64,000 nt of DNA from Stegostoma tigrinum. Its lineage: Eukaryota. Position numbers and translations under genes: made by a program. The DNA is taken from positions 136,581,178 through 136,645,177 of the forward strand of contig NC_081355.1 of the NCBI RefSeq assembly GCF_030684315.1, given 5' to 3'. Shown piece by piece: positions 1 through 64,000 of this stretch. Each line of letters begins with the position of its first letter. Positions within the stretch are counted from its first letter, which is position 1. Under the pieces are notes generated by a model. The model saw only the letters and a program-made list of their open reading frames with translations. It did not search any database and was not told where the DNA came from.

Positions 1-3000
1 CCCATAATACTATGCCATCCTCTACTGTGATCTGGTCACTCTGGGTCCAAAAAGTTTTCAGTTCTGATTGTGACAGCCCTTTGGTCTCCCCCATCACCAC
101 CAGCTGGGTTAGTTTTGCCAGGACCGGATCTTTCTGCAATTAAGGTCTGATATTGTCAGTTGTAGCACAAGTGTGTCCAGAAAATTTAAAACCATTATCG
201 TCTCTTCCCATGGTGGTACCACCAGTGGTGTATCTGTCAGTGGGAGGCAGCTCAATGCATCCACATTTGTTACTTGGCCACCTGACAGTGTTCCAATTTG
301 TAATTATATGCATTTAGTATTAGAGCCCACCACTGAATTCAGCAGAAAGCCATGGGTGACACGGCCTTGACCTTTTTATGTAGATCCAGCAGGAGTGTGT
401 GATTTGTTATTCTTACAGATTTACATCCATAAAGATAATGGCAGAACTTGCTAACTTCAAATATGACCGCTAACCTTTCTTCTCTGTGTGGATGTATTCA
501 CACTCTGTATTTGCCAAAGTATTAAATGCGTACAGTGTTGGGTGTTCATCTTCATTAGCCCATGTATGAGCAAATACTACCCCAATGCCATACTGGGAGG
601 TATCACTTGTCAATACCACATCTCACTTGTGATCATAGTGTGGCAACATCTTCGAAGATGACAGCTGTTTCTTCACTTCCACGAAAGCTGTGGCTTGGCT
701 ACACAACCATTTCCAAGGCTAAATCTTTTGTAACTGGTGATGCAAAGGTGCCAGCATGGATGCCAGGTTATGTATAGCTTTCTGTAATAATTCACCAGCC
801 CAAGAAAAGAACTAAGCTCTTGTAGAGACATGGAAGCAGGGGCATCTTTGATCGCCCTCACTTTATGTTTCAATCGGCGTAACCAGTCTTGTCGACTCTG
901 CAGCCCTAGTACGTCAATTGAGGTACAAAAACAAAGTTGCTGGAAAAGCTGAGCAGGTCTGGCAGCATCTGTGAAGGAAAAAACAGAGTTAACGTTTCGG
1001 GTCCAGTGACCCTTCCTCAGAACTGATGGTGGCTGGGAAAACATCAATTTATATGCAGAAAAAAAAGGGAGGGGTGGGGTAGGGAGTAAACGATAGGATA
1101 GAGCCAAAAGAGAGAGAAGGCAGAGGGCTGTGAGGGGGGTTTTGGGGATGAAGAAAGTGTGGGCCAGGGTGTCCCAGAGGGAACGGTCCCTGCAGAAGGT
1201 GGACAAGGGAGGGGAGGGGAATATGTGTCTGGTGGTGGCATCTTGCTGGAGGAAGTGGAAATGGCACCTGATGATCTTCGGATGTGAATGCTGGTAGGGT
1301 GATAGATAAGGTCAAGGGGAACCCTATCGCTATTGTGGGAGAGAAGACAAGGGGTGAGGGCAGAAGTGTGGGAGATGGATTGGGCCTGGTTAAGGGTCTT
1401 GTCGACCACAAAGTTGGTAATCTTCGGTTGAGGAAGAAGGTGGACATTTTGGAGGCTCCTTAATTGAAGCTGGCCTCATCTGAGCATATACGATGGAGGC
1501 AGAGGAACTGAGAGAATGAGATGGAGTCTTTACAGGAAATGGGGTGTGAGGATGTATAGTCCAGGTAGCTGTGGGAGTCAGTGGGTTTGTTGTGGATATT
1601 AGTAGCCAGTCTACCCCCAGAAATGGAAATAGAAAATGTTGAGGAAGGAAAGGAAGGAATCAGAGGTAGACGAAGTGAAAGCGAGAGGAAGGTGGAAATT
1701 GGAGGCGAAATTGACAAAGTTTTCCAATTCCGGACAAGAGAGGAAGCAGCACCAATGATATCATCGATGTATCAGAGAAAGAGTTGTGGGAGCGGGCCGA
1801 AATAGGGCTGGAACAAGGAATGTTCCACATACCCCATGAAAAGACAGACTTAAATAGGGCCACCCCTGATTTACAGCATCCACAGTTCTTTCGTTTTTTA
1901 TTTATGTCACTTGAGGTGCCTTGAACACACATTTTTTCCCTTCTGGCCCTTCTCCCTTCTGGAAGAAATATCTAAGGACCATGTCCAAGTTCTCTTAGAG
2001 CTCTTCATTGGTCTTCTCTGTTATTAGCATATCAGAGGTAAATGATGACCTCAGATAGACATTATAAAATGTTCTTCATTGTCCACTGAAAAATTGCAAT
2101 GGATGATGATACCCCAAATGGCAGTCTCATATATTGGTACAAACCTTTATGGGTATTAATTGTAGCATACTTCTGGGAATCCTTATCTAACTTCAATTAC
2201 AAGTACATATGGCTCATGTCCAGCTTGTGAAGGACAGCATCCCATGCCAGCTTTGCACATAAATCCTCTATGTGAGGGATTGGGTCTTTATTCAGCTGTG
2301 AGAAGTGATTTACCGCTTGTTTAAAATACCTAAAAAGGCAAACCGACCCATTAGGCTTCACAATTAGTACGACCAGTGCTGCCCATTCCACAAGTGCACA
2401 GGTTTAATGATTCCGCTGCTTTCCAGCCTTCGGATTTCACTTCTTTTTGCCCAGGCCTTGCAGAATCATGGAATTGCTTTTGGTCAGTATGCAAGGTGGC
2501 CTTGGCTCCTTTGACAGTCCCTAGACCTTCCTGAAACACTCCCATGTATTTAAATTAGAATTTCACACAGGCAACCACTTTCTAATTAAAAATGTTTCAG
2601 CCAGTATAGGTGAATCTTTCTAATTCAATTTTGCCCCATGAAGCTTGGCCTTGAGCTTTTACTACTATCAGTGGTAACTGAACCAGATGTTTCTCACAAG
2701 AGACTGGAACCAGAGTTGTACCCTTAATCTGTAAAACGCCCCTGGTATAAGTTCTCAGTCTATCCGAGGTCTTGTGCAAACTTAAGGGTTGGAGTCCAGA
2801 GTGAATTTTGTTAAAGACTCCATCGGTATTCACGAAATGGCCATGACAGTATCGACCTCCATCCGAGTGACCATTTAAAGTTTATTTTGAATGGTTCTGA
2901 TTTGGATGTTGCTAAGCAATTTAACTGTTCCAAAGCAGACGTAGATGGACTTTCCAGGGTGTGAGCTCTCCAGGATACAGGCTTATGAGTTCCCTTACAG

Positions 3001-3800
3001 AATTTAGGTCTGGTGGGACTCTTGCTGTCTCGAATTGGCATATAGGCAGCAACTACAATGGCTTGCCAGCCCAGATGCTGAAGAAAATTTTAACCGTTTG
3101 GCTGAGATTTAGCTTTGTTTTGATGTTTTATTGCGGGATGACCTACAGTCCCATTGTTGAGAACACAGCCTGAGTGAAGCTATGCAAATGCTTTTACTCA
3201 AGTGTCATTCCCCATGCTCAGTTGGGCTGGCGAGGGTGTCCACTTCCATCAGAGTATTCTGCATTTCATATGCTCCACTTGCTGCATTTTCCAATGATAA
3301 AGCCACTTGGAGTGCCCGTTGAAGTCCAGTTGAGCTTCAGCTAGTAGGTGCTTTTGCATAGTTATATCATTAATCCTACATACATCTCTCAGCTTCTCAT
3401 TAAGGGTTAAAGTGAAGTCATATGCCTTTGCAAGTCATCTCAACCTAGTCAAAAGTCCCAGTACAGATTCCCCTGATTCTCAAATTGCTAAGTAAAACGA
3501 ATACAATCTAAGAATTAGAGGAAGCTTAGGTCATAATATTCTTTAACTAAATCCATCAATTCTTGAAAAGAGGGAAAGTTAGGCTCCGAATAACCAAAAA
3601 AGCTGCAGATCCACAAGCTTTCAGCAAAATTACCACCTGTTTTTCATCTGCCCCAAAAAAGACACATTCTTTCTACATACAGACCCAGTCTTCGACAGCA
3701 GAATTAAATAAGTCAAACTTCCCAAATAATGACATGATGCTAGCAATCCTTCCCCCAACTCAAAGACGACTATTGCGAGCAAATTTCTTCAGGAGTGGGC
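1..3800 (-). mobile_element. Decayed Ty3/Gypsy LTR retrotransposon internal region (gag-protease-RT-RNaseH remnants)
   Basis: Minus-strand ORF fragments carry Gypsy pol motifs: 'KVRAIKDAPASMSLQELSSFLGLVNYYRK' (~775-865), 'EWAALVVLIVKPNGSVCLFRYFKQAVN...PIPHIEDLCAKLA...KLDMSHMYL' (2197-2391) and 'LRTYTRGVLQIKGTTLVPVS...LPLIVVK' (2597-2833). There are many stops and frameshifts. Confidence 0.85.
925..1902 (-). mobile_element. Penelope-like element fragment inserted into the Gypsy RT
   Basis: ORF 1460-1717(-) 'NIHNKPTDSHSYLDYTSSHPISCKDSISFSQFLCLHRICSDE' is a PLE RT C-terminal region. A hammerhead-like core lies at 988-1023(-). The flanks are imperfect direct repeats TACGTCAATTGAGGT (910-924) and TATGTCACTTGAGGT (1903-1917). 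Confidence 0.8.
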
Positions 3801-3803
3801 TTT

Positions 3804-4270
3804 TCTCTCACTGCCAATGAAATAACTCCACAAAGGATGTCAGAGGCGGGTTCTTTACACAGAGTTGTGAGAGCATGGAATGCGTTGCCGGCAGCAGTTG
3901 TGGAAGCAAGGTCATTGGGGACATTTAAGAGACTGCTGGACACGCATATGGTCACAGAAATTTGAGGGTGCATACATGAGGATCAATGGTCGGCACAACA
4001 TCGTGGGCTGAAGGGCCTGTTCTGTGCTGTACTGTTTTATGTTCTATGTTCTAAAGGCCTGTATTCCATCACCCATTCACCCTTTATTTCCACATGGAGA
4101 GTCCTTGATACTGATCCAGCTCCCCCAGAACCACGTCTCAAAGTAAACAGGATGTCTGACTCCTGATTTTATCTTTCAGCCAGGGCTCCCTAATTGGACC
4201 AGATTAACAGCCCCAGTCAAGGAACTCATTCTACAATGTTCACCTGATGGATCTTGTTACAATCACTACT
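3804..4270 (-). mobile_element. Probable 5' LTR and PBS of the Gypsy element, interrupted by a CR1 3' fragment
   Basis: On the minus strand ...TTATTTCA is followed by TTGGCAGTGAG (PBS-like TGG) just upstream of the gag-like region. The LTR identity is inferred from position only. Confidence 0.5.
3836..4032 (+). mobile_element. CR1 LINE 3' end
   Basis: Nearly identical to 28880-29100 and ends in (TTCTATG)n. Confidence 0.9.
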
Positions 4271-4599
4271 AAATGCTTTAATTAATTAAAGAAAGGTACT
4301 TATATTATTGTTGGGATCCAACTGTTGGTCTTAGTTTGAAACACAAATGCATACATTCAAGTTAAAACATTTCAAAGTTCGTATGATAGAGAAACAAATG
4401 CATCCTCTATTGTGTAAAAGCATAGTATACCAGAATATCAACCAGGTAACCTTGCAAAACAAGAATAAAGAAAAAAGGCAGAGTAAAAAATTAAATGAGA
4501 CAGGCTCAAATGAATAATTACGGAACTGCAATAAATATGGCAGGATAACTGGTTCCATGGTAGCACAGGGCAGGAGTGGACGGGCATGGTGGGCAGATC

Positions 4600-5500
4600 T
4601 TTAGTATCAATGATAACCATTATCACAACAGAACTTGAATATAAGACCAAAGAAGTCTTGCTTCAGTTATGCAGAACATCAGTGATACCGCACCTGGAGT
4701 ACTGCGTGCAATTCTGCTCTTTTACCTCAGGAAGAAAATACAAGGAGGTTGTGGTGCAGCAGTAATGTGACTGGACTAGTCATCCAGAATCCCAAGCTAT
4801 GTTCTGAGACATGGCATTGAATTCCACATCGGCAGATGGTGTTATGTGAATTGAATAAAATCTGGAATAGAGAAAGTGAGCCCATGGCAACCATGTAACT
4901 ACAATCAGTTACCCTAAAAACCCATCTGGTTCATGAATGTTCTTTAGGAAAGGAGATCTGCTATCCTTACATGATCTGGTCTGGATGTGACTCCAAACCC
5001 ACAGCTAATTAGGAATGTACAATAAATGCTAGTCTAGTCAGCAACAACCACATCCCATGAACAAATAAAAAAAAATGTCTTTCAGGGAGTGCAGTAGAGG
5101 CTTACTACACCAATTTTTAGGATGGTGGGACTGTCCTGTGAAGAGAGATTGAGGAGACTAGACCTATATTCTCTTGAATTCAGAAAAATAAAAGGTAGTC
5201 TCAGAAACATACAAAATGCTTCAGGGAAGACAGTGTAGATGCAGATAGGATGTTCTACCTGGCTGTGAGAAGTAGAACCGGGAAACACAGTTTCAGGATA
5301 AAAGGCAAGCCATTTAAGGACTGAAATGAGGGATGAAGGCTCATGCAGAGGATGGCCAATCCTTGGAATTTTCTCTACCAGGAAGTGGTGAAAATTTAGC
5401 CATTATGTAAGCTCAAAACAGGGTACAATAAATTTCTAGCTATGAAAGATATCAAGAGATATGGGCATCATGCCGGAACATGACATTGAAGTAGCTGATC
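4600..5500 (+). mobile_element. Old CR1 LINE 3' fragment interrupted by a SINE
   Basis: Degenerate 'PHLEYCVQF' coding sequence (ccgcacctggagtactgcgtgcaattc) at ~4688; CR1-like sequence resumes at ~5080. Confidence 0.7.
4745..5072 (+). mobile_element. tRNA-derived SINE (SacSINE1/DeuSINE-like family; name from recollection)
   Basis: Shared core CCCATCTGGTTCA..TGTCCTTTAGGGAAGGAAATCTGCC.TCCTTACCTGGTCTGG and an A-rich tail. Related copies lie at 10275, 13955, 18710 and 40035. Confidence 0.7.
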
Positions 5501-5757
5501 AAGGCTTCTGCTGCATCCAATACTCTCAACTGCTTCCCAGTGTCTTGCAAAATTGAAACAATTGATAGAAAATAAAGTCAGTATTAATAACACTGTGTTA
5601 CACAAAATTATTATTTTTTTAAATTAACCATCAATGCTCATTAAGAGAGGTGGTTTTGATGTATTAACCTGACATTCAGCCTATTTTAGGGAACAAAGAA
5701 TAGAATGTAACTTGTGTTAAACAATTTTATTATTACAGCAACTCACAATATACTCAC

Positions 5758-5829
5758 AGATATTCTGCACCTGGATAAAATAACCAGTCGTCTTTCCATA
5801 TGAATGAAACGTTGTTATCTCGAAAATCC
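5758..5829 (-). CDS. LRRC37-like LRR protein, coding exon 2 (one 24-aa LRR)
   Basis: 72-nt exon, ctttag|G GAT TTT CGA GAT AAC AAC...GAA TAT CT|gtgagt = (L)DFRDNNVSFIWKDDWLFYPGAEYL. Phase 2-2 matches the exon 1 donor and it fits the LxLxxNxL pattern. Confidence 0.85.
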
Positions 5830-6359
5830 CTAAAGTGAAAATATATATTGTAAGACATCGCAGGCCGACCAAACATCAATATTGAATGTAAGTGGTTAAA
5901 CAATTCAAGTTTAGTTTATTGCATTTTTCACATGCCCCAAATTTCCAAGTTTGCTTTTCTAAAGCTATTTTGATCCTTATAAAACATGTATCATTGTATC
6001 CTCTGCAATCCAAGTAGTGGTGCAATTCTACAATACTTGCATGACATCAGTGCGGGGTTCTCCACCCAGCAGCGAGCCTCATGACCAGTGCGGCATCCAG
6101 ACTGCTGAAAACAATCCAGGGGGATGCTCCACAACCAGCCAAGCCTTAGGCATGTAAGGTCACAATGTATGAGGATGGGTTGGGTTTAGTAAATGTGGAA
6201 TAATCAGTAGCAACGCTAATTGACCTTGTTGTGCATGGCCAGTTCATTTCAATAGACAATAACTTTATATACCACAGATAGACTGTTCCTTTTTAAGCTA
6301 CTCAATGAGAAAATGTGCACTGTCCGTTATGCTGCTGCCCATCATGTCCAGTTTAGCCA

Positions 6360-6620
6360 TTAGAGTAAAGGGAAGACCTTTTAGAACGGAGATAAAGAGA
6401 AATTTCTTCAACCAGAGTGGTGATTCATTGCAACAGAACGTGGTGGGGGCCAGGTCATTGAGTACATTTAAGGCTGAGATAGATAGGTTCTTGATTATCA
6501 AGGGATCAAGGGCTACGGGGAGAAAGCAGGAGAATGGGGGTTGAGGAACTTATCAGCCATGATTGAATGGTAGAGCAGACTCGTTGGGCTGAATGACCTA
6601 ATTTCTGCACCTACTTCTTA
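6360..6620 (+). mobile_element. CR1 LINE 3' end
   Basis: 'RVKGRPFRTEIKRNFF...ARSLSTFKAEIDRFL' is the CR1 ORF2 C-terminus, followed by the CR1 3' UTR. Confidence 0.85.
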
Positions 6621-7739
6621 TTGTCATTAAGTTGACCAGCTGAGAGAACAGTGATGATGGTGGTGGAGGCGGAAAGAGACTGGTAAGGCAAACAAGCTAG
6701 ATCCAGCCCTGAGCTCCAGAAATTCCCTCTCAGCATCTCTTAACCTCTCTTATTTTTCTCCTTCGCAACACTTCTTAAAATTCTACTTCTTCGACCAAGC
6801 TTTAGATCATCTACCTTTCCATCTTTATGTGCCAGTGCCATATTTTCTTTTATAACAGCTAGGTGAAGTGCCTTGAGACACTTCATTGCCATAAAGGCAC
6901 TTTATAAATACAAGTTATGTTGACTACCAATTTATCAACCATTACTGTATAAATCTGGGTTGCATGGCTTACTATCATATAATCTAGCTCATTTATTTAT
7001 TAAGCCAAACCTAAAATAATACAGTTCACAACAGCAAAAGTGACCAAGCTTTTGCTGTAGTGAAACATGTTTGTCCATGCTACAATTAGTGAGATGTGCA
7101 GAAAAGTTCCGTCATTAAATTGAGCCATTTTACTTCCAAAGGCATTGAACTCTTATTTCCTATGGATGAGAAGTGTTTCATCAAAGCCATCTAGACTCAA
7201 ACTGTTACATTGTTCACTCTCCATGGATGCTGCCTGACTCGCTGTGGTCTCCAGCATTTGATGTTTCAATACAGATTCCAGCATCTGCAGTAATTTGCTT
7301 CTAAACTCTTATACTGTTTGCACTTCAGAATCTCAAGCTAAATTTTTTTCATTTTCTCATCATATTGCTCCTTTTGTCATTTGCCCAGATCTATCGTACA
7401 GTAACTTAGTGAGCAATCTCTATGCATTTGGGGAACACTCCCTTCACAGCTTGCTGGACCTGCTGAATATTTCCAGAATTTTCTGTTTATATTTCCAGCA
7501 GCTGCAATGATTTGCTTTTGTTTTATATTATTCAGTTTCTGAGCTAAAGAACCATTAAACACAGTCACATATTCTTCTTTGCTTTAAATATTTATTCACT
7601 TTGCCTTGAAAGAGCACTCCTTGCATCAAATAATTTTATGTTCCTGAAACATCACTGCAAAACTAAATTTCACCTCACCCTTTACTCCCGACTTGGTAAT
7701 AATTCCAAAATCAATTACCCTCATGGGCTGCTTAACAGT

Positions 7740-7950
7740 AGGAACTGCCGATACTGGAGAATCTGAGATAACAAGGTGCAGAGCTGGATGAACACAGGCC
7801 AAGCAGAATGAGGGGAGCAGGAAAGCTGATGTTTCGGGTCTAGGCCCTTCTTCAGAAGATTTTTCTGGGTTTAGACCCGAAACGGCAGCTTTCCTGCTCC
7901 TCTGATACTGCTTGGCCTGTTATGTCTATCCAGCTCTACACCTTGTAATT
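7740..7950. mobile_element. Miniature palindromic Penelope-derived element (two inverted 3' termini)
   Basis: ACAAGGTGCAGAGCTGGATG...GTTTCGGGTCTAGGCCC is inverted against GGGTTTAGACCCGAAAC...ATCCAGCTCTACACCTTGT and is homologous to the ends of 26534-27960. Confidence 0.8.
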
Positions 7951-8814
7951 TCATAAGTAAACATAATTCTTTACCATCCCCAGAACCCCATTAAATCTCC
8001 TTTTAGCTTTTTTTTGCCTCAGTGTACACTTTCATCTATATTTTCATCTAAAATGTAATGTCATTCTCATCTATATTCAACTGAATGTTCTCTTTGTTAA
8101 TTTTCTCCTGAAACTTTTTACAATGTTCCTCACCTCCAATCTCCAATTTTATACCATCGATAAATTTCAAGGTGGTATTAACAGTACCCAAATAACACAT
8201 GAATACCATGAACAAAAGTGCTCCACCAACTAAATGATATCATTTCCAAACCATCACCACTTGTCACAGCATTAATTTATCCTAATTTCAAACTATCTTA
8301 CATTTAAATAGAGTCTTTAAGACAGAAACTTGTCCCAATATGTTTAATAGAGACTAAGGAAAACAGATGCTGAATCAAAGATCAAAATTAGGAGAAGTGA
8401 ACTAGAACTTAGTCAAAGAACCTTTAAAGTAAGTGAAATGCTTAAAAAAAGGAATCAGCGCAATGTGCAAAGGAGGGAGAGTTGAATGTCTGAAGGAAGA
8501 TAGGGAAGGTGAGACGATGGAGGAATTTAGAATGAAGAATGAGAATTTTAGAATGAAAGCATTTATGGTGACTGGCATCCTACCTGGTTTGCCAATTAAT
8601 GTGTGGTGAGAGAGCATTTGATGCAAGTTAGGATCCAGATATCGGGAGTTTGGATGAATTAACATTTATGGAAAATGTAGTCTGGGAAGCCATTAGTGCA
8701 ACAATTTTCCTATCATGCTGCTACATTTCCTCTTGCATCAAACATTGTATTTTGTAGCAAACCTTTTATGAAGCACTTCATTGAATGCCTTCTGCAAATC
8801 TGTATCCATATATT

Positions 8815-9345
8815 TTCTTTAGAGTGGAGAATACTGAGAGGAGATCTGCTGGAGGTGATCAAAGTTCTGAGGGGTATAGACAGGGTAGACAGGAGAGACT
8901 AAAACACAAATTGCTGGAAAACTGTGCAGCAACTGTGGGGAGAAGTTAACATTTCAGGTCCAATGACCCTTACTCAGAACTGATGGTCACTAGGTAGCTA
9001 GGACAGTGGATAGCAAGTGAGATTTCCCCTTAGTAAAGGGATCCATATTAAAGGGGCACAGTTTTAAAAATAAGAAGCAAGAAGTTTACAGAAGATTTGA
9101 GGATTTTCTTTGCATCCAGAAGGTTGTAGGTATCTGGAACCCACTGCCTAAAAGGATGGCTGAGGCAGGAACCCACAAGACATCTCAAAATATTTAGGTG
9201 ATTACTCGAAACATCGCAGCACACAAGGCTACAGGTCAAGTGCTGGAAGATGCGATTAGTATACATGAATGCTTGATGGTGTTTGATGACCAGTGCGGAT
9301 AGGCCAAAAGCCTCCTTCAGTACGGTAAACACTCTATGATTCTGT
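8815..9345 (+). mobile_element. CR1 3' fragment with a Penelope-terminus insertion at ~8900-8990
   Basis: 'FSLEWRILRGDLLEVIKVLRGIDRVD' is CR1. The insert resembles 930-1030. Confidence 0.7.
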
Positions 9346-9844
9346 ATCTACTGCATTCTATTTATAATCATCCAGTCATTCACTCCTTCAAACAGCAATG
9401 TGTTTTATTCTCAGATAATGAAACAATCCATGTCTGTGCCCAGAAATAGTTGGATAACGCTCATAATTGGATTAGTGAGTGCCAAGTGACGGACACACTA
9501 CACAATGTATAAGAAAGTGGGCCATGACCTCTTTAGCAAGATCAAGTAAAGATAGACCATACATGTTGGTCTCATCACCCATGCACACAATCTAGGATTG
9601 GATAAATAAGAAAAACTGCAAACATGAGATCACTACACCAATCAGATCAAGATAGTGAATAGTCTGCATCACATTTCTCAATTTTTATTTGTGATATTAT
9701 CAAAAGTGATTGCTTGTATTTTACAAACTACACACACTTACTTGTCAACTATCTGGATAATTTAACAGTGAACATAATATTTGCACTGAAACCCCTATCG
9801 TTTTATTTCAGTTCGCTAGTGATAATGCTTGAAGTGCCGTTAGG

Positions 9845-10265
9845 ACCATGTTCATTGGAATTTTGAAGAATGAGAGGAGATCTCATCAACACTTATAAAA
9901 TTCTGACAAGACTACTCTATGTAGATGCCAGAAGAATGTTCCCATTGACAGGCGAGTCCAGATCCAGGGGTCTTATTCTAAAGATACAGGGTAGGCCATT
10001 TAGGATTGAGATGAGAAGAAATCTCTTTACCCAGAGAATAGTCAGAATGTGAAATTTGCTTCGACGGAAAGAAATTGAGGCCAAAACACTGAATGTTTTT
10101 AAGAAAGAGATAGATGTAGACCTTAAGGCTACAGGGATCAAAGGTTTTGAGGCAAAAGCATGAACAGGATACAAAGTTGGATGATCGGCCATGATCATAT
10201 TGAATGGCACAGCAGGAGTGAAGGGCTGCATGGATTATCCCTGCTCCTTTTCTCTACGTTTCTAT
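9845..10265 (+). mobile_element. CR1 LINE 3' end
   Basis: 'MRGDLINTYKILT...RMFPLTGESRSRG...KIQGRPFRIEMRRNLFTQR'. Confidence 0.85.
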
Positions 10266-10274
10266 AATACTGCT

Positions 10275-10640
10275 GATAGGGTAGTAATACCACTTGGTTT
10301 GTAATGTGGAGAACTAGGCTAATGTTCTGGGGATATGAGTTTGAATCACACCACACCAGATGGTGACCATTAAATTAAATTAATAAATCTGGAATTAAAA
10401 GATAATCTAATGGATAACAGGAAACCATTGTCAATTGCCCTAAAAATAACCCTTTAGGAAAGAAAATCTGCCATCCTTACCTGGTCTGGGCTACATGTGA
10501 TTCCAGACCCACAGCAATGTGCTGGACTCCTAAATACTCTCTGAAATGCCTAGCAAGCCACTCAGTTCAAGGACAATTTGGAATGGGCAGCAAATATTGC
10601 TTTGTCAGCAATGCCCACATCCCAAAAGACATTTTTAAAA
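10275..10640 (+). mobile_element. tRNA-derived SINE (same family as 4745-5072)
   Basis: Core CCTTTAGGAAAGAAAATCTGCCATCCTTACCTGGTCTGG. Confidence 0.75.
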
Positions 10641-11619
10641 GTCCCAGGCGCTTTTCCACAACTTAAAGATGTTCCAGAGTAAAACACATATAAAGCCACA
10701 CCTGTATAGTGCTTCAGTAGCACTTAACTGCACTGTATGTGATGTCAAAGTACTGTAATTGATTTAGAGAATAAAACAGACATATTAGGAGAGAAAGAAA
10801 GAGAATTAATATTGCAAATCACAAACTGTGGGCAATTTTGGACATTGAAAGTAGGCCATTAGTCACTAGTAAGAATGAGATATAGCAGGACTGGATGCAT
10901 ATGGGAACTAAGAGTGGCTATGAGCTATCAGAATATTGTTGAAAGGAAGGATTGGCATCTCTGTTGAAGCCTCCGATAATGGATGTTGGTCATAAGGACA
11001 AGATAATTCTCGAGTGTGATAATACGCCCCTTTATTTTGCCAAGATTGGAATACACCCAGCAGTCAACTAAGTGATGTGAGCCTGGGACTTGAAGGAGTC
11101 AGAGCTCTAAAGATGTGTCATCCCCACAATCAGACAATAAGATGACTGTGGAGTTAAATTCAATGACTTTGAATTGTGTAAAAAGATGTCAAGAAGGGAA
11201 TTCAGGAGATGATAAGAAGAGCAGACAGGAGCTGAGCCACAGAATGCAAGGTTGCATATGATTTTTCCACAAGCCATAAGGTAGATGATAAACTCTCAAC
11301 TTTATCGTCCAATGTTACTATTCAGACATCAAGTCTTGCTTGGGCTGAACAAAGTTTAATCATTATTACCAAATGTGGTTGAGGTTGAATCATTGGGTAT
11401 CAGGGTCTCTCAAAATCTAACAGATTGGCAAATGGCACAGAAACAGATCATTCAGCCCAACCAGCTCATGCTTGTGTCTACGTTGCACTTAAACTCCTCT
11501 TTTTCTTGCATAAGTCCATATATCCCCATTTCCTTCATTTGCTTGCCTGGTTTCCCCTTAAATGCATCTAGATTATTGATTTCATCCACTCCACATACAG
11601 ACTGACAAAGCCTTTGTAC

Positions 11620-12450
11620 CACTTAACATAGGAAGGTAATTAGCAGCAGGCCCTTCTGAGCCCACTCCACCATTTAATGGGTTCATGGCTGATTTTATCC
11701 TGGTCTCAACTCTACTTTCCTGCCTGTTCCCCATAGCTTTTATCCTGCTTTTCATCAGAAATATATCTACTTCTTTCTTGAATCTGTTGATTGATTCTGT
11801 CTCCATTGCACTCTAGGACAGCGAGTTCCACAGATTCACAACCCTCTGAGAGAAGTAGTTTCTTCTCAACTCTGCTCTGAACCAATCTCTTCTCACTGTA
11901 AATCTGTGAGCTCTTATTCAAGACTGTCCCACAAGGAGGAACATCTGTTTAACATTCACTTTATCAATGCCCTTTAGCATTTTAGATAGCTCAATCACAT
12001 TCCCCCTCATTCTTCTGAACTCTAGCAAGTACATGCCCAAGCTACTCATCTGCTCCTCATACGACAGCCCTTTCATCACTGGAATCAATTTGGTGAATCT
12101 CCACTGAGCTACCTCCAGTGCCAACATAAACTCCCTGAGGTAAGGAGACCAAAACTGCTCACAATACTCCAGGTGTGGTCTCACCAATACCCCAGGTGTG
12201 GTCTCATTAATACCTTGTATAATTGTAACAACACTTCTTTACTGTTATAATCCTTTCTCATTGTGTGTTGCAAATGTCACTTTCTGTGATTCATGCACAA
12301 AGACACCTAGATCCCTCTGCACTGACACACTTTGAATCTGCTTCCCATTTAAATGATAATTTGCCCTTTTGTTTTTCCAAAGAGGACAATCTCACACTTA
12401 TCCATGTTAAACTTCATCTGCTAGACTCTGGTCCATTCGCCTGGCCTTAA
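11620..12450 (-). mobile_element. CR1 LINE 3' fragment
   Basis: ORF 11918-12187(-) 'VRPHLEYCEQFWSPYLR...RRMRGNVIELSKMLKGIDKV'. Confidence 0.9.
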
Positions 12451-12924
12451 ATAGCTTTGAAGTAAAGACCCACAATTTTCTATATGAATAGACTGTTGTA
12501 AAGGGATTCACAAACAGATTCATCACAAGGATTTAACCATGATGTGTACCTTTGATGTAGGTAAAATATGGTTCTGTAGTATTGTAGCACCATCAAAGAT
12601 TGCCTTTTTTTCTCTGATCAACCTGTTCAGGCAATCTGTAATAGATGGGACTTGGACTTGAACCTCCTATAACCTTCTGGCTCAGAGGTAAGGATGCCAC
12701 GGTTTTGCCATAAGAGCCCCTCTAAGGCAAACTTGTTCAATTAGATTTTGCCTGTCAACCTTTAATTGATAGGATCTTGCACAGATGACTTTCTCACTCC
12801 ACTGAAATTAGATTTCCTCACACTTATTTTTCATACTCTGAACTGCTTCCCACAACTACTGCCCCAAATGTTTGCATACTGACTCTTGATCCTTTTAACC
12901 TAACTCATTCCCAACAGGTAAAAT

Positions 12925-13140
12925 TAAAGTCACTATAAGTCCCAGAGGATTGCTCTGTCATTAAAGGGACACGACTGGTGGTGAGTATAACCTGAGGGTC
13001 ACCATGCCTCAGGCGAGGGGCAAGATTAAGAAGCAAGGACCTTCATGGTAACCTCAGCCTGTACGGGAATTGAACCCACACTGTTGGAATCACTCTCCAT
13101 CACAATCCAGCTGGCCAGGCAAATGAGCTAACTAACCCCT
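12925..13140 (-). mobile_element. tRNA-derived SINE (second family)
   Basis: The minus strand begins AGGGGTTAGTTAGCTCATTTG (A-box-like) and contains GGGTTCAATTCCC (B-box). A related partial copy lies at ~30260-30345(+). Confidence 0.65.
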
Positions 13141-13954
13141 TACAACAAGGTGCAGCAATACTTCCTTTCTTGTTGAATTGGAAACCAGGCAGAATCTTCC
13201 CAGGCCTTGAATGACGTAGGCTATGGCAAGATATTTAGCAAAATCAGGTAACATTTTCCAACTAACTCTGGGCATCAAGATGAAATTCTCACCAGTGAGA
13301 GCTGAGAGACCTATTAAAACGGATTGTTGTTCATTATCAACTCAAAACTATCTTAACAAGCCTCATTTCAATACACTTTCTCAATCTCCCAGCTGCTAGA
13401 TACAGACTAGACATTGCGAATTCCTGACATGAAAGTCTGAGCAGGTATCTGGTGACTCCAGCTCACTGCTTCTTCCTCCGGACCTCTATCTTCGACACCA
13501 AAACCAACAACACAGGGCACATTTCTTAAGCAGCATAGATGCTGATATTTTACACATAGCAGCCTCCCTCTGTATCATCATGACAGAACTCCAGTCTACT
13601 TATAGTACACTTCTGCACTTCAATGCTTCACTTCAGAGCACACTGGCACCTTTTATTGACATGCTGCTAATGGGACAGTTTGCACATTTTGACAGTAACC
13701 CAGCTCACAGATTGAGCCAGGCTGCATCTCAGGGGTTGCTTACTCACTTCTTTAGTGCTCACTCACTTTGTGACGACCTGGAAACTAACAGCACTCTTAC
13801 CTTGTTTTGCCTTCGCTTTTATATTTTGATCCCTCAGGTAAACCTTAAAGGCTCACAGTACTTCTGTCTTGCTTTGCTGTTTAGTGTGAATAGAAGGCCA
13901 AGAAACTGGTCATACTTGTCATTAGTCATCAATCAAGAGGTGGAAATGTACTAG

Positions 13955-14210
13955 GGGAGGTGATGGCCTTGTGGTATTATCACTAGACTGTCAATCCAAA
14001 GACCCAGATAATGTTCTGGGGACCATTGTTGATTGTTGGAAAAACCCATCTGGTTCACTAATGTCCTTTAGGGAAGGAAGCTGCTATCCTTACCTGGTCT
14101 GGCCTACACGTGACTCCAGACCCAAGGCAATGTGGTTGACTCTGAGTTGCCCTCTGGGCAATAAATACTGCCTAGTCAGCGATGCCCTCATCCCATGAAT
14201 AAAAATAAGT
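13955..14210 (+). mobile_element. tRNA-derived SINE, internally deleted
   Basis: GGAGGTGATGGCCTTGTGGTATTATCACTAGAC head, the family core, and an AATAAAA tail. Confidence 0.8.
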
Positions 14211-15574
14211 CGCTGCGTCATACCATACTATGTGTCAGCAATATGTATGCCAGACTAACTGCATCTGCTTCAAACAAATGTCTATCTCCCAAACTCAAAC
14301 GTAAGTGGTCCTCAGTCAAATATAAGGAGACACCCTTAAGTCTGTGGACACCAGCAGACAATGTCAAAGGCAACCTTGATATCATTCCAGGGGCTTAGGC
14401 ATGGTCAGTCAGCCACTTGAAACTGTCAGGGTCTTTTCCTTGTAAGGGCTGAGCTGAATGTCTGGCACACGATCACTGGTCCTGGCTTTTTCAGCATAAT
14501 TATAGGCTATCTTCCCCTGGATTGAGATAAAAGGCGGGATTGAGTGAGATGAAATCGGTGGATGAAGCTGTCAGTGCTGGTACGGGTTAAGGAAAATATC
14601 AGGGATGAAGTATGCCAAGTAAGTCAGCAGTCCAGCCAGAGGCACTGGGTTTTGGAGGTGTGTGGCAGGGTGGGGGTGTTCATGGATTCGTTGACCTTCT
14701 GTCAGCACTCTGAGCATTTCTCGAAGCTGTGAATAGGTTGCTTAAGTGGCAACTTCAAAGAAAGTTGTTAAGATCTGGTGGCTTGGTCTCCTCTGCCATT
14801 CTTGGAGGTAGCGGGCATCTCTCCTCTGCAACACTCCATCAATGTTTCCTCTAACTTGCACACACACGCAGCCACTTCATAGTCCCACACACGGCAACTG
14901 GCGTCAGCATGTTAATTACTGACTTCCAGTTCAGCAGTCACTGTCGCGCATGGATCACAGTGCCCATGCAGTCAGTTAAAAAAATTAGAGGGAATGCTGC
15001 CCCCCTCATCTACCAGTACACGTGGGTCCCTGTCTGCAAAGCAGTGTGCTGATATCCCTTTCCCTGCAGGGTCCGGGGCAAATACGTCTAAATTTGCAGT
15101 TCCTCTCCAGGTAGCCAGCACGTGACTGGGTACATGATGGCTGTTTAAATATAGCCCCAACACCACAGATCCTGGGATATCCTGGCAGGATGAGGCTTCT
15201 GCCTATGGTGGGTGGGAGAATCCAGTTAGGATCAGTCAAGAAAGAAGTCTTTACAGGGGTGTGGTACCTAATTAGTGAGGTCTGTTTAGGACAATAGTGC
15301 AAGAAAACCTGCTAGGATTCACAGTAAGAAACACTGTTACAAAAATTAGACTTAGTTGATTTCTTGTGTCCCATGTTACAGAAAAATATCCTGGCTACAT
15401 ATGTAGGAATTCCTGCCTACCTCAGCTGTATACATTCACCAAATTAACAACTCATTTCTAAGTATATCTGGTGCTACTCCTAGCATGTCCACCTGCACTC
15501 TTCCTAGAACCACGGTTAGTCATCTAACTTGTTAGTAATGTAGAAAAGGGGATATGCTGGGATATGGTTGAAGA

Positions 15575-15930
15575 TTTGAAACATTTAGGATTCTTAACAG
15601 GCTTGGACAGGATAAATGCTGAAAGGATATTTCCCCTCATGGGACAGTAGGCCAGAGGGTATAGACTCAGAATAAAGAGACAACAATTTAAGACTGATGA
15701 AGAATTTCTTCTCTCGGAAGTTTGAAAGTTTTTGGAACTCTTTGCCACAGTGAGCTGTGGACGCAGGGTCTTTGTGTACATTTAAGGCTAAGATAGATAG
15801 TCTTAATTAATAGGGGCATCAGGGGTTACAGAAAAAAGGAAGGCAGAAATGAGGAATGTCAGGTCAGCCACAATCCTATTGAATGGTAGAACAGGCACGA
15901 AGGATCAAGCGGTCTACTCCTGTTCCTATT
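15575..15930 (+). mobile_element. CR1 LINE 3' end
   Basis: Similar to the other CR1 3' ends (GACAGGATAAATGCTGAAAGGATATTTCCC...CATTTAAGGCTAAGATAGATAG). Confidence 0.75.
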
Positions 15931-15949
15931 TTTGTTTCGAAACAGTCTT

Positions 15950-16570
15950 ATTGCACTTGAGTACAATTCTTCTGTTGACGATTGCCCTCAGTGCATCAGA
16001 AATGCCCAGTTGAGTTGCTAAATATGTTCAAACTCTATCCCAGTTAGCATTGTGATACTGCCACAAATTTCAACAGAGGGTATCATCAATGTCAAGGTGG
16101 GACTGTCTCCACAGGGACTGTACAGTGGTCACACCTATCAACAGTGTCATGGACAAATGCATTTGAGACAGATAGTTTGATGAGGCAAGTTCAAGTACGC
16201 TTTTCGCTGTTGTTGGTTCCCTCACAACCTGTCACAAACCCATTCCAGCAACTCAGCACCAGTGCTACTGAAACACCCTTGGTGACAGATATTGAAGTCT
16301 CCCATCTAGAGTATATTCTGTACTCTGCCCTTCTGTGCACCTCCTATGCTTTTTCCAATTGGTATTGAACATGAAAGAATTCTGATTTAACAGTGATGAC
16401 ATTGGTGTGGTGGTGGTCTTTAACAGCAGGACGTTACCTTGTCCATGCTTGACTTAATGCCATGATACTTCATAGGGTGCAGTCAACGTTGAGGACTCCC
16501 AGGGCAATTCATTCCCCTGTGGCACTGTAACACTACATTTCACAGGTCTATCCTGTCAGTGGTCTAGGAA
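15950..16570 (-). mobile_element. Old LINE APE-endonuclease remnant
   Basis: The minus strand encodes 'MGDFNI' (~16290-16306) and a downstream 'CDHCTV' (SDH-like, ~16115-16135), the conserved APE motifs. Confidence 0.55.
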
Positions 16571-17562
16571 CGGCAGTATTCAATTGAGAACTTTTATTTG
16601 TTTTTCTATTTTGTGCTTAAAATTTTGTACCTGAGATGGCACCAGGAATGAGAACTTTGTACACTTTTCTGTATTTGAACATACCCGACAGTAAACCTAA
16701 TTCAAATTCCTGTTAGAATTCCCTCCAGCAGGGTTCTTAAAATAACCTCCATGCACAAGTTACAACATATGCAAAACAGATATTATGGAGTCAATGGTCA
16801 GTCAGTCCTAGATTTGTAGAGATGGCTGCATTAATTTCAGAGTTAAGCAAGTGGCTTGAAAGTGGCAGTGAAGCATCCTTGCATGTTAATGCACAATAGG
16901 ATGGTGTATAGAGAAAACGATATTTGAACACCATCCAAATGAGGAAGGGAACAGTTTGACAAAAAAAAGGGACAACAAAACTATACAAGATACTAACTAC
17001 ATTCACCTCCAACTCTATGCTATTGACTACAATTAAGGGCGGCAGAGCCGTAAAATGCGATTCATGGAAGTAACAGTTTGCAAGCTGGAGTCAAGACCGA
17101 AAGCTTTACTGCACCTAATCATCTCCACAGTTGCATACGCACGTCTACAGCGTACACAAAACTAATTCAGTTTGACACCATAAGAATACGATTTTCTGGA
17201 GAAACTAAGCAGATCTAGCAGCACCTGTGGGAAAGCAGAGTTAGCGTTTCCATCTGATTACTCTTTTCTGAACAAGGTTGACTGGATTCGAAGCTCAGCT
17301 GCCGCAGGTGTTGCCGGATCTGCTAAGTTTCTCCAGCAATTTGTTTTTGATTCGCATTTCTAATGTCAGCAGATCTTGGCTTTGCTTCCTGGTCGGCATC
17401 AAAACGGGGTGGGAAATGATAATGTGCGCGGAGATTGTTTTCTAATTCACCAAAATAAAGGCCCATTGTTTGGGTATAGGACAAAATTTATCGTTGCAAC
17501 AGGTGCAATGAGAATGAAGTGAGCTGAATGCCATTCACAAAATTGGGAAGGTGGTACGGTGG

Positions 17563-17666
17563 TATTACAGAGGTAGCGGTTGAAATACATGTTAGACATC
17601 TACACTTTGTTTCTAAAAGCAAAGTGTAGATGTCTAACATGTATTTCAACCGCTACCTCTGTAATA
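17563..17666. repeat. Perfect 47-bp inverted repeat with a 10-nt spacer
   Basis: TATTACAGAGGTAGCGGTTGAAATACATGTTAGACATCTACACTTTG (17563-17609), spacer TTTCTAAAAG, then its exact reverse complement (17620-17666). Confidence 0.97.
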
Positions 17667-17750
17667 AAAGCAACAAACACGTCACACTAAAGGAAACGGC
17701 TTGTCAGTTCCAGTTTAACAATTTAAAGAAAAAGGTGTTTTAGAACCTAC

Positions 17751-18184
17751 AGCACGGTGAACGGTGTCAGGACATTGCCAGACATGGTGCCTCGGATCCC
17801 ATGGGGTATTTCAGTGAGAATGTTCATGCTCTTCTCATCCTTCTCCGTGGTGTTACTGTTGTGCTTGGAATGCGGAGATTTGCTGCCATTACCGCTGGCT
17901 TCGGCGGAGACCGGCTCCCCCAGGTCGACGGCCGCATCGTGGCTGTGCGAACCCACCGGCTTGGCCGGGTGGCATGACAGGATGTTGATGTAGCAGCGGC
18001 ACAGCTCGGGACACACGGCGTGAGGTGGCTCGGTCAGCCCCGACTCGGGCAGCTGCCGCTGCGGCTGCGGCAACTCGCTTGAGTCGTTGCGGTGCAGCAC
18101 TACCATCGCCTTCCGGGCATCCGAGCAGCGCCAGAGCAACAGGCACAAAGCCAGGGTCAAGAGGCCAGAGCTGCTCGGTATCAT
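17751..18184 (-). CDS. LRRC37-like secreted or type I membrane LRR protein, coding exon 1
   Basis: Hydrophobic signal peptide (MIPSSSGLLTLALCLLLWRCSDA) and an LRRNT cap CPELCRCYINILSC. It ends ...LTEIP...TPFTV-CT|gtaggt (phase 2) and splices in frame to 5758-5829. The 'FTVL/DFRDN' junction resembles my recollection of LRRC37 'FTTL/NFQGN'. Confidence 0.8.
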
Positions 18185-18640
18185 CCTTCTACTCGCCTCT
18201 CATCGCTCTGGTCCCCCTCTAGCTGCCGGCCCAGCTCGTCTGTAGGGGGAGGAGGGGAAAGATGCCTCCCTCACCCTCTCTCGCTCCTTTTATTATTGAT
18301 ATCCTCAGGACCCTCCTCCCCCCACCCACCGACCACCACCGGAGGGTCGATTTTAATATGGCGAGAGAGAGCGAGAGATAGTATTATCCGGAAAGGGTTG
18401 CGGCCTGGAAGCCAGCCGTTGCCATGGTGAGTGAGAGCTCTCTCCCCACCCCCATCCCCGAGGACCACTTATGCGCCTGCGCACCTCCTTTGTTCCAGGG
18501 GCCTGTCGCTTGGAGACGAGCGTCGCGTCATCACAACAAGGGGAATGGCCCCGCCCAGCTTCCAAGGCGTCCTCCGCATTGTTAGGAGGCCATTCGGGCC
18601 GTCCTGTCTGCTTGAAACCGCCTCCTGAGCTTTTTTGACC
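18185..18640 (-). promoter_or_regulatory. CpG-rich promoter/5' UTR of the LRR gene with RFX X-box-like, NRF1 and CRE-half motifs
   Basis: CpG-dense against a CpG-poor background. Motifs: GTTGCCATGGTGAG (18418-18431), TGCGCCTGCGCA (18472-18483) and CGTCA (~18526-18530). Confidence 0.6.
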
Positions 18641-18709
18641 TCGTTGCCAATCTCTTGCCTTTTCCTTGTTTCCACTGTCTTTTTTTTATCATCGCTCCCA
18701 TGCCCTCTG

Positions 18710-19075
18710 GAATGTAGTGGTAATGCCAAAGAACTATGAATGAATCTCCTTTATTGTCACTTGTAACCTAGATTAGTATTCTGTGGACATCGGTACAAAT
18801 CCCACCATGGGTAATGTTGGAATTTGAATTCAACAAAAATCTGGAATTAAAAAGTTCACTTAATGGTAATCATGTAACTATTGCCGACTGTCATAAAACC
18901 CATTTGGTTCACTGATGTCCCTTAGGGTTGGAAATCTGCCATCTTACCTGGTCTGGACTACACGTGACTCCAGACTTGCAGCAACATGGTTGACTCTATC
19001 CTCTTGGAATTTAGGGATGGGCATAAAATACTGATTCTGCCAACATTGCCTACCTTCCATTAACAAATTTGAAGA
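18710..19075 (+). mobile_element. tRNA-derived SINE (family of 4745-5072)
   Basis: Family core CCCATTTGGTTCACTGATGTCCCTTAGGG..GGAAATCTGCCATCTTACCTGGTCTGG. Confidence 0.75.
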
Positions 19076-19199
19076 AAGGAACAACTCAATAGAACATACC
19101 TTCACTACACTATCGGGCATTCTTTCCAGATCTGAATGACTTATTATGTGAAAGTTTCCTTTCTCACCTCACATTTGCTTTTGCAAAACACTTTAAAGC

Positions 19200-20340
19200 T
19201 CTGCCTTGTGGTTCTTGATTTTTTTAATGAAACAGAACAGATTCTCTCTGTTCAATTTGACTATTCATGACTTTGATATCAAATTTTCTTTCAGCCCCTT
19301 CTCTCCAAGGAAAACTGTTCCAATTCCTCCAATCTGTCCTCATAACCAAAGTTACCATTTCTGGGTCGAAAACCATTTCAGCATGTTTTGCATTGCATTC
19401 ACATTCTAAAATGTGGCCGATACAATTTCAGTATTACATCCCTGCTCATATACTCTCCGCTGCAACTGTATGAACTCTGGCATACTGTATGCTTTTTAAT
19501 ATTTTTCTCGCTTCGTCCTGATTCCTATAATAACTTACACGCGACATGCCTAAATGTTTCTGTTCCTGCACCCCTTTAGTGTTGTGCCACATAATTTAAA
19601 CTCTACTTCCATGCCCTTCCACAGATGTATGTCATCTCGCTCTTCTCCGCATGGAACATTATCTGCCATTAATTTGTCTATCCCACCAATCCATCAATTT
19701 TTTTTGAAGTTCTACAATGCTCTTCTCACAGTTTATAATTCTTTCAAGCTTAAGAGTCAAAAACAAAATTTGACATTGTCTCCTGCACCCCAAGATCCAG
19801 ATCATTTAGAAATATCAGGAAAATCAAAGGTCCCAATGCTGACTCCTGGTGAACTAGGGGAACTCCATTTCAAAACTTCCGCCAGTGTGAAAAATATCCA
19901 ATAACCATTACTCTCTGTGCCTAATCAATCAGAGGATTTTGTATCCACTTTGCTTATGTCCCTTTGTTCCATGCCCTTTTAGTCCTCAAAAGTCTGTTGT
20001 GCGGCACTGTATCAAATACCTTTTGGAACTCCATGTACATCGATAGCCTTGTATCATCATGCCTCTCTGTCAAGTTTTCAAAAAACTTCAGCAAGTTAGT
20101 TCTCTGTGATATTTTCTGAACAAATCCATGCTGACGTTTCCAAATTAACTCACATTTTTAACGTGAACATTAACTCTATCACATATAATTGTTTCTAGAA
20201 ATTTTTCTTTCACAAAAGTCAAAAACTGACTGGTTCGTAATTACTTAACGATGTTCATAATCGTTTTGGAATAACTGTGTAATGTTTACAATTCTCCAAA
20301 CCTCTGGCACCACTCCAAATCTAGGAAATTTTGAGGAGTT
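19200..20340 (-). mobile_element. Old degenerate CR1-like RT fragment
   Basis: Decayed antisense of CR1 RT motifs (GTGCGGCACTGTATCAAATACCTTTTGGAACTCCATGTACA is MEFQKVFDTVPH on the minus strand). Confidence 0.6.
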
Positions 20341-20352
20341 AAGTAATTTGAG

Positions 20353-21640
20353 TATCTGGATGTGAGTTTGCTCGCTGAGCTGGACGGTTCGTTTTCAGAT
20401 GTTTCGTCACCATTCTAGATAACATCATCAGTGAGTCTCCGGTGAAGTGCTGATGTTATGTCCCGCTTTCTGTTTATCTGTTTAGGTTTCCTTGGGTTGG
20501 TGATGTCATTTCCTGTGTTGGTGATGTCATTTCCTGTTCTTTTTCTCAGAGGATGGTAGATGGGCTCCAAATCAATGTGTTTGTTGATGGGGTTCCAGTT
20601 GGAATGCCATGCTTCTAGGAATTCTCATGTGTGTCTCTGTTTGGCTTGTCCTAGGATGGATGTGTTGCCCCAATCAAAGTGGTGACCTTCCTCACCTGTA
20701 TGTAAGGATACGAGTGATAGTGGGTCATGTCGTTTTGTGGCTAATTGATGTTCATGTATCCTGGTGGCTAGCTTTCTGCCAGTTTGTCCAATGTAGTGTT
20801 TGTCACAGTTCTTGCATGGTATTTTGTAGATGACGTTCGTTTTGTTTGTTGTCTGTATAGGGTCTTTTAAGTTCATTAGCTGCTGTTTTAGTGTGTTGGT
20901 GGGATTGTGGGCTACCCTGATGCCAAGAGGTCCGAGTAGTCTGGCAGTCATTTCGGAAATGTCTTTGATGTAGGGGAGAGTGGTTGTGGTTTCTGAGCCC
21001 GTTTTGTCTGTTTGTTTGGGTTTGTTGCTGAGGAATCGGCGGACTGTGTTCATAGGGTACCCATTCTTTTTGAATACGCTGTATAGGTGATGCTCCTCTG
21101 CTCTTTGTAGTTCCTCTGTGCTGCAGTGTGTGGTGGCTCGTTGGAATAATGTTCTAATGCAGCTTCGTTTGTGGGTGTTGGGATGGTTGCTCCTGTAGTT
21201 CAGTATTTGGTCCGTATGTGTTGTTTTCCTGTAGACGCTGGTTTGAAGTTCCCCATTGGCTGTTCGCTCTACTGTGACATCTAGGAATAGCAGTTTGTTG
21301 TTGTTTTCCTCCTCTTTTGTGAATGTTATGCCAGTAAAGGGTATTATTGATGGTCTTGAAGGTTTCCTCTAATTTGTTTTGTTTAGTGATGACAAAGGTG
21401 TCATCCACATAGCGGACCCAAAGTTTGGGTTGGATGATTGGCAGAGCTGTTTGTTCGAGTCTCTGCATTACTGCCCCTGCTAAGAACCCTGATATCGGAG
21501 ATCCCATGGGTGTACCGTTGGTTTGTCTGTAGGTTTTGTTATTGAAAGTGAAGTGGGTGGTGAGGCATAGGTCCACTAGCTTGATGATGTTGTCCTTGCT
21601 GATGAGGTTGGTGGTGTCTGGTGTATGTGTCTTTTGAGTA
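20353..21640 (-). mobile_element. 5'-truncated Penelope-like element (RT + GIY-YIG, second family, Poseidon-like)
   Basis: RT motifs 'QTNGTPMGSPISG' and 'WVRYVDDTF' (ORF 21154-21666). GIY-YIG 'NVIYKIPCKNCDKHYIGQTGRKLATRIHEH' (ORF 20625-21053). Frameshifted. Confidence 0.92.
20395..20434 (-). ncRNA. Minimal hammerhead ribozyme motif at the PLE 3' end
   Basis: Minus strand: TCA-CTGATGA-T-GTTATC tagaat GGTGAC-GAAA-CA-TC-TGA. Stem I is TCA/TGA and stem II has 6 bp including G-U pairs. Confidence 0.7.
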
Positions 21641-22789
21641 TGGATGAAGTAATAAATTATAAGCAAATGTTTATTTTAGAATTTTTATTAAATATTGGTG
21701 TAAACTGTTTATTTAAGCTTAACCAAAATTCATCACAGCAGAAAGTAAGGTATACATACAAAAGGCCTTTAGTCGTTTAATTTTATTGATGGAAGGGTAC
21801 TTACTGGGAATTGAAATGCATGAAAGAAAATATATGTGAAACAATATTTTGACCTCTTTGCGGCTTTTAAAAGTCTAACAAAGAAAAATGCATGTATCAA
21901 AATATCTGTTATTGAAGAAAGTACGAATCTTTAAAGTTAAACAATTCTTATTTTGGCTCTGGAGATAGGAGGAACTGCTGATGCTGGAGAATCTGAGATA
22001 ACACGGTGTGAAGCTGGATGAACACAGCTGGCCAAGCAGCATCAGAGGAGCAGGAAAGTTGACATTTCAGTTCGAGACCCTTCTTCACAGCTTCACACCA
22101 TGTTATCTCATTTTGGCTCTGTTTTTTCATGTATCAGTTGCCCCAGTTTTAATACTTATAAACAATATTAATAATTTTGATGAAGGGACTGTTATTACTA
22201 TATCCAAATCTGCTGACAGTACAACAATTAAATGGAAGGATGCAAGCAATCAACATTAAGGATAGTATGAATGAGTGGGCAAATTTTTAATTTTTAAATT
22301 AATTTTTATTCATGGGATGAGAAGAGTCATGAGATAAGCCAGAATTTATCACCCTCCCTGAATGTCTTGGAGAATGTGGTGGTGAGCTGCATTCTCGAAT
22401 CCCCATTGTCCTTGGGGCAAACGTATTTCCACAATGTGTTAGGAAGGAAGTTCCAGTCCTATGACCCAACAACGGTTATGTAGTTCCAAGTCAGAGTAGT
22501 GTGAGACTTGATGCGGAATTTGCAGGTAGACATGTTCCCATGCATTGATAGCCCTTGTCCTTTCAGGTACTGCAATGTACCCTGTAGGTACCAGCATTCC
22601 ATCTAATTTTCTTAGTAGTTGAGTGGGGCTCTGCTGCCCCTATGCAGCAGTGACCTCTTGACCTAGAAGTCAATGCCTCAATTGACATGTTGATGTTTGG
22701 AACACTGAAACAGGTTAGAGGGAATGTTGGATCTTACACATTATGGTCACTGAACAGACTGAATATTTAAAGCGATGGTTGGGATCAAA

Positions 22790-24910
22790 CAAAAGGTGAC
22801 TTAATTCAGAGGAAGATCATGTCTCACTGACTTGATTAAGGATTTAGAGGCAGTAACAAGAATGCTTGCTGAGGGAAGGGCAATGGATGTTATCCCATGG
22901 GCAATGGATGTTATGCACATGGACTTTAGTAAGGCAGTTCATAAGGTACCACATGGTAGGTCGATACAGAAGATAGATTCTCATGGGATCCGGGTGAGCT
23001 GGCTAGATGGATACTAATTTGGCTTGGTCATTGAAGACAGGGAATAGCAATGAAAGGGTGCTTTTCAGAATAGAGATCAGTAACAGTAGCATTCTGCAGG
23101 GGCTAACACTGGGACCATTGTTGTTTGAAACATAAATAAATGATCTGGAGGAAAATGTAGCTGCTCGGATTAGTAAGTTTGAGAATGACACCAGCATTGG
23201 TGGAGTTGCAGATGGTAAGGAGGATTGTCATGGATACAGATGGATTGCAGATTTGGGCACAGAGATGACAGGTGGAGTTTAATCCAGAGCAAATGTGAGG
23301 TAATGCATTTTGGAAGATCAGTTGCAGGTGTGAATTATACAATAAATGGCTTAGGGACACTGGCATACAGAAGGATCTGGGTGTACAGGCCCATAATAGA
23401 ACATAGAACATTACAGCACAGTACAGGCCCTTCGGCCCTCGATGTTGTGCCGACCTGTCATACCGATCTCAAGCCCATCTAACCTACACTATTCCATGTA
23501 CGTCCATATGCTTATCCAATGACGACTTAAATGTACCTAAAGTTGGCGAATCTATTACCGTTGCAGGCAAAGCGTTCCATTCCCTTACTACTCTCTGAGT
23601 AAAGAAACTACCTCTGACATCTGTCCTATATTTTTCACCCCTCAATTTAAAGCTATGCCCCCTCGTGCTCACCGTCACCATCCTAGAAAAAAGGCTGTCC
23701 CTACCCACCCTATCTGACCCTCTGATTATTTTATATGTTTCAATTAAGTCACCTCTAAACCTTCCTCTCTCTAATGAAAACAGCCTCAAGTCCCTCAGCC
23801 TTTCCTCGTAAGACCTTCCCTCCATACCAGGCAACATCCTAGTAAATCTCCTCTGCACCCTTTCCAAAGCTTCCACATCCTTCTTATAATGCGGTGACCA
23901 GAACTGTACACAATACTCCAAGTGCGGCCGCACCAGAGTTTTGTACAGCTTCACCATAACCTCTTGGTTCCGGAACTCGATCCCTCTATTAATAAAAGCT
24001 AAAACACTGTATGCCTTCTTGACAGCCCTGTCAACCTGGGTGGCAACTTTCAAGGATCTGTGTACATGGACACCGAGATCTCTCTGCTCATCTACACTAC
24101 TAAGGATCTTACCATTAGCCCTGTACTTTGCCTTCTGGCTACTCCTACCAAAGTGCATCCGTGAAAGTGGTAACCACAAGGTGGATAAGGTGGTCAAGAA
24201 GCCATAAGCATGATTGCCTTCATTGGCTGGGCAATTGAATATACCCCGAAACGTCAGCTTTCCTGCTCCTCTGATGCTGTTTGGTCTGCTGTGTTCATCC
24301 AGCTCTACACCTTGTTATCTCTTATACAAGTTGGCAAGTTATGTTACAGCTGTACAAAAATTTAGTTCGGCCACATTTGGCATATTGCACGCAATTCTGG
24401 TTGCCACATGACAAGAAAGGCATGAATGCTTTGGAGAAGATGCAAAATAGTTTAGCAGGATGTTGTCTAGCCTGGAGGGTTTTAGTTATGAGGAGGTGTT
24501 GCATAAACTCAGATTGTTTTCACTGAAAAGACGGAGGCTGAGGGTAAACCTGATAGAAGACTACAAAATTATGGGAGGCATAGATAGGGTGGATAGTCAG
24601 AGGCCTTTTCCCAGGGTGGAATGGTCAACTATAAGAGGGCAAAGGTTCAAAGTCGGGGGGAACATTGAAGGCAGAAGTGCGGGGACAATTTTTCATACAG
24701 TGTGTGGTGGGCACCTGGAACACACTGTCAGAGGAGGTGGTGGAAGCAGGCATGTTAGCAATGTTTGAGATATATCTTGATAGGCACAAGAATGTTAGGT
24801 GAAACGAGGCATAGATACCACCCATGGGCAATATATAGTAGGCCTAATTAAGGACTAGGAACTGATGCAGGATTGGTGGGTCAAAGGGCCTGTTCTTGTG
24901 CTGTATTGAA
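22790..24910 (+). mobile_element. Older CR1 LINE (RT to 3' end) with nested insertions
   Basis: 'MDFSKAVHKVPHGR' (22832-23017) and 'LFSLKRRRLRVNLIEDYKIMGGIDRVDSQR' (24460-24768). Confidence 0.85.
23398..24158 (-). mobile_element. Young CR1 LINE 3' fragment nested in antisense
   Basis: Uninterrupted ORF 23484-24197(-), 'MHFGRSS...RPHLEYCVQFWSPH...TFKSSLDKHMD', with a (TTCTATG) tail. Confidence 0.92.
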
Positions 24911-26592
24911 CTGTATCATTACAGAGCAAAAAAAGGCCATTTGGCCTATCATGTCTGTGTCTGGCTCTGTGTAAGAACAATCTGCCTAGTGCCAACTGTA
25001 AAAAAATTCTGCTTATATTCAACAAAAATCAGCATTTAATCATGTCTACATTTCATCTTTGCAACTACTGAACTGTTTTAACATTGAATGCTCAGAACCT
25101 TGGGGTCTAAGGGCTTAAAGGTTGATATACTTTTCTTTAATATGGACCTTTGAGTTCACAGAGACCTCAAGGCAACTAGCTGTATCCATTTTAAGTTATC
25201 CCTATCTATACAATAGATTTGGATAATTATAAAGGTAAAGCATTCATCTGACCTGGTTTACAATCATTAGAAATATTTTTTCAAAACTCTGTAAAACTCT
25301 TGGATTCAATTGTGTTAATGAAATTACATGGACTATACGTAATGTTTACATTGATAAATATTGATAAAGAGAATAGCTTCAGATTGATCAAGTTGTTTAT
25401 GCAAAACAGACTAGATAAGGAGAGAGCATGATAAGGATTTTTGTAACATTCCAAAGCAAAGATATTTGACCTATTTTTTGCAGACAAGGACTATATATAA
25501 CAATAGTAGATAGTGATGACAAAATTGCTTTGTAGGGTAATGGGCTGTGAACTTTGGTCACATGGATAGTGTCCTTAGATGAATCACAGGGTGTTCCATG
25601 TTCGTGGTTTACTTGGGAAGTAAAGCCTGTCAAAAACGGTTAACCATTACCTTTATTAAGTGTTTTTAATACATAATACATCTTCCAAAATTGTAACAAA
25701 TTAATCTATCCCTTTTTTTTTTCTTCAAGTCCAAGACCTATGGAATTCACATTTGATTCTCACACACACTGCTGATTCAGAGGCAGAAACAAGGGTTAAA
25801 GTTTACTGGTGCTTCTGTGACTGAAAGTCTGTTCCCAGTGAGGGTCCATAGAGCTCAAGAACCAAATCCTTTGTTTGCAATGATTTACACTTCAATGTAA
25901 GGGGAATGATGGGAAGTTTGCAAGTGGTACCAAAATTGGCAGTATGCTTAATAGTGAAGGGTACAGCTGTAAACTAAGGATAATATTCTAGCTGAAATAT
26001 AGATATAAGAGCTGGGAGATAGGGACAAGATAGATAAAGCAGTATTTACACTGCAGCTAGAGTATTGCATGCTCAAAGCACAATCGGATTTATGTGGGTC
26101 TACTACAGAAGTTACAGAGGAGATTAACAAGGATTCTGTCTAGACAGGAGAACTTCAGTTACGAGAATGAGACAGGTTGGGTTAGGGTTATTTTGTTTTG
26201 AACAGAGAAGGCTGGGGGGATACCTAACCATGACAAAATGATTAAGGAATAGAAAGGCCCTTCCACTGATTAAGTAGTGCATAAACAGGAGTATAGCTTT
26301 AGGTTGTACTGGAGGATTAGAGGGGATTCTAGGAGAAATACTGTCACTTACAGAGTGTTTGGAATCTGGAACTCACTACCTGAAAGAATGGTATTGACAG
26401 AAGCTTAAACTATGTTTAAAAAGTACTTGGATATGCATTGAGGAGACATAACTTACAAGGTTACAGAAGAGGTGGACATTTATATTAGACCGCATGGCAA
26501 GTGTCAGCCGAAGCAAGCATGACACGTCAAAGGTAATAAAATGTGAGACTGGATGAACACAGCAGGCCAAGCAGCATCTCAGGAGCACAAAA

Positions 26593-26625
26593 GCTGACGT
26601 TTCGGGCCTAGACCCTTCATCAGAG
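26593..26625 (-). ncRNA. Minimal hammerhead ribozyme motif (left arm)
   Basis: Reverse complement of CT-CTGATGA-A-GGGT ctag GCCC-GAAA-CG-TC-AG. Confidence 0.6.
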
Positions 26626-27832
26626 AGGGGGATGGGGGGAGGGAACTGGAATAAATAGGGAGAGAGGGGGAGGCGGACCGAAGATGGAGAGTAAAGAAGA
26701 TAGGTGGAGAAGGTGTGGGTGGGGAGGTAGGGAGGGGATAGGTCAGTCCAGGGAAGACGGACAGGTCAAGGAGGTGGGATGAGGTTAGTAGGTAGCTGGG
26801 GGTGCGGCTTGGGGTGGGAGGAAGGGATGGGTGAGAGGAAGAACCGGTTAGGGAGGCAGAGACAGGTTGGACTGGTTTTGGGATGCAGTGGGTGGGGGGG
26901 AAGAGCTGGGCTGGTTGTGTGGTGCAGTGGGGGGAGGGGATGAACTGGGCTGGTTTAGGGATGCAGTGGGGGAAGGGGAGATTTTGAAACTGGTGAAGTC
27001 CACATTGATACCATATGGCTGCAGGGTTCCCAGGCGGAATATGAGTTGCTGTTCCTGCAACCTTCGGGTGGCATCATTGTGGCAGTGCAGGAGGCCCATG
27101 ATGGACATGTCATCAAGAGAATGGGAGGGGGAGTGGAAATGGTTTGCGACTGGGAGGTGCAGTTGTTTGTTGCGAACTGAGCGGAGGTGTTCTGCAAAGC
27201 GGTCCCCAAGCCTCCGCTTGGTCTACATTGGGGAAACCAAGCGGAGGCTTGGGGACCGCTTTGCAGAACACCTCCGCTCAGTTCGCAACAAACAACTGCA
27301 CCTCCCAGTCGCAAACCATTTCCACTCCCCCTCCCATTCTCTTGATGACATGTCCATCATGGGCCTCCTGCACTGCCACAATGATGCCACCCGAAGGTTG
27401 CAGGAACAGCAACTCATATTCCACCTGGGAACCCTGCAGCCATATGGTATCAATGTGGACTTCACCAGTTTCAAAATCTCCCCTTCCCCCACTGCATCCC
27501 TAAACCAGCCCAGTTCATCCCCTCCCCCCACTGCACCACATAACCAGCCCAGCTCTTCCCCCCCACCCACTGCATCCCAAAACCAGTCCAACCTGTCTCT
27601 GCCTCCCTAACCGGTTCTTCCTCTCACCCATCCCTTCCTCCCACCCCAAGCCGCACCCCCAGCTACCTACTAACCTCATCCCACCTCCTTGACCTGTCCG
27701 TCTTCCCTGGACTGACCTATCCCCTCCCTACCTCCCCACCCACACCTTCTCCACCTATCTTCTTTACTCTCCATCTTCGGTCCGCCTCCCCCTCTCTCCC
27801 TATTTATTCCAGTTCCCTCCCCCCATCCCCCT

Positions 27833-27864
27833 CTCTGATGAAGGGTCTAGGCCCGAAACGTCAG
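27833..27864 (+). ncRNA. Minimal hammerhead ribozyme motif (right arm)
   Basis: CT-CTGATGA-A-GGGT ctag GCCC-GAAA-CG-TC-AG: the conserved core boxes, a 4-bp stem II, palindromic ACGT in place of stem III, and only a short stem I. Confidence 0.6.
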
Positions 27865-28019
27865 CTTTTGTGCTCCTGAGATGCTGCTTGGCCTGCTGTG
27901 TTCATCCAGCCTCACATTTTATTATCTTGGAATCTCCAGCATCTGCAGTTCCCATTATCTATGACACGTCAAAGGACCTTCTTTCATGCTGTGAATTTCT
28001 TTGATATATTCAGAAGGTC

Positions 28020-29100
28020 AGGAGGAATGGGATACAGGGGAACTTAGCTGCTTGGATACAGAATTGGCTGGCCAACAGAAGACAGCGTGTGGTAGTAGAA
28101 GGAAAATATTCTGCCTGGAAGTCAGTGGTGAGTGGGGTTCCACAGGGCTCTGTCCTTGGGCCTCTACTGTTTGTAATTTTTATTAATGACTTGGACGAGG
28201 GAATTGAAGGATGGGTCAGCAAGTTTGCAGACGACACAAAGGTCGGAGGTGTCGTTGACAGTGTAGAGGGCTGTTGTAGGCTGCAGCGGGACATTGACAG
28301 GATGCAGAGATGGGCTGAGAGGTGGCAGATGGAGTTCAACCTGGATAAATGCGAGGTGATGCATTTTGGAAGGTCGAATTTGAAAGCTGAGTACAGGATT
28401 AAGGATAGGATTCTTGGCAGCGTGGAGGAACAGAGGGATCTTGGTGTGCAGATACATAGATCCCTTAAAATGGACAGGGTTGTTAAGAAAGCATATGGTG
28501 TTTTGGCTTTCATTAACAGGGGGATTGAGTTTAAGAGTCGTGAGATCTTGTTGCAGCTCTATAAAACTTTGGTTAGACCGCACTTGGAATACTGCGTCCA
28601 GTTCTGGGCGCCCTATTATAGGAAAGATGTGGATGCTTTGGAGAGGGTTCAGAGGTTTACCAGGATGCTGCCTGGACTGGAGGGCTTATCTTATGAAGAG
28701 AGGTTGACTGAGCTCGGTCTCTTTTCATTGGAGAAAAGGAGGAGGAGAGGGGACCTAATTGAGGTATACAAGATAATGAGAGGCATAGATAGAGTCGATA
28801 GCCAGAGACTATTTCCCAGGGCAGAAATGGCTAGCACGAGGGGTCATAGTTTTAAGCTGGTTGGTGGAAAGTATAGAGGGGATGTCAGAGGCAGGTTCTT
28901 TACGCAGAGAGTTGTGAGAGCATGGAATGCGTTGCCAGCAGCAGTTGTGGAAGCAAGGTCATTGGGGTCATTTAAGAGACTGCTGGACATGCATATGGTC
29001 ACAGAAATTTGAGGGTGCATCCATGAGGATCAATGGTCGGCACAACATTGTGGGCTGAAGGGCCTGTTCTGTGCTGTACTGTTCTATGTTCTATGTTCTA
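28020..29100 (+). mobile_element. Young 5'-truncated CR1 LINE (RT domain, 307-aa ORF)
   Basis: 'SGVPQGSVLGPLLFVIFINDLD', 'KFADDTK' and 'RPHLEYCVQFW', with a 3' (TTCTATG)n tail. Confidence 0.95.
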
Positions 29101-29129
29101 TATAAAGATGTTGTTTTAACAGACTACAG

Positions 29130-29720
29130 AATGCCATGGTACAAAGGGACTTGTGTGTCTTGTACATGAATCAGGAAGTAGTCAGGAAGACAAATCAAAT
29201 ATTGGTCTTTCTTGCAAGGTGGAATGGAGTATAAATGAAGGAACGTCTTGCTACAAATGTTCAGAACATTAATAAGACCACAACTAGAGTCTTGCCTACA
29301 GTTTTGGTCTAATTGTTCACGTTGGGATAGAATTGCATTGGAAACCATTCATTTTACCAGGTTGATTCCTGGGTTGAAAAGTTTGTCTTCTGAAAAATGC
29401 TTGAACAGGTGGGACCTACACTCAGTGAAGTTTACAATTGTGGGAGGTGATCTTATTGAAGCATATACTTCTGAGGACACAGAATTTATTGTGAGGATCT
29501 CAGAATTTGCTATTGGCATTTTGAAGTTAGTTGGGAGTTCTCCACTCCAGACAGTGGTATAGACTAAGTCACTGAATACATTCAAACCAACCAATTCCTT
29601 AATTTTAGTGGAGGACAGACTAAGTGGGCTGAAGGAAAAGATCATTATCAGCCATGATCTTAATAGATGAAAGGGCAGAATTTGAGGGGACCATACTCTG
29701 AAATCTGTCTTTTTGATTCC
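29130..29720 (+). mobile_element. Old CR1 3' fragment
   Basis: 'LIRPQLESCLQFWS...FTRLIPGLKSLS'. Confidence 0.75.
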
Positions 29721-30494
29721 CAAATATCAATTTCTTGTCCATCATCAGTAACTCCTGTTTTAAGTTTTTGTTTCACTTCCCAATAACTGTTTGAAAAATA
29801 ATTGCATTATCATTCGACTCAATGTAAAGAATTTTTAAGATGGAAGAACATATTGTGCAAATTGCTGAATATCCACACTTTTGGACTGATCTAAGAGATT
29901 GTAACCAGTCAATAAAAATGAAATACTAGTAGTGGATGCTGGGAACCTGACTTAAAAACAAAGAAGACTGAAGAAATTCAGGAGGTCTAGCAAAAAGAAA
30001 CAGGGGTTGGCTAGCTCACAACAACAGCATAAGTTTCTGGAAAAGCTCAGCAGGTCTTGCAGAATCTGTGAGGGAAAAAGCAGCGCTAACATTTCTGAGA
30101 TAGTAGGAACTGTAGATGCTGGAAAATCTGAGACAATAAGGTGTAGAGCTGGATGAACCCAGCAGGCCAAGTAGCATCAGAGGAGCAGAAGGCTGACGTT
30201 TCAGGCCCGGACCCTTCTTAACATTTCTGGTTCGGTGACCTTTCCTCAGCACCGGAGTTGTTATACTGGTTAGCTCAATTTGCTGGACTGTTATTGCCAC
30301 TGAGTTCAATTCCGCTCCAGCCGAAGTTACCATAAGATATTCACTCACTAAAGTTAAAACCCTCTCCAGACATATTTTTCTCTCTCTCTCCCCCCGACCC
30401 CTCTGGCGGAAACAGCAATCTTGTAGTCTTTCTCTTTAGAGAAAAACAAGAGTTAGCGTTTCGAGTCCGATAATAACTTCTTCAGAACTTTTAA

Positions 30495-30891
30495 GGGCCA
30501 CAACCAATAGAGCAGGTGGAAGCAGGTTAAAACGTCATTTGCACGTTACTCTGGTGGGCGGAACTCAGTAAAACGTCGAAGGGTAGCGGAAGGTGTAGGA
30601 GGAGGCAGATATCCGTCTGAAACCGAGCAATTGAAAATAAGGATCGGCGGAGCGGGCTGCTTTACGGCTACCAGCGGGATTGGATACACGATCAGCACGC
30701 GGCGGCTGTTGACTCGATACAGCGTTGTCTTGACGTTCGATTGGAACACGGACAATCACCGGGCAACATTCGATCTCAGTGCGCATGCGCTTTCCTCCCG
30801 GGCCACGCTCGAACCACCGCCCGCTGATTGGGCCTGCTCATCGGAAGATCGCGGAAGGCGGCCAGCGGATTGGTGGGTTTCAGTCGGATTG
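30495..30891 (+). promoter_or_regulatory. IDI1 CpG-rich promoter with five CCAAT (NF-Y) boxes, GC boxes and an NRF1 site
   Basis: CCAAT at 30504-30508; ATTGG at 30679, 30740, 30827 and 30869; GGGCGG at ~30556; CCGCCC at ~30817; TGCGCATGCGC at 30780-30790. Confidence 0.75.
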
Positions 30892-30992
30892 ATGCTGCGG
30901 ATGGCTCTTGTTGCTTATGTGTGGCAGCTCGGCAGCTTGTTGCGTCGAGCTGCTCAGCGCCAACATTCTGTAGCTGTACCCTGGTTTTCTGG
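30892..30992 (+). CDS. IDI1: Isopentenyl-diphosphate delta-isomerase, exon 1 (N-terminal extension)
   Basis: MLRMALVAYVWQLGSLLRRAAQRQHSVAVPWFS-GG|gtaagt. Splices in frame (phase 2) to 32718. Confidence 0.7.
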
Positions 30993-32685
30993 GTAAGTGG
31001 TAGTTAGTCTAACCTCTAGTAACCAGAATCAAGTTGGCTTTCATGTCAGTGAAAGTAAACCCAGTGATTTCTTCCTCACCTCCTTGTTACGAAAGGAATA
31101 ATTTCTTTATTAGTTTCTCGACGGCCTTGGGTTACCGAAACTGCAGGAACTGTATCAGAGATAATGGCAACTACATATTCTGGACAGTGCAAATAGTTTG
31201 GATAAAAACCGAAAGAACTGCGGATGCTGTAAATCACCAACAAAAACGGAAGTTGTTGAAAAGCTCAGCAGGTCTGGTAGAGTCACCGGACCCGAAATGT
31301 TAACTTTTTTTCTTCACAGATGCTGTCAGACCTGCTGAGCCTTTCCAGCAACTCCTGTTTTGTTACTGTAATTTGAATCTGTGGGATGAGGTATTTTGTG
31401 GAAAGATCCCGCAATTTAAATCAGGCTGTTCTGCCCAAATAGACTGCCAGCGTTTCTGCTGCAGATGAGTATCACCTCTTCTGTTTTTCCCCCCTAACCT
31501 CCTCATATCTCGGTCCTTTGTTCCGTCCTCATTTTGCTGTCCTGTCCTCATTTTGCTGTCCTATATGTAGCGAGGCTCTGTGTCTCAGGAACCTATAATA
31601 CAGTTAGTCTCTGTAGCCTAGTTAGATTGGAAACCTTTTCCTAAGGAATAGGAGTAATCCGATCAGTACCTCAATCCTGGGAGACAATTCTAGATCATCT
31701 CCCTTAATTGCTACACTATTCCTTGAGAACAAGCAATCTCTGGGTTGCAAACAGGGTCTGTTCACAGGTCAATTTGTATGCAAGTCAGAACACAATACAG
31801 GACAATATAAAATAGCCATCGGTAAATATGAAGTAGATGCTAGAACTTTAAAGTTTAATATTTAATGCAACTCTACGTGGTATGACTTTTATAAGGATGA
31901 ATGTTTGGAATTCAGGATGTTGTTAAATTGGGATTGTGATTAGAAATCTTGATTTCTGCTGAGTTTGCTTAATGATAGAATTCTTCACCCCAGAGGACTG
32001 TGGGAATTCAGACGATTCCCTGTCTTTTGACTGAAGAGGTACCTCCTCCGATCGATCTTAAGTGACTTACCTCTCACCCTGACCTGATGTCTGAATACTC
32101 CAGACTCTAACCATGGGAAACCACCTTTCCGTATCTACTGTCTATCCATTTAAAACTTTATTTCTAAAAACTGGATCTGTGCCTAAACTACCAGAACAAG
32201 CGATGAGTTCATGAGTGTTATTCCTTGAAACCAGATATAAATGTGTACCAGTGTAAAATGGCACTACAGTTCCCAAAAGATTATGCTGCTCCTTTTAAGT
32301 GATGTAGGTGTTGTCCCCTTAGTGGAAGGATAAGTGACTTATTTTCCTGTAAGTAGCCACAAGAGTCATAGATGCTTGTTGCTTTGTCATTTTACTCTTT
32401 TTCTTCTGCTGGTAACTTGGTCTGGCTGAAATTAAGATGTTATGGTGGAAAGGTGAAGAAAAAAGTAATGTCTTGTATAGTATCCGTGTTGATGTGATAT
32501 ATATCTGGATACCACCTTGCTGCAGAAGAAACTAAACAAATTTTTGTTTTATAATTTTAATTCTAAATTCTAATGCTAACATCCACTCAACTGACAGTCT
32601 GTTTTTACAAAATGAAACTTTTTGTAACATATGTTTAATACACAAATTGCAAGTAAAAGTTGGAATGGTCATTAGACTAATGTAA

Positions 32686-32943
<258 letters not shown>

Positions 32944-33854
32944 TAAGTTATCAGGATTACAAAACACTAGTTAACTTCTTCCTTTTGGCATTTTCTGTAC
33001 TCCAGCCCAGGTGAGAAGGGTGATAGCTTGGAAACGTCATCAGGCAATTCCTGCCCAACCAGAGCATCTCTACCGTGGAGACTCTATTATGTATCTTCTT
33101 AGTAAAATATTGAGTAAATAGTTATGACTTATATGTTGTTTTTTCACCAAAAAATTCATCAAAGTATCAAAGCCTCTTATTCTCTGGAGAACATGCAAGT
33201 TCTCTGGAAGGAAAACACTGATACAGACTTGCTGGTCTCCATGATCAAAGTATATCCTGCCCATTCCAGTAGCATGTGCTACCATTAAATTGAGGGTTTC
33301 ATAATGATGTTTGGTGTCAGATCACGGCTTATCAAAAAGCAACATTACAAAGTAATTTAACTCTTGAAAATGAAGAAGAGGCAATTTATTTCATGAAGTT
33401 GCTACCAATCAGACAGTCTCAATGTGGATGGATGTTATTCTATATCATGATTTCAACTGTGTGGCTGTCTAAATTTTGAAACTTGGGAGGAGCAAGAGAA
33501 GAAGATTCTCAGCTGCGTAGATCTCTAACTTTTCATCTTTAAAAGCAAGAAGGTTTTTGGGGAAGGGTTGCTGAAAATAAGAGTAGAATCTGCAATATGA
33601 ATTTTAAATCTTTGAAAGGAAAATACAAACTTATTTGTTCAAAATATTTATGGATAGAAAGGTTTTCTTAAATTTATTTGTGGATGTGAGGAGTGTCATA
33701 TCAGGCATGATCCTGTTACATGCTGAAGCAGACTTGAGGGCCTGAATGGCCTACTCTTTCTGATTTCTTGTGCTTCCCAGAAGATAGGATTGTAACTGCA
33801 GCTGCTAGAATGTCAGCACGCAGAGTATGTTGATGCTGAACATGCAGAAAAGAT

Positions 33855-34230
33855 TTACAAGGATGTTGCCAGGGTTGGAGGGTTTGAACTGTAGGGAGAG
33901 GCTGACCAGGCTATTTTCCCTGGAACATCGGAGGTTGAGGGGTGACCTTTCAGAGGTTTATAAAAACTTGAGGGGGCATGAATAGGGTGCATAGCTAAGG
34001 TCTTTTTCCTAGGGTAGGGGAGTCCAAAACTAGAGGGCATACGTTTAAAGTGAGAGGGGAAAGATATGAAAGGGACCTGAGGCATTGGATGGGTACATAT
34101 AGGAAGGGTTTACAGGGATATGGGGGGGGGGCAAATGCTGGCAAATGGGACTAGATTAATTTAGGATATGGGACTGGCCTGGATGAGCTGGACCGAAGGG
34201 TTTGTTTCTGTGATGTACGTCGGACTCTAT
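33855..34230 (+). mobile_element. CR1 3' fragment in IDI1 intron 2
   Basis: GATTTACAAGGATGTTGCCAGGGTTGGAGGG...GGACCGAAGGGTTTGTTTCTGTG is a CR1 3' end. Confidence 0.8.
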
Positions 34231-34250
34231 AACTGCGTGCAAGTGAATAA

Positions 34251-34418
<168 letters not shown>

Positions 34419-35480
34419 TAAGATCCTAGGGTATTGGCAGTGAAAATCTCTCACCCTAGTTTGTTTTACTTCAGTTATCAGGGTTCCTAGGGCTTCACAG
34501 TTGATACCATTCTCAGTCGTTTGTAAGTTGGAAGGTTCTGGCGTCAAGTCCCAATGCAGGACCTGAAGAACAAAATTAAAGTTGACACTTCATGGTAGTC
34601 CTGAATGAGTGCAGCAGTACTGTCAGAGATGCCATCTTGCTGTGCTATAACACTGAGGGTTTTAGCTACAAGGGTAATACCTAAAATCTTTTTGTATATT
34701 TAATATGTTACATACAGAAAATATTTGTCTGAGTAAAGCTGGTAATTAATTAGATGATTTCCCAATTTTTTTCTGTTCAGAATGTGATCTAAAACAATTA
34801 CATTGATCTTCACCATTTTAATATGTAGTGAATTTGTAATTTTAATATTTTAGCTTGAACTTATTTAGTCAGGAAGTGTCCCTTCTCCTCCAGCTTTTGT
34901 GTTTTCACATGGCTGGAGATGCTCCAGACCTTGGCTTGGCTTGGAAGTAAATCACGGATGAGATTTTTTAAAGTATACTACTTTAATGGAATGTAGGGCT
35001 CACCAGCATGTTTTCCATTTGAACGAAGTGCCTTGCTGTCCAATTCAGAGGCATTTTTAAAAACAAAACTATATTGGTGTGGAACAATGCGTAGGCCAGA
35101 GCAGAAAGGTGCTGCATTTTTTTTTAAGGGGAGAATGCTGCCACAGACAAAGTATGGGTTGAATTATGACATTTTGGTTTTGTAAGGCCAAATTGTTTTT
35201 TCTAGGCATAAAGATATTTGCATACACTAAACATGATTGTAATTTGTAAATAACATTTATTGAATTGTGTAACTGTCTCTTTTTCCAGTAAACCTCTTTG
35301 GAGGTCACTCTTGTTCATCATGCTGACCTGAAAGCATATCTCCTGCCCTTACTGAATCTCACTGGATGCAAGCTGCAAAGCCTGTCTCCTAGTCTAGTTG
35401 ACAGACAGATGCAGAATGTTAAGCAGTTGGGGGTGATCTGTGCTAAATTTGGTGTAATTGGAGTTTGTGGATGTGGCTGA

Positions 35481-35732
<252 letters not shown>

Positions 35733-37909
35733 TAAATAGCAAAACTAATTCAGTCAAGTTTCATGCACGAGACTTCTCAAATGAGCCATACTTCAGACCC
35801 AGTAATCTTAAAATATACTGCACATCTATTACGGCCAGACTTCCATCTCCAAAACAAATTTCTGTTTTGTTGTAAATGGACTGAAGCGTGAGTAGCTGAA
35901 GTATGTAACAGTTGTCTGTGAACTGCATGCCTGAGAAATTAAACAGAATAGACTCCTGCCAACTCCTGTCCCCTTATTCTTTGAAATTGGTGGCCAACAC
36001 TGTAATTACCTCTGTCTTTTGAAGCATCCTAGATTTTTTATTTAAATGTTGGAAAGTACTTTACAAGTTGGTATTATATTCTTGTGCCATGATAACAATG
36101 AGTAAAAGATGCGTTGTGCGGATATGTTCACCAGTCATACTGTGATGGTGACCAAGTCAACACCAGAATAATTCCTGTTGAGGCATCTGTGTCGGACTTT
36201 CATGTCACCTTAGACCTTTTCAATTTACAATAGGCTAAAGAATTATTTGACATTGGACAAACCAAAAGTAGAAAGAACAGTTGGGCCAGTGCCTGTGGGA
36301 GTTAAGAAATAAGAAGTGATCTGATTTGAAATACAAGATCCTGAAGGTACTTGACAGGGTGGTAATCAGAAATCCCTCCCTTGTAGGAGTGACCAGAACT
36401 TGGAGACACAGTTTAAGAGTGAGAAACCACATTTCTGCAACAGATGAGGACAAATATTTTTGGAGGTTGCTTAATCTGGAAAATTCTCTTCTCCAGAAAT
36501 CAGTAAGATTTAAATCATTTGAATTAATTCAAGGCAGGGTCAGATTTTTGATAGTCAAGGTACATGGGCTGGTTAGACTGGGAAGGGGACTGAAGACAAA
36601 AACGATGATCTTATCAATTGGCTGAGCAGGCTTGAAGGGAGTAGGCCAAAGAACTTTATTTTTGCAAGTTGAATAAGAAACAGAAACGTCCTGACTTGTA
36701 AGTTGGAATTTAATATCACTACCACAACTGGTTTAACCAAGCAGTTTGGGTTTTTTTTAAAAAGGCAAGTACATAGAGGGAGTCAGTAGACATGGTGACT
36801 CTAAATATATGAAGAATACTTAAGTTAATGGACTGTGGCCCTCTAAAATGCTTGCAAATCTTTAAGGAGTTTTAAATGGACTTTTTCATTCGAGGAATGA
36901 AAATTTAAATTTCAGGCATACAACTTCTTAAATTGTAAGAGATTTAAGCAGCAGCTGCTCAAAACTACCTTTTTGCTGCTTTAAGTTGACATGTGGATTG
37001 GCATTAAAAAAAGCCTTCAAGTATGTATTGATAAGAAGTGAGGCTAGGACTTGTGGATCATTAATGGTGAGCTGTCTAATTTTCTAATGTGGGAATTGGC
37101 TGATTCCTTACATGATAGTAACCACTCAGGTGACAAGTTTCATCTCTAAGTAAAATGTTGAATGGACTAATTTTATACAATAAAAGACTTAATTTTTATA
37201 ACACTGAATTTGGGTCTCGAATGAGAATTCTAAGTGTGAGGGACAAACTTATGCTAAATATAAATGTCAGATTGGTTTTGACTCTAGCCTAAGAGCCTGT
37301 GATGCATAAATCAAATGAGGATAGAAATAACATTGTTTTCAAATAGTCATGAGGATTTCATTCAAAGTTCTCTGTATGGTCCTTTTTGATATAGTAGGTT
37401 TTTTTTCATCCTTGTGCTCATGGTTTACTCCAAGGAAATCTAAATTGTTTTGCCCTTTTTAAGATTCTTGCAGAGATAGAATATACACACTTTCTTTCCA
37501 TCTTTTGTAATGGAGTATTTTTGTATTGTGTAAGGTTAGGAATAAATTGTGAATATTTCAACAAAATGTTATTAGACACCCCTGGAACAGGTGGGACTTT
37601 TTTCTGGGCCTTGTGGTCCAGTGGTAGGGATGTGAGTTTGTCAAGCTTTGCTGCATTTTTAATGAACAGCTGGTGTGCCACATCAGTTCATACAATTTAA
37701 CTTCTCATTGTGCAATATTCATACTAATGTAAAATATACGCCCCTAGCTCTGAACTAACTTTAAAAGCAAAATGCCTGCCAACACAGATTAATGAGTTTG
37801 TAGACTAAGTCCAGATTCACCCTTTTGTTTAACATGGTTTAGGATGTCAAACAATTTAACATATTTGATCTCCTTTTCTCTCCTAACTGTTGAAATATTT
37901 TGACATTAG

Positions 37910-38227
<318 letters not shown>

Positions 38228-38331
38228 GTGGCTTTGGACTTTCTGCATGTGCAGCTGTGTTAAAGAACTAATTTTCTGCATGTTATAAACACAAATTAGG
38301 CACGTAACATTTTGCACTCTGTTTCCAGTTT

Positions 38332-38337
38332 AATAAA
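38332..38337 (+). terminator. Candidate IDI1 polyadenylation signal
   Basis: First AATAAA, 105 nt after the stop codon. Confidence 0.45.
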
Positions 38338-39534
38338 ATGAAGTTTGAGCTCATTTAAGTGAGCACCATAACTTCAGCCAGCACATATTATATTTATCAC
38401 TTGGGAATTAGAATCACTGTCTAATGTTAACTGTTAAACCAGTTTTTTTTAAAAAAGCAAATCATGTATATATTGTAATTCTGGCAGGTATTGTTTCAAA
38501 GTTTACTAGCTTCGCTGTCTCCATATCACCACTATTTTTAGAGGATTCAAATGGCGGAGGTTGGAGAGTAGAAGTAGAGATCATGGTGTGCAGTCAATTT
38601 AAAGTTAATTCTAATTGGCTCCGAGTGCGTGTTTCTTTCCACAAATGTTTAATGTTGTTGCAGTTCCTTTAACTTTAGATGGAGTAAATCAAGTTCACCT
38701 CCATCACTGAGTAGCTATCCGAATCTGAATCCTTATCTTTAATTATGAGAACTTTTTCATAGTTCAGTCTTTCAGTAGTATCAAGTCCACATACGAACAA
38801 ATCACATTTTTGTGTATTTGAAGACAATCAGGGGAAATGATTGGATAATTCAACTACATAAACAGTGCCATTGTACAGCAAAGTATAAAGTTCAGAACAT
38901 CAATGGAACCCTTTACCAGAATATTATTGGAATCTTTGAGGATATAAAATTAAAGGGAGATTTTGCTAGATCTACATTTCAGTCCCCAGTTGAGCAAATT
39001 CAGTGTTTCTGCCAGGATCCTTAGGCAGGGACTCGAGAATGTAGTAAAGGTTATGAAGCCGTAACTGCAATACTGTGTTTTGCATGACCTGCAGAAGTGT
39101 TGTTGCCTCAGTAATTTTCCATTTAAATAGTTTGATATCAGCCATGAGATTAACATATTGCTTATCAGTATTCCTTTTGGCTGGATGAATATGTTGGAGG
39201 GCAAAGAAATGCCAAAACAAAAACTGGTACTACAAGATGACTTGTAGCCCAACTTCTTATTTCAGATGGAATGTTTACATCTTTCAGAATTTGAAAGCTG
39301 GTCTTCTCTTTACACTTTTAAAAACATAATGTTGGAAAATATGCAGAATTTAGATAAAACAATGAGTGAAAACACTGAGAAATTAGTGTATTATCAGTTA
39401 ACGAATAATTGATTTTTCTCCAGTGAACGCTTACTTTTCACTTTTAAGCTGTTCCGAGGTGTTGTGGAGTGAGTGAAGTACTCAAAAGCAGTCAATCTTG
39501 TAGAACTCTAGCACCAAAATCTATTACCTGATAG

Positions 39535-39840
39535 CTCCCAGGTGGTACAAGGGTTAGTATCACAGCACCAGGGACACTGCCAGGTTCAATTCTACCAACG
39601 GACGACTGTGAGGGTTTCTGCCAGGTGCTCCAGTTTTCTCCCCAGTCCAAAAAGGTATGGGTTATGTGGATTGCTGTGCTGAATTGTTCCGTAGTGTCTG
39701 GGCTACATGGTAGCGATGGAAAAGGTGGGAATGTGTGAAGGGGAACTGGGGAACCTCGGTCTCGTTGGAATTGTCTTCAGTGGATTGGTGCAGACTCGGT
39801 GGACCAAATTGTCTCTCTCTCCACTAGGTATTCTATGATT
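39535..39840 (+). mobile_element. V-SINE/HE1-like SINE
   Basis: tRNA-like head (GGTGGTACAAGGGTTAG...GGTTCAATTC), a central GGGTTTCTGCCAGGTGCTCCAGTTTTCTCCCCAGTCCAAA, and a CR1-like tail ending CTATGATT. Confidence 0.7.
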
Positions 39841-40034
39841 ATTTGTTTCAATTACATGGGTCAACCTTGAAAGAACTTAAATATTCTTCAAACAGTTACA
39901 GGAGATCTGAGAAAATATCCCTGTAATTGTGCAACACTCTCTCAAAACTGAAGTACCAACATAAATTGAGATGCTGGAACAGAACATGAATGCACCAACA
40001 TCTGAAACAAGCTGACACTGAAATTGACTATTAG

Positions 40035-40465
40035 GGGAGGCAGTGGCCGAATGGTATTACTGCTGTACTGCCAATTCAGAAAGCCAGATAACATTTTTGG
40101 GGACCTGGGTTTGTATCCCACCATGGCAAGTATTGGAATTTGAATTGAATAAATGTCTGGAATTAAGAGTCTAATGTTCTGGAGATAAATGTTCAAACAC
40201 TGCCAGGGCAGATGGTGTAATTTGATTCCACGAAAAATCTAGATGGTAACAAATCTAAAGATGACCATGAATCCATTGTTGATTGTCAGAGAAACCCATT
40301 CTGGTTCCCTAATGTCCTTTAGGGAAGGAAACTGCCATCCTTACCTGGTCTGGCCTACATTTGACACCAGACCTATGGCACTGTGGTTGACTCATAACTG
40401 CCTGATGGGTAATAAATGCTGCCAAGCCAGTGATGCCCTCATCCTGTGAATGAATTTTAAAAAAA
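40035..40465 (+). mobile_element. tRNA-derived SINE (family of 4745-5072) with internal duplication
   Basis: Head GGGAGGCAGTGGCCGAATGGTATTA, the family core, and an A tail. Confidence 0.8.
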
Positions 40466-40494
40466 ACTCAAATAATTCCATGCATTGTTAACAC

Positions 40495-41045
40495 ATAGAA
40501 AGCGGAGTGTCAGCCCTGCAAGCCTGTTCCGTCAGTCAATGAGATCAGTGATCTGTGGCCAAACTCGACATACCTTGTTTTGGCCCATAAACCTGAATAC
40601 CATTGCTTAACAAAACAAATATTATATTTAAAACAACTGATTGCATTCACTTGTTTGTGGGAGTGTTCGAAACTTCTCCCTACCACCGTGTATAGAAGTG
40701 CTTTGTAACATCTCTCCCGAACGGTCTGGCACTAATTCACAGACTATGTGTCCAATTCTAAAATTCCTAATCAGTGCAAACAGGGTAGATAATACTATCT
40801 CTTGTTAATATCTTGAAAACTTTGATTGGATCACCCCTTAACCTTATAAAAGCAGGCCTAATTTGTGTAATCTCTCCACAGAACCCGTGAAGTCCAGGTA
40901 TCATTGTTGCAAACTTGTGTTGTATTCCCACCAAAGCCAATATATGCTTCCTAAGGTGTGTGAACTGCACATGGTACTCCAAATGGGGTTTTGCATAACA
41001 GCAGCATAACCGCTGCATCCTTATACTCCATTCCATTAGCTTTCC
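40495..41045 (-). mobile_element. Old CR1 3' fragment
   Basis: 'KPHLEYHVQF...HILALVGIQHKFATMIPGL...RLRGDPIKVFKIL'. Confidence 0.8.
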
Positions 41046-42488
41046 AGACCTCTCTTTTAACTTCCATTCATCACTTGAACAGTACCAGCTTTCCCAAAAA
41101 GATGAAGTCTCCTAGCAGAAACCAGAGATATCTTGGGTAACTTAAACACGAGGAAAAAGTCAATAAAGAAGGGAAACTTGAAATTTGAGTGACATCTTTA
41201 TTTGAGGGACAGAATGGTGCACGAGCGCGCACATGGGCTAAGACTGAAAAATAGAGTGGGAAGAGAAAAATCTACTGGTTACACAATATCCAAACAAACT
41301 TTCTTCTGTTTGGAAAAAGGGCATGACTGCACATTTTCAGTATCATTACTTGAGTCAAAGGATAATATTTCTTTTAACACTACGAATAAAACACACGTAA
41401 GCTTAATGACCAACACCAATACTATTCATGATTATCTACAGAATTTATCCAGTATTTGTTCTGGAAAAACGTGCATTATTTTAAGAATTATATGTTTTAA
41501 AATGTATTACACATACTTTTTTAAAATAAATTTATGACTTAGATTTTTGGAAATGCACTAAAAAAATCAAACAATTTATCTTAATTTTAAAAGAAAAGGG
41601 CTTTAGCATTTTGGTGCTATCTCATTTCATGTTGCAGAGATCACAAGAGGCAAAATATTTGAGAAAACAAAATGAAATAAGTTAAGTCAAAGCATATAAT
41701 TTTCCTAAAATATAGGAAAAAAAACCCTCCGCAGAGTATAAGGCTTAGTATTTAACTCTCTTCCAGGCATGCCCACCTTGAAGGTGGTTAAGGCTAGATC
41801 TGCTCACAACTTAAACAACACAAAATAATGTACTGTGCAGTTCTAAAACCAGTGGAAGACAAGATATCAAAAATTCTCAAACAATACAAAAACTCTCCTT
41901 AGGTAACAAACAGGACAGCAATGTTAAGAAATTTTAAATGGAAAATACCTGGCATTTCTGGACTCTAGACCAGAGGGAGAGGCAGTCTGGATTACGATAT
42001 GTGCAATTATGAACCAAACATTAAGCCCACTTTTAAACTCAAATCCATTTAATGAACACAAATTACATCTTGTTTACTAATGCAAGAACTGATAATTCCA
42101 TTTACAATGCACATTGCTAAAACTGGATTCAGATAATCAAACTGACGACACCTGCAGATATTTGGCAGCATTCAGCAACTTTTCAAAGTAGGATTTTGTC
42201 AGACCTTCCAAGAGCATACTAATTCAGTTTCGAAAAATGTTTCTTATACATTATTGCTTGAGTTCAGAAACCATATCCTTGAATGAGCAACAAAGCTCAA
42301 ATTTAACATTCAGATTCATTCTTTTCAAAAGTACAATTATATTTTTGACAAGATATTTCCTATGTTCAAAATCTTCTCTCACTCGGTTCTTCTATCATGT
42401 GTAAATCAAGATGCTTTGTAGCTTCTTTTCTGACGGGTTGCAAATTGAACACAGTCCTGCAATTTAGAGCGGGCATCCTCCTTTTAGT

Positions 42489-42641
42489 TCATCGACGGTC
42501 TGTTCTACCCATTTTTCGCTTGCCAGCTAACAGATGCTTTGGTTTAAGATCAAATACGTGTCGGTCAGCCTCTCCTTTCTTTCCCATGCGATTCATGTCC
42601 AGTTGGGAGTTCTTCATCATCTTTTTAACCTTCTTCAACAT
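42489..42641 (-). CDS. GTPBP4: GTP-binding protein 4 (NOG1), last coding exon
   Basis: cttag|[50 protein letters not shown], the conserved NOG1 C-terminus. Confidence 0.96.
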
Positions 42642-43115
42642 CTAAGCAGAACAAAAATAATTAAAGTAGAAAAAAATGCAGAGACAAGGATGACATTGTG
42701 TTAACAATTTATATTTATACAGCATATTAAATACAAAACATCCTATGGTATTTCACAAGAATATTAAGGCTAAAAAAAATTCCTAGATTTATTAAGAGAT
42801 TAAAGGTGATGACCAAAAGCTTAGTTAAAGAAGTCAAAGATATTTAGAGAAGGAATTCCAGAGCTTAGGGGCAAGGCAACTAAAGGCATGACTACTAACA
42901 GTGGAGTAATTATAATCAGTTCTGCTCGAGACACCAGCATTGGATGATCATAGATTGCTTGGAGGGCTGGGGTATAGTGAATATTACAAATATAGGAAGG
43001 GGTTAGGCCATGGAAGAATCTGAAAACAAATTCTAAGTATTTTAAAAACGTAAGTGTTGCTGGTCAACATCTACTCCAATTCAAGCATGTACAAAAGCAA
43101 TGGAGAAACAAGACC

Positions 43116-45712
43116 ATAACGAGGTGTAGAGCTGGATGAACACAGCAGGTCAAGCAGCATCAGAAGTGCAGGAAGTCTGATGTTTCGGGCCTAGACCCTT
43201 CATCAGAAATGGAAGGGAAGGAGGTTCTGAAATAAATAGGGAGAGAGGGGGAGGCGGATTGAAGATAGACAAAGGAGACGATAGGTGGAGAGGAGACAGA
43301 CAGGTCAAAGAAGCGGTGATGGAGCCATTCAAGGTGAGTGTAAGTGGGGAGTTAGGGAGGAGATAGGTCAATCCAAGGAAGACGGACAGGTCAAGGGGGC
43401 AGGATGAGGTTAGTCGGTTGGAGTTGGGGATGGGGCTTGAAGTGGGAGGAGTAGATAGGTGGGAGGAAGGACAGGTTAGGGAGGCAAGGACAAGCTGGGC
43501 TGGTGTTGGGAAGCGGTAGGTGGACAGGAGATTTTGAAGCTTGTGAAGACCACATTGATACCATTGGGCTACAGGGTTCCCATGTGGCAAATGAGTTGCT
43601 GGTCCTGCAACCTTCAGGTGGCATCGTTGTGGCACTGCAGGAGGACCAGGATGGACATGTCTAAGAAATGGGAGGGCAAGTTGAAATGGTTCGCGACTGG
43701 GAGTTGCAGTTGTTTAGTGCGAACTGAGCGTAGGTGTTCTGCAAATCAGTCCACAAGCCTCCACTTGGTTTCCCCAATGTAGAGGAGGCCACAACAGGAA
43801 CAGTGGATGCAGTATTCCACATTAGCAGAAGTGCAAGTGAATCTCTGCTTGATGTGGAAAGTCTTCTTGGTGCCTGGGATGGGGATGAGGGGGGAGGTGT
43901 AGGGGCGGATGTAGCACTTCTGTGGTTGCAGCGAAAAGTGCCGGGTGTGGTGGGGCTGCAGGGGAGTGTGGGGCAGACAAGGGAGTCACAGAGAGAGTGG
44001 TCTCTCCGGAAAGCAGATAAGGGTGGGGAAAGAAAAATGTCTTTGGTGGTGGGGTTGGATTGCAGATGGCAGAAGAGTCGGAGGAGTGGTACGTGAGGAC
44101 AAGGTGGGATTCTGTTTTGGTTGTTGCAGGGAGTGGGTGTGAGGAATGAGTTGCGGGGAATGCGGGAGACACGGTCGAGGGTGCTCTCGACCACGGAGGG
44201 GGGTTGTTACAGTCCTTGAAAAACAAGGACATCTGAGATATACGGGAGTGGAATGCCTCATCCAGGGAGCAGATGCGGTGGAGGTGAAGGAATTGGGAAT
44301 GGGGATGGCATTTTTACAGGAGGGTGGTTGGGAGGTGGTGTATTCTAGGTAGCTGTGGGAGTCAGTGGGCCGGAAATGGGTGGGGTAGTTGCCAGAGACA
44401 TCCATTTCAAGCCCACTGACTCCCACAGCTACCTAGAATATACTTCCTCCCACCCACCCTCCTGCAAAAATACCATCCCCTGTTCCCAATTCCTTCACCT
44501 CCACTGCATCTGCTTCCAGGATGAGGCATTCCACTCAAATACATCTCAGATATCATCCTCGTTTTTCAAGGACCGCAACATCCCCCGAATCAGTGGTCAA
44601 GAATGCCCGCAACTCATCCCTCACACGCCCTCCCCACAATAACAACCAAAAGAGAATCTCCCTCGTCCTCACGTACCACCCCACCAATATCAGGATCCAA
44701 TGCATCATCCTCCGAGACTTCCGCCATCTGCAATCCGACCCCACAACCAAAGGCATTTTTCTCTCCGCACCCATATCTGCTTTCCAGAAGGACCCGGTCT
44801 CTGTGACTCCCTTGTCTGCTGCACACTCCCCTCCAGCCACACCACACCTGGCACTTTTCCCTGCAACTGCAGGAAGTGCTACACCCACCCCTACACATTC
44901 TCCCACATCCCCATCCCAGGGCCCAAGACGACTTTCCACATCAAGCAGATGTTCACCTGCACATCTGCTAATGTGGTATACTGCATCCGCTGTTCCCGTT
45001 GTGGCCTCCTCTACATTGGGGAAACCAAGCAGGGGCTTGGGGACTGCTTTGCAGAACACCTTTGCTCGGTTTGCACTAAACAACTGCAACTCCCAGTCGC
45101 GAACCATTTCAACTCCCCCTCCTACTCCTCAGACGATTTGTCCATCCTGGGCCTCCTGCAGTACCACAACGACGTCACCCGAAGGTTGCAGGAACAGTAA
45201 CTCATATTCCACTTGGAAACCCTGCAGCCCAATGGTATCAATATGGACTTCACAAGCTTCAAAATCTCCCCTCCCACTACCGCATCCCAAAACCAGCCCA
45301 GCTCTTCCCTGCCTCACTAACTTGTCCTTTCTCCCACCTATCGCCTCCTCCCACCCCAAGCCACACCGCCATCTCCGACTGACTAACCTCATCCTGTCCC
45401 CTTGACCTGTCCATCCTCCCTGGGCTGCCCATCTCCTCTCTACCTCTCCACCTATACTCACCTTTACTGGCTCCATCCCCACTTCTTCGACATGTCTGTC
45501 TCCTCTCCACCTATCTTCTCCTTTATCCATCTTCTATCCACCTATCTCCCTATTTACTTCAGAATCCCCATCCCCTCCCCCATTTCTGATGAAGGGCCTA
45601 GGCTCAAAATGTCAGCCCTCCTGCAGCTCTGATGCTGCTTGGCTTGCTGTGTTCATCATGCTCTACATCTTGTTATCTCAGATTCTCCGGCATCTGCAGT
45701 TGCTACTATCTC
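43116..45712. mobile_element. Older fold-back Penelope-like (Neptune-like) insertion with ~1.27-kb inverted arms
   Basis: Arms ~43116-44382 and ~44399-45676 both start at 'F(K/R)PTDSHSYLEYT'. They encode 'FPCNCRKCYT...NVVYCIRCSRCGLLYIGETK'. The tail runs to 45712. The TSD TGGA(G/T)AAACAA is at 43101-43111 and 45713-45723. Confidence 0.9.
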
Positions 45713-46810
45713 TGGATAAACAAAAGAATTAGGAATATGAGAAGACTCATCACCTTCAGCCTGCTCAACTAATCAGGTCGACCTGATTGTAGCTGTAATT
45801 CTGCATTTCCACCTATTCCCGATATCCTTTCATGCGCTTACTTAACAAGAATCTACTTTGTATTAAAAAATTTCATGGATTTTGCTTCCATGACCTTTTC
45901 AGGTGTAGTGTTTCCAAGGGCTCATGACCCTCAGAGAAAATAATTAGCCTCAATGTTTTAAATCGGCAATTCTTGACTTTTAAACAGTAGTTCTAAATTC
46001 TCCCATAAGAAGAAAGATCATTTCCACATCCAACCTGTCAAGATCCCTTAGAATCTTTTATCTTTTAATCAGGCCACCTCTTCAAAACACAATAAACAGA
46101 AGATCATTCTGCCCCTTTAATCCGTTCTGCCATTCAACATCACCACTGACCACCATTTATACTCCCATTCTCTCCCTATATTCATCCAGAAACCTATCAA
46201 TTTATTTCCTAATAATATTCAATGCTTGTTCTCCACATTCTTCTGTGATACAAAATTCCACTCCTCACTGAAGTAATTTTTCCTCATCTCATTACTGCCT
46301 ACTGGGCATCCAGAGACAACAGTCCTTGGTTCGAGGACACCCTTCCTCCACCACCAAACACACCCCCCATCCCAAAATCCCTATCCCTTCTATTCCATAG
46401 CTCTATCATTGCTCACAAGCCTGTTGTATAGCACTTGTCACGATACCCTCCATTACTTCCTCAAAGACTCAAGAAAATGAGTTAAATTTAAGAATATAAG
46501 AAACAAGAGGATTTGGATCTAGCTAACAGACATCAGCTTCCCAAACCTTTGTTTTCCTTCCAAAGACAACAAAAACAAGTGTGCCAGTTTTATACAAGTA
46601 AATCATCTCAAATTTTATCAAGGGATGTTAAAAGCAGAAAGTTCCCAAATGATCAAATTTCTATTAGGGAAATATACGCAAAATTATTGAGTCTGTTTGC
46701 AACGGTCATCAATGTTTTTGTATATGTGGAATTGAGATGAATTACAGCATATTAAAAAAAAATCAAAAATGTATCAATGAAAACAAGTCTAATGTGTATT
46801 AGGAACAAAC

Positions 46811-46954
46811 CTTTTCATCACGCACACCAGAAAGATCACGTGGAGTGCGCGAAGTACTCCGAATGCGGACTTTAGATGTTGGTGGTTGAGATTCCTCACG
46901 TTTACGTTTTCTGGTGACACTTCTAGATCGTCGAGCTTGCACAGCATAGTGTGC
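46811..46954 (-). CDS. GTPBP4: GTPBP4 penultimate exon
   Basis: tttag|AHYAVQARRSRSVTRKRKREESQPPTSKVRIRSTSRTPRDLSGVRDEK|gtttgt; 144 nt. Confidence 0.95.
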
Positions 46955-47956
46955 CTAAACAATGTGAGGACAAGGTAGAATTTATATTTAAACATTGATC
47001 ATTTTGAAAGATATGATAATTCAATGCATTTAAAAACTTAAAGCTGTTAACACCATTACATTTTCAATACACAATTTAAAAATGTAAATTTGTCATTACT
47101 TCCAAGGAAGGGCAGTTTATAATCAAATGATTGCATTTCAAAACTGCATAAAAATGCCCCCACTGAAAATTTTCTCCCAATGCTCTGAAAGCCTATTATT
47201 GAGGCTTAATAGTAACATATTTGACTATGAGAGGATAATCTTTTGAAGAACAGCTAGGAAAATTCATAATTCCTGCAGACCTGTCCATAACTGACCTTGC
47301 AAAAAATGCCCAAATTTAGCAATCAGACCACGCAATTAGAAACCAAGTATACAAGCCAACATTATACAGTGCCATATCACTCATGCTTAATTCAAAGCAA
47401 TCAGCCAATTTTGTAATTTCATTATTTATGACATAACTTCAGTCCAATTTCAAGGTACCCTTTCGAAAGTTGCCACAAACCAACAGGGAATAATTCCCCC
47501 ATGATTTGGGAGGAAACATCTGCGTGATTCAACAGCACCTTACATCAACTGCTGGGAAGTGCATCTTAGTGGTTGGACCATATGGCTGAGGTGGGGAAAG
47601 AATAAAAGGAAAAGATTCATTTATTTATTTTCCTCCTGTCTTCTTTGGAAGGAGCACCCATTTTCCACAAAGCATCACAACAAGCACCCAGCAATACAAT
47701 GAAAACAAATATATACATTGGTCCTAGGCCACAGCCAACACTGTTTTCTCTTTTTGAACTGAACCATTCAACATTAAGCAAAACAAAAAACTGTAGATGC
47801 TGGAAATCTTAAACAAAAACAGAAATTTCTGGAAAAGAAAAATCAGCAGGTCTGGTAGCATCTGTAGAAAAAAAAGCAGAGTTAACCTTTGAGGTCCAGT
47901 GGCCCTTCATCAAAATGCCACAATTTTAGGTAATATTCAGTTTTAAAAAACCTTAC

Positions 47957-48022
47957 ATCATCTTTGTCATCCATATCTAAGCCAAGCGATCCCATTTCCT
48001 TTTCCAAAGTTTTTCGTTCAAT
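47957..48022 (-). CDS. GTPBP4: GTPBP4 exon
   Basis: tacag|IERKTLEKEMGSLGLDMDDKDD|gtaagg; 66 nt. Confidence 0.95.
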
Positions 48023-48245
48023 CTGTAAAAACAGAAAAATGCTAGTACGTTTGCTTTCAAATTTCTGGAAGAAGGTTCTGCCTTCTCATCCAATGTATTC
48101 ATCAGCATTAACGCTTACGATAAGCAAAATAATAATTATAATGGTCAAAGAAACATGTAATGCATCTTTGCAAAACAATTCAGAATTCTACTATCCATCA
48201 TAACTGGATTGTTTCCTCAAACATATTCAAGGGCAAAACGTTATG

Positions 48246-48562
48246 GAGGTTGGCTCGCCGAGCTCGTCTGTTGTTCCGTGGATGTTTCGTTACTGTGCTA
48301 GGTAACATCCTCAGTGCAGCCTCTGATCAAGCGTTGACCGCATATACATTCCACTATGAAGGAAACCCATTAAGTGAGGCAATCCATCGCAATGGACCCC
48401 AGAGTTTAAAAACCTGGCAGGAAAACACACCGACGCTTCATCAGAGGCTGCACTGAGGATGTTAACAAGCCCAGTAACAAAACGTCTGCAGAACAACAAA
48501 CCAGCTCAGCTAGCCAACGAACCTCAACACCCACAACCTGAGCTACAGATCTACTCCAAAAC
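48246..48562. mobile_element. Miniature palindromic PLE-derived element with two hammerhead motifs
   Basis: Arms of ~90 bp (48246-48336 and 48432-48526) plus a ~36-nt tail. The termini resemble the 3' end of the PLE at 20353. Confidence 0.75.
48448..48491 (+). ncRNA. Minimal hammerhead ribozyme motif (G12-to-A decayed copy)
   Basis: CTGCA-CTGAGGA-T-GTTAAC aagccca GTAAC-AAAA-CG-TC-TGCAG, with a perfect 5-bp stem I. The mirror copy at 48276-48319(-) keeps GAAA and a perfect GTTAC/GTAAC stem II. Confidence 0.7.
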
Positions 48563-48994
48563 CTTAGAAACTTACGGGCGCAACATGCTCAAACTGGCAA
48601 AGAAATGGGAAAATTATGTTGATTATCTCCATTGATTATTAAGTGGTACATATTTAAAATTCAAAACTACGTGGAATTTATTTCATGTTGGCATGCTCAC
48701 TTGGAAAGATTGCAAGTATGACAAGAGGAGGGAACACTCGTGGGTTTTTACCCACATGTGGATCATGGCTATCAGTACAAAGCGATTGCGGATCCTAATC
48801 CAGGTAAGAAGTTTGGAGCAACAATTCCACTTGCCCTGTAAACTTAGAAGACCACAAGAATTACCTGAGGTGGGAGAAGTGAAGGTGATCACCAATATGC
48901 TGACACACTGGAATAGACCATAAACCTCAAAATTAAGTTTAAGTTATTGAACAAGAACCTATTCTTGAAAACAGAACACACAAAATGTACCAAC

Positions 48995-49195
48995 CTTTTT
49001 AGCAGTTCTTGGCATCTTGGGACCCTTTTTTGTTTGTTTCTCTCTGGATATCAAGATTTGCATTTTTTTCTTTTCTCTGATTTGACTGGCCAACTTCCTA
49101 ATGTCTTTCATTTCTTCATCCTCACTCTCAGAATCTGAATCATATTCACCTGCCATTTGTTTCAATTCTTCTTCTTTTTCAAGCTGTTGCAATTT
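48995..49195 (-). CDS. GTPBP4: GTPBP4 exon
   Basis: tttag|[44 protein letters not shown]...[10 protein letters not shown]|gttggt; 201 nt. Confidence 0.96.
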
Positions 49196-49539
49196 CTAAA
49201 AGATGCATTTACAATTTTTTTTTAAAATCAGACACCAAATCCTAAATAGCAGATAGAGAGCCGATGCACATTAATATTACATTAAAATGCTCTTTTGAAA
49301 TTAAAAAATTGCATTTGAAATCACTAGGCATTTGCAACCATGTGTACTTGACTCCTCAAAACCAAGGTGGCTAATTTAAACCATATTCTAAGGACAATTC
49401 AACAAATAGTTACATAAGCAGTTTGACTTGCTACATAACGACATTCAGAGAATGCTGTGCAGAAAACCACATATCAGTGGTGGATAAGTTGGTGGGGGGG
49501 GGGGGGGGTGGATTCTGACGGACAGGATTTGGAGCATCT

Positions 49540-51235
49540 GGAAAGGCAAAGCCAACGTAGCTTTGCTCGTGGAAAATCGTGTCTCATGCAATTAAATGAG
49601 TTTTTGAAGAAGCGGCATAGAAGATTGATGAAAGCAGAGCATGTGACTTCTGTATGGACTTCAAAACATTTGCTAATGTTCTGAATTATTTGGTTGGATA
49701 AAGTGGGATCCAGGGGGAGCTAACCAACTGCATACAAAATTGGCTTGAAGGTAGGAGTCAGAGGGTGGTGCTAGAGGATTGCTCTGCAAGCTGGATGCCT
49801 GTGACCAGCGGTGTGCCACAAGCATCAGTGCAGGGTCCACTGCTTTTTGGCATTTATATAAATAATTTTGATGTGAATATTGGAGGCATGGTTCATAGGT
49901 TTGCAAATGACACCTAAATTGGTGTTGTAGCGGACAGTGAAGATTATCTCAGAATACAATGGGACCTTAATCAATGGGGTAATGGACCAAGAAGAGGTAG
50001 ATGGAGTCTGATTTAGACAATGTGAGGAGTTGCATTTTGGTAAGGCAAACGGGGGGGCAGGACGTGGGCAGTTAATAATGGTCCTGGTGAGTGCTGCCAA
50101 ACAAAGAGACCTAGGGGTGCAGGCGCATAGATCCTCAAAGTCAAGTTGTAGATAAACAGCGTGGTGAAGAAAGCACCACACAACCAGCCCAGCCCTTCCC
50201 CCCCACCCACTGCATCCCAAAACCAGTCCAACCTGTCTCTGCCTCCCTAACCGGTTCTTCCTCTCACCCATCCCTTCCTCCCACCCCAAGCCGCACCCCC
50301 AGCTACCTACTAACCTCATCCCACCTCCTTGACCTGTCCGTCTTCCCTGGACTGACCTATCCCCTCCCTACCTCCCCACCTACACCCTCTCCACCTATCT
50401 TCTTTACTCTCCATCTTCGGTCCGCCTCCCCCTCTCTCCCTATTTATTCCAGTTCCCTCCCCCCATCCCCCTCTCTGATGAAGGGTCCAGGCCCGAAACG
50501 TCAGCTTTTGTGCTCCTGAGATGCTGCTTGGCCTGCTGTGTTCATCCAGCCTCACATTTTATTATCTTGGAATCTCCAGCATCTGCAGTTCCCATTATCT
50601 CTGGTGAAGAAAGCGTTTGGCACGCCTGCCTTCATTAGTCAGAACATTAAGTGTAGGAGTTGGGATGTCAAGTTGCATCTGTATAGGTCATTGGTGGGGC
50701 CAATTTTAGAATACTACGCACAATTCTGGTTATCCTTCTATAGCGAAGATGATGTCAAACTTGAGAGGGTGCAGAAAAGATTTACAAGGATGTTGCTGGG
50801 ACTGGAGGATTGAGTTACAGGGACAGGCTGATTAAGCTGGGACGTTTACTTCCCTGTAGCATTGAAGGCCTTTTCAAAGATTATAAAAATCATGAGGGGC
50901 ATGAATAGGATGAATTGCCAAAGTCTTTTTGCTAGGGTGGGGAGTCCAAAACTAGATGGCATAGATTTAAGTTAAGAAGGTAATGATTTACAAGGGATCT
51001 GAAGGGTAACTTTCTCACATAGACGGTGGTGCTTGTATGGAGTAAGCTGCCAGAACAAGTGGTGGAGGCAGGTACAATTACAACATTTAAGGGTCATCTG
51101 GATGGGTATATGAATATGAATGGTTAGAGGGACATGCACCAACTGCTGGCAAATTGGACCTGGTCGGGTTGGGATACCCGGGTCAGCACGGACAAGTTGG
51201 AGTAGAGGGTCTGTTTCCGTGCTGTGTGACTCTAT
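49540..51235 (+). mobile_element. Degenerate CR1 LINE
   Basis: 'SFARGKSCLMQLNEF' and 'LVGPILEYYAQFW...LERVQKRFTRML'. Confidence 0.85.
50175..50601 (+). mobile_element. Young Penelope-like 3' fragment with hammerhead motif (50473-50504), nested in CR1
   Basis: Nearly identical to 27535-27960. The 13-bp TSD TGGTGAAGAAAGC is at 50162-50174 and 50602-50614. Confidence 0.92.
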
Positions 51236-51373
51236 ACACCACAGTTTACAGGAAAATAATGCTGTGCTGGCGTCTTTGTTAAGTCTAGAAAATTACTCTC
51301 TCAGTAATGTTTAGATACCTGGCAAAAGACAAAACCATTAACATTATAAAGGTAGACTATAACCCTAACTCAC

Positions 51374-51474
51374 CTGCATAATTTCAGGATCGATGTAATC
51401 AGCTATGTTGTGACCTTCCCATATTTCGGGAATCAGATCTTGCTTCTCAGACTCATTCATTAGATCCCAGTGTT
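51374..51474 (-). CDS. GTPBP4: GTPBP4 exon (most 5' exon found in this copy)
   Basis: ctttag|[35 protein letters not shown]|gtgagt; the NOG1 C-terminal domain motif [15 protein letters not shown]. Confidence 0.96.
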
Positions 51475-51699
51475 CTAAAGAATGAACAGATGTTACTTAC
51501 TGAGATGTAAATATTTGATATTTTAGCAGCAAAATTACCACAGAAATATTATCGGTGAGTAAACAAATCAAATGCTCAAACTCCAGTCATGTGGTTGCAG
51601 TGGGAGAGAGACTCACTGAGTTCTCTTCAGAAAGAGAAGGAAAACTTCAAGGTGGACATCTTTAGAAAAAACTTCGCAGAATGGTTTTCATTGACTCGG

Positions 51700-51950
51700 A
51701 GACTGTAAGGACAGCTGATGCTGGAAGCTAGAGTCGATAAGTGTTGGAGCTGAGAAAGCAGGTCAGACAGCATCTGAGGAGCAACAAAGTCAATGTTTCG
51801 GGCCAAAACCCTTTGTCAGAAGTCTTGGCAAAGGGTTCTAACCCAAAACATTGACTTTCCTGCTCCTCAGATGCAGTCTGACCTGCTGTGCTTTTCCAGC
51901 TCTACATTTATTGACTCCAGTTCTGGCATGTGCAGTCCTTACTGTCTCCA
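51700..51950. mobile_element. Miniature palindromic Penelope-derived element
   Basis: GGAGACTGTAAGGACAGC...CATCTGAGGAGCAACAAAGTCAATGTTTCGGG is inverted against CCCAAAACATTGACTTTCCTGCTCCTCAGATG...GCAGTCCTTACTGTCTCC. Confidence 0.75.
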
Positions 51951-52220
51951 AACTCCAGTCAGCCAGGTACTCCTGTTCAGTGCATCTGGAAAGAATTCTT
52001 ATCTGCATCTCACATTTTAATGAAGAAACCCAACAGCAATATCCAGAGATATCTCCTTTTCAAATATTCAACTATATATATTTAATAAAGCTAGTCAAAT
52101 GTCCACTAAGCCCAATTGTTTTGGAAACATCAAGTTGTCTGACATCAATCCTTACGGGGCCCTCAAAACATGTGATTTGCACCATAAGCACTATAACCTG
52201 CAAAGCCATGGATCAAGTAC

Positions 52221-52838
52221 ACCTCCGCTCAGTTCGCAATAAACAACTGCACCTCCCAGTCGCAAACCATTTCCACTCCCCCTCCCATTCTTTAGATGAC
52301 ATGTCCATCATGAGCCTCCTGCAGTGCCACAATGATGCCACCCGAAGGTTGCAGGAACAGCAACTCATATTCCGCTTGGGAACCCTGCAGCCCAATGGTA
52401 TCAATGTGGACTTCACCAGCTTCAAAATCTCCCCTTCCCCCACCGCATCCCAAAACCAGCCCAGCTCTTCCCCTCCACCCACTGCATCCCAAAACCAGTC
52501 CAACCTGTCTCTGCCTCCCACCTGTTCTTCCTCTCACCCATCCCTTCCTCCCACCCCAAGCCGCACCTCCATCTCCTACCTACTAACCTCATCCCACCTC
52601 CTTGACCTGTCCGTCTTCCCTCGACTGACCTATCCCCTCTCTACCTCCCCACCTATACTCTCCTCTCCACCTATCTTCTTTTCTCTCCATCTTCGGTCTG
52701 CCTCCCCCTCTCTCCCTATTTATTCCAGAACCTTCACCCCATCCCCCTTTCTCATGAAGGGTCTAGGCCCGAAACATCAGCTTTTGTGCTCCTGAGATGC
52801 TGCTGGGCCTGCTGTGTTCATCCAGCCTCACATTTTAT
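52221..52838 (+). mobile_element. Penelope-like 3' fragment (single arm, no tail)
   Basis: 'HLRSVRNKQLHLPVANHF...RRLQEQQLIFRLGTLQPNGIN'. The 10-bp TSD GATCAAGTAC is at 52211-52220 and 52839-52848. Confidence 0.92.
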
Positions 52839-53474
52839 GATCAAGTACTGGAAAGCGGGATTAAGAATGAACGACTAGGTTATTCAATTTGCACAGATCC
52901 CACGCACTTAATGACAGCTTTTAATGATGTAATGTGTTGATGATCATCTTATCATCTAGGTCAGGAGATGGAGGTAGGATCCAGCACAATAGTAGGAGCC
53001 CAACTAGTTAAGACAAACTGCTGTGAAACTCGGATTGAAGTCTGAGTTGGTGGCAAGGTCACTATTGCGTGCGCGCCTTAATACAAAGGGAGACTTCATG
53101 CCCAGACACTCTTCCAGTCTCTAGCCAAGTCATTTGCCAGTATTAAAACAAAAAAATTGGCTTTACTCAGGCTAACAACAAAATTCACGCAGACGATTAA
53201 TTTAGCTTGGTTCAGTCCTTAACCATTGCAACTTCTTGCATCCAGATTACATATTGATCAATCAAAGGTTTCCTCTGCAAAACATGCTTCTGATGATTCA
53301 GAAAATGAAGTCTTCCAATTAAGGAATTAGACTCTGAACATTTAATTAACTCAAAAGGAAAAATTATTATAATATTTAATTTAAGGATAGTTTTTATTAA
53401 GAATCAATGAAACAAGGAATTTGAAAATATTTTTAAAAGCTCATAACCCAGAGTTGGACTTGAATATGTAATCA

Positions 53475-53668
53475 TAGAACAGTACAGGCCCTTTGGCCCT
53501 CGAGGTTGTGCCGACCTGTCATACCGATCTGAAGCCCATCTAACCTACACTGTTCCATGTATGTCCAAATGCTTATCCAATGACGACTTAAATGTACCTA
53601 AAGTTGGCAAATCTACTACTGTTGCAGGCAAAGCGTTCCATTCCCTTATAACTCTTCGAGTAAAGAAG
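53475..53668 (-). mobile_element. CR1 3' end
   Basis: Near-identical to 23420-23610. Confidence 0.85.
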
Positions 53669-53948
53669 TAATCCTTGGAATAGAAGTCCCATTTGCAAAT
53701 AAATGACCTTATCGGCCACATACTCAGTGCTTCCACAGACACGGAAACAATACAAATTCAAGACTATAGCTGATGGCTGAAGCTTATGGACACCCACATG
53801 AAATAACTTATAATAAATAATAATAACAAGGCAGAACAAACTCAATGAGCCACAAATTTTAATCTACTGTAGCTGGAACGGAAAGGCTCCAGGAAGGGTT
53901 GTGCATGTTTTACGCCATCTGACACTTTTCCAATCAGGTGTTAGTAGC

Positions 53949-55602
53949 ATAACACGGTATAGAGCTGGATGAACACAGCAGGCCAAGCAGCATCAGAGGA
54001 GCAGGAAGGCTGATGGTTCGGGCCTAAACCATTCTTCAGAAATGGGGGAGGGAAAGGGGGTTCTGAAATAAATAGGGAGAGAGGGGGAGGTGGATAGAAG
54101 ATGGATGAAGGAGAAGATAGGTGGAGAGGAGACAGACAGGTCAAAAAGGCGGGGATGGAGCCAGTAAAGGTGGGTGTAGATGGGGAGTTAGGAAGGAGAA
54201 AGGTCAGTCCAGGGAGGACGGACAGGTCAAGGGAGCGGGATGAGGTTAGTAGGTAGGAGATGGGGGTGGTGTTTGAGGTGGGAGGTGGGGACGAGCTGGG
54301 CTGGTTTTGGGATGCAGTAGGGGGAGGGGAGATTTTGAAGCTCGTGAAGTCCACATTGATACCATTGGGCTGTAGCATTCCCAAGCAGAATATGGGTTGC
54401 TGTTCCTGCAACCTTCGGGTGACATCATTGTGGCACTGCAGGAGGACCAGGATGGACATGTCATTTGAAGGGAAAGGGGAGTTGAAATACTTCACAACTG
54501 GGAGATGCAGTTGTTTATTGCGAACCAAGCGAGGCTGTTCTGCAAAGTGGTCCCCAAGCCTCCGCTTGATTTCCCCGATGTAGAGGAGGTCACAACAGGA
54601 ACAGCGGATACAGTACACCACATTAGCAGATATGCAGGTGAACACCTCCTTGATGCGGTAAGTCTTCTTGGGGCCTGGGATAGGGGTGAGGGGTATGGTG
54701 TAGGGTTAGGTGTAGCACTTCCTGCCATTGCAGGGAAAAGTGCAGGGTGTGCAACCGCAGGATATTTTCTCTACAACAGCAGGAAGTGCTACAACTGCCC
54801 CAACACCTCCCCCAACACCCCCATCCCAGGCCCCAAGCCTTTCCACATCAAACAGATGTTCACCTGCACATCTGCCAATGTGGTATACTGCATCCGCTGT
54901 TTCCGTTGTGGCCTCCTCTATATCAGGGAAACCAAGCGGAGGTTTGGGGACTGCCTTGCAGAACACCTACACTCGGTTCACACTAAACAACTGCACCTTC
55001 CAGTCATGAACCACTTCAACTCACCCTCCCTTCCTTAGAAAACATGTCCATCCTGGGCCTCCTAGAGTACCACAACGATGCCACCTGAAGGTTGCAGGAA
55101 CAGTAACTCATAATCCCCTTGGGAACCCTGCAGCCCAATGGTATCAATGTGGACTTGACAAGTTTCAAAATCTCCCCACCTCCTACTGCATCCCAAAACC
55201 AGCACAGTTCATCCCCGCCTCCCTAAACTGTCCTTTCTCCCACGTATCCCCTCCCCTCCCACCCCATCTCCTACCTACTGACCTCATCCCGCCCCTTGAC
55301 CTGTGTCCTCCCTGGACTGACCTATCTCCTCCTTAACTCCCCACCTACACTCACCTTTACTGGGTCCATCCCCGCCTCTTTGACCTGTCTGTCTCCTCTC
55401 CACCTATCTTCTCCTTTATCCATCTTCTATCCACCTCCCCCCTCTCTCCCTATTTATTTTAGAACCCCCTTCCCCTCCCCCATTTCTGATGAAGGATTTA
55501 GGCCCGAAACATCAGCCTTCCTGCTCCTCTGATGCTGCTGTTCATCAAGTTTTACACAGTGTTATCTCAGATTCTCCAACATCTGTAGTTCCTACTATCT
55601 CT
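53949..55602. mobile_element. Older fold-back Penelope-like insertion with ~0.8-kb inverted arms
   Basis: GIY-YIG 'NVVYCIRC..C.LLYI.E.KRR' is on both strands (ORFs 53941-54645 - and 54505-55038 +). The centre is at ~54750. The direct repeat AGGTGTTAGT is at 53936-53945 and 55609-55618. Confidence 0.9.
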
Positions 55603-55916
55603 GAAACAAGGTGTTAGTGGTGTTGTAATTACAATGTCATAAATTAGTTATTACAGGTCTACATTGAACAGGGGATGGAAGTTATCTTTCTTGATAATCT
55701 GTTCTTCTTCCTGACTCCCCTTGTTTACAAATTCTCTAATCTTGCTGGGCTCAACATTGAAAATTATCTTTTACATCTGCTCCTAATTAAAACTTTATGT
55801 CTGCCGGTCTAACTAATGATTTATCTAGCAGGGATCACTTTGGAAGAGGGCACAATTTACAGAATTTAATAAGAATAATGTCAGATGATCAAACCATCAA
55901 GTAAAATTTTAACAGT

Positions 55917-57379
55917 GATAATGGGAACTGCAGATGCTGGAGATTCCAAGATAATAAAATGTGAGGCTGGATGAACACAGCAGGCCAAGCAGCATCTCAG
56001 GAGCACAAAAGCTGACGTTTCGGGCCTAGACCCTTCATCAGAGAGGGGGATGGGGGGAGGGAACTGGAATAAATAGGGAGAGAGGGGGAGGCGGACCGAA
56101 GATGGAGAGTAAAGAAGATAGGTGGAGAGGGTATAGGTGGGGAGGTAGGGAGGGGATAGGTCAGTCCAGGGAAGACGGACAGGTCAAGGAGGTGGGATGA
56201 GGTTAGTAGGTAGCTGGGGGTGCGGCTTGGGGTGGGAGGAAGGGATGGGTGAGAGGAAGAACCGGTTAGGGAGGCAGAGACAGGTTGGACTGGTTTTGGG
56301 ATGCAGTGGGTGGGGGGGGAAGAGCTGGGCTGGTTGTGTGGTGCAGTGGGGGGAGGGGATGAACTGGGCTGGTTTAGGGATGCAGTGGGGGAAGGGGAGA
56401 TTTTGAAACTGGTGAAGTCCACATTGATACCATATGGCTGCAGGGTTCCCAGGCGGAATATGAGTTGCTGTTCCTGCAACCTTCGGGTGGCATCATTGTG
56501 GCAGTGCAGGAGGCCCATGATGGACATGTCATCAAGAGAATGGGAGGGGGAGTGGAAATGGTTTGCGACTGGGAGGTGCAGTTGTTTGTTGCGAACTGAG
56601 CGGAGGTGTTCTGCAAAGCGGTCCCCAAGCCTCCGCTTGGTCTACATTGGGGAAACCAAGCGGAGGCTTGGGGACCGCTTTGCAGAACACCTCCGCTCAG
56701 TTCGCAACAAACAACTGCACCTCCCAGTCGCAAACCATTTCCACTCCCCCTCCCATTCTCTTGATGACATGTCCATCATGGGCCTCCTGCACTGCCACAA
56801 TGATGCCACCCGAAGGTTGCAGGAACAGCAACTCATATTCCACCTGGGAACCCTGCAGCCATATGGTATCAATGTGGACTTCACCAGTTTCAAAATCTCC
56901 CCTTCCCCCACTGCATCCCTAAACCAGCCCAGTTCATCCCCTCCCCCCACTGCACCACACAACCAGCCCAGCTCTTCCCCCCCACCCACTGCATCCCAAA
57001 ACCAGTCCAACCTGTCTCTGCCTCCCTAACCGGTTCTTCCTCTCACCCATCCCTTCCTCCCACCCCAAGCCGCACCCCCAGCTACCTACTAACCTCATCC
57101 CACCTCCTTGACCTGTCCGTCTTCCCTGGACTGACCTATCCCCTCCCTACCTCCCCACCCACACCTTCTCCACCTATCTTCTTTACTCTCCATCTTCGGT
57201 CCGCCTCCCCCTCTCTCCCTATTTATTCCAGTTCCCTCCCCCCATCCCCCTCTCTGATGAAGGGTCTAGGCCCGAAACGTCAGCTTTTGTGCTCCTGAGA
57301 TGCTGCTTGGCCTGCTGTGTTCATCCAGCCTCACATTTTATTATCTTGGAATCTCCAGCATCTGCAGTTCCCATTATCT
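55917..57379. mobile_element. Hybrid fold-back Penelope-like element at the duplication junction
   Basis: The right part is a copy of 26.9-27.96 kb. The left end carries the 36-nt tail and variants absent from copy 1, and it lacks the left TSD. Confidence 0.9.
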
Positions 57380-57438
57380 ATGACACGTCAAAGGACCTTC
57401 TTTCATGCTGTGAATTTCTTTGATATATTCAGAAGGTC

Positions 57439-58519
57439 AGGAGGAATGGGATACAGGGGAACTTAGCTGCTTGGATACAGAATTGGCTGGCCAACAGAAG
57501 ACAGCGTGTGGTAGTAGAAGGAAAATATTCTGCCTGGAAGTCAGTGGTGAGTGGGGTTCCACAGGGCTCTGTCCTTGGGCCTCTACTGTTTGTAATTTTT
57601 ATTAATGACTTGGACGAGGGAATTGAAGGATGGGTCAGCAAGTTTGCAGACGACACAAAGGTCGGAGGTGTCGTTGACAGTGTAGAGGGCTGTTGTAGGC
57701 TGCAGCGGGACATTGACAGGATGCAGAGATGGGCTGAGAGGTGGCAGATGGAGTTCAACCTGGATAAATGCGAGGTGATGCATTTTGGAAGGTCGAATTT
57801 GAAAGCTGAGTACAGGATTAAGGATAGGATTCTTGGCAGCGTGGAGGAACAGAGGGATCTTGGTGTGCAGATACATAGATCCCTTAAAATGGACAGGGTT
57901 GTTAAGAAAGCATATGGTGTTTTGGCTTTCATTAACAGGGGGATTGAGTTTAAGAGTCGTGAGATCTTGTTGCAGCTCTATAAAACTTTGGTTAGACCGC
58001 ACTTGGAATACTGCGTCCAGTTCTGGGCGCCCTATTATAGGAAAGATGTGGATGCTTTGGAGAGGGTTCAGAGGTTTACCAGGATGCTGCCTGGACTGGA
58101 GGGCTTATCTTATGAAGAGAGGTTGACTGAGCTCGGTCTCTTTTCATTGGAGAAAAGGAGGAGGAGAGGGGACCTAATTGAGGTATACAAGATAATGAGA
58201 GGCATAGATAGAGTCGATAGCCAGAGACTATTTCCCAGGGCAGAAATGGCTAGCACGAGGGGTCATAGTTTTAAGCTGGTTGGTGGAAAGTATAGAGGGG
58301 ATGTCAGAGGCAGGTTCTTTACGCAGAGAGTTGTGAGAGCATGGAATGCGTTGCCAGCAGCAGTTGTGGAAGCAAGGTCATTGGGGTCATTTAAGAGACT
58401 GCTGGACATGCATATGGTCACAGAAATTTGAGGGTGCATCCATGAGGATCAATGGTCGGCACAACATTGTGGGCTGAAGGGCCTGTTCTGTGCTGTACTG
58501 TTCTATGTTCTATGTTCTA
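57439..58519 (+). mobile_element. CR1 LINE (duplicate of 28020-29100)
   Basis: Identical 307-aa ORF at 57508-58431. Confidence 0.95.
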
Positions 58520-59913
58520 TATAAAGATGTTGTTTTAACAGACTACAGAATGCCATGGTACAAAGGGACTTGTGTGTCTTGTACATGAATCAGGAAGTAG
58601 TCAGGAAGACAAATCAAATATTGGTCTTTCTTGCAAGGTGGAATGGAGTATAAATGAAGGAACGTCTTGCTACAAATGTTCAGAACATTAATAAGACCAC
58701 AACTAGAGTCTTGCCTACAGTTTTGGTCTAATTGTTCACGTTGGGATAGAATTGCATTGGAAACCATTCATTTTACCAGGTTGATTCCTGGGTTGAAAAG
58801 TTTGTCTTCTGAAAAATGCTTGAACAGGTGGGACCTACACTCAGTGAAGTTTACAATTGTGGGAGGTGATCTTATTGAAGCATATACTTCTGAGGACACA
58901 GAATTTATTGTGAGGATCTCAGAATTTGCTATTGGCATTTTGAAGTTAGTTGGGAGTTCTCCACTCCAGACAGTGGTATAGACTAAGTCACTGAATACAT
59001 TCAAACCAACCAATTCCTTAATTTTAGTGGAGGACAGACTAAGTGGGCTGAAGGAAAAGATCATTATCAGCCATGATCTTAATAGATGAAAGGGCAGAAT
59101 TTGAGGGGACCATACTCTGAAATCTGTCTTTTTGATTCCCAAATATCAATTTCTTGTCCATCATCAGTAACTCCTGTTTTAAGTTTTTGTTTCACTTCCC
59201 AATAACTGTTTGAAAAATAATTGCATTATCATTCGACTCAATGTAAAGAATTTTTAAGATGGAAGAACATATTGTGCAAATTGCTGAATATCCACACTTT
59301 TGGACTGATCTAAGAGATTGTAACCAGTCAATAAAAATGAAATACTAGTAGTGGATGCTGGGAACCTGACTTAAAAACAAAGAAGACTGAAGAAATTCAG
59401 GAGGTCTAGCAAAAAGAAACAGGGGTTGGCTAGCTCACAACAACAGCATAAGTTTCTGGAAAAGCTCAGCAGGTCTTGCAGAATCTGTGAGGGAAAAAGC
59501 AGCGCTAACATTTCTGAGATAGTAGGAACTGTAGATGCTGGAAAATCTGAGACAATAAGGTGTAGAGCTGGATGAACCCAGCAGGCCAAGTAGCATCAGA
59601 GGAGCAGAAGGCTGACGTTTCAGGCCCGGACCCTTCTTAACATTTCTGGTTCGGTGACCTTTCCTCAGCACCGGAGTTGTTATACTGGTTAGCTCAATTT
59701 GCTGGACTGTTATTGCCACTGAGTTCAATTCCGCTCCAGCCGAAGTTACCATAAGATATTCACTCACTAAAGTTAAAACCCTCTCCAGACATATTTTTCT
59801 CTCTCTCTCCCCCCGACCCCTCTGGCGGAAACAGCAATCTTGTAGTCTTTCTCTTTAGAGAAAAACAAGAGTTAGCGTTTCGAGTCCGATAATAACTTCT
59901 TCAGAACTTTTAA

Positions 59914-60310
59914 GGGCCACAACCAATAGAGCAGGTGGAAGCAGGTTAAAACGTCATTTGCACGTTACTCTGGTGGGCGGAACTCAGTAAAACGTCGAAG
60001 GGTAGCGGAAGGTGTAGGAGGAGGCAGATATCCGTCTGAAACCGAGCAATTGAAAATAAGGATCGGCGGAGCGGGCTGCTTTACGGCTACCAGCGGGATT
60101 GGATACACGATCAGCACGCGGCGGCTGTTGACTCGATACAGCGTTGTCTTGACGTTCGATTGGAACACGGACAATCACCGGGCAACATTCGATCTCAGTG
60201 CGCATGCGCTTTCCTCCCGGGCCACGCTCGAACCACCGCCCGCTGATTGGGCCTGCTCATCGGAAGATCGCGGAAGGCGGCCAGCGGATTGGTGGGTTTC
60301 AGTCGGATTG
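59914..60310 (+). promoter_or_regulatory. IDI1 copy 2 promoter
   Basis: Copy of 30495-30891. Confidence 0.75.
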
Positions 60311-60411
60311 ATGCTGCGGATGGCTCTTGTTGCTTATGTGTGGCAGCTCGGCAGCTTGTTGCGTCGAGCTGCTCAGCGCCAACATTCTGTAGCTGTACCC
60401 TGGTTTTCTGG
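60311..60411 (+). CDS. IDI1: IDI1 copy 2, exon 1
   Basis: Identical to 30892-30992. Confidence 0.7.
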
Positions 60412-62104
60412 GTAAGTGGTAGTTAGTCTAACCTCTAGTAACCAGAATCAAGTTGGCTTTCATGTCAGTGAAAGTAAACCCAGTGATTTCTTCCTCACCT
60501 CCTTGTTACGAAAGGAATAATTTCTTTATTAGTTTCTCGACGGCCTTGGGTTACCGAAACTGCAGGAACTGTATCAGAGATAATGGCAACTACATATTCT
60601 GGACAGTGCAAATAGTTTGGATAAAAACCGAAAGAACTGCGGATGCTGTAAATCACCAACAAAAACGGAAGTTGTTGAAAAGCTCAGCAGGTCTGGTAGA
60701 GTCACCGGACCCGAAATGTTAACTTTTTTTCTTCACAGATGCTGTCAGACCTGCTGAGCCTTTCCAGCAACTCCTGTTTTGTTACTGTAATTTGAATCTG
60801 TGGGATGAGGTATTTTGTGGAAAGATCCCGCAATTTAAATCAGGCTGTTCTGCCCAAATAGACTGCCAGCGTTTCTGCTGCAGATGAGTATCACCTCTTC
60901 TGTTTTTCCCCCCTAACCTCCTCATATCTCGGTCCTTTGTTCCGTCCTCATTTTGCTGTCCTGTCCTCATTTTGCTGTCCTATATGTAGCGAGGCTCTGT
61001 GTCTCAGGAACCTATAATACAGTTAGTCTCTGTAGCCTAGTTAGATTGGAAACCTTTTCCTAAGGAATAGGAGTAATCCGATCAGTACCTCAATCCTGGG
61101 AGACAATTCTAGATCATCTCCCTTAATTGCTACACTATTCCTTGAGAACAAGCAATCTCTGGGTTGCAAACAGGGTCTGTTCACAGGTCAATTTGTATGC
61201 AAGTCAGAACACAATACAGGACAATATAAAATAGCCATCGGTAAATATGAAGTAGATGCTAGAACTTTAAAGTTTAATATTTAATGCAACTCTACGTGGT
61301 ATGACTTTTATAAGGATGAATGTTTGGAATTCAGGATGTTGTTAAATTGGGATTGTGATTAGAAATCTTGATTTCTGCTGAGTTTGCTTAATGATAGAAT
61401 TCTTCACCCCAGAGGACTGTGGGAATTCAGACGATTCCCTGTCTTTTGACTGAAGAGGTACCTCCTCCGATCGATCTTAAGTGACTTACCTCTCACCCTG
61501 ACCTGATGTCTGAATACTCCAGACTCTAACCATGGGAAACCACCTTTCCGTATCTACTGTCTATCCATTTAAAACTTTATTTCTAAAAACTGGATCTGTG
61601 CCTAAACTACCAGAACAAGCGATGAGTTCATGAGTGTTATTCCTTGAAACCAGATATAAATGTGTACCAGTGTAAAATGGCACTACAGTTCCCAAAAGAT
61701 TATGCTGCTCCTTTTAAGTGATGTAGGTGTTGTCCCCTTAGTGGAAGGATAAGTGACTTATTTTCCTGTAAGTAGCCACAAGAGTCATAGATGCTTGTTG
61801 CTTTGTCATTTTACTCTTTTTCTTCTGCTGGTAACTTGGTCTGGCTGAAATTAAGATGTTATGGTGGAAAGGTGAAGAAAAAAGTAATGTCTTGTATAGT
61901 ATCCGTGTTGATGTGATATATATCTGGATACCACCTTGCTGCAGAAGAAACTAAACAAATTTTTGTTTTATAATTTTAATTCTAAATTCTAATGCTAACA
62001 TCCACTCAACTGACAGTCTGTTTTTACAAAATGAAACTTTTTGTAACATATGTTTAATACACAAATTGCAAGTAAAAGTTGGAATGGTCATTAGACTAAT
62101 GTAA

Positions 62105-62362
<258 letters not shown>

Positions 62363-63669
62363 TAAGTTATCAGGATTACAAAACACTAGTTAACTTCTTC
62401 CTTTTGGCATTTTCTGTACTCCAGCCCAGGTGAGAAGGGTGATAGCTTGGAAACGTCATCAGGCAATTCCTGCCCAACCAGAGCATCTCTACCGTGGAGA
62501 CTCTATTATGTATCTTCTTAGTAAAATATTGAGTAAATAGTTATGACTTATATGTTGTTTTTTCACCAAAAAATTCATCAAAGTATCAAAGCCTCTTATT
62601 CTCTGGAGAACATGCAAGTTCTCTGGAAGGAAAACACTGATACAGACTTGCTGGTCTCCATGATCAAAGTATATCCTGCCCATTCCAGTAGCATGTGCTA
62701 CCATTAAATTGAGGGTTTCATAATGATGTTTGGTGTCAGATCACGGCTTATCAAAAAGCAACATTACAAAGTAATTTAACTCTTGAAAATGAAGAAGAGG
62801 CAATTTATTTCATGAAGTTGCTACCAATCAGACAGTCTCAATGTGGATGGATGTTATTCTATATCATGATTTCAACTGTGTGGCTGTCTAAATTTTGAAA
62901 CTTGGGAGGAGCAAGAGAAGAAGATTCTCAGCTGCGTAGATCTCTAACTTTTCATCTTTAAAAGCAAGAAGGTTTTTGGGGAAGGGTTGCTGAAAATAAG
63001 AGTAGAATCTGCAATATGAATTTTAAATCTTTGAAAGGAAAATACAAACTTATTTGTTCAAAATATTTATGGATAGAAAGGTTTTCTTAAATTTATTTGT
63101 GGATGTGAGGAGTGTCATATCAGGCATGATCCTGTTACATGCTGAAGCAGACTTGAGGGCCTGAATGGCCTACTCTTTCTGATTTCTTGTGCTTCCCAGA
63201 AGATAGGATTGTAACTGCAGCTGCTAGAATGTCAGCACGCAGAGTATGTTGATGCTGAACATGCAGAAAAGATTTACAAGGATGTTGCCAGGGTTGGAGG
63301 GTTTGAACTGTAGGGAGAGGCTGACCAGGCTATTTTCCCTGGAACATCGGAGGTTGAGGGGTGACCTTTCAGAGGTTTATAAAAACTTGAGGGGGCATGA
63401 ATAGGGTGCATAGCTAAGGTCTTTTTCCTAGGGTAGGGGAGTCCAAAACTAGAGGGCATACGTTTAAAGTGAGAGGGGAAAGATATGAAAGGGACCTGAG
63501 GCATTGGATGGGTACATATAGGAAGGGTTTACAGGGATATGGGGGGGGGGCAAATGCTGGCAAATGGGACTAGATTAATTTAGGATATGGGACTGGCCTG
63601 GATGAGCTGGACCGAAGGGTTTGTTTCTGTGATGTACGTCGGACTCTATAACTGCGTGCAAGTGAATAA

Positions 63670-63837
<168 letters not shown>

Positions 63838-64000
63838 TAAGATCCTAGGGTATTGGCAGTGAAAATCTCTCACCCTAGTTTGTTTTACTTCAGTTATCAG
63901 GGTTCCTAGGGCTTCACAGTTGATACCATTCTCAGTCGTTTGTAAGTTGGAAGGTTCTGGCGTCAAGTCCCAATGCAGGACCTGAAGAACAAAATTAAAG

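What the first reader, a model, noticed from the sequence alone, without database searches (positions are those of the whole stretch)
26519..27975. Fold-back Penelope insertion: one TSD, two 689-bp mirror arms, a hammerhead core on each strand
Seen: two 5'-truncated copies of the same GIY-YIG retroelement joined head-to-head across a 13-nt spacer, about 99.5% identical, inside one perfect 15-bp TSD. It therefore came from a single insertion event. The same architecture recurs independently at 43116-45712 and 53949-55602 with different truncation points. Established: Penelope-like elements often carry inverted pseudo-LTR segments and hammerhead motifs. Inference: here near-symmetric fold-back is a routine product of integration, through cDNA self-priming on a hairpin or two RNAs primed on opposite target nicks. 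Any transcript crossing it would form a ~0.7-kb dsRNA stem containing a potential self-cleavage site.
Basis: partly seen in the sequence, partly recalled or inferred. Interest (0 to 1): 0.78.

Follow-up and report, generated by a model that had tools for sequence, protein, structure and literature searches.

The report
Double-primed head-to-head Penelope insertion
This 1.4-kb DNA mirror is a real, dead, single insertion of a very abundant Penelope-type jumping gene in a layout already described for that group, and about a hundred sister insertions suggest it was likely made by copying the element's RNA from both cut ends of the target site and joining the two copies, not by one copy folding back on itself.

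Summary
In detail: 15-bp TSD, 689-bp arms 99.6% identical, a hammerhead core on each strand. It is a 5'-truncated Neptune-type Penelope-like element (PLE) in the known head-to-head layout. The 13-nt 'spacer' is ordinary element sequence, and only the right arm carries the 36-nt PLE tail.

Such pairs are routine: 28 of 68 insertion units in 1 Mb of unselected tiles. Near-symmetry of long arms is not: 3 of 19. In 81 of 82 classifiable pairs exactly one arm has the tail, while solo copies split 39:44. In 16 of 81 pairs neither arm contains the other, which rules out fold-back self-priming as the general route and favours priming from both target nicks at two alternative RNA start sites, then end-joining. 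5' ends pile up just upstream of the hammerhead core and at its predicted cut (595 symmetric joints genome-wide against 21-50 at control sites).

The scan has reported this PLE pattern before on other DNA.

The parts
26519..26533 (.). Left copy of the 15-bp target-site duplication
   Evidence: modal TSD of sister pairs is 14-15 bp (44 of 82)
26534..27222 (-). Tail-less 5'-truncated PLE arm, 689 nt (end of GIY-YIG coding region, 3' UTR/pLTR, hammerhead core)
26596..26623 (-). Minimal hammerhead core of the left arm
   Evidence: motif read from sequence, activity untested
27223..27235 (+). 13-nt unpaired centre = extra 5' sequence of the right arm (YIG codons); joint has 1 nt of microhomology at 27222
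27223..27960 (+). Tailed 5'-truncated PLE arm; C-terminal half of the GIY-YIG endonuclease in frame to a stop at 27610
   Evidence: Pfam GIY-YIG E 0.22 for this fragment, 0.00037 for a longer sister copy, both under the curated cut-off
27801..27835 (+). TATA-like 7-mer at 27801-27807 and, about 30 nt downstream, the sharp boundary (27830-27835) where many sister copies begin: putative RNA start
   Evidence: 34 of 221 mapped 5' ends at 27830-27835 equivalents; a full-length copy begins there (L213); promoter function inferred
27835..27862 (+). Minimal type-I hammerhead core; predicted cut between 27862 and 27863; helix I only 2 bp
   Evidence: sequence; layout compared with PMC4209133
27925..27960 (+). 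36-nt PLE tail, on this arm only; holds a weak stem-loop (-5.5 kcal/mol, z -0.5, not better than shuffles)
27961..27975 (.). Right copy of the TSD
55913..57379 (.). Second mirror: chimera of a solo copy (own 14-bp TSD, about 29.4 kb further right, beyond the window) and the focal element; two tails, no TSD; junction of a tandem duplication
43116..45712 (.). Older independent head-to-head pair, tail on the right arm only, arms 86% identical
53949..55602 (.). Older independent head-to-head pair, tail on the right arm only, arms 88% identical

Best explanation
The locus is one insertion of a Neptune-type Penelope-like retrotransposon, made of two 5'-truncated copies joined head-to-head inside a 15-bp TSD, and it was most likely built by reverse transcription primed from both ends of a staggered target cut followed by end-joining. 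Inferred steps: (1) the element's endonuclease, probably as a dimer, cuts both strands about 14-15 nt apart; (2) each 3' end primes cDNA on element RNA, one at an outer start site (arm with tail) and the other at an inner site about 36 nt upstream (arm without tail), the two sites being used once each per event; (3) each cDNA stops on its own, either at a fixed RNA end (putative RNA start; predicted hammerhead cut) or at a random internal point, as here in the GIY-YIG coding region; (4) the two cDNA 3' ends are joined by end-joining with 0-4 nt of microhomology or a short patch, and the gaps are filled. Shown here: the anatomy, the one-tail rule, the non-nested pairs, TSD lengths, junction types and 5'-end peaks. 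The focal copy is a dead fragment; its near-symmetry (ends 14 nt apart) is atypical for long arms and is either chance or both cDNAs running off one broken RNA end.
For: One-tail rule: of 90 pairs at 85% identity or more, 81 have one tail, 1 has two, 0 have none, 8 unclassifiable (p 2e-23 against a coin toss), while solo copies are 39 tailed, 44 tail-less, 12 unclear. Out of sample: 14 of 14 readable long pairs (18 tried) are one-tailed; 5 new symmetric stubs gave 2 one-tailed, 1 two-tailed, 2 unclear. Non-nesting: the tail-less arm reaches over 30 nt further 5' in 16 of 81 pairs, the tailed arm in 14 of 81. TSD 10-18 bp in 71 of 82 pairs, mode 14-15. Junctions of 53 young pairs: 21 with 1-4 nt overlap, 8 blunt, 24 with extra letters, several visibly copied from nearby element sequence. 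In vitro, a lizard PLE protein cuts and extends both target strands, starts at two RNA sites that bracket the tail and is predicted to be a dimer (PMC11167929).
Against: The focal pair itself is nested (the tailed arm is longer at both ends), so fold-back cannot be excluded for this one locus, although its joint has only 1 nt of microhomology. Near-symmetric long pairs are slightly more common than shuffled partners give (3 of 19, p 0.02; 2 of 18, p 0.065 without the focal pair). Two two-tailed pairs exist. One RNA or two is not settled: arms agree at subfamily-diagnostic sites more than matched random copies (91 discordant sites against 196 +/- 14), yet several pairs are discordant at many sites, which gene conversion could also cause. 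The in vitro data come from a Poseidon-clade element, not from this family, and did not test coupling of the two start sites. The tail stem-loop is not better than shuffles.
Confidence: 0.72

Rival explanations
1. Self-priming: one cDNA (or an antisense template) folds back and is copied, giving a hairpin that is resolved with loss of the tail on one side. Proposed for rotifer PLEs in PMC3846280 and one of the first reader's two options.
For: The focal pair is nested and nearly symmetric, and its arms share alleles at three sites where neighbouring copies differ; arms are usually of one haplotype; short palindromic joints are common.
Against: 16 of 81 pairs have a tail-less arm that reaches over 30 nt further 5', so neither arm can be a copy of the other, and many of these have TSDs; the side with the longer 5' end is random (14 against 16, p 0.86); the focal joint would be a 13-nt loop closed by one base pair.
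Confidence: 0.12
2. Double priming as in the best explanation, but the tail asymmetry arises after synthesis (endonuclease trimming of one end during resolution, as suggested in PMC8557442) and not from two RT start sites.
For: PMC8557442 passage; PMC11167929 cites endonuclease recognition of the tail in the fly element; genomic ends alone cannot tell trimming from initiation.
Against: The lizard protein starts at both tail boundaries in vitro; both ends abut an intact TSD in most pairs, which leaves little room for later trimming.
Confidence: 0.1
3. The palindrome is a mobile unit of its own (a hairpin RNA or MITE-like element copied whole).
For: 595 exact symmetric stubs share one joint genome-wide.
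Against: The focal joint occurs only twice in the genome, here and in the local duplicate; junctions differ from pair to pair; the shared joint sits on a fixed RNA end, where recurrence is expected.
Confidence: 0.03
4. Read or assembly fold-back artefact, or chance neighbours joined by recombination.
For: The same window holds a recombinant mirror and a duplication that read depth does not support; central and right junctions were not seen on listed contigs.
Against: Perfect TSD, unequal arms, three arm differences, different flanks; left junction on one contig in 2 samples; genome-wide orientation bias and TSDs.
Confidence: 0.03

Closest known systems
Complex insertions of endonuclease-bearing Penelope-like elements (PMC3846280, PMC8557442; passages read)
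   Same: Inverted 5'-truncated copy head-to-head, 30-40 bp tail often at one end only, one TSD around the whole unit.
   Different: Those papers describe the tail as optional or 'often' one-sided and favour self-priming or endonuclease resolution. Here the one-tail rule is near absolute (97 of 99 classifiable pairs over) and non-nested arms argue against self-priming. TSDs are longer (14-15 bp against 8-10 bp in the rotifer).
PAc, Poseidon element of the green anole, in vitro (PMC11167929; main text read, supplements not)
   Same: Both strands cut and extended, two RT start sites bracketing the tail, hammerhead in the pLTR, predicted dimer.
   Different: Poseidon clade; its ORF starts inside the hammerhead, whereas here the first ATG of the long ORF lies about 40 nt past the tail. 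That paper saw no difference in start site between strands and no RNA reads at the hammerhead cut; here the two ends differ per event and genomic 5' ends peak at the predicted cut.
Minimal hammerheads of metazoan PLEs (PMC4209133; results and discussion read)
   Same: Core boxes, extra nucleotide after A9, G-C first pair of helix II, palindromic stub for helix III; opposite-strand pairs 100-700 bp apart were already noted in a fluke genome.
   Different: Helix I is 2 bp (as in the fly variant) and not 4-5 bp; the paper had no in vivo evidence of cleavage.
L1 twin priming (recalled, no paper read)
   Same: Both target nicks prime cDNA and the products are joined by microhomology, leaving an inversion inside one TSD.
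   Different: In L1 the second nick primes far inside one RNA, so the two pieces are different parts of the element; here both arms start at the element's 3' end and overlap almost fully.

Membership tests
Penelope-like elements, endonuclease-bearing | Single ORF with PLE-type RT (DKG motif, YxDD) and C-terminal GIY-YIG endonuclease | tested here: met
   Long sister copies give one open frame of 814-894 codons with these motifs; Pfam RVT_1 E 5e-05 and GIY-YIG E 0.0035, both below curated cut-offs. The focal copy holds only the C-terminal fragment.
Penelope-like elements, endonuclease-bearing | CCHH motif with two cysteines between GIY and YIG | tested here: met
   Two cysteines lie between the two motif halves in sister copies; definition from PMC8557442. 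The two histidines were not assigned by alignment.
Penelope-like elements, endonuclease-bearing | pLTR: 3' end repeated upstream of the ORF in full-length copies | tested here: met
   7 of 30 long loci carry the 3' end through the tail directly upstream of the 5' ORF region.
Penelope-like elements, endonuclease-bearing | 30-40 bp tail and TSD | tested here: met
   36-nt tail and 15-bp TSD; family-wide.
Neptune clade | CX2-5CxxC zinc-finger-like linker between RT and endonuclease | tested here: met
   C-x4-C-x2-C upstream of GIY-YIG; the linker is shared with Nematis.
Neptune clade | RT phylogeny places it with Neptune | not tested
   No tree with reference PLE sequences was built.
Minimal hammerhead ribozyme of PLEs | Core boxes, helix II, palindromic helix III stub | tested here: met
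   Read from 27835-27862; core columns 87-100% conserved over 138-203 copies, lowest at CpG sites. Rfam lists no hammerhead hit at E 1 or better.
Minimal hammerhead ribozyme of PLEs | Helix I of 4-5 bp | tested here: not met
   Only 2 bp can form; the predicted minimum-energy fold is an alternative hairpin that buries the core. A 2-bp helix I is reported for the fly variant.
Minimal hammerhead ribozyme of PLEs | Self-cleavage | not testable with these tools
   Indirect only: 5'-end peak at the predicted cut.
Self-copying fold-back element (MITE-like or retrozyme) | Same internal junction at many loci with different TSDs | tested here: not met
   2 genome-wide matches, both local.

The most novel reading that the evidence does not exclude
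Every insertion of this PLE family is made by an asymmetric double-priming machine: a dimer cuts both strands 14-15 nt apart and obligately starts one cDNA at each of two RNA sites, so solo copies are events that lost one arm; and the minimal hammerhead really cuts in the germ line, its 3' product being a routine template. That would explain tails, inverted pLTRs and TSD length by one mechanism distinct from L1 or R2 integration.
Probability: 0.5. Interest if true: 0.68.

Novelty: new member of a known kind. Interest (0 to 1): 0.42.

Why it matters
The locus is an ordinary dead PLE fragment in a published layout. Its value is as one of tens of thousands of fossil integration products (107,075 exact matches of a 31-nt end motif). 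How PLE inverted repeats and tails arise, and whether PLE hammerheads cut in vivo, are stated open questions (PMC8557442, PMC11167929, PMC4209133). The counts here turn them into sharp predictions: coupled use of two start sites per event, 14-15 nt 3' overhangs, RNA 5' ends at two fixed positions. They also imply a genome dense in near-perfect inverted repeats and recombination substrates, with a local example that may be an assembly error.

Tried and rejected
Rfam scan: no hammerhead family; the miRNA-like hits at the mirror centres are far below gathering scores and only reflect hairpins. BLAST-type search of the genome with the element's 3' part returned nothing because common words are skipped, so exact patterns were used. 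No RNA holder was listed for the flank: no evidence either way on transcription or dsRNA. Pfam scan of 17 window ORFs found only retroelement domains; short host exons would be missed. Cap signature (extra G at the putative RNA start): 17 of 34 against 44 of 176 elsewhere, but confounded by base exclusion and by the partner arm, so inconclusive. Empty site: the joined flanks match no continuous repeat in the loci held, and no empty allele was listed in the 4 runs. The bacterial promoter scan is not suited to this genome and found nothing. The 595 symmetric joints alone cannot place the RNA end, since blunt joining of two arms ending 2 nt further 3' gives the same letters; the flanking-base counts were run for that reason, and the position 2 nt downstream was not counted genome-wide. 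No structure prediction or complex job was run.

Full report
Observation. The inverted repeat is at the stated place. An exact 15-bp direct repeat flanks it at 26519-26533 and 27961-27975. The arms, 26534-27222 and 27236-27924, are 689 nt with 3 mismatches. The 13 unpaired nt are natural element sequence: they translate as part of the YIG motif and continue into upstream element sequence in a solo copy. The right arm has 36 more nt at its 3' end. So the unit is a tail-less arm and a tailed arm that is longer at both ends, joined with 1 nt of microhomology. The left flank, TSD and start of the left arm lie on one contig in all 4 runs laid, from 2 samples of 1 study. The central and right junctions were not among the listed pieces and rest on the assembly.

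Identity. The window is G000:C2:136581178-136645177 in a 3.2-Gb genome; earlier scan notes call it a shark, which I did not test. A 31-nt motif from the element's 3' end has 107,075 exact matches. Long sister copies carry one open frame with PLE-type RT motifs, a C-x4-C-x2-C linker and a GIY-YIG domain with two internal cysteines. By the definitions in PMC8557442 (passages) that is Neptune-type; no tree was built. Seven of 30 long loci show the pLTR layout, with the long ORF's first ATG about 40 nt past the tail. Head-to-head inverted copies, a one-sided 30-40 bp tail and a shared TSD are described in PMC3846280 and PMC8557442 (passages).

Survey. I read five unselected 200-kb tiles, loci around the first 100 motif matches on C1 (of these, one search was enriched for visible pairs, the rest filled in afterwards) and the non-duplicated parts of the extended window. 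Copies under 85% identity to a single real reference copy were dropped. In the tiles, 28 of 68 insertion units are head-to-head pairs; adjacent copies were 28 head-to-head, 5 tandem, 1 tail-to-tail, against about 0.6 expected. Over all sets, of 90 pairs 81 have exactly one tail, 1 has two, none has zero and 8 could not be classed. Solo copies are 39 tailed, 44 tail-less, 12 unclear, so independent choice would give half mixed pairs; p is 2e-23. As a prediction test I fetched the far ends of 18 long pairs: 14 of 14 readable ones are one-tailed, 4 unreadable; 5 new symmetric stubs gave 2 one-tailed, 1 two-tailed, 2 unclear. TSDs of 10-18 bp were found in 71 of 82 pairs, mode 14-15, in 35 of 83 solos, and in 2 of 150 shuffled flank pairs.

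Fold-back or two primers. A fold-back copy must lie within its template at both ends. The tail-less arm reaches over 30 nt further 5' in 16 of 81 pairs and the tailed arm in 14, so many pairs are not nested, and many of those have TSDs. Among 19 pairs with both arms over 200 nt, lengths are uncorrelated and 3 are symmetric within 20 nt, the focal pair included (p 0.02; 2 of 18 and p 0.065 without it). Of 53 young junctions, 21 overlap by 1-4 nt, 8 are blunt and 24 carry extra letters, several copied from nearby element sequence; some of the longest gaps may be alignment break-offs at mutated bases. This is what end-joining of two separate cDNA ends would leave (inference). It fits the in vitro behaviour of the anole element, which cuts and extends both strands and starts at two sites bracketing the tail (PMC11167929, main text read; supplements not read, and its Fig. 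S2 bears on tail ends). Against: the focal pair is nested, and arms are usually of one haplotype (91 discordant diagnostic sites against 196 +/- 14 for matched random partners), though some pairs are discordant at up to 13 of 27 or 16 of 50 sites. One RNA or two remains open.

Where the copies stop. Of 221 mapped 5' ends, 34 fall at positions equal to 27830-27835 and 46 more or less taper 3' of there, with 1 in the 14 nt upstream; 11 fall at 27863, the base after the predicted hammerhead cut, with 36 ends in the 13 positions from there 3' against 5 in the 13 positions 5'. The first boundary lies 30 nt after a TATA-like 7-mer and one full-length copy begins there, so I infer an RNA start. For the second, exact symmetric joints on the 4-nt palindrome just after the cut number 595 genome-wide, against 31, 50 and 21 on three neighbouring 4-nt palindromes (two controls contain CpG, the third does not). 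Breaks in the sequence at the cut number 6,022 (4,832 without the symmetric joints), against 2,551 one base upstream and 2,439 one base downstream, all including point mutations. In my local sample the 13 such hits were 8 from symmetric joints, 3 other truncations and 2 small mutations; 3 truncations also lay 2 nt downstream, at the foot of a predicted hairpin where RT could stall. So in vivo cleavage is likely but not shown. Helix I has only 2 bp.

The dsRNA claim. A read-through RNA would form a stem of about 690 bp on either strand, but it carries one sense hammerhead core, fully paired to its mirror in the predicted fold. These minimal motifs are reported to be inactive as monomers (PMC4209133). 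Cleavage inside the stem is therefore unlikely. Nothing here shows transcription across the locus.

The duplication. Window 26527-56641 recurs at 55945-86060 (numbering extended past the window), 30,116 nt at 99.97%. The second mirror's left arm carries the alleles and flank of a solo copy at 85332-86421 that has its own 14-bp TSD, then switches to the focal alleles within 56312-56591. It has two tails and no TSD, so it is a recombinant junction and not an insertion. Between the crossover points the two 29-kb copies differ at one base. Contig depth inside the segment is 1.19, 0.75, 0.84 and 0.89 times that of the single contig just outside, not 1.5 or 2. The tool warns that depth is no copy number and the comparator is one contig per run, so this is a hint: an assembly error, or an event absent from these samples. 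It does not touch the focal element, whose joint occurs only at these two places.

Novelty. The layout is published. My searches for a double-priming account of PLEs (open-access library only) found none, nor a count of tail asymmetry or genomic evidence of hammerhead cleavage; a 2026 preprint on retrozymes had no such passage. Older reviews by Arkhipova and Evgen'ev and the L1 twin-priming paper are recalled and were not seen. The scan's notes hold 120 findings with the same key words in at least 20 genomes, several with the same reading in this genome; I formed my reading before the look-up and do not count them as support. Verdict: a new member of a known kind; the locus is ordinary, the family statistics make two open mechanistic questions testable. 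Interest 0.42.

Noticed in passing
window 26527-56641 and 55945-64000 (continues to G000:C2:136667237): 29.4-kb tandem duplication bounded by same-strand PLE copies, one base different between crossover points, at single-copy contig depth in 2 samples; possible assembly error or rare recombination product.
   Followed up: yes
window 32397, 32908, 34930: Read contigs show variants absent from both assembled copies of the duplicated segment, so both copies seem to come from one haplotype.
   Followed up: partly
window 28007-29100: Young, 5'-truncated LINE fragment with an RT domain begins about 30 nt right of the TSD; very high copy number in reads.
   Followed up: no
window 20628-22090: Another, older PLE copy on the minus strand with RT and GIY-YIG Pfam hits.
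   Followed up: no
window 7737-7953, 21962-22090, 24245-24324, 30092-30223, 50173-50603, 52216-52842: Further stubs and solo copies of the same PLE end, young and old; 7737-7953 is a small one-tailed mirror.
   Followed up: partly
window 17563-17666: 104-nt near-perfect palindrome (96%) unrelated to the PLE end, apparently with an internal repeat.
   Followed up: no
window 48249-48518 and 51698-51949: Older short palindromes (70% and 77% arm identity); the second has hammerhead-like arms.
   Followed up: no
window 27222 and loci on C1 and C6: All three near-symmetric long pairs stop within the same 45-nt stretch of the GIY-YIG coding region (727-772 nt from the 3' end); could mark a further RNA end or stall site. 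Too few to test.
   Followed up: partly
L203, L206, L213, L217, L220, L221, L224: The N-terminal part of the ORF holds a variable-length Pro/Thr/Asp-rich repeat that keeps the frame in all 7 copies.
   Followed up: no
L079-L098 (G000:C10 about 40066900-40067300 and 40112100-40112250): Short internal pieces of the element repeated in tandem next to an inverted arm, as if by repeated template jumps.
   Followed up: no

Follow-up and report, generated by a model that had tools for sequence, protein, structure and literature searches.

The hammerhead-like motif at 27833-27864 of the window (the whole analysed stretch, 64,000 nucleotides of Stegostoma tigrinum DNA) is best read, at a probability of roughly four in five, as the slow, probably protein-assisted ribozyme of an active parent Penelope-like element (PLE), of which the copies in the window are relics. 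The motif would reside in the terminal repeat (pLTR) of endonuclease-bearing PLEs, some 100-125 nt upstream of the start of reverse transcription, and the element RNA would be copied backwards from its tail at each insertion. Nearly every insertion, however truncated, should then carry the motif, which would explain its density; since insertions contain both sides of the cut site, the template RNA would have been uncleaved. Selection on the motif would act only in rare active parents, where the ribozyme, probably with the help of a protein, would slowly process or regulate the element RNA; dispersed copies would decay neutrally and be mostly without function. The kind of motif, its features and the idea that it works as a dimer are already published, and the window adds another example.

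The motif, its census and its families

Twelve sites had been picked out in the sequence-only reading, and all of them do have a CTGAnGA box and a GAAA-type box, separated by one extra base and a hairpin. The extra base follows A9 at 12/12 sites, as had been claimed, and G10.1-C11.1 is likewise present at 12/12. The descriptor search that had been proposed as a check gives 11 strict matches in the window, where 200 dinucleotide shuffles average 0.08 and never exceed 2. The motif is thus real; the palindromic 15.2/16.2 pair is found in six of these 11, against 0.015 expected from the shuffles. (One strict match outside the noted twelve, at 15694, is a chance match within the coding remnant of a CR1-like LINE.) Other details had been drawn too broadly. 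The ACGT palindrome, attributed to every site, is intact at seven of the 12, the focal site among them; the remaining five (7826, 20395, 43177, 48276 and 55484) read ACAT, its CpG-decay product. The supposedly general GAAAC box reads AAAAC at 48448, where G12 is lost, and stem II stays paired as described except for a mismatch at 55484. Co-variation of stem I had been quoted from pairs that occur only at Poseidon-type sites; stem I is 2 bp long across the focal family, in related organisms too. At the Poseidon-type site 48276, stem I is unpaired.

With a 2-bp stem I allowed, the focal site and eight others of the 12 have the CUGANGA and GAAANNUH boxes and a stem II of 3-7 bp; sites 48276, 48448 and 55484 fail this test. 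The published descriptor for minimal PLE hammerheads (min-HHR), which calls for a stem I of at least 3 bp, accepts three of the 12 (991, 20398 and 43179) and rejects the focal family for its 2-bp stem I. Since the available alignment of the source paper (PMC4209133) itself has 2-bp members, the focal family lies outside the search pattern, not outside the kind. An Rfam scan of the window gave 24 matches at E<=5, none of them to a hammerhead family, as would be expected for motifs that lack stem III; its microRNA-like matches are inverted-repeat junctions scoring below the gathering thresholds. Sites 29968 and 30195 and their duplicates, which a loose pattern finds, were set aside as chance or nested insertion, and an apparent 5-bp stem I at 22090 was rejected because its upstream bases belong to the inverted piece of that insertion.

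The list of twelve is far from complete: an iterated profile recovers 35 Neptune-type and three Poseidon-type 3'-end arms in the window, most of the profile arms being decayed and seven of the Neptune-type ones lying in a duplicated copy. Local density in the 64-kb window is high, as had been proposed. The twelve occurrences, taken as separate, come down to nine insertion events and one duplicate. Sites 26593 and 27833 are two arms of one insertion, as are 48276 and 48448, and the stretch 26527-34581 recurs at 55945-64000 (8,056 bp, 99.9% identical, offset 29,418), which makes 57252 the duplicate of 27833. Of the eight differences between the two stretches, one falls in the PLE element and the other seven in the initial 370 bp. 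The junction of the duplication falls within a PLE arm: in the second palindrome, a tailed left arm with private alleles changes over to the alleles of the first. Unequal exchange between two same-strand copies, very recent, would fit this, and so would a misjoin in the assembly.

The proposal of two unrelated PLE families is borne out in the form of Neptune-type and Poseidon-type clades. The longest nucleotide match between their 3' regions is at most 7 bases, and their endonucleases share the GIY-YIG core only (40% over 35 aa). The Poseidon-type remnant at 20350-21640 has Pfam matches to RVT_1 (E=2e-8) and GIY-YIG (E=0.005, short of the curated cut-off) and lacks an extra cysteine linker between the two domains; its hammerhead lies ~200 nt past the frame at 20625, and a reading frame opens with an ATG where stem II begins. 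Frames of the focal family have no Pfam match (three of the 21 frames scanned in the window are named at E<0.01), and the Neptune-type endonuclease remnant at 44643-45197 matches GIY-YIG clusters by Atlas features (score 0.96). PLE reading frames in the window are broken, and it takes a comparison of three damaged copies to read the C-x4-C-x2-C linker of the focal family. That linker motif, set against the C-x2-5-C-x2-C that marks the Neptune clade between RT and endonuclease, here stands in place of an RT tree and points to the Neptune clade. The hammerhead at 991-1020 represents a distant relative of the focal family (the 988 type), with a 4-bp stem I, a 5-bp stem II and a GUU cut site.

Insertions and their end points

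The focal site sits in a 1.43-kb head-to-head insertion (26534-27960) flanked by a 15-bp target-site duplication. Its two arms, identical in 689 of 693 alignment columns, both start within the endonuclease reading frame, the right arm being ~36 nt longer than the left. The endonuclease remnant is 75% identical to the longer one at 44643-45197, and the hammerhead follows its stop (at 27610) by ~225 nt, which is the pLTR location. Stem I consists of 27833-34 paired with 27863-64 (2 bp), followed by CUGAUGA (27835-41), the extra A (27842), stem II (27843-46 with 27851-54, 4 bp), GAA (27855-57), ACGU (27858-61) and C17 (27862); the predicted cut falls between 27862 and 27863.

Inverted arms, a one-sided tail and a target-site duplication recur as a layout at 43101-45723, 53936-55620, 21946-22121 and 48234-48566, and at least seven loci in the window have target-site duplications of 10-16 bp. 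The motifs lie downstream of GIY-YIG remnants or head short tail-bearing fragments, inside insertions with such duplications. The 64-kb window holds no full-length PLE. At 30018-30250 (-) a short Neptune-type insertion has entered the hammerhead of an older related copy, its 10-bp duplicated target covering the GAAA box and cut site of the latter; at 44301-44480 the head-to-head junction of an older PLE pair makes a long hairpin with a microRNA-like score below the gathering thresholds.

Features of the focal insertion and of other PLE copies in the window (positions of the 64,000-nt stretch)
Feature	Position	Strand	Remarks
Left target-site duplication	26519..26533	+	15-mer identical to that at 27961
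Inverted, 5'-truncated, tail-less Neptune-type arm	26534..27222	-	hammerhead 26596-26623 (-)
GIY-YIG endonuclease C-terminal remnant	27223..27610	+	stop 27608-27610
Focal minimal hammerhead	27833..27864	+	right arm of insertion
Candidate long-range 8-bp stem (27879-86 with 27937-44)	27879..27944	+	downstream of hammerhead
PLE tail, ~36 nt	27925..27960	+	right arm only
Right target-site duplication	27961..27975	+	15 bp
Young independent copy, focal subfamily	50162..50614	+	13-bp target-site duplication; hammerhead 50475-50502
Older Neptune-type head-to-head insertion	43101..45723	.	RT, linker and endonuclease remnants; hammerheads 43179 (-) and ~45586 (+, decayed); 11-bp target-site duplication, one mismatch
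Older Neptune-type head-to-head insertion	53936..55620	.	hammerheads near 54040 (-, decayed) and 55486 (+); 12-bp target-site duplication, one mismatch
Tail-less Neptune-type copy	52211..52848	+	hammerhead near 52750, G5 changed; 10-bp target-site duplication
Divergent Neptune-related copy	915..1633	-	hammerhead 991-1020
Short inverted pair, junction at 5' edge of hammerhead	7737..7956	.	hammerhead 7828-7855 (-)
Short complete insertion, U4 of hammerhead to tail	21946..22121	-	22-nt inverted piece; 16-bp target-site duplication, one mismatch
Poseidon-type PLE remnant, RT then GIY-YIG	20350..21640	-	hammerhead 20398-20431
Poseidon-type short inverted pair	48234..48566	.	hammerheads 48281 (-) and 48453 (+), each damaged; 10-bp target-site duplication, one mismatch
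Hybrid palindrome at duplication junction	55913..57382	.	independent tailed minus-strand copy (hammerhead 56014-56041) joined to focal-element duplicate (hammerhead 57254-57281)

Contigs of the public run X10 have loose ends behind 27927 (in 883 contigs) and opposite-strand joints that connect 27926-27927 to 27959-27966; both end points, tail-less and tailed, therefore hold family-wide. The 8-bp stem of the table spans the tail-less end point, its 3' strand lying in the tail; it is paired in 87.5% of cells across subfamilies, and covariation over the whole structure shows no excess. The stem may be a candidate for the structure at which RT starts. At the other end there is a lead: insertions often begin at the 5' edge of the ribozyme. 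Judged by eye and outside the duplicate, about 15 Neptune-type arms start at roughly -10 to +20 of C3, ten reach at least 300 nt upstream, and none was seen in between. For nine arms in six insertions, an inverted junction or a target-site duplication pins down the start; in the other arms, upstream sequence that has diverged might go unnoticed. Loose ends before 27834 make up the largest "before" row among those listed for X10 (809 contigs), and also for X7, a signal confounded in that subfamilies diverge upstream of the motif. One would in any case expect short insertions to be the commonest. Head-to-tail joints of 125- and 132-nt hammerhead-to-tail units also occur in X10, in 15 and five contigs; one listed joint runs from the tail end to 27863, immediately past the predicted cut, but it is given no weight as evidence because there are listed joints to 27867, 27871, 27880 and 27882 too. 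Profile matches in the window include no tandem arrays of short arms.

The window has other features of its own. RT-bearing 3' parts of LINEs, which we take to be CR1-like, lie at 28005-29100 (+; RVT_1 E=7.5e-15) and 23396-24314 (-), with a duplicate at 57424-58519, and end in short tandem repeats; an RT-like frame at 673-880 (-), directly beside the PLE copy at 988, has no Pfam match and is presumably LTR-retrotransposon-like. A CpG-rich open frame of ~145 codons at 17747-18182 (-), with a signal-peptide-like start and a cysteine cluster, is possibly a host exon: it has a weak Atlas lead to LRRNT or decorin-like clusters (0.85) and no Pfam match. The CpG-rich stretch at 30511-30996, in a window whose CpG observed/expected ratio is 0.31, may be a promoter region.

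Decay, folding and the competing readings

Comparisons with four public runs are made on contigs, which cannot show RNA ends, and their empty table of molecule ends has no bearing on cleavage; depths in X10 are summed contig depths rather than copy counts. The focal family is very abundant: in one public run, 150,191 contigs have at least 82% likeness to it. Three runs from two other organisms have near-fixed differences in the flanks, e.g. at 27809, 27833, 27869, 27870 and 27879, and none among the rows listed within 27834-27865; between lineages, the motif is apparently under selection. The catalytic bases are all kept across subfamilies that are only ~70-75% identical. Conservation of the core is not unique, the stretch just downstream of the hammerhead being as conserved between subfamilies as the core. 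Among genomic copies the picture is one of decay. The core variants listed among relatives in X10 are the four CpG changes (C11.1, 14.4%; G12, 13.8%; C15.2, 12.2%; G16.2, 18.1%, depth-weighted), and the listed flanking CpG positions stand at 8.6, 10.9 and 15.7% (depth-weighted contigs): core CpGs decay as fast as flanking ones, so that the genomic copies look like relics and are apparently not under selection. Every core base is kept in six of 21 aligned Neptune-type arms, and three of these 21 also keep ACGT (the 21 are drawn from the 35 profile arms, leaving aside seven duplicates, the near-identical arms at 26593 and 56011, and five short or split ones). In the same alignment the hammerhead pairs hold in 88% of cells, against 22-46% when partners are slid; the covariation that had been suggested as a check does not rise above shuffles (410 of 500 reach it).

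Folding predictions do not favour the active form. The focal monomer is predicted to fold into an inactive hairpin, CUGAUG with CGUCAG, at -11.4 kcal/mol, and the active-like ensemble has a predicted probability of ~2.5e-6, against 0.013 for the 988 type; since prediction disfavours the active fold in the focal family, the parent motif may itself not cleave. For two focal copies, the nearest-neighbour model puts the double hammerhead at -5.5 kcal/mol and the inactive duplex at -38.0. Such models omit tertiary contacts and protein, and therefore lower the odds of activity without excluding it. Stem II and loop II (27843-27854) are self-complementary end to end and would form a 12-bp duplex between two copies; the palindromic loop II was considered as a dimer signal and rejected, being confined to the focal family (it is absent in the 988 and Poseidon types) and stabilising the inactive duplex. 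Lengthening of stem I by splicing, as proposed for D. virilis, was likewise dismissed: there is no AG directly upstream of stem I.

How far do these observations bear on what the copies do? In the sequence-only reading the dispersed copies could cleave only when two of them pair; the corresponding model makes them functional ribozymes whose cutting depends on pairing through ACGU, either in cis on a long pre-mRNA or in trans. The palindrome is indeed intact in young copies, schistosome dimers cleaved weakly and the monomer not at all (PMC4209133, available text), and head-to-tail units of 125-132 nt occur in X10. We nevertheless give this reading little chance. Intact same-strand copies are 6.8 to 29 kb apart and the closest pairs are on opposite strands, so that one transcript holds one sense copy; with no intact same-strand pair closer than 6.8 kb, the inactive duplex favoured and a core base or the palindrome lost in most copies, the claim that copies cleave once two pair is unsupported at these loci. 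The 4-bp palindrome duplex is predicted to be worth only -1.7 kcal/mol, the double hammerhead lies far above the dimer minimum at 4/4 modelled sites, and the CpG of ACGT decays freely.

That the focal Neptune-type motif no longer cleaves, and is kept as a signal in RNA or DNA (a protein binding site, for example, or part of an internal promoter), is also improbable in our judgement. It would accommodate a stem I of 2 bp throughout the family and in other organisms, an inactive hairpin predicted at ~8 kcal/mol below the active-like ensemble, and a downstream stem conserved as well as the core. Preservation of all catalytic bases across such divergent subfamilies argues for catalysis, however; published PLE hammerheads of Culex, Drosophila and Oikopleura also have 2-bp stems I (PMC4209133, available text), and the anole motif, which is inactive alone, cleaved with protein (PMC11167929, available text). 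Very improbable, in turn, is the proposition that the short hammerhead-to-tail units are a self-propagating, non-autonomous, retrozyme-like family instead of truncated PLE products. The many arms that begin near the 5' edge of the hammerhead, the tandem units in X10 and the proposed origin of animal retrozymes from pLTRs (10.64898/2026.07.22.740005, as far as available) speak for it, but the short arms come from several subfamilies with varied start points, share the inverted and tailed structure of long copies, and form no tandem array among the profile matches of the window.

Returning to the ribozyme of an active parent PLE, one joint reading of the Neptune-type data, possible but doubtful, would make it a switch, its core locked in the inactive hairpin when the 2-bp stem I slips by two bases, until the element protein or a second copy refolds it; an RNA 5' end or RT stall at the 5' edge of the ribozyme, with internal initiation at the tail, would yield many hammerhead-to-tail insertions of 100-130 nt from uncleaved RNA. 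If true, this would explain the solo minimal hammerheads that flood such genomes, and it would seed retrozyme-like tandems. The young and very abundant family in the window, its stem I short and its ends sharply mapped, suits work on protein-assisted cleavage and on cDNA stops.

Comparison with published elements

Minimal hammerheads of metazoan PLEs were described by Cervera and De la Pena in 2014 (PMC4209133; this and the other papers are cited here for their available portions). The minimal type I form, the palindrome and dimer proposal, the extra base, the 15.2-16.2 pair and the opposite-strand pairs are all there, so that what had been called established in the sequence-only reading is so. 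The window motifs have in common with these min-HHRs the CUGANGA-H core, one extra base, G10.1-C11.1, the absence of loop 3 and the palindromic 15.2-16.2, and also the occurrence of several sequence families per genome, mostly as single truncated copies, with opposite-strand pairs nearby. The focal family differs in its 4-bp stem II and in its 2-bp stem I, below the 3-bp minimum of the descriptor. Three descriptor matches in 64 kb here, compared with ~4,000 in the coelacanth genome and ~9,000 in that of Xenopus, look like a higher density locally; descriptor counts miss the youngest family of the window, and motif counts mostly measure dead insertions. Cartilaginous fish are absent from the searchable part of the supplement of that paper, and a paper devoted to their PLE hammerheads was not found in the open literature, subscription papers lying outside the scope of the search; one chondrichthyan genome is covered by a preprint (10.64898/2026.07.22.740005).

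The animal non-LTR retrozymes of that preprint also have a type I hammerhead in short pLTR-derived units, which the X10 tandems recall, and one of nine Xenopus dimer elements cleaved. The window copies, in contrast, are dispersed PLE insertions rather than tandem arrays, tandem joints being confined to X10 contigs.

The role of PLE hammerheads is posed as an open question in PMC8557442 and PMC11167929. The hammerhead of PAc, the Poseidon of Anolis carolinensis, is the best-studied one among vertebrate PLEs; it was inactive alone and cleaved once the element protein was supplied, insertion in vitro did not require it, and it gave no read ends in RNA-seq (PMC11167929). Sites 20398 and 48453 resemble PAc in two respects: stem II begins with an ATG that opens a frame, and the copies end at two positions 30-40 nt apart; the sequence family is different, and the core ATG of the Neptune type opens only 13 codons. 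With Neptune-clade PLEs the focal family shares an RT remnant, the C-x4-C-x2-C linker as read across its three damaged copies, a C-terminal GIY-YIG, a pLTR hammerhead, inverted arms and a tail, although the window has fragments only. Frangieh et al. (2024, PMC11167929) link the tail to internal initiation of reverse transcription at two sites, and an inverted 5'-truncated copy with a 30-40 bp tail at one end is the PLE layout described by Craig et al. (PMC8557442), which the focal insertion matches exactly.

What the first reader, a model, noticed from the sequence alone, without database searches (positions are those of the whole stretch)
55900..56330. 29.4-kb tandem duplication whose breakpoint is a chimeric Penelope element
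Seen: in copy 1 the left arm starts right after the TSD with no tail and reads GAGACTGG and GGAGAAGGTGTGGG, with a G7 run. In copy 2 the left arm is attached to GTPBP4 intron sequence, has the full tail (55917-55951) and no TSD, and reads GAGGCTGG and GGAGAGGGTATAGG, with a G8 run. Beyond ~56320 I noticed only one difference (T27541 vs C56960). Inference: unequal crossover, or an assembler join, between the intergenic palindrome and a same-orientation family member in a GTPBP4 intron. The crossover falls after ~56135. A cruciform-prone palindrome is a plausible break initiator.
Basis: partly seen in the sequence, partly recalled or inferred. Interest (0 to 1): 0.7.

Follow-up and report, generated by a model that had tools for sequence, protein, structure and literature searches.

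The report
Retroelement-joined tandem duplication in a shark
A roughly 29-kb stretch of a shark chromosome, including the whole IDI1 gene, appears twice in a row, joined where two copies of the same jumping gene fused; this is a familiar kind of rearrangement, and an assembly error is not excluded.

Summary
Window 26527-34581 recurs at 55945-64000 (99.9%). Copy 1 begins with an intact Penelope-like palindrome flanked by a 15-bp TSD. In copy 2 the left arm has the 35-nt tail, no left TSD, and three alleles also seen in other family copies, so it is a chimera. The flank lies in GTPBP4 intron 12 (exons 13-17 present, exon 12 absent). Only 8 kb of the repeat is visible. Two named zebra-shark proteins, a full GTPBP4 and an identical fragment (residues 419-634), support a tandem unit of at least 25 kb. 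Corrections: the crossover can only be bracketed to 56136-56640; the family is of the Zn-finger-linker (Neptune/Nematis) type; nothing here supports cruciform initiation. Best reading: a recent homology-directed exchange between two same-orientation elements (about 0.52). Rivals: assembly artefact (0.30) and capture of a new insertion's cDNA (0.15). Reads and the downstream site at about 85.3 kb could not be checked. Verdict: a new member of a known kind (TE-mediated tandem duplication); interest 0.3.

The parts
26519..26533 (+). Left copy of the 15-bp TSD of the original palindromic insertion
   Evidence: exact match at 26519, 27961, 57380 only
26534..27222 (-). L1: left (inverted) arm of the original PLE insertion, 5'-truncated within the GIY-YIG coding part, no tail; one partner of the exchange
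   Evidence: 3 mismatches to R1 in 688 aligned bp
27223..27235 (.). 13-bp spacer at the palindrome centre (insertion-specific junction)
27236..27960 (+). R1: right arm with GIY-YIG C-terminal coding part, 3' UTR, hammerhead-like core and full tail; private T27541
27961..27975 (+). Right copy of the TSD
28005..29012 (+). LINE reverse-transcriptase fragment (CR1-like by recall) carried in both copies; second copy at 57424-58431
   Evidence: (PF00078, E 7.5e-15)
30892..38224 (+). IDI1 copy 1, five coding exons, CpG island at about 30.4-31.0 kb
   Evidence: (tblastn of P0122)
42492..51475 (-). Orphan GTPBP4 3' fragment, five exons (residues 415-634; exons 13-17 by recalled numbering); first in-frame Met is residue 419
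   Evidence: residues 1-60 and 300-416 not found
51476..55916 (-). GTPBP4 intron upstream of the residue-415 exon, cut by the junction
   Evidence: inference that it is one intron throughout
55917..55951 (-). 35-nt PLE tail of the junction element, joined directly to intron sequence, no TSD partner in the window
55952..56135 (-). Outer segment of L2 derived from a different family member (alleles at 56129, 56133, 56135 shared with other copies)
56136..56640 (-). Crossover interval: identical to L1 except G8 at 56312-56319 (56320-56640 if G8 is real); holds canonical G4 motifs at 56129-56155, 56229-56249 and 56298-56329
56641..57394 (+). Palindrome centre, R2 arm and lone right TSD copied from the original insertion
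   Evidence: same spacer, same private A allele (27423/56842)
60311..63783 (+). IDI1 copy 2, coding exons 1-3 visible, identical to copy 1
55945..64000 (+). Visible part of duplicate copy 2 (runs off the window)

Best explanation
The segment from the intergenic PLE palindrome through IDI1 to an intron of GTPBP4 was duplicated head to tail by a homology-directed exchange (unequal crossover or break-induced template switch). The partners were two near-identical, same-orientation PLE copies 29.4 kb apart: the palindrome's left arm and a minus-strand copy already present in the GTPBP4 intron. The junction keeps the intronic copy's tail and outer 219+ bp, switches somewhere in 56136-56640, and continues into the palindrome's centre and right arm. 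The products are a second IDI1 with about 4 kb of upstream sequence, an orphan GTPBP4 3' fragment, and an intact GTPBP4 downstream. Shown: the chimera, the lost TSD, the interval, the gene content, and near-identity. Inferred: tandem continuation past the window, prior existence of the intronic element, and that the structure is biological. The event is recent or still polymorphic.
For: In-register chimeric join with up to 505 bp of near-perfect homology. The outer alleles are family alleles, not noise: T at the 56135 site is in the copies at 50173-50603 and 52216-52842; T at 56133 is in the latter and is implied by the translation of P0241; C at 56129 is in both copies. The centre and the right-arm private allele come from the original insertion. 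A named full GTPBP4 (P0002, 634 aa) and a named 'GTPBP4-like' (P0001) identical to residues 419-634 are listed with the same longest-contig length, and P0001 begins at the first Met of the first exon left in this window. There is no N gap at the junction, whereas false duplications on one scaffold were most often gap-separated (PMC9516828, passages). In humans 91% of TE-mediated deletions and duplications join same-orientation elements, and HR-type events leave one chimeric element (PMC9675761, passages).
Against: No reads, depth or second haplotype were available. The downstream site (about 85.3 kb) is outside the window, so the intronic partner is unseen. The outer segment of L2 has no private substitution that would show it aged in place (few are expected in 219 bp). 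At 29.4 kb the event is longer than the largest of the human TE-mediated events described (25.4 kb). Near-identity (1 substitution in 7681 bp) is also what a homotype false duplication gives. RefSeq models only mirror the assembly and do not validate it.
Confidence: 0.52

Rival explanations
1. Assembly artefact: two overlapping contigs, or a graph loop, were joined through the homologous PLE copies, and the genome has one copy of the segment.
For: The copies are almost identical, and one of the two differences right of 56135 is a homopolymer length. The junction lies in a palindrome, and PLE tandem/inverted structures are stated to cause assembly problems (PMC8557442, passages). False '-like' partial genes next to the true gene are the typical result of false duplication, and some joins are gap-filled (PMC9516828, passages).
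Against: There is no gap and the join is clean and in register. For two haplotypes at pi = 0.002 (epaulette shark, a relative; PMC10587355), 15 differences are expected in 7681 bp and 1 is seen: Poisson P 3.5e-6, but only about 0.12 once coalescent variance is allowed, and 0.37 at pi = 0.0005, so this is weak. From general knowledge, long-read assemblers span 0.7-1.5 kb repeats and tend to collapse rather than expand 29-kb near-identical tandems.
Confidence: 0.3
2. Insertion-mediated duplication: a new PLE insertion was primed in the GTPBP4 intron (giving the tailed end), and its growing cDNA paired with the homologous left arm 29.4 kb away and was extended there, fixing the duplication with no reciprocal element downstream.
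For: It predicts exactly this junction: a tailed 3' end on fresh flank, no TSD, another source element's alleles outside, and a switch within homology. The family is young, with copies 98.8-99.6% alike. The outer segment of L2 has no private substitutions. Pairing of L1 cDNA with nearby homologous DNA has been proposed for human L1 (10.1101/2024.08.27.596794, passages). A PLE protein cuts and extends both strands in vitro (PMC11167929, parts 1-2 of 4).
Against: Templated L1 events in that preprint are typically under 250 bp and within 15 bp of the site. From recall, recombination-type events outnumber insertion-mediated ones for human repeats. My searches listed no PLE case.
Confidence: 0.15
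3. Sub-hypothesis on initiation: cruciform extrusion or hairpin formation at the palindrome made the break. A nick at the cruciform base would leave a 3' end inside the left arm with the centre intact, able to invade the intronic copy.
For: Arms of 689 bp at 99.6% identity with a 13-bp spacer; the central 215 nt folds at -147.3 kcal/mol as DNA. A 12-bp-spaced Alu quasi-palindrome makes hairpin-capped breaks in yeast (PMC8053094, passages). The geometry is compatible by inference.
Against: The same paper reports an 80% drop in breaks at a 9-bp spacer, level to 12 bp, and no fork pausing. The centre is unaltered in both copies. Older inverted pairs at 82-84% identity persist at 43.1-45.7 and 54.0-55.6 kb. 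Both same-orientation young pairs in the region include a palindrome arm, so there is no control. G4 motifs lie in the same interval and are reported as enriched at cartilaginous-fish SV breakpoints (PMC13320814, passages). The confidence given is conditional on the duplication being real.
Confidence: 0.2
4. Fold-back: the left arm of copy 2 is a snap-back copy of its own right arm rather than a second element.
For: L2 and R2 both carry the tail and are 99.3% complementary over 725 columns.
Against: L2 differs from R2 at three family-polymorphic sites and has L1's allele, not R's, at 56454. It stops at the family's 3' terminus instead of running into the TSD flank.
Confidence: 0.02

Closest known systems
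TE-mediated rearrangements of the homologous-recombination type (TEMR-HR; Alu and LINE-1 duplications, PMC9675761)
   Same: Two same-orientation family members, one chimeric element in register at the junction, tandem gain of the intervening segment.
   Different: The substrate is a Penelope-like element, one partner is an arm of a palindrome, the size is 29.4 kb against medians of 1-4 kb and a maximum of 25.4 kb there, and the homology tract (up to 505 bp) is longer than their maximum of 307 bp. The reciprocal partner has not been seen.
Canonical EN+ PLE insertions with inverted pLTRs and an optional tail (PMC8557442, PMC3846280, PMC11167929)
   Same: Head-to-head 5'-truncated inverted copies, a 30-40 bp tail usually at one end only, and a TSD; copy 1 is a textbook case.
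   Different: Copy 2 has two tails and one TSD, which a single insertion of this family does not explain.
Penelope trans-mobilisation of an intron-containing host gene in Adineta vaga (PMC3846280)
   Same: A host gene with its introns duplicated next to PLE repeats.
   Different: There the copy is dispersed and framed by pLTRs and a TSD; here it is tandem, has no TSD, and starts with a chimera.
False duplications in vertebrate assemblies (PMC9516828)
   Same: Adjacent near-identical copies and a partial '-like' gene model.
   Different: No assembly gap, very low divergence, and an in-register repeat chimera; depth and k-mer criteria could not be tested.
Mammalian IDI1/IDI2 duplication (title in the reference list of PMC10542801; tandem position beside GTPBP4 recalled)
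   Same: A second IDI gene at this locus.
   Different: Independent and far younger; the copies are identical in the three visible exons, with no sign of divergence or function.

Membership tests
TE-mediated tandem duplication, HR type | Chimeric element joined in register at the junction | tested here: met
TE-mediated tandem duplication, HR type | Partners in the same orientation | tested here: met
   L1 and the outer segment of L2 are both minus strand
TE-mediated tandem duplication, HR type | Head-to-tail repeat of the whole intervening segment | tested here: inconclusive
   8 of 29.4 kb seen; at least 25 kb implied by P0001 and P0002
TE-mediated tandem duplication, HR type | Both parental elements present at the outer ends of the array and in the unrearranged allele | not testable with these tools
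   left parent intact with TSD; right parent at about 85.3 kb is outside the window
TE-mediated tandem duplication, HR type | Read support and raised copy number | not testable with these tools
   no reads available
EN+ Penelope-like elements | RT followed by a C-terminal GIY-YIG endonuclease in one ORF | tested here: met
   met through a relative: P0242, 91% identical to the window's EN piece, has RVT_1 at 1-121 (below cutoff) and GIY-YIG at 355-432 (23.2 bits, cutoff 22.6); the window copy is truncated and scores only E 0.082
EN+ Penelope-like elements | Inverted 5'-truncated repeat, 30-40 bp tail at one end, TSD | tested here: met
   35-nt tail on one arm, 15-bp TSD; a one-sided tail in 4 of 5 non-chimeric inverted pairs examined
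EN+ Penelope-like elements | Minimal hammerhead motif in the pLTR | tested here: inconclusive
   core-like motif by eye at 57254 onward; Rfam gave no hammerhead hit among 9 matches
Neptune/Nematis clades | CX2-5CxxC Zn-finger-like linker between RT and EN (PMC8557442) | tested here: met
   intact at residue 318 of P0242; decayed in P0241 and in older window copies; the young copies are truncated past it
Neptune/Nematis clades | RT phylogeny placing it in Neptune rather than Nematis | not tested
   no reference set was available; Neptune is assumed from its occurrence in fishes (PMC4209133)
Penelope/Poseidon clade (strict sense) | Absence of the Zn-finger linker | tested here: not met
   linker present in the closest long relative
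False duplication (assembly error) | Assembly gap between the copies | tested here: not met
   0 N in the window; a filled gap cannot be excluded
False duplication (assembly error) | Haploid or lower depth, discordant reads, single-copy k-mers | not testable with these tools
   no reads available

The most novel reading that the evidence does not exclude
The duplication was made by retrotransposition itself: a Neptune-type PLE began inserting in the GTPBP4 intron, and its cDNA was captured by the arm of an older palindromic copy 29 kb away, perhaps opened by the element's own endonuclease or by hairpin extrusion. This would be a germline, gene-duplicating segmental duplication caused by a PLE insertion intermediate. 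It would imply that the head-to-head PLE palindromes common in this genome act as landing sites that turn new insertions into copy-number changes.
Probability: 0.12. Interest if true: 0.6.

Novelty: new member of a known kind. Interest (0 to 1): 0.3.

Why it matters
If real, this is a base-resolved case of a Penelope-like element seeding a gene-containing tandem duplication in a slowly mutating vertebrate. It gives an extra intact IDI1 (isoprenoid and sterol pathway) and is probably recent enough to be polymorphic. One look at the downstream site separates recombination from insertion-mediated origin, which bears on the poorly understood late steps of PLE integration. If false, two annotated '-like' genes are assembly errors and palindromic PLEs are a hazard in shark assemblies. 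Neither outcome changes a general principle.

Tried and rejected
Rfam on 55600-57700: 9 matches, all below their gathering scores, all hairpin-shaped miRNA or sRNA models at the palindrome centre; no hammerhead family. Rejected as uninformative. Using 'two tails' alone as proof of chimerism: weakened, because 1 of 5 other inverted pairs (51.7-51.95 kb, old, divergent family) has tail-like ends on both arms; the TSD and the alleles carry the argument. Using G7/G8 to place the crossover: not relied on (a homopolymer private to L2). Dating: 1 substitution in 7681 bp at 7e-10 per generation gives about 93,000 generations (95% interval 2,400-520,000). This is only an upper bound of that order, since the site may be allelic or an error, and the rate is from another species. 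A chimeric PLE-GTPBP4 protein: the pLTR ATG at 55995 reads outward but stops after 28 codons; rejected as a fusion. A readout transcript initiating at Met419 is possible but unsupported. Searches for earlier GTPBP4 exons (residues 1-60, 300-340, 340-372, 372-400, 398-416; 5 of 5 without a real hit); residues 61-299 were covered only by the whole-protein search, also without a hit. Accession-level cluster listing for the GTPBP4 proteins could not be made, so the two-locus reading rests on names, lengths and contig length only. No zebra-shark heterozygosity value was obtained (listing only). The gene at 17.7-18.2 kb stayed unidentified. No supplements were read.

Full report
Observation. Self-BLAST shows one long direct repeat, 26527-34581 = 55945-64000, at 99.90% over 8056 columns. 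The aligned differences from the element end onward are four substitutions in the first 183 bp (55966, 56129, 56133, 56135), one extra G (56312-56319) and T27541/C56960, then none for 7040 bp. Clustering of 4 of 5 substitutions in that segment has P about 1e-6. The 29.4-kb figure is an offset; only 8 kb of copy 2 is in the window.

The element. Copy 1 starts with a head-to-head palindrome: left arm 26534-27222, 13-bp spacer, right arm 27236-27960, with 3 mismatches in 688 aligned bp and a 15-bp TSD on both sides. Only the right arm has the tail. A one-sided tail is seen in 4 of 5 non-chimeric inverted pairs I aligned; the fifth (51.7-51.95 kb) has tail-like ends on both arms. This matches published PLE anatomy: an inverted 5'-truncated copy and a 30-40 bp tail often at one end (PMC8557442, passages; PMC3846280, passages), explained by two RT start sites and cutting of both strands (PMC11167929, parts 1-2 of 4). 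The arms encode the C-terminal part of a GIY-YIG endonuclease. The closest long relatives are P0241 (94%) and P0242 (91%) among 13 hits. P0242 has RT, then a CX4CxxC linker, then GIY-YIG. By the definition in PMC8557442 this is the Neptune/Nematis type, not Penelope/Poseidon; I built no tree. A hammerhead-like core is visible by eye, but Rfam found no hammerhead family.

The junction is a chimera. In copy 2 the centre, the right arm with its private allele (27423/56842) and the right TSD (57380) come from the original insertion. The left arm instead has the tail (55917-55951), no TSD partner, and at 56129-56135 three alleles that differ from L1, R1 and R2 alike. Two of the three are in the copy at 50173-50603 and all three in the older copy at 52216-52842; the middle one is also implied by the translation of P0241. 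They are therefore family variants from a different source. A fold-back from R2 is excluded by these alleles and by L2 having L1's base at 56454. The switch lies between 56136 and 56640; G8, if real, narrows it to 56320-56640. The A26548 difference is private to L1 and does not by itself show foreign origin.

Gene context. Named proteins place five GTPBP4 exons (residues 415-634) on the minus strand at 51475-42492, with nothing earlier in the window, so the junction falls in the intron before residue 415 (intron 12 by recalled numbering). IDI1 has five coding exons at 30892-38224, and exons 1-3 recur at 60311-63783. The two best of 376 hits to a GTPBP4 exon are both named Stegostoma tigrinum proteins at 100%, listed with the same longest-contig length: a 634-aa full protein and a 216-aa 'GTP-binding protein 4-like' identical to residues 419-634. 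The short one starts at the first Met of the first exon left in this window. This indicates two sets of the last five exons in the annotated assembly, so the unit is at least 25 kb and probably the full tandem. The IDI1 hit is also named '-like', in a cluster of 3. These models reflect the assembly and do not validate it, and accession detail could not be obtained.

Mechanism. The best reading is a homology-directed exchange between the palindrome's left arm and a same-orientation copy in the GTPBP4 intron (0.52). It has the hallmarks of HR-type TE-mediated rearrangements: same orientation in 91% of human deletions and duplications, and one chimeric element (PMC9675761, passages), though it is larger than the 25.4-kb maximum there. 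A new insertion whose cDNA invaded the old arm would leave the same junction (0.15); only the downstream site separates the two. An assembly artefact remains serious (0.30). Against it are the absence of a gap (false duplications were most often gap-separated, PMC9516828, passages) and low divergence. One difference in 7681 bp compares with 15 expected at the epaulette-shark pi of 0.002 (PMC10587355, passages), but with coalescent variance P is only about 0.12, and homotype errors are not addressed.

The cruciform idea is possible but unsupported. The geometry works by inference, and the hairpin is very stable in silico. However, yeast breaks fall by 80% at a 9-bp spacer and stay level to 12 bp (PMC8053094, passages), the centre is intact in both copies, and older palindromes at 82-84% identity survive within 15 kb. 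Every same-orientation young pair here includes a palindrome arm, so there is no internal control. Three canonical G4 motifs overlap the interval (of 29 in the window), and G4 motifs are reported as enriched at cartilaginous-fish SV breakpoints (PMC13320814, passages). PLE endonuclease nicking in its own pLTR is another candidate.

Novelty. TE-mediated tandem duplication and PLE palindromes are both known. Searches combining Penelope with ectopic recombination, duplication, breakpoint and shark, Penelope-like with palindrome, tandem duplication, Stegostoma and Neptune, and the IDI1-GTPBP4 locus listed no report of this locus or of a PLE-chimera tandem duplication, judged from titles and abstract starts in an open-access library only. 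A second IDI gene arose separately in mammals (reference title in PMC10542801). Verdict: a new member of a known kind, interest 0.3. The insertion-mediated reading (0.12 as the full novel case) would merit about 0.6.

Noticed in passing
window 43116-45712, 53955-55603, 7740-7953, 51698-51949: Four further inverted PLE-type pairs at older stages of decay (82%, 84% and about 78%); with the young one, five independent palindromic insertions in 64 kb.
   Followed up: partly
window 50162-50614: A young 5'-truncated plus-strand copy of the same family (98.8% to the arms) with a 13-bp TSD, inserted into an old LINE fragment in a GTPBP4 intron; with R1 it forms a second same-orientation recombination substrate 22.6 kb away.
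   Followed up: partly
window 52211-52848: A 92% family copy without the tail and with a 10-bp TSD; it lacks one of the 39-bp tandem units seen in the young subfamily.
   Followed up: partly
window 17750-18200 (minus strand): GC-rich first coding exon of an unidentified gene: signal-peptide-like start and a cysteine cluster weakly like an LRR N-terminal cap (decorin, E 0.43); no Pfam match.
   Followed up: partly
window 20625-21675 (minus strand): A different PLE fragment with RT (E 2e-8) and GIY-YIG (E 0.005) and no visible Zn-finger linker, probably Penelope/Poseidon type.
   Followed up: partly
window 17560-17660: A short near-perfect inverted repeat just downstream of the 17.75-kb exon, seen by eye.
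   Followed up: no
window 55995-55909 (minus strand): The pLTR start codon of the junction element reads outward for 28 codons into the GTPBP4 intron, in the same direction as the orphan exons; a readout transcript is conceivable.
   Followed up: partly
window 3835-4053 versus 28880-29100: LINE 3' ends 95.5% alike, indicating a second fairly young retroelement family in the region.
   Followed up: no
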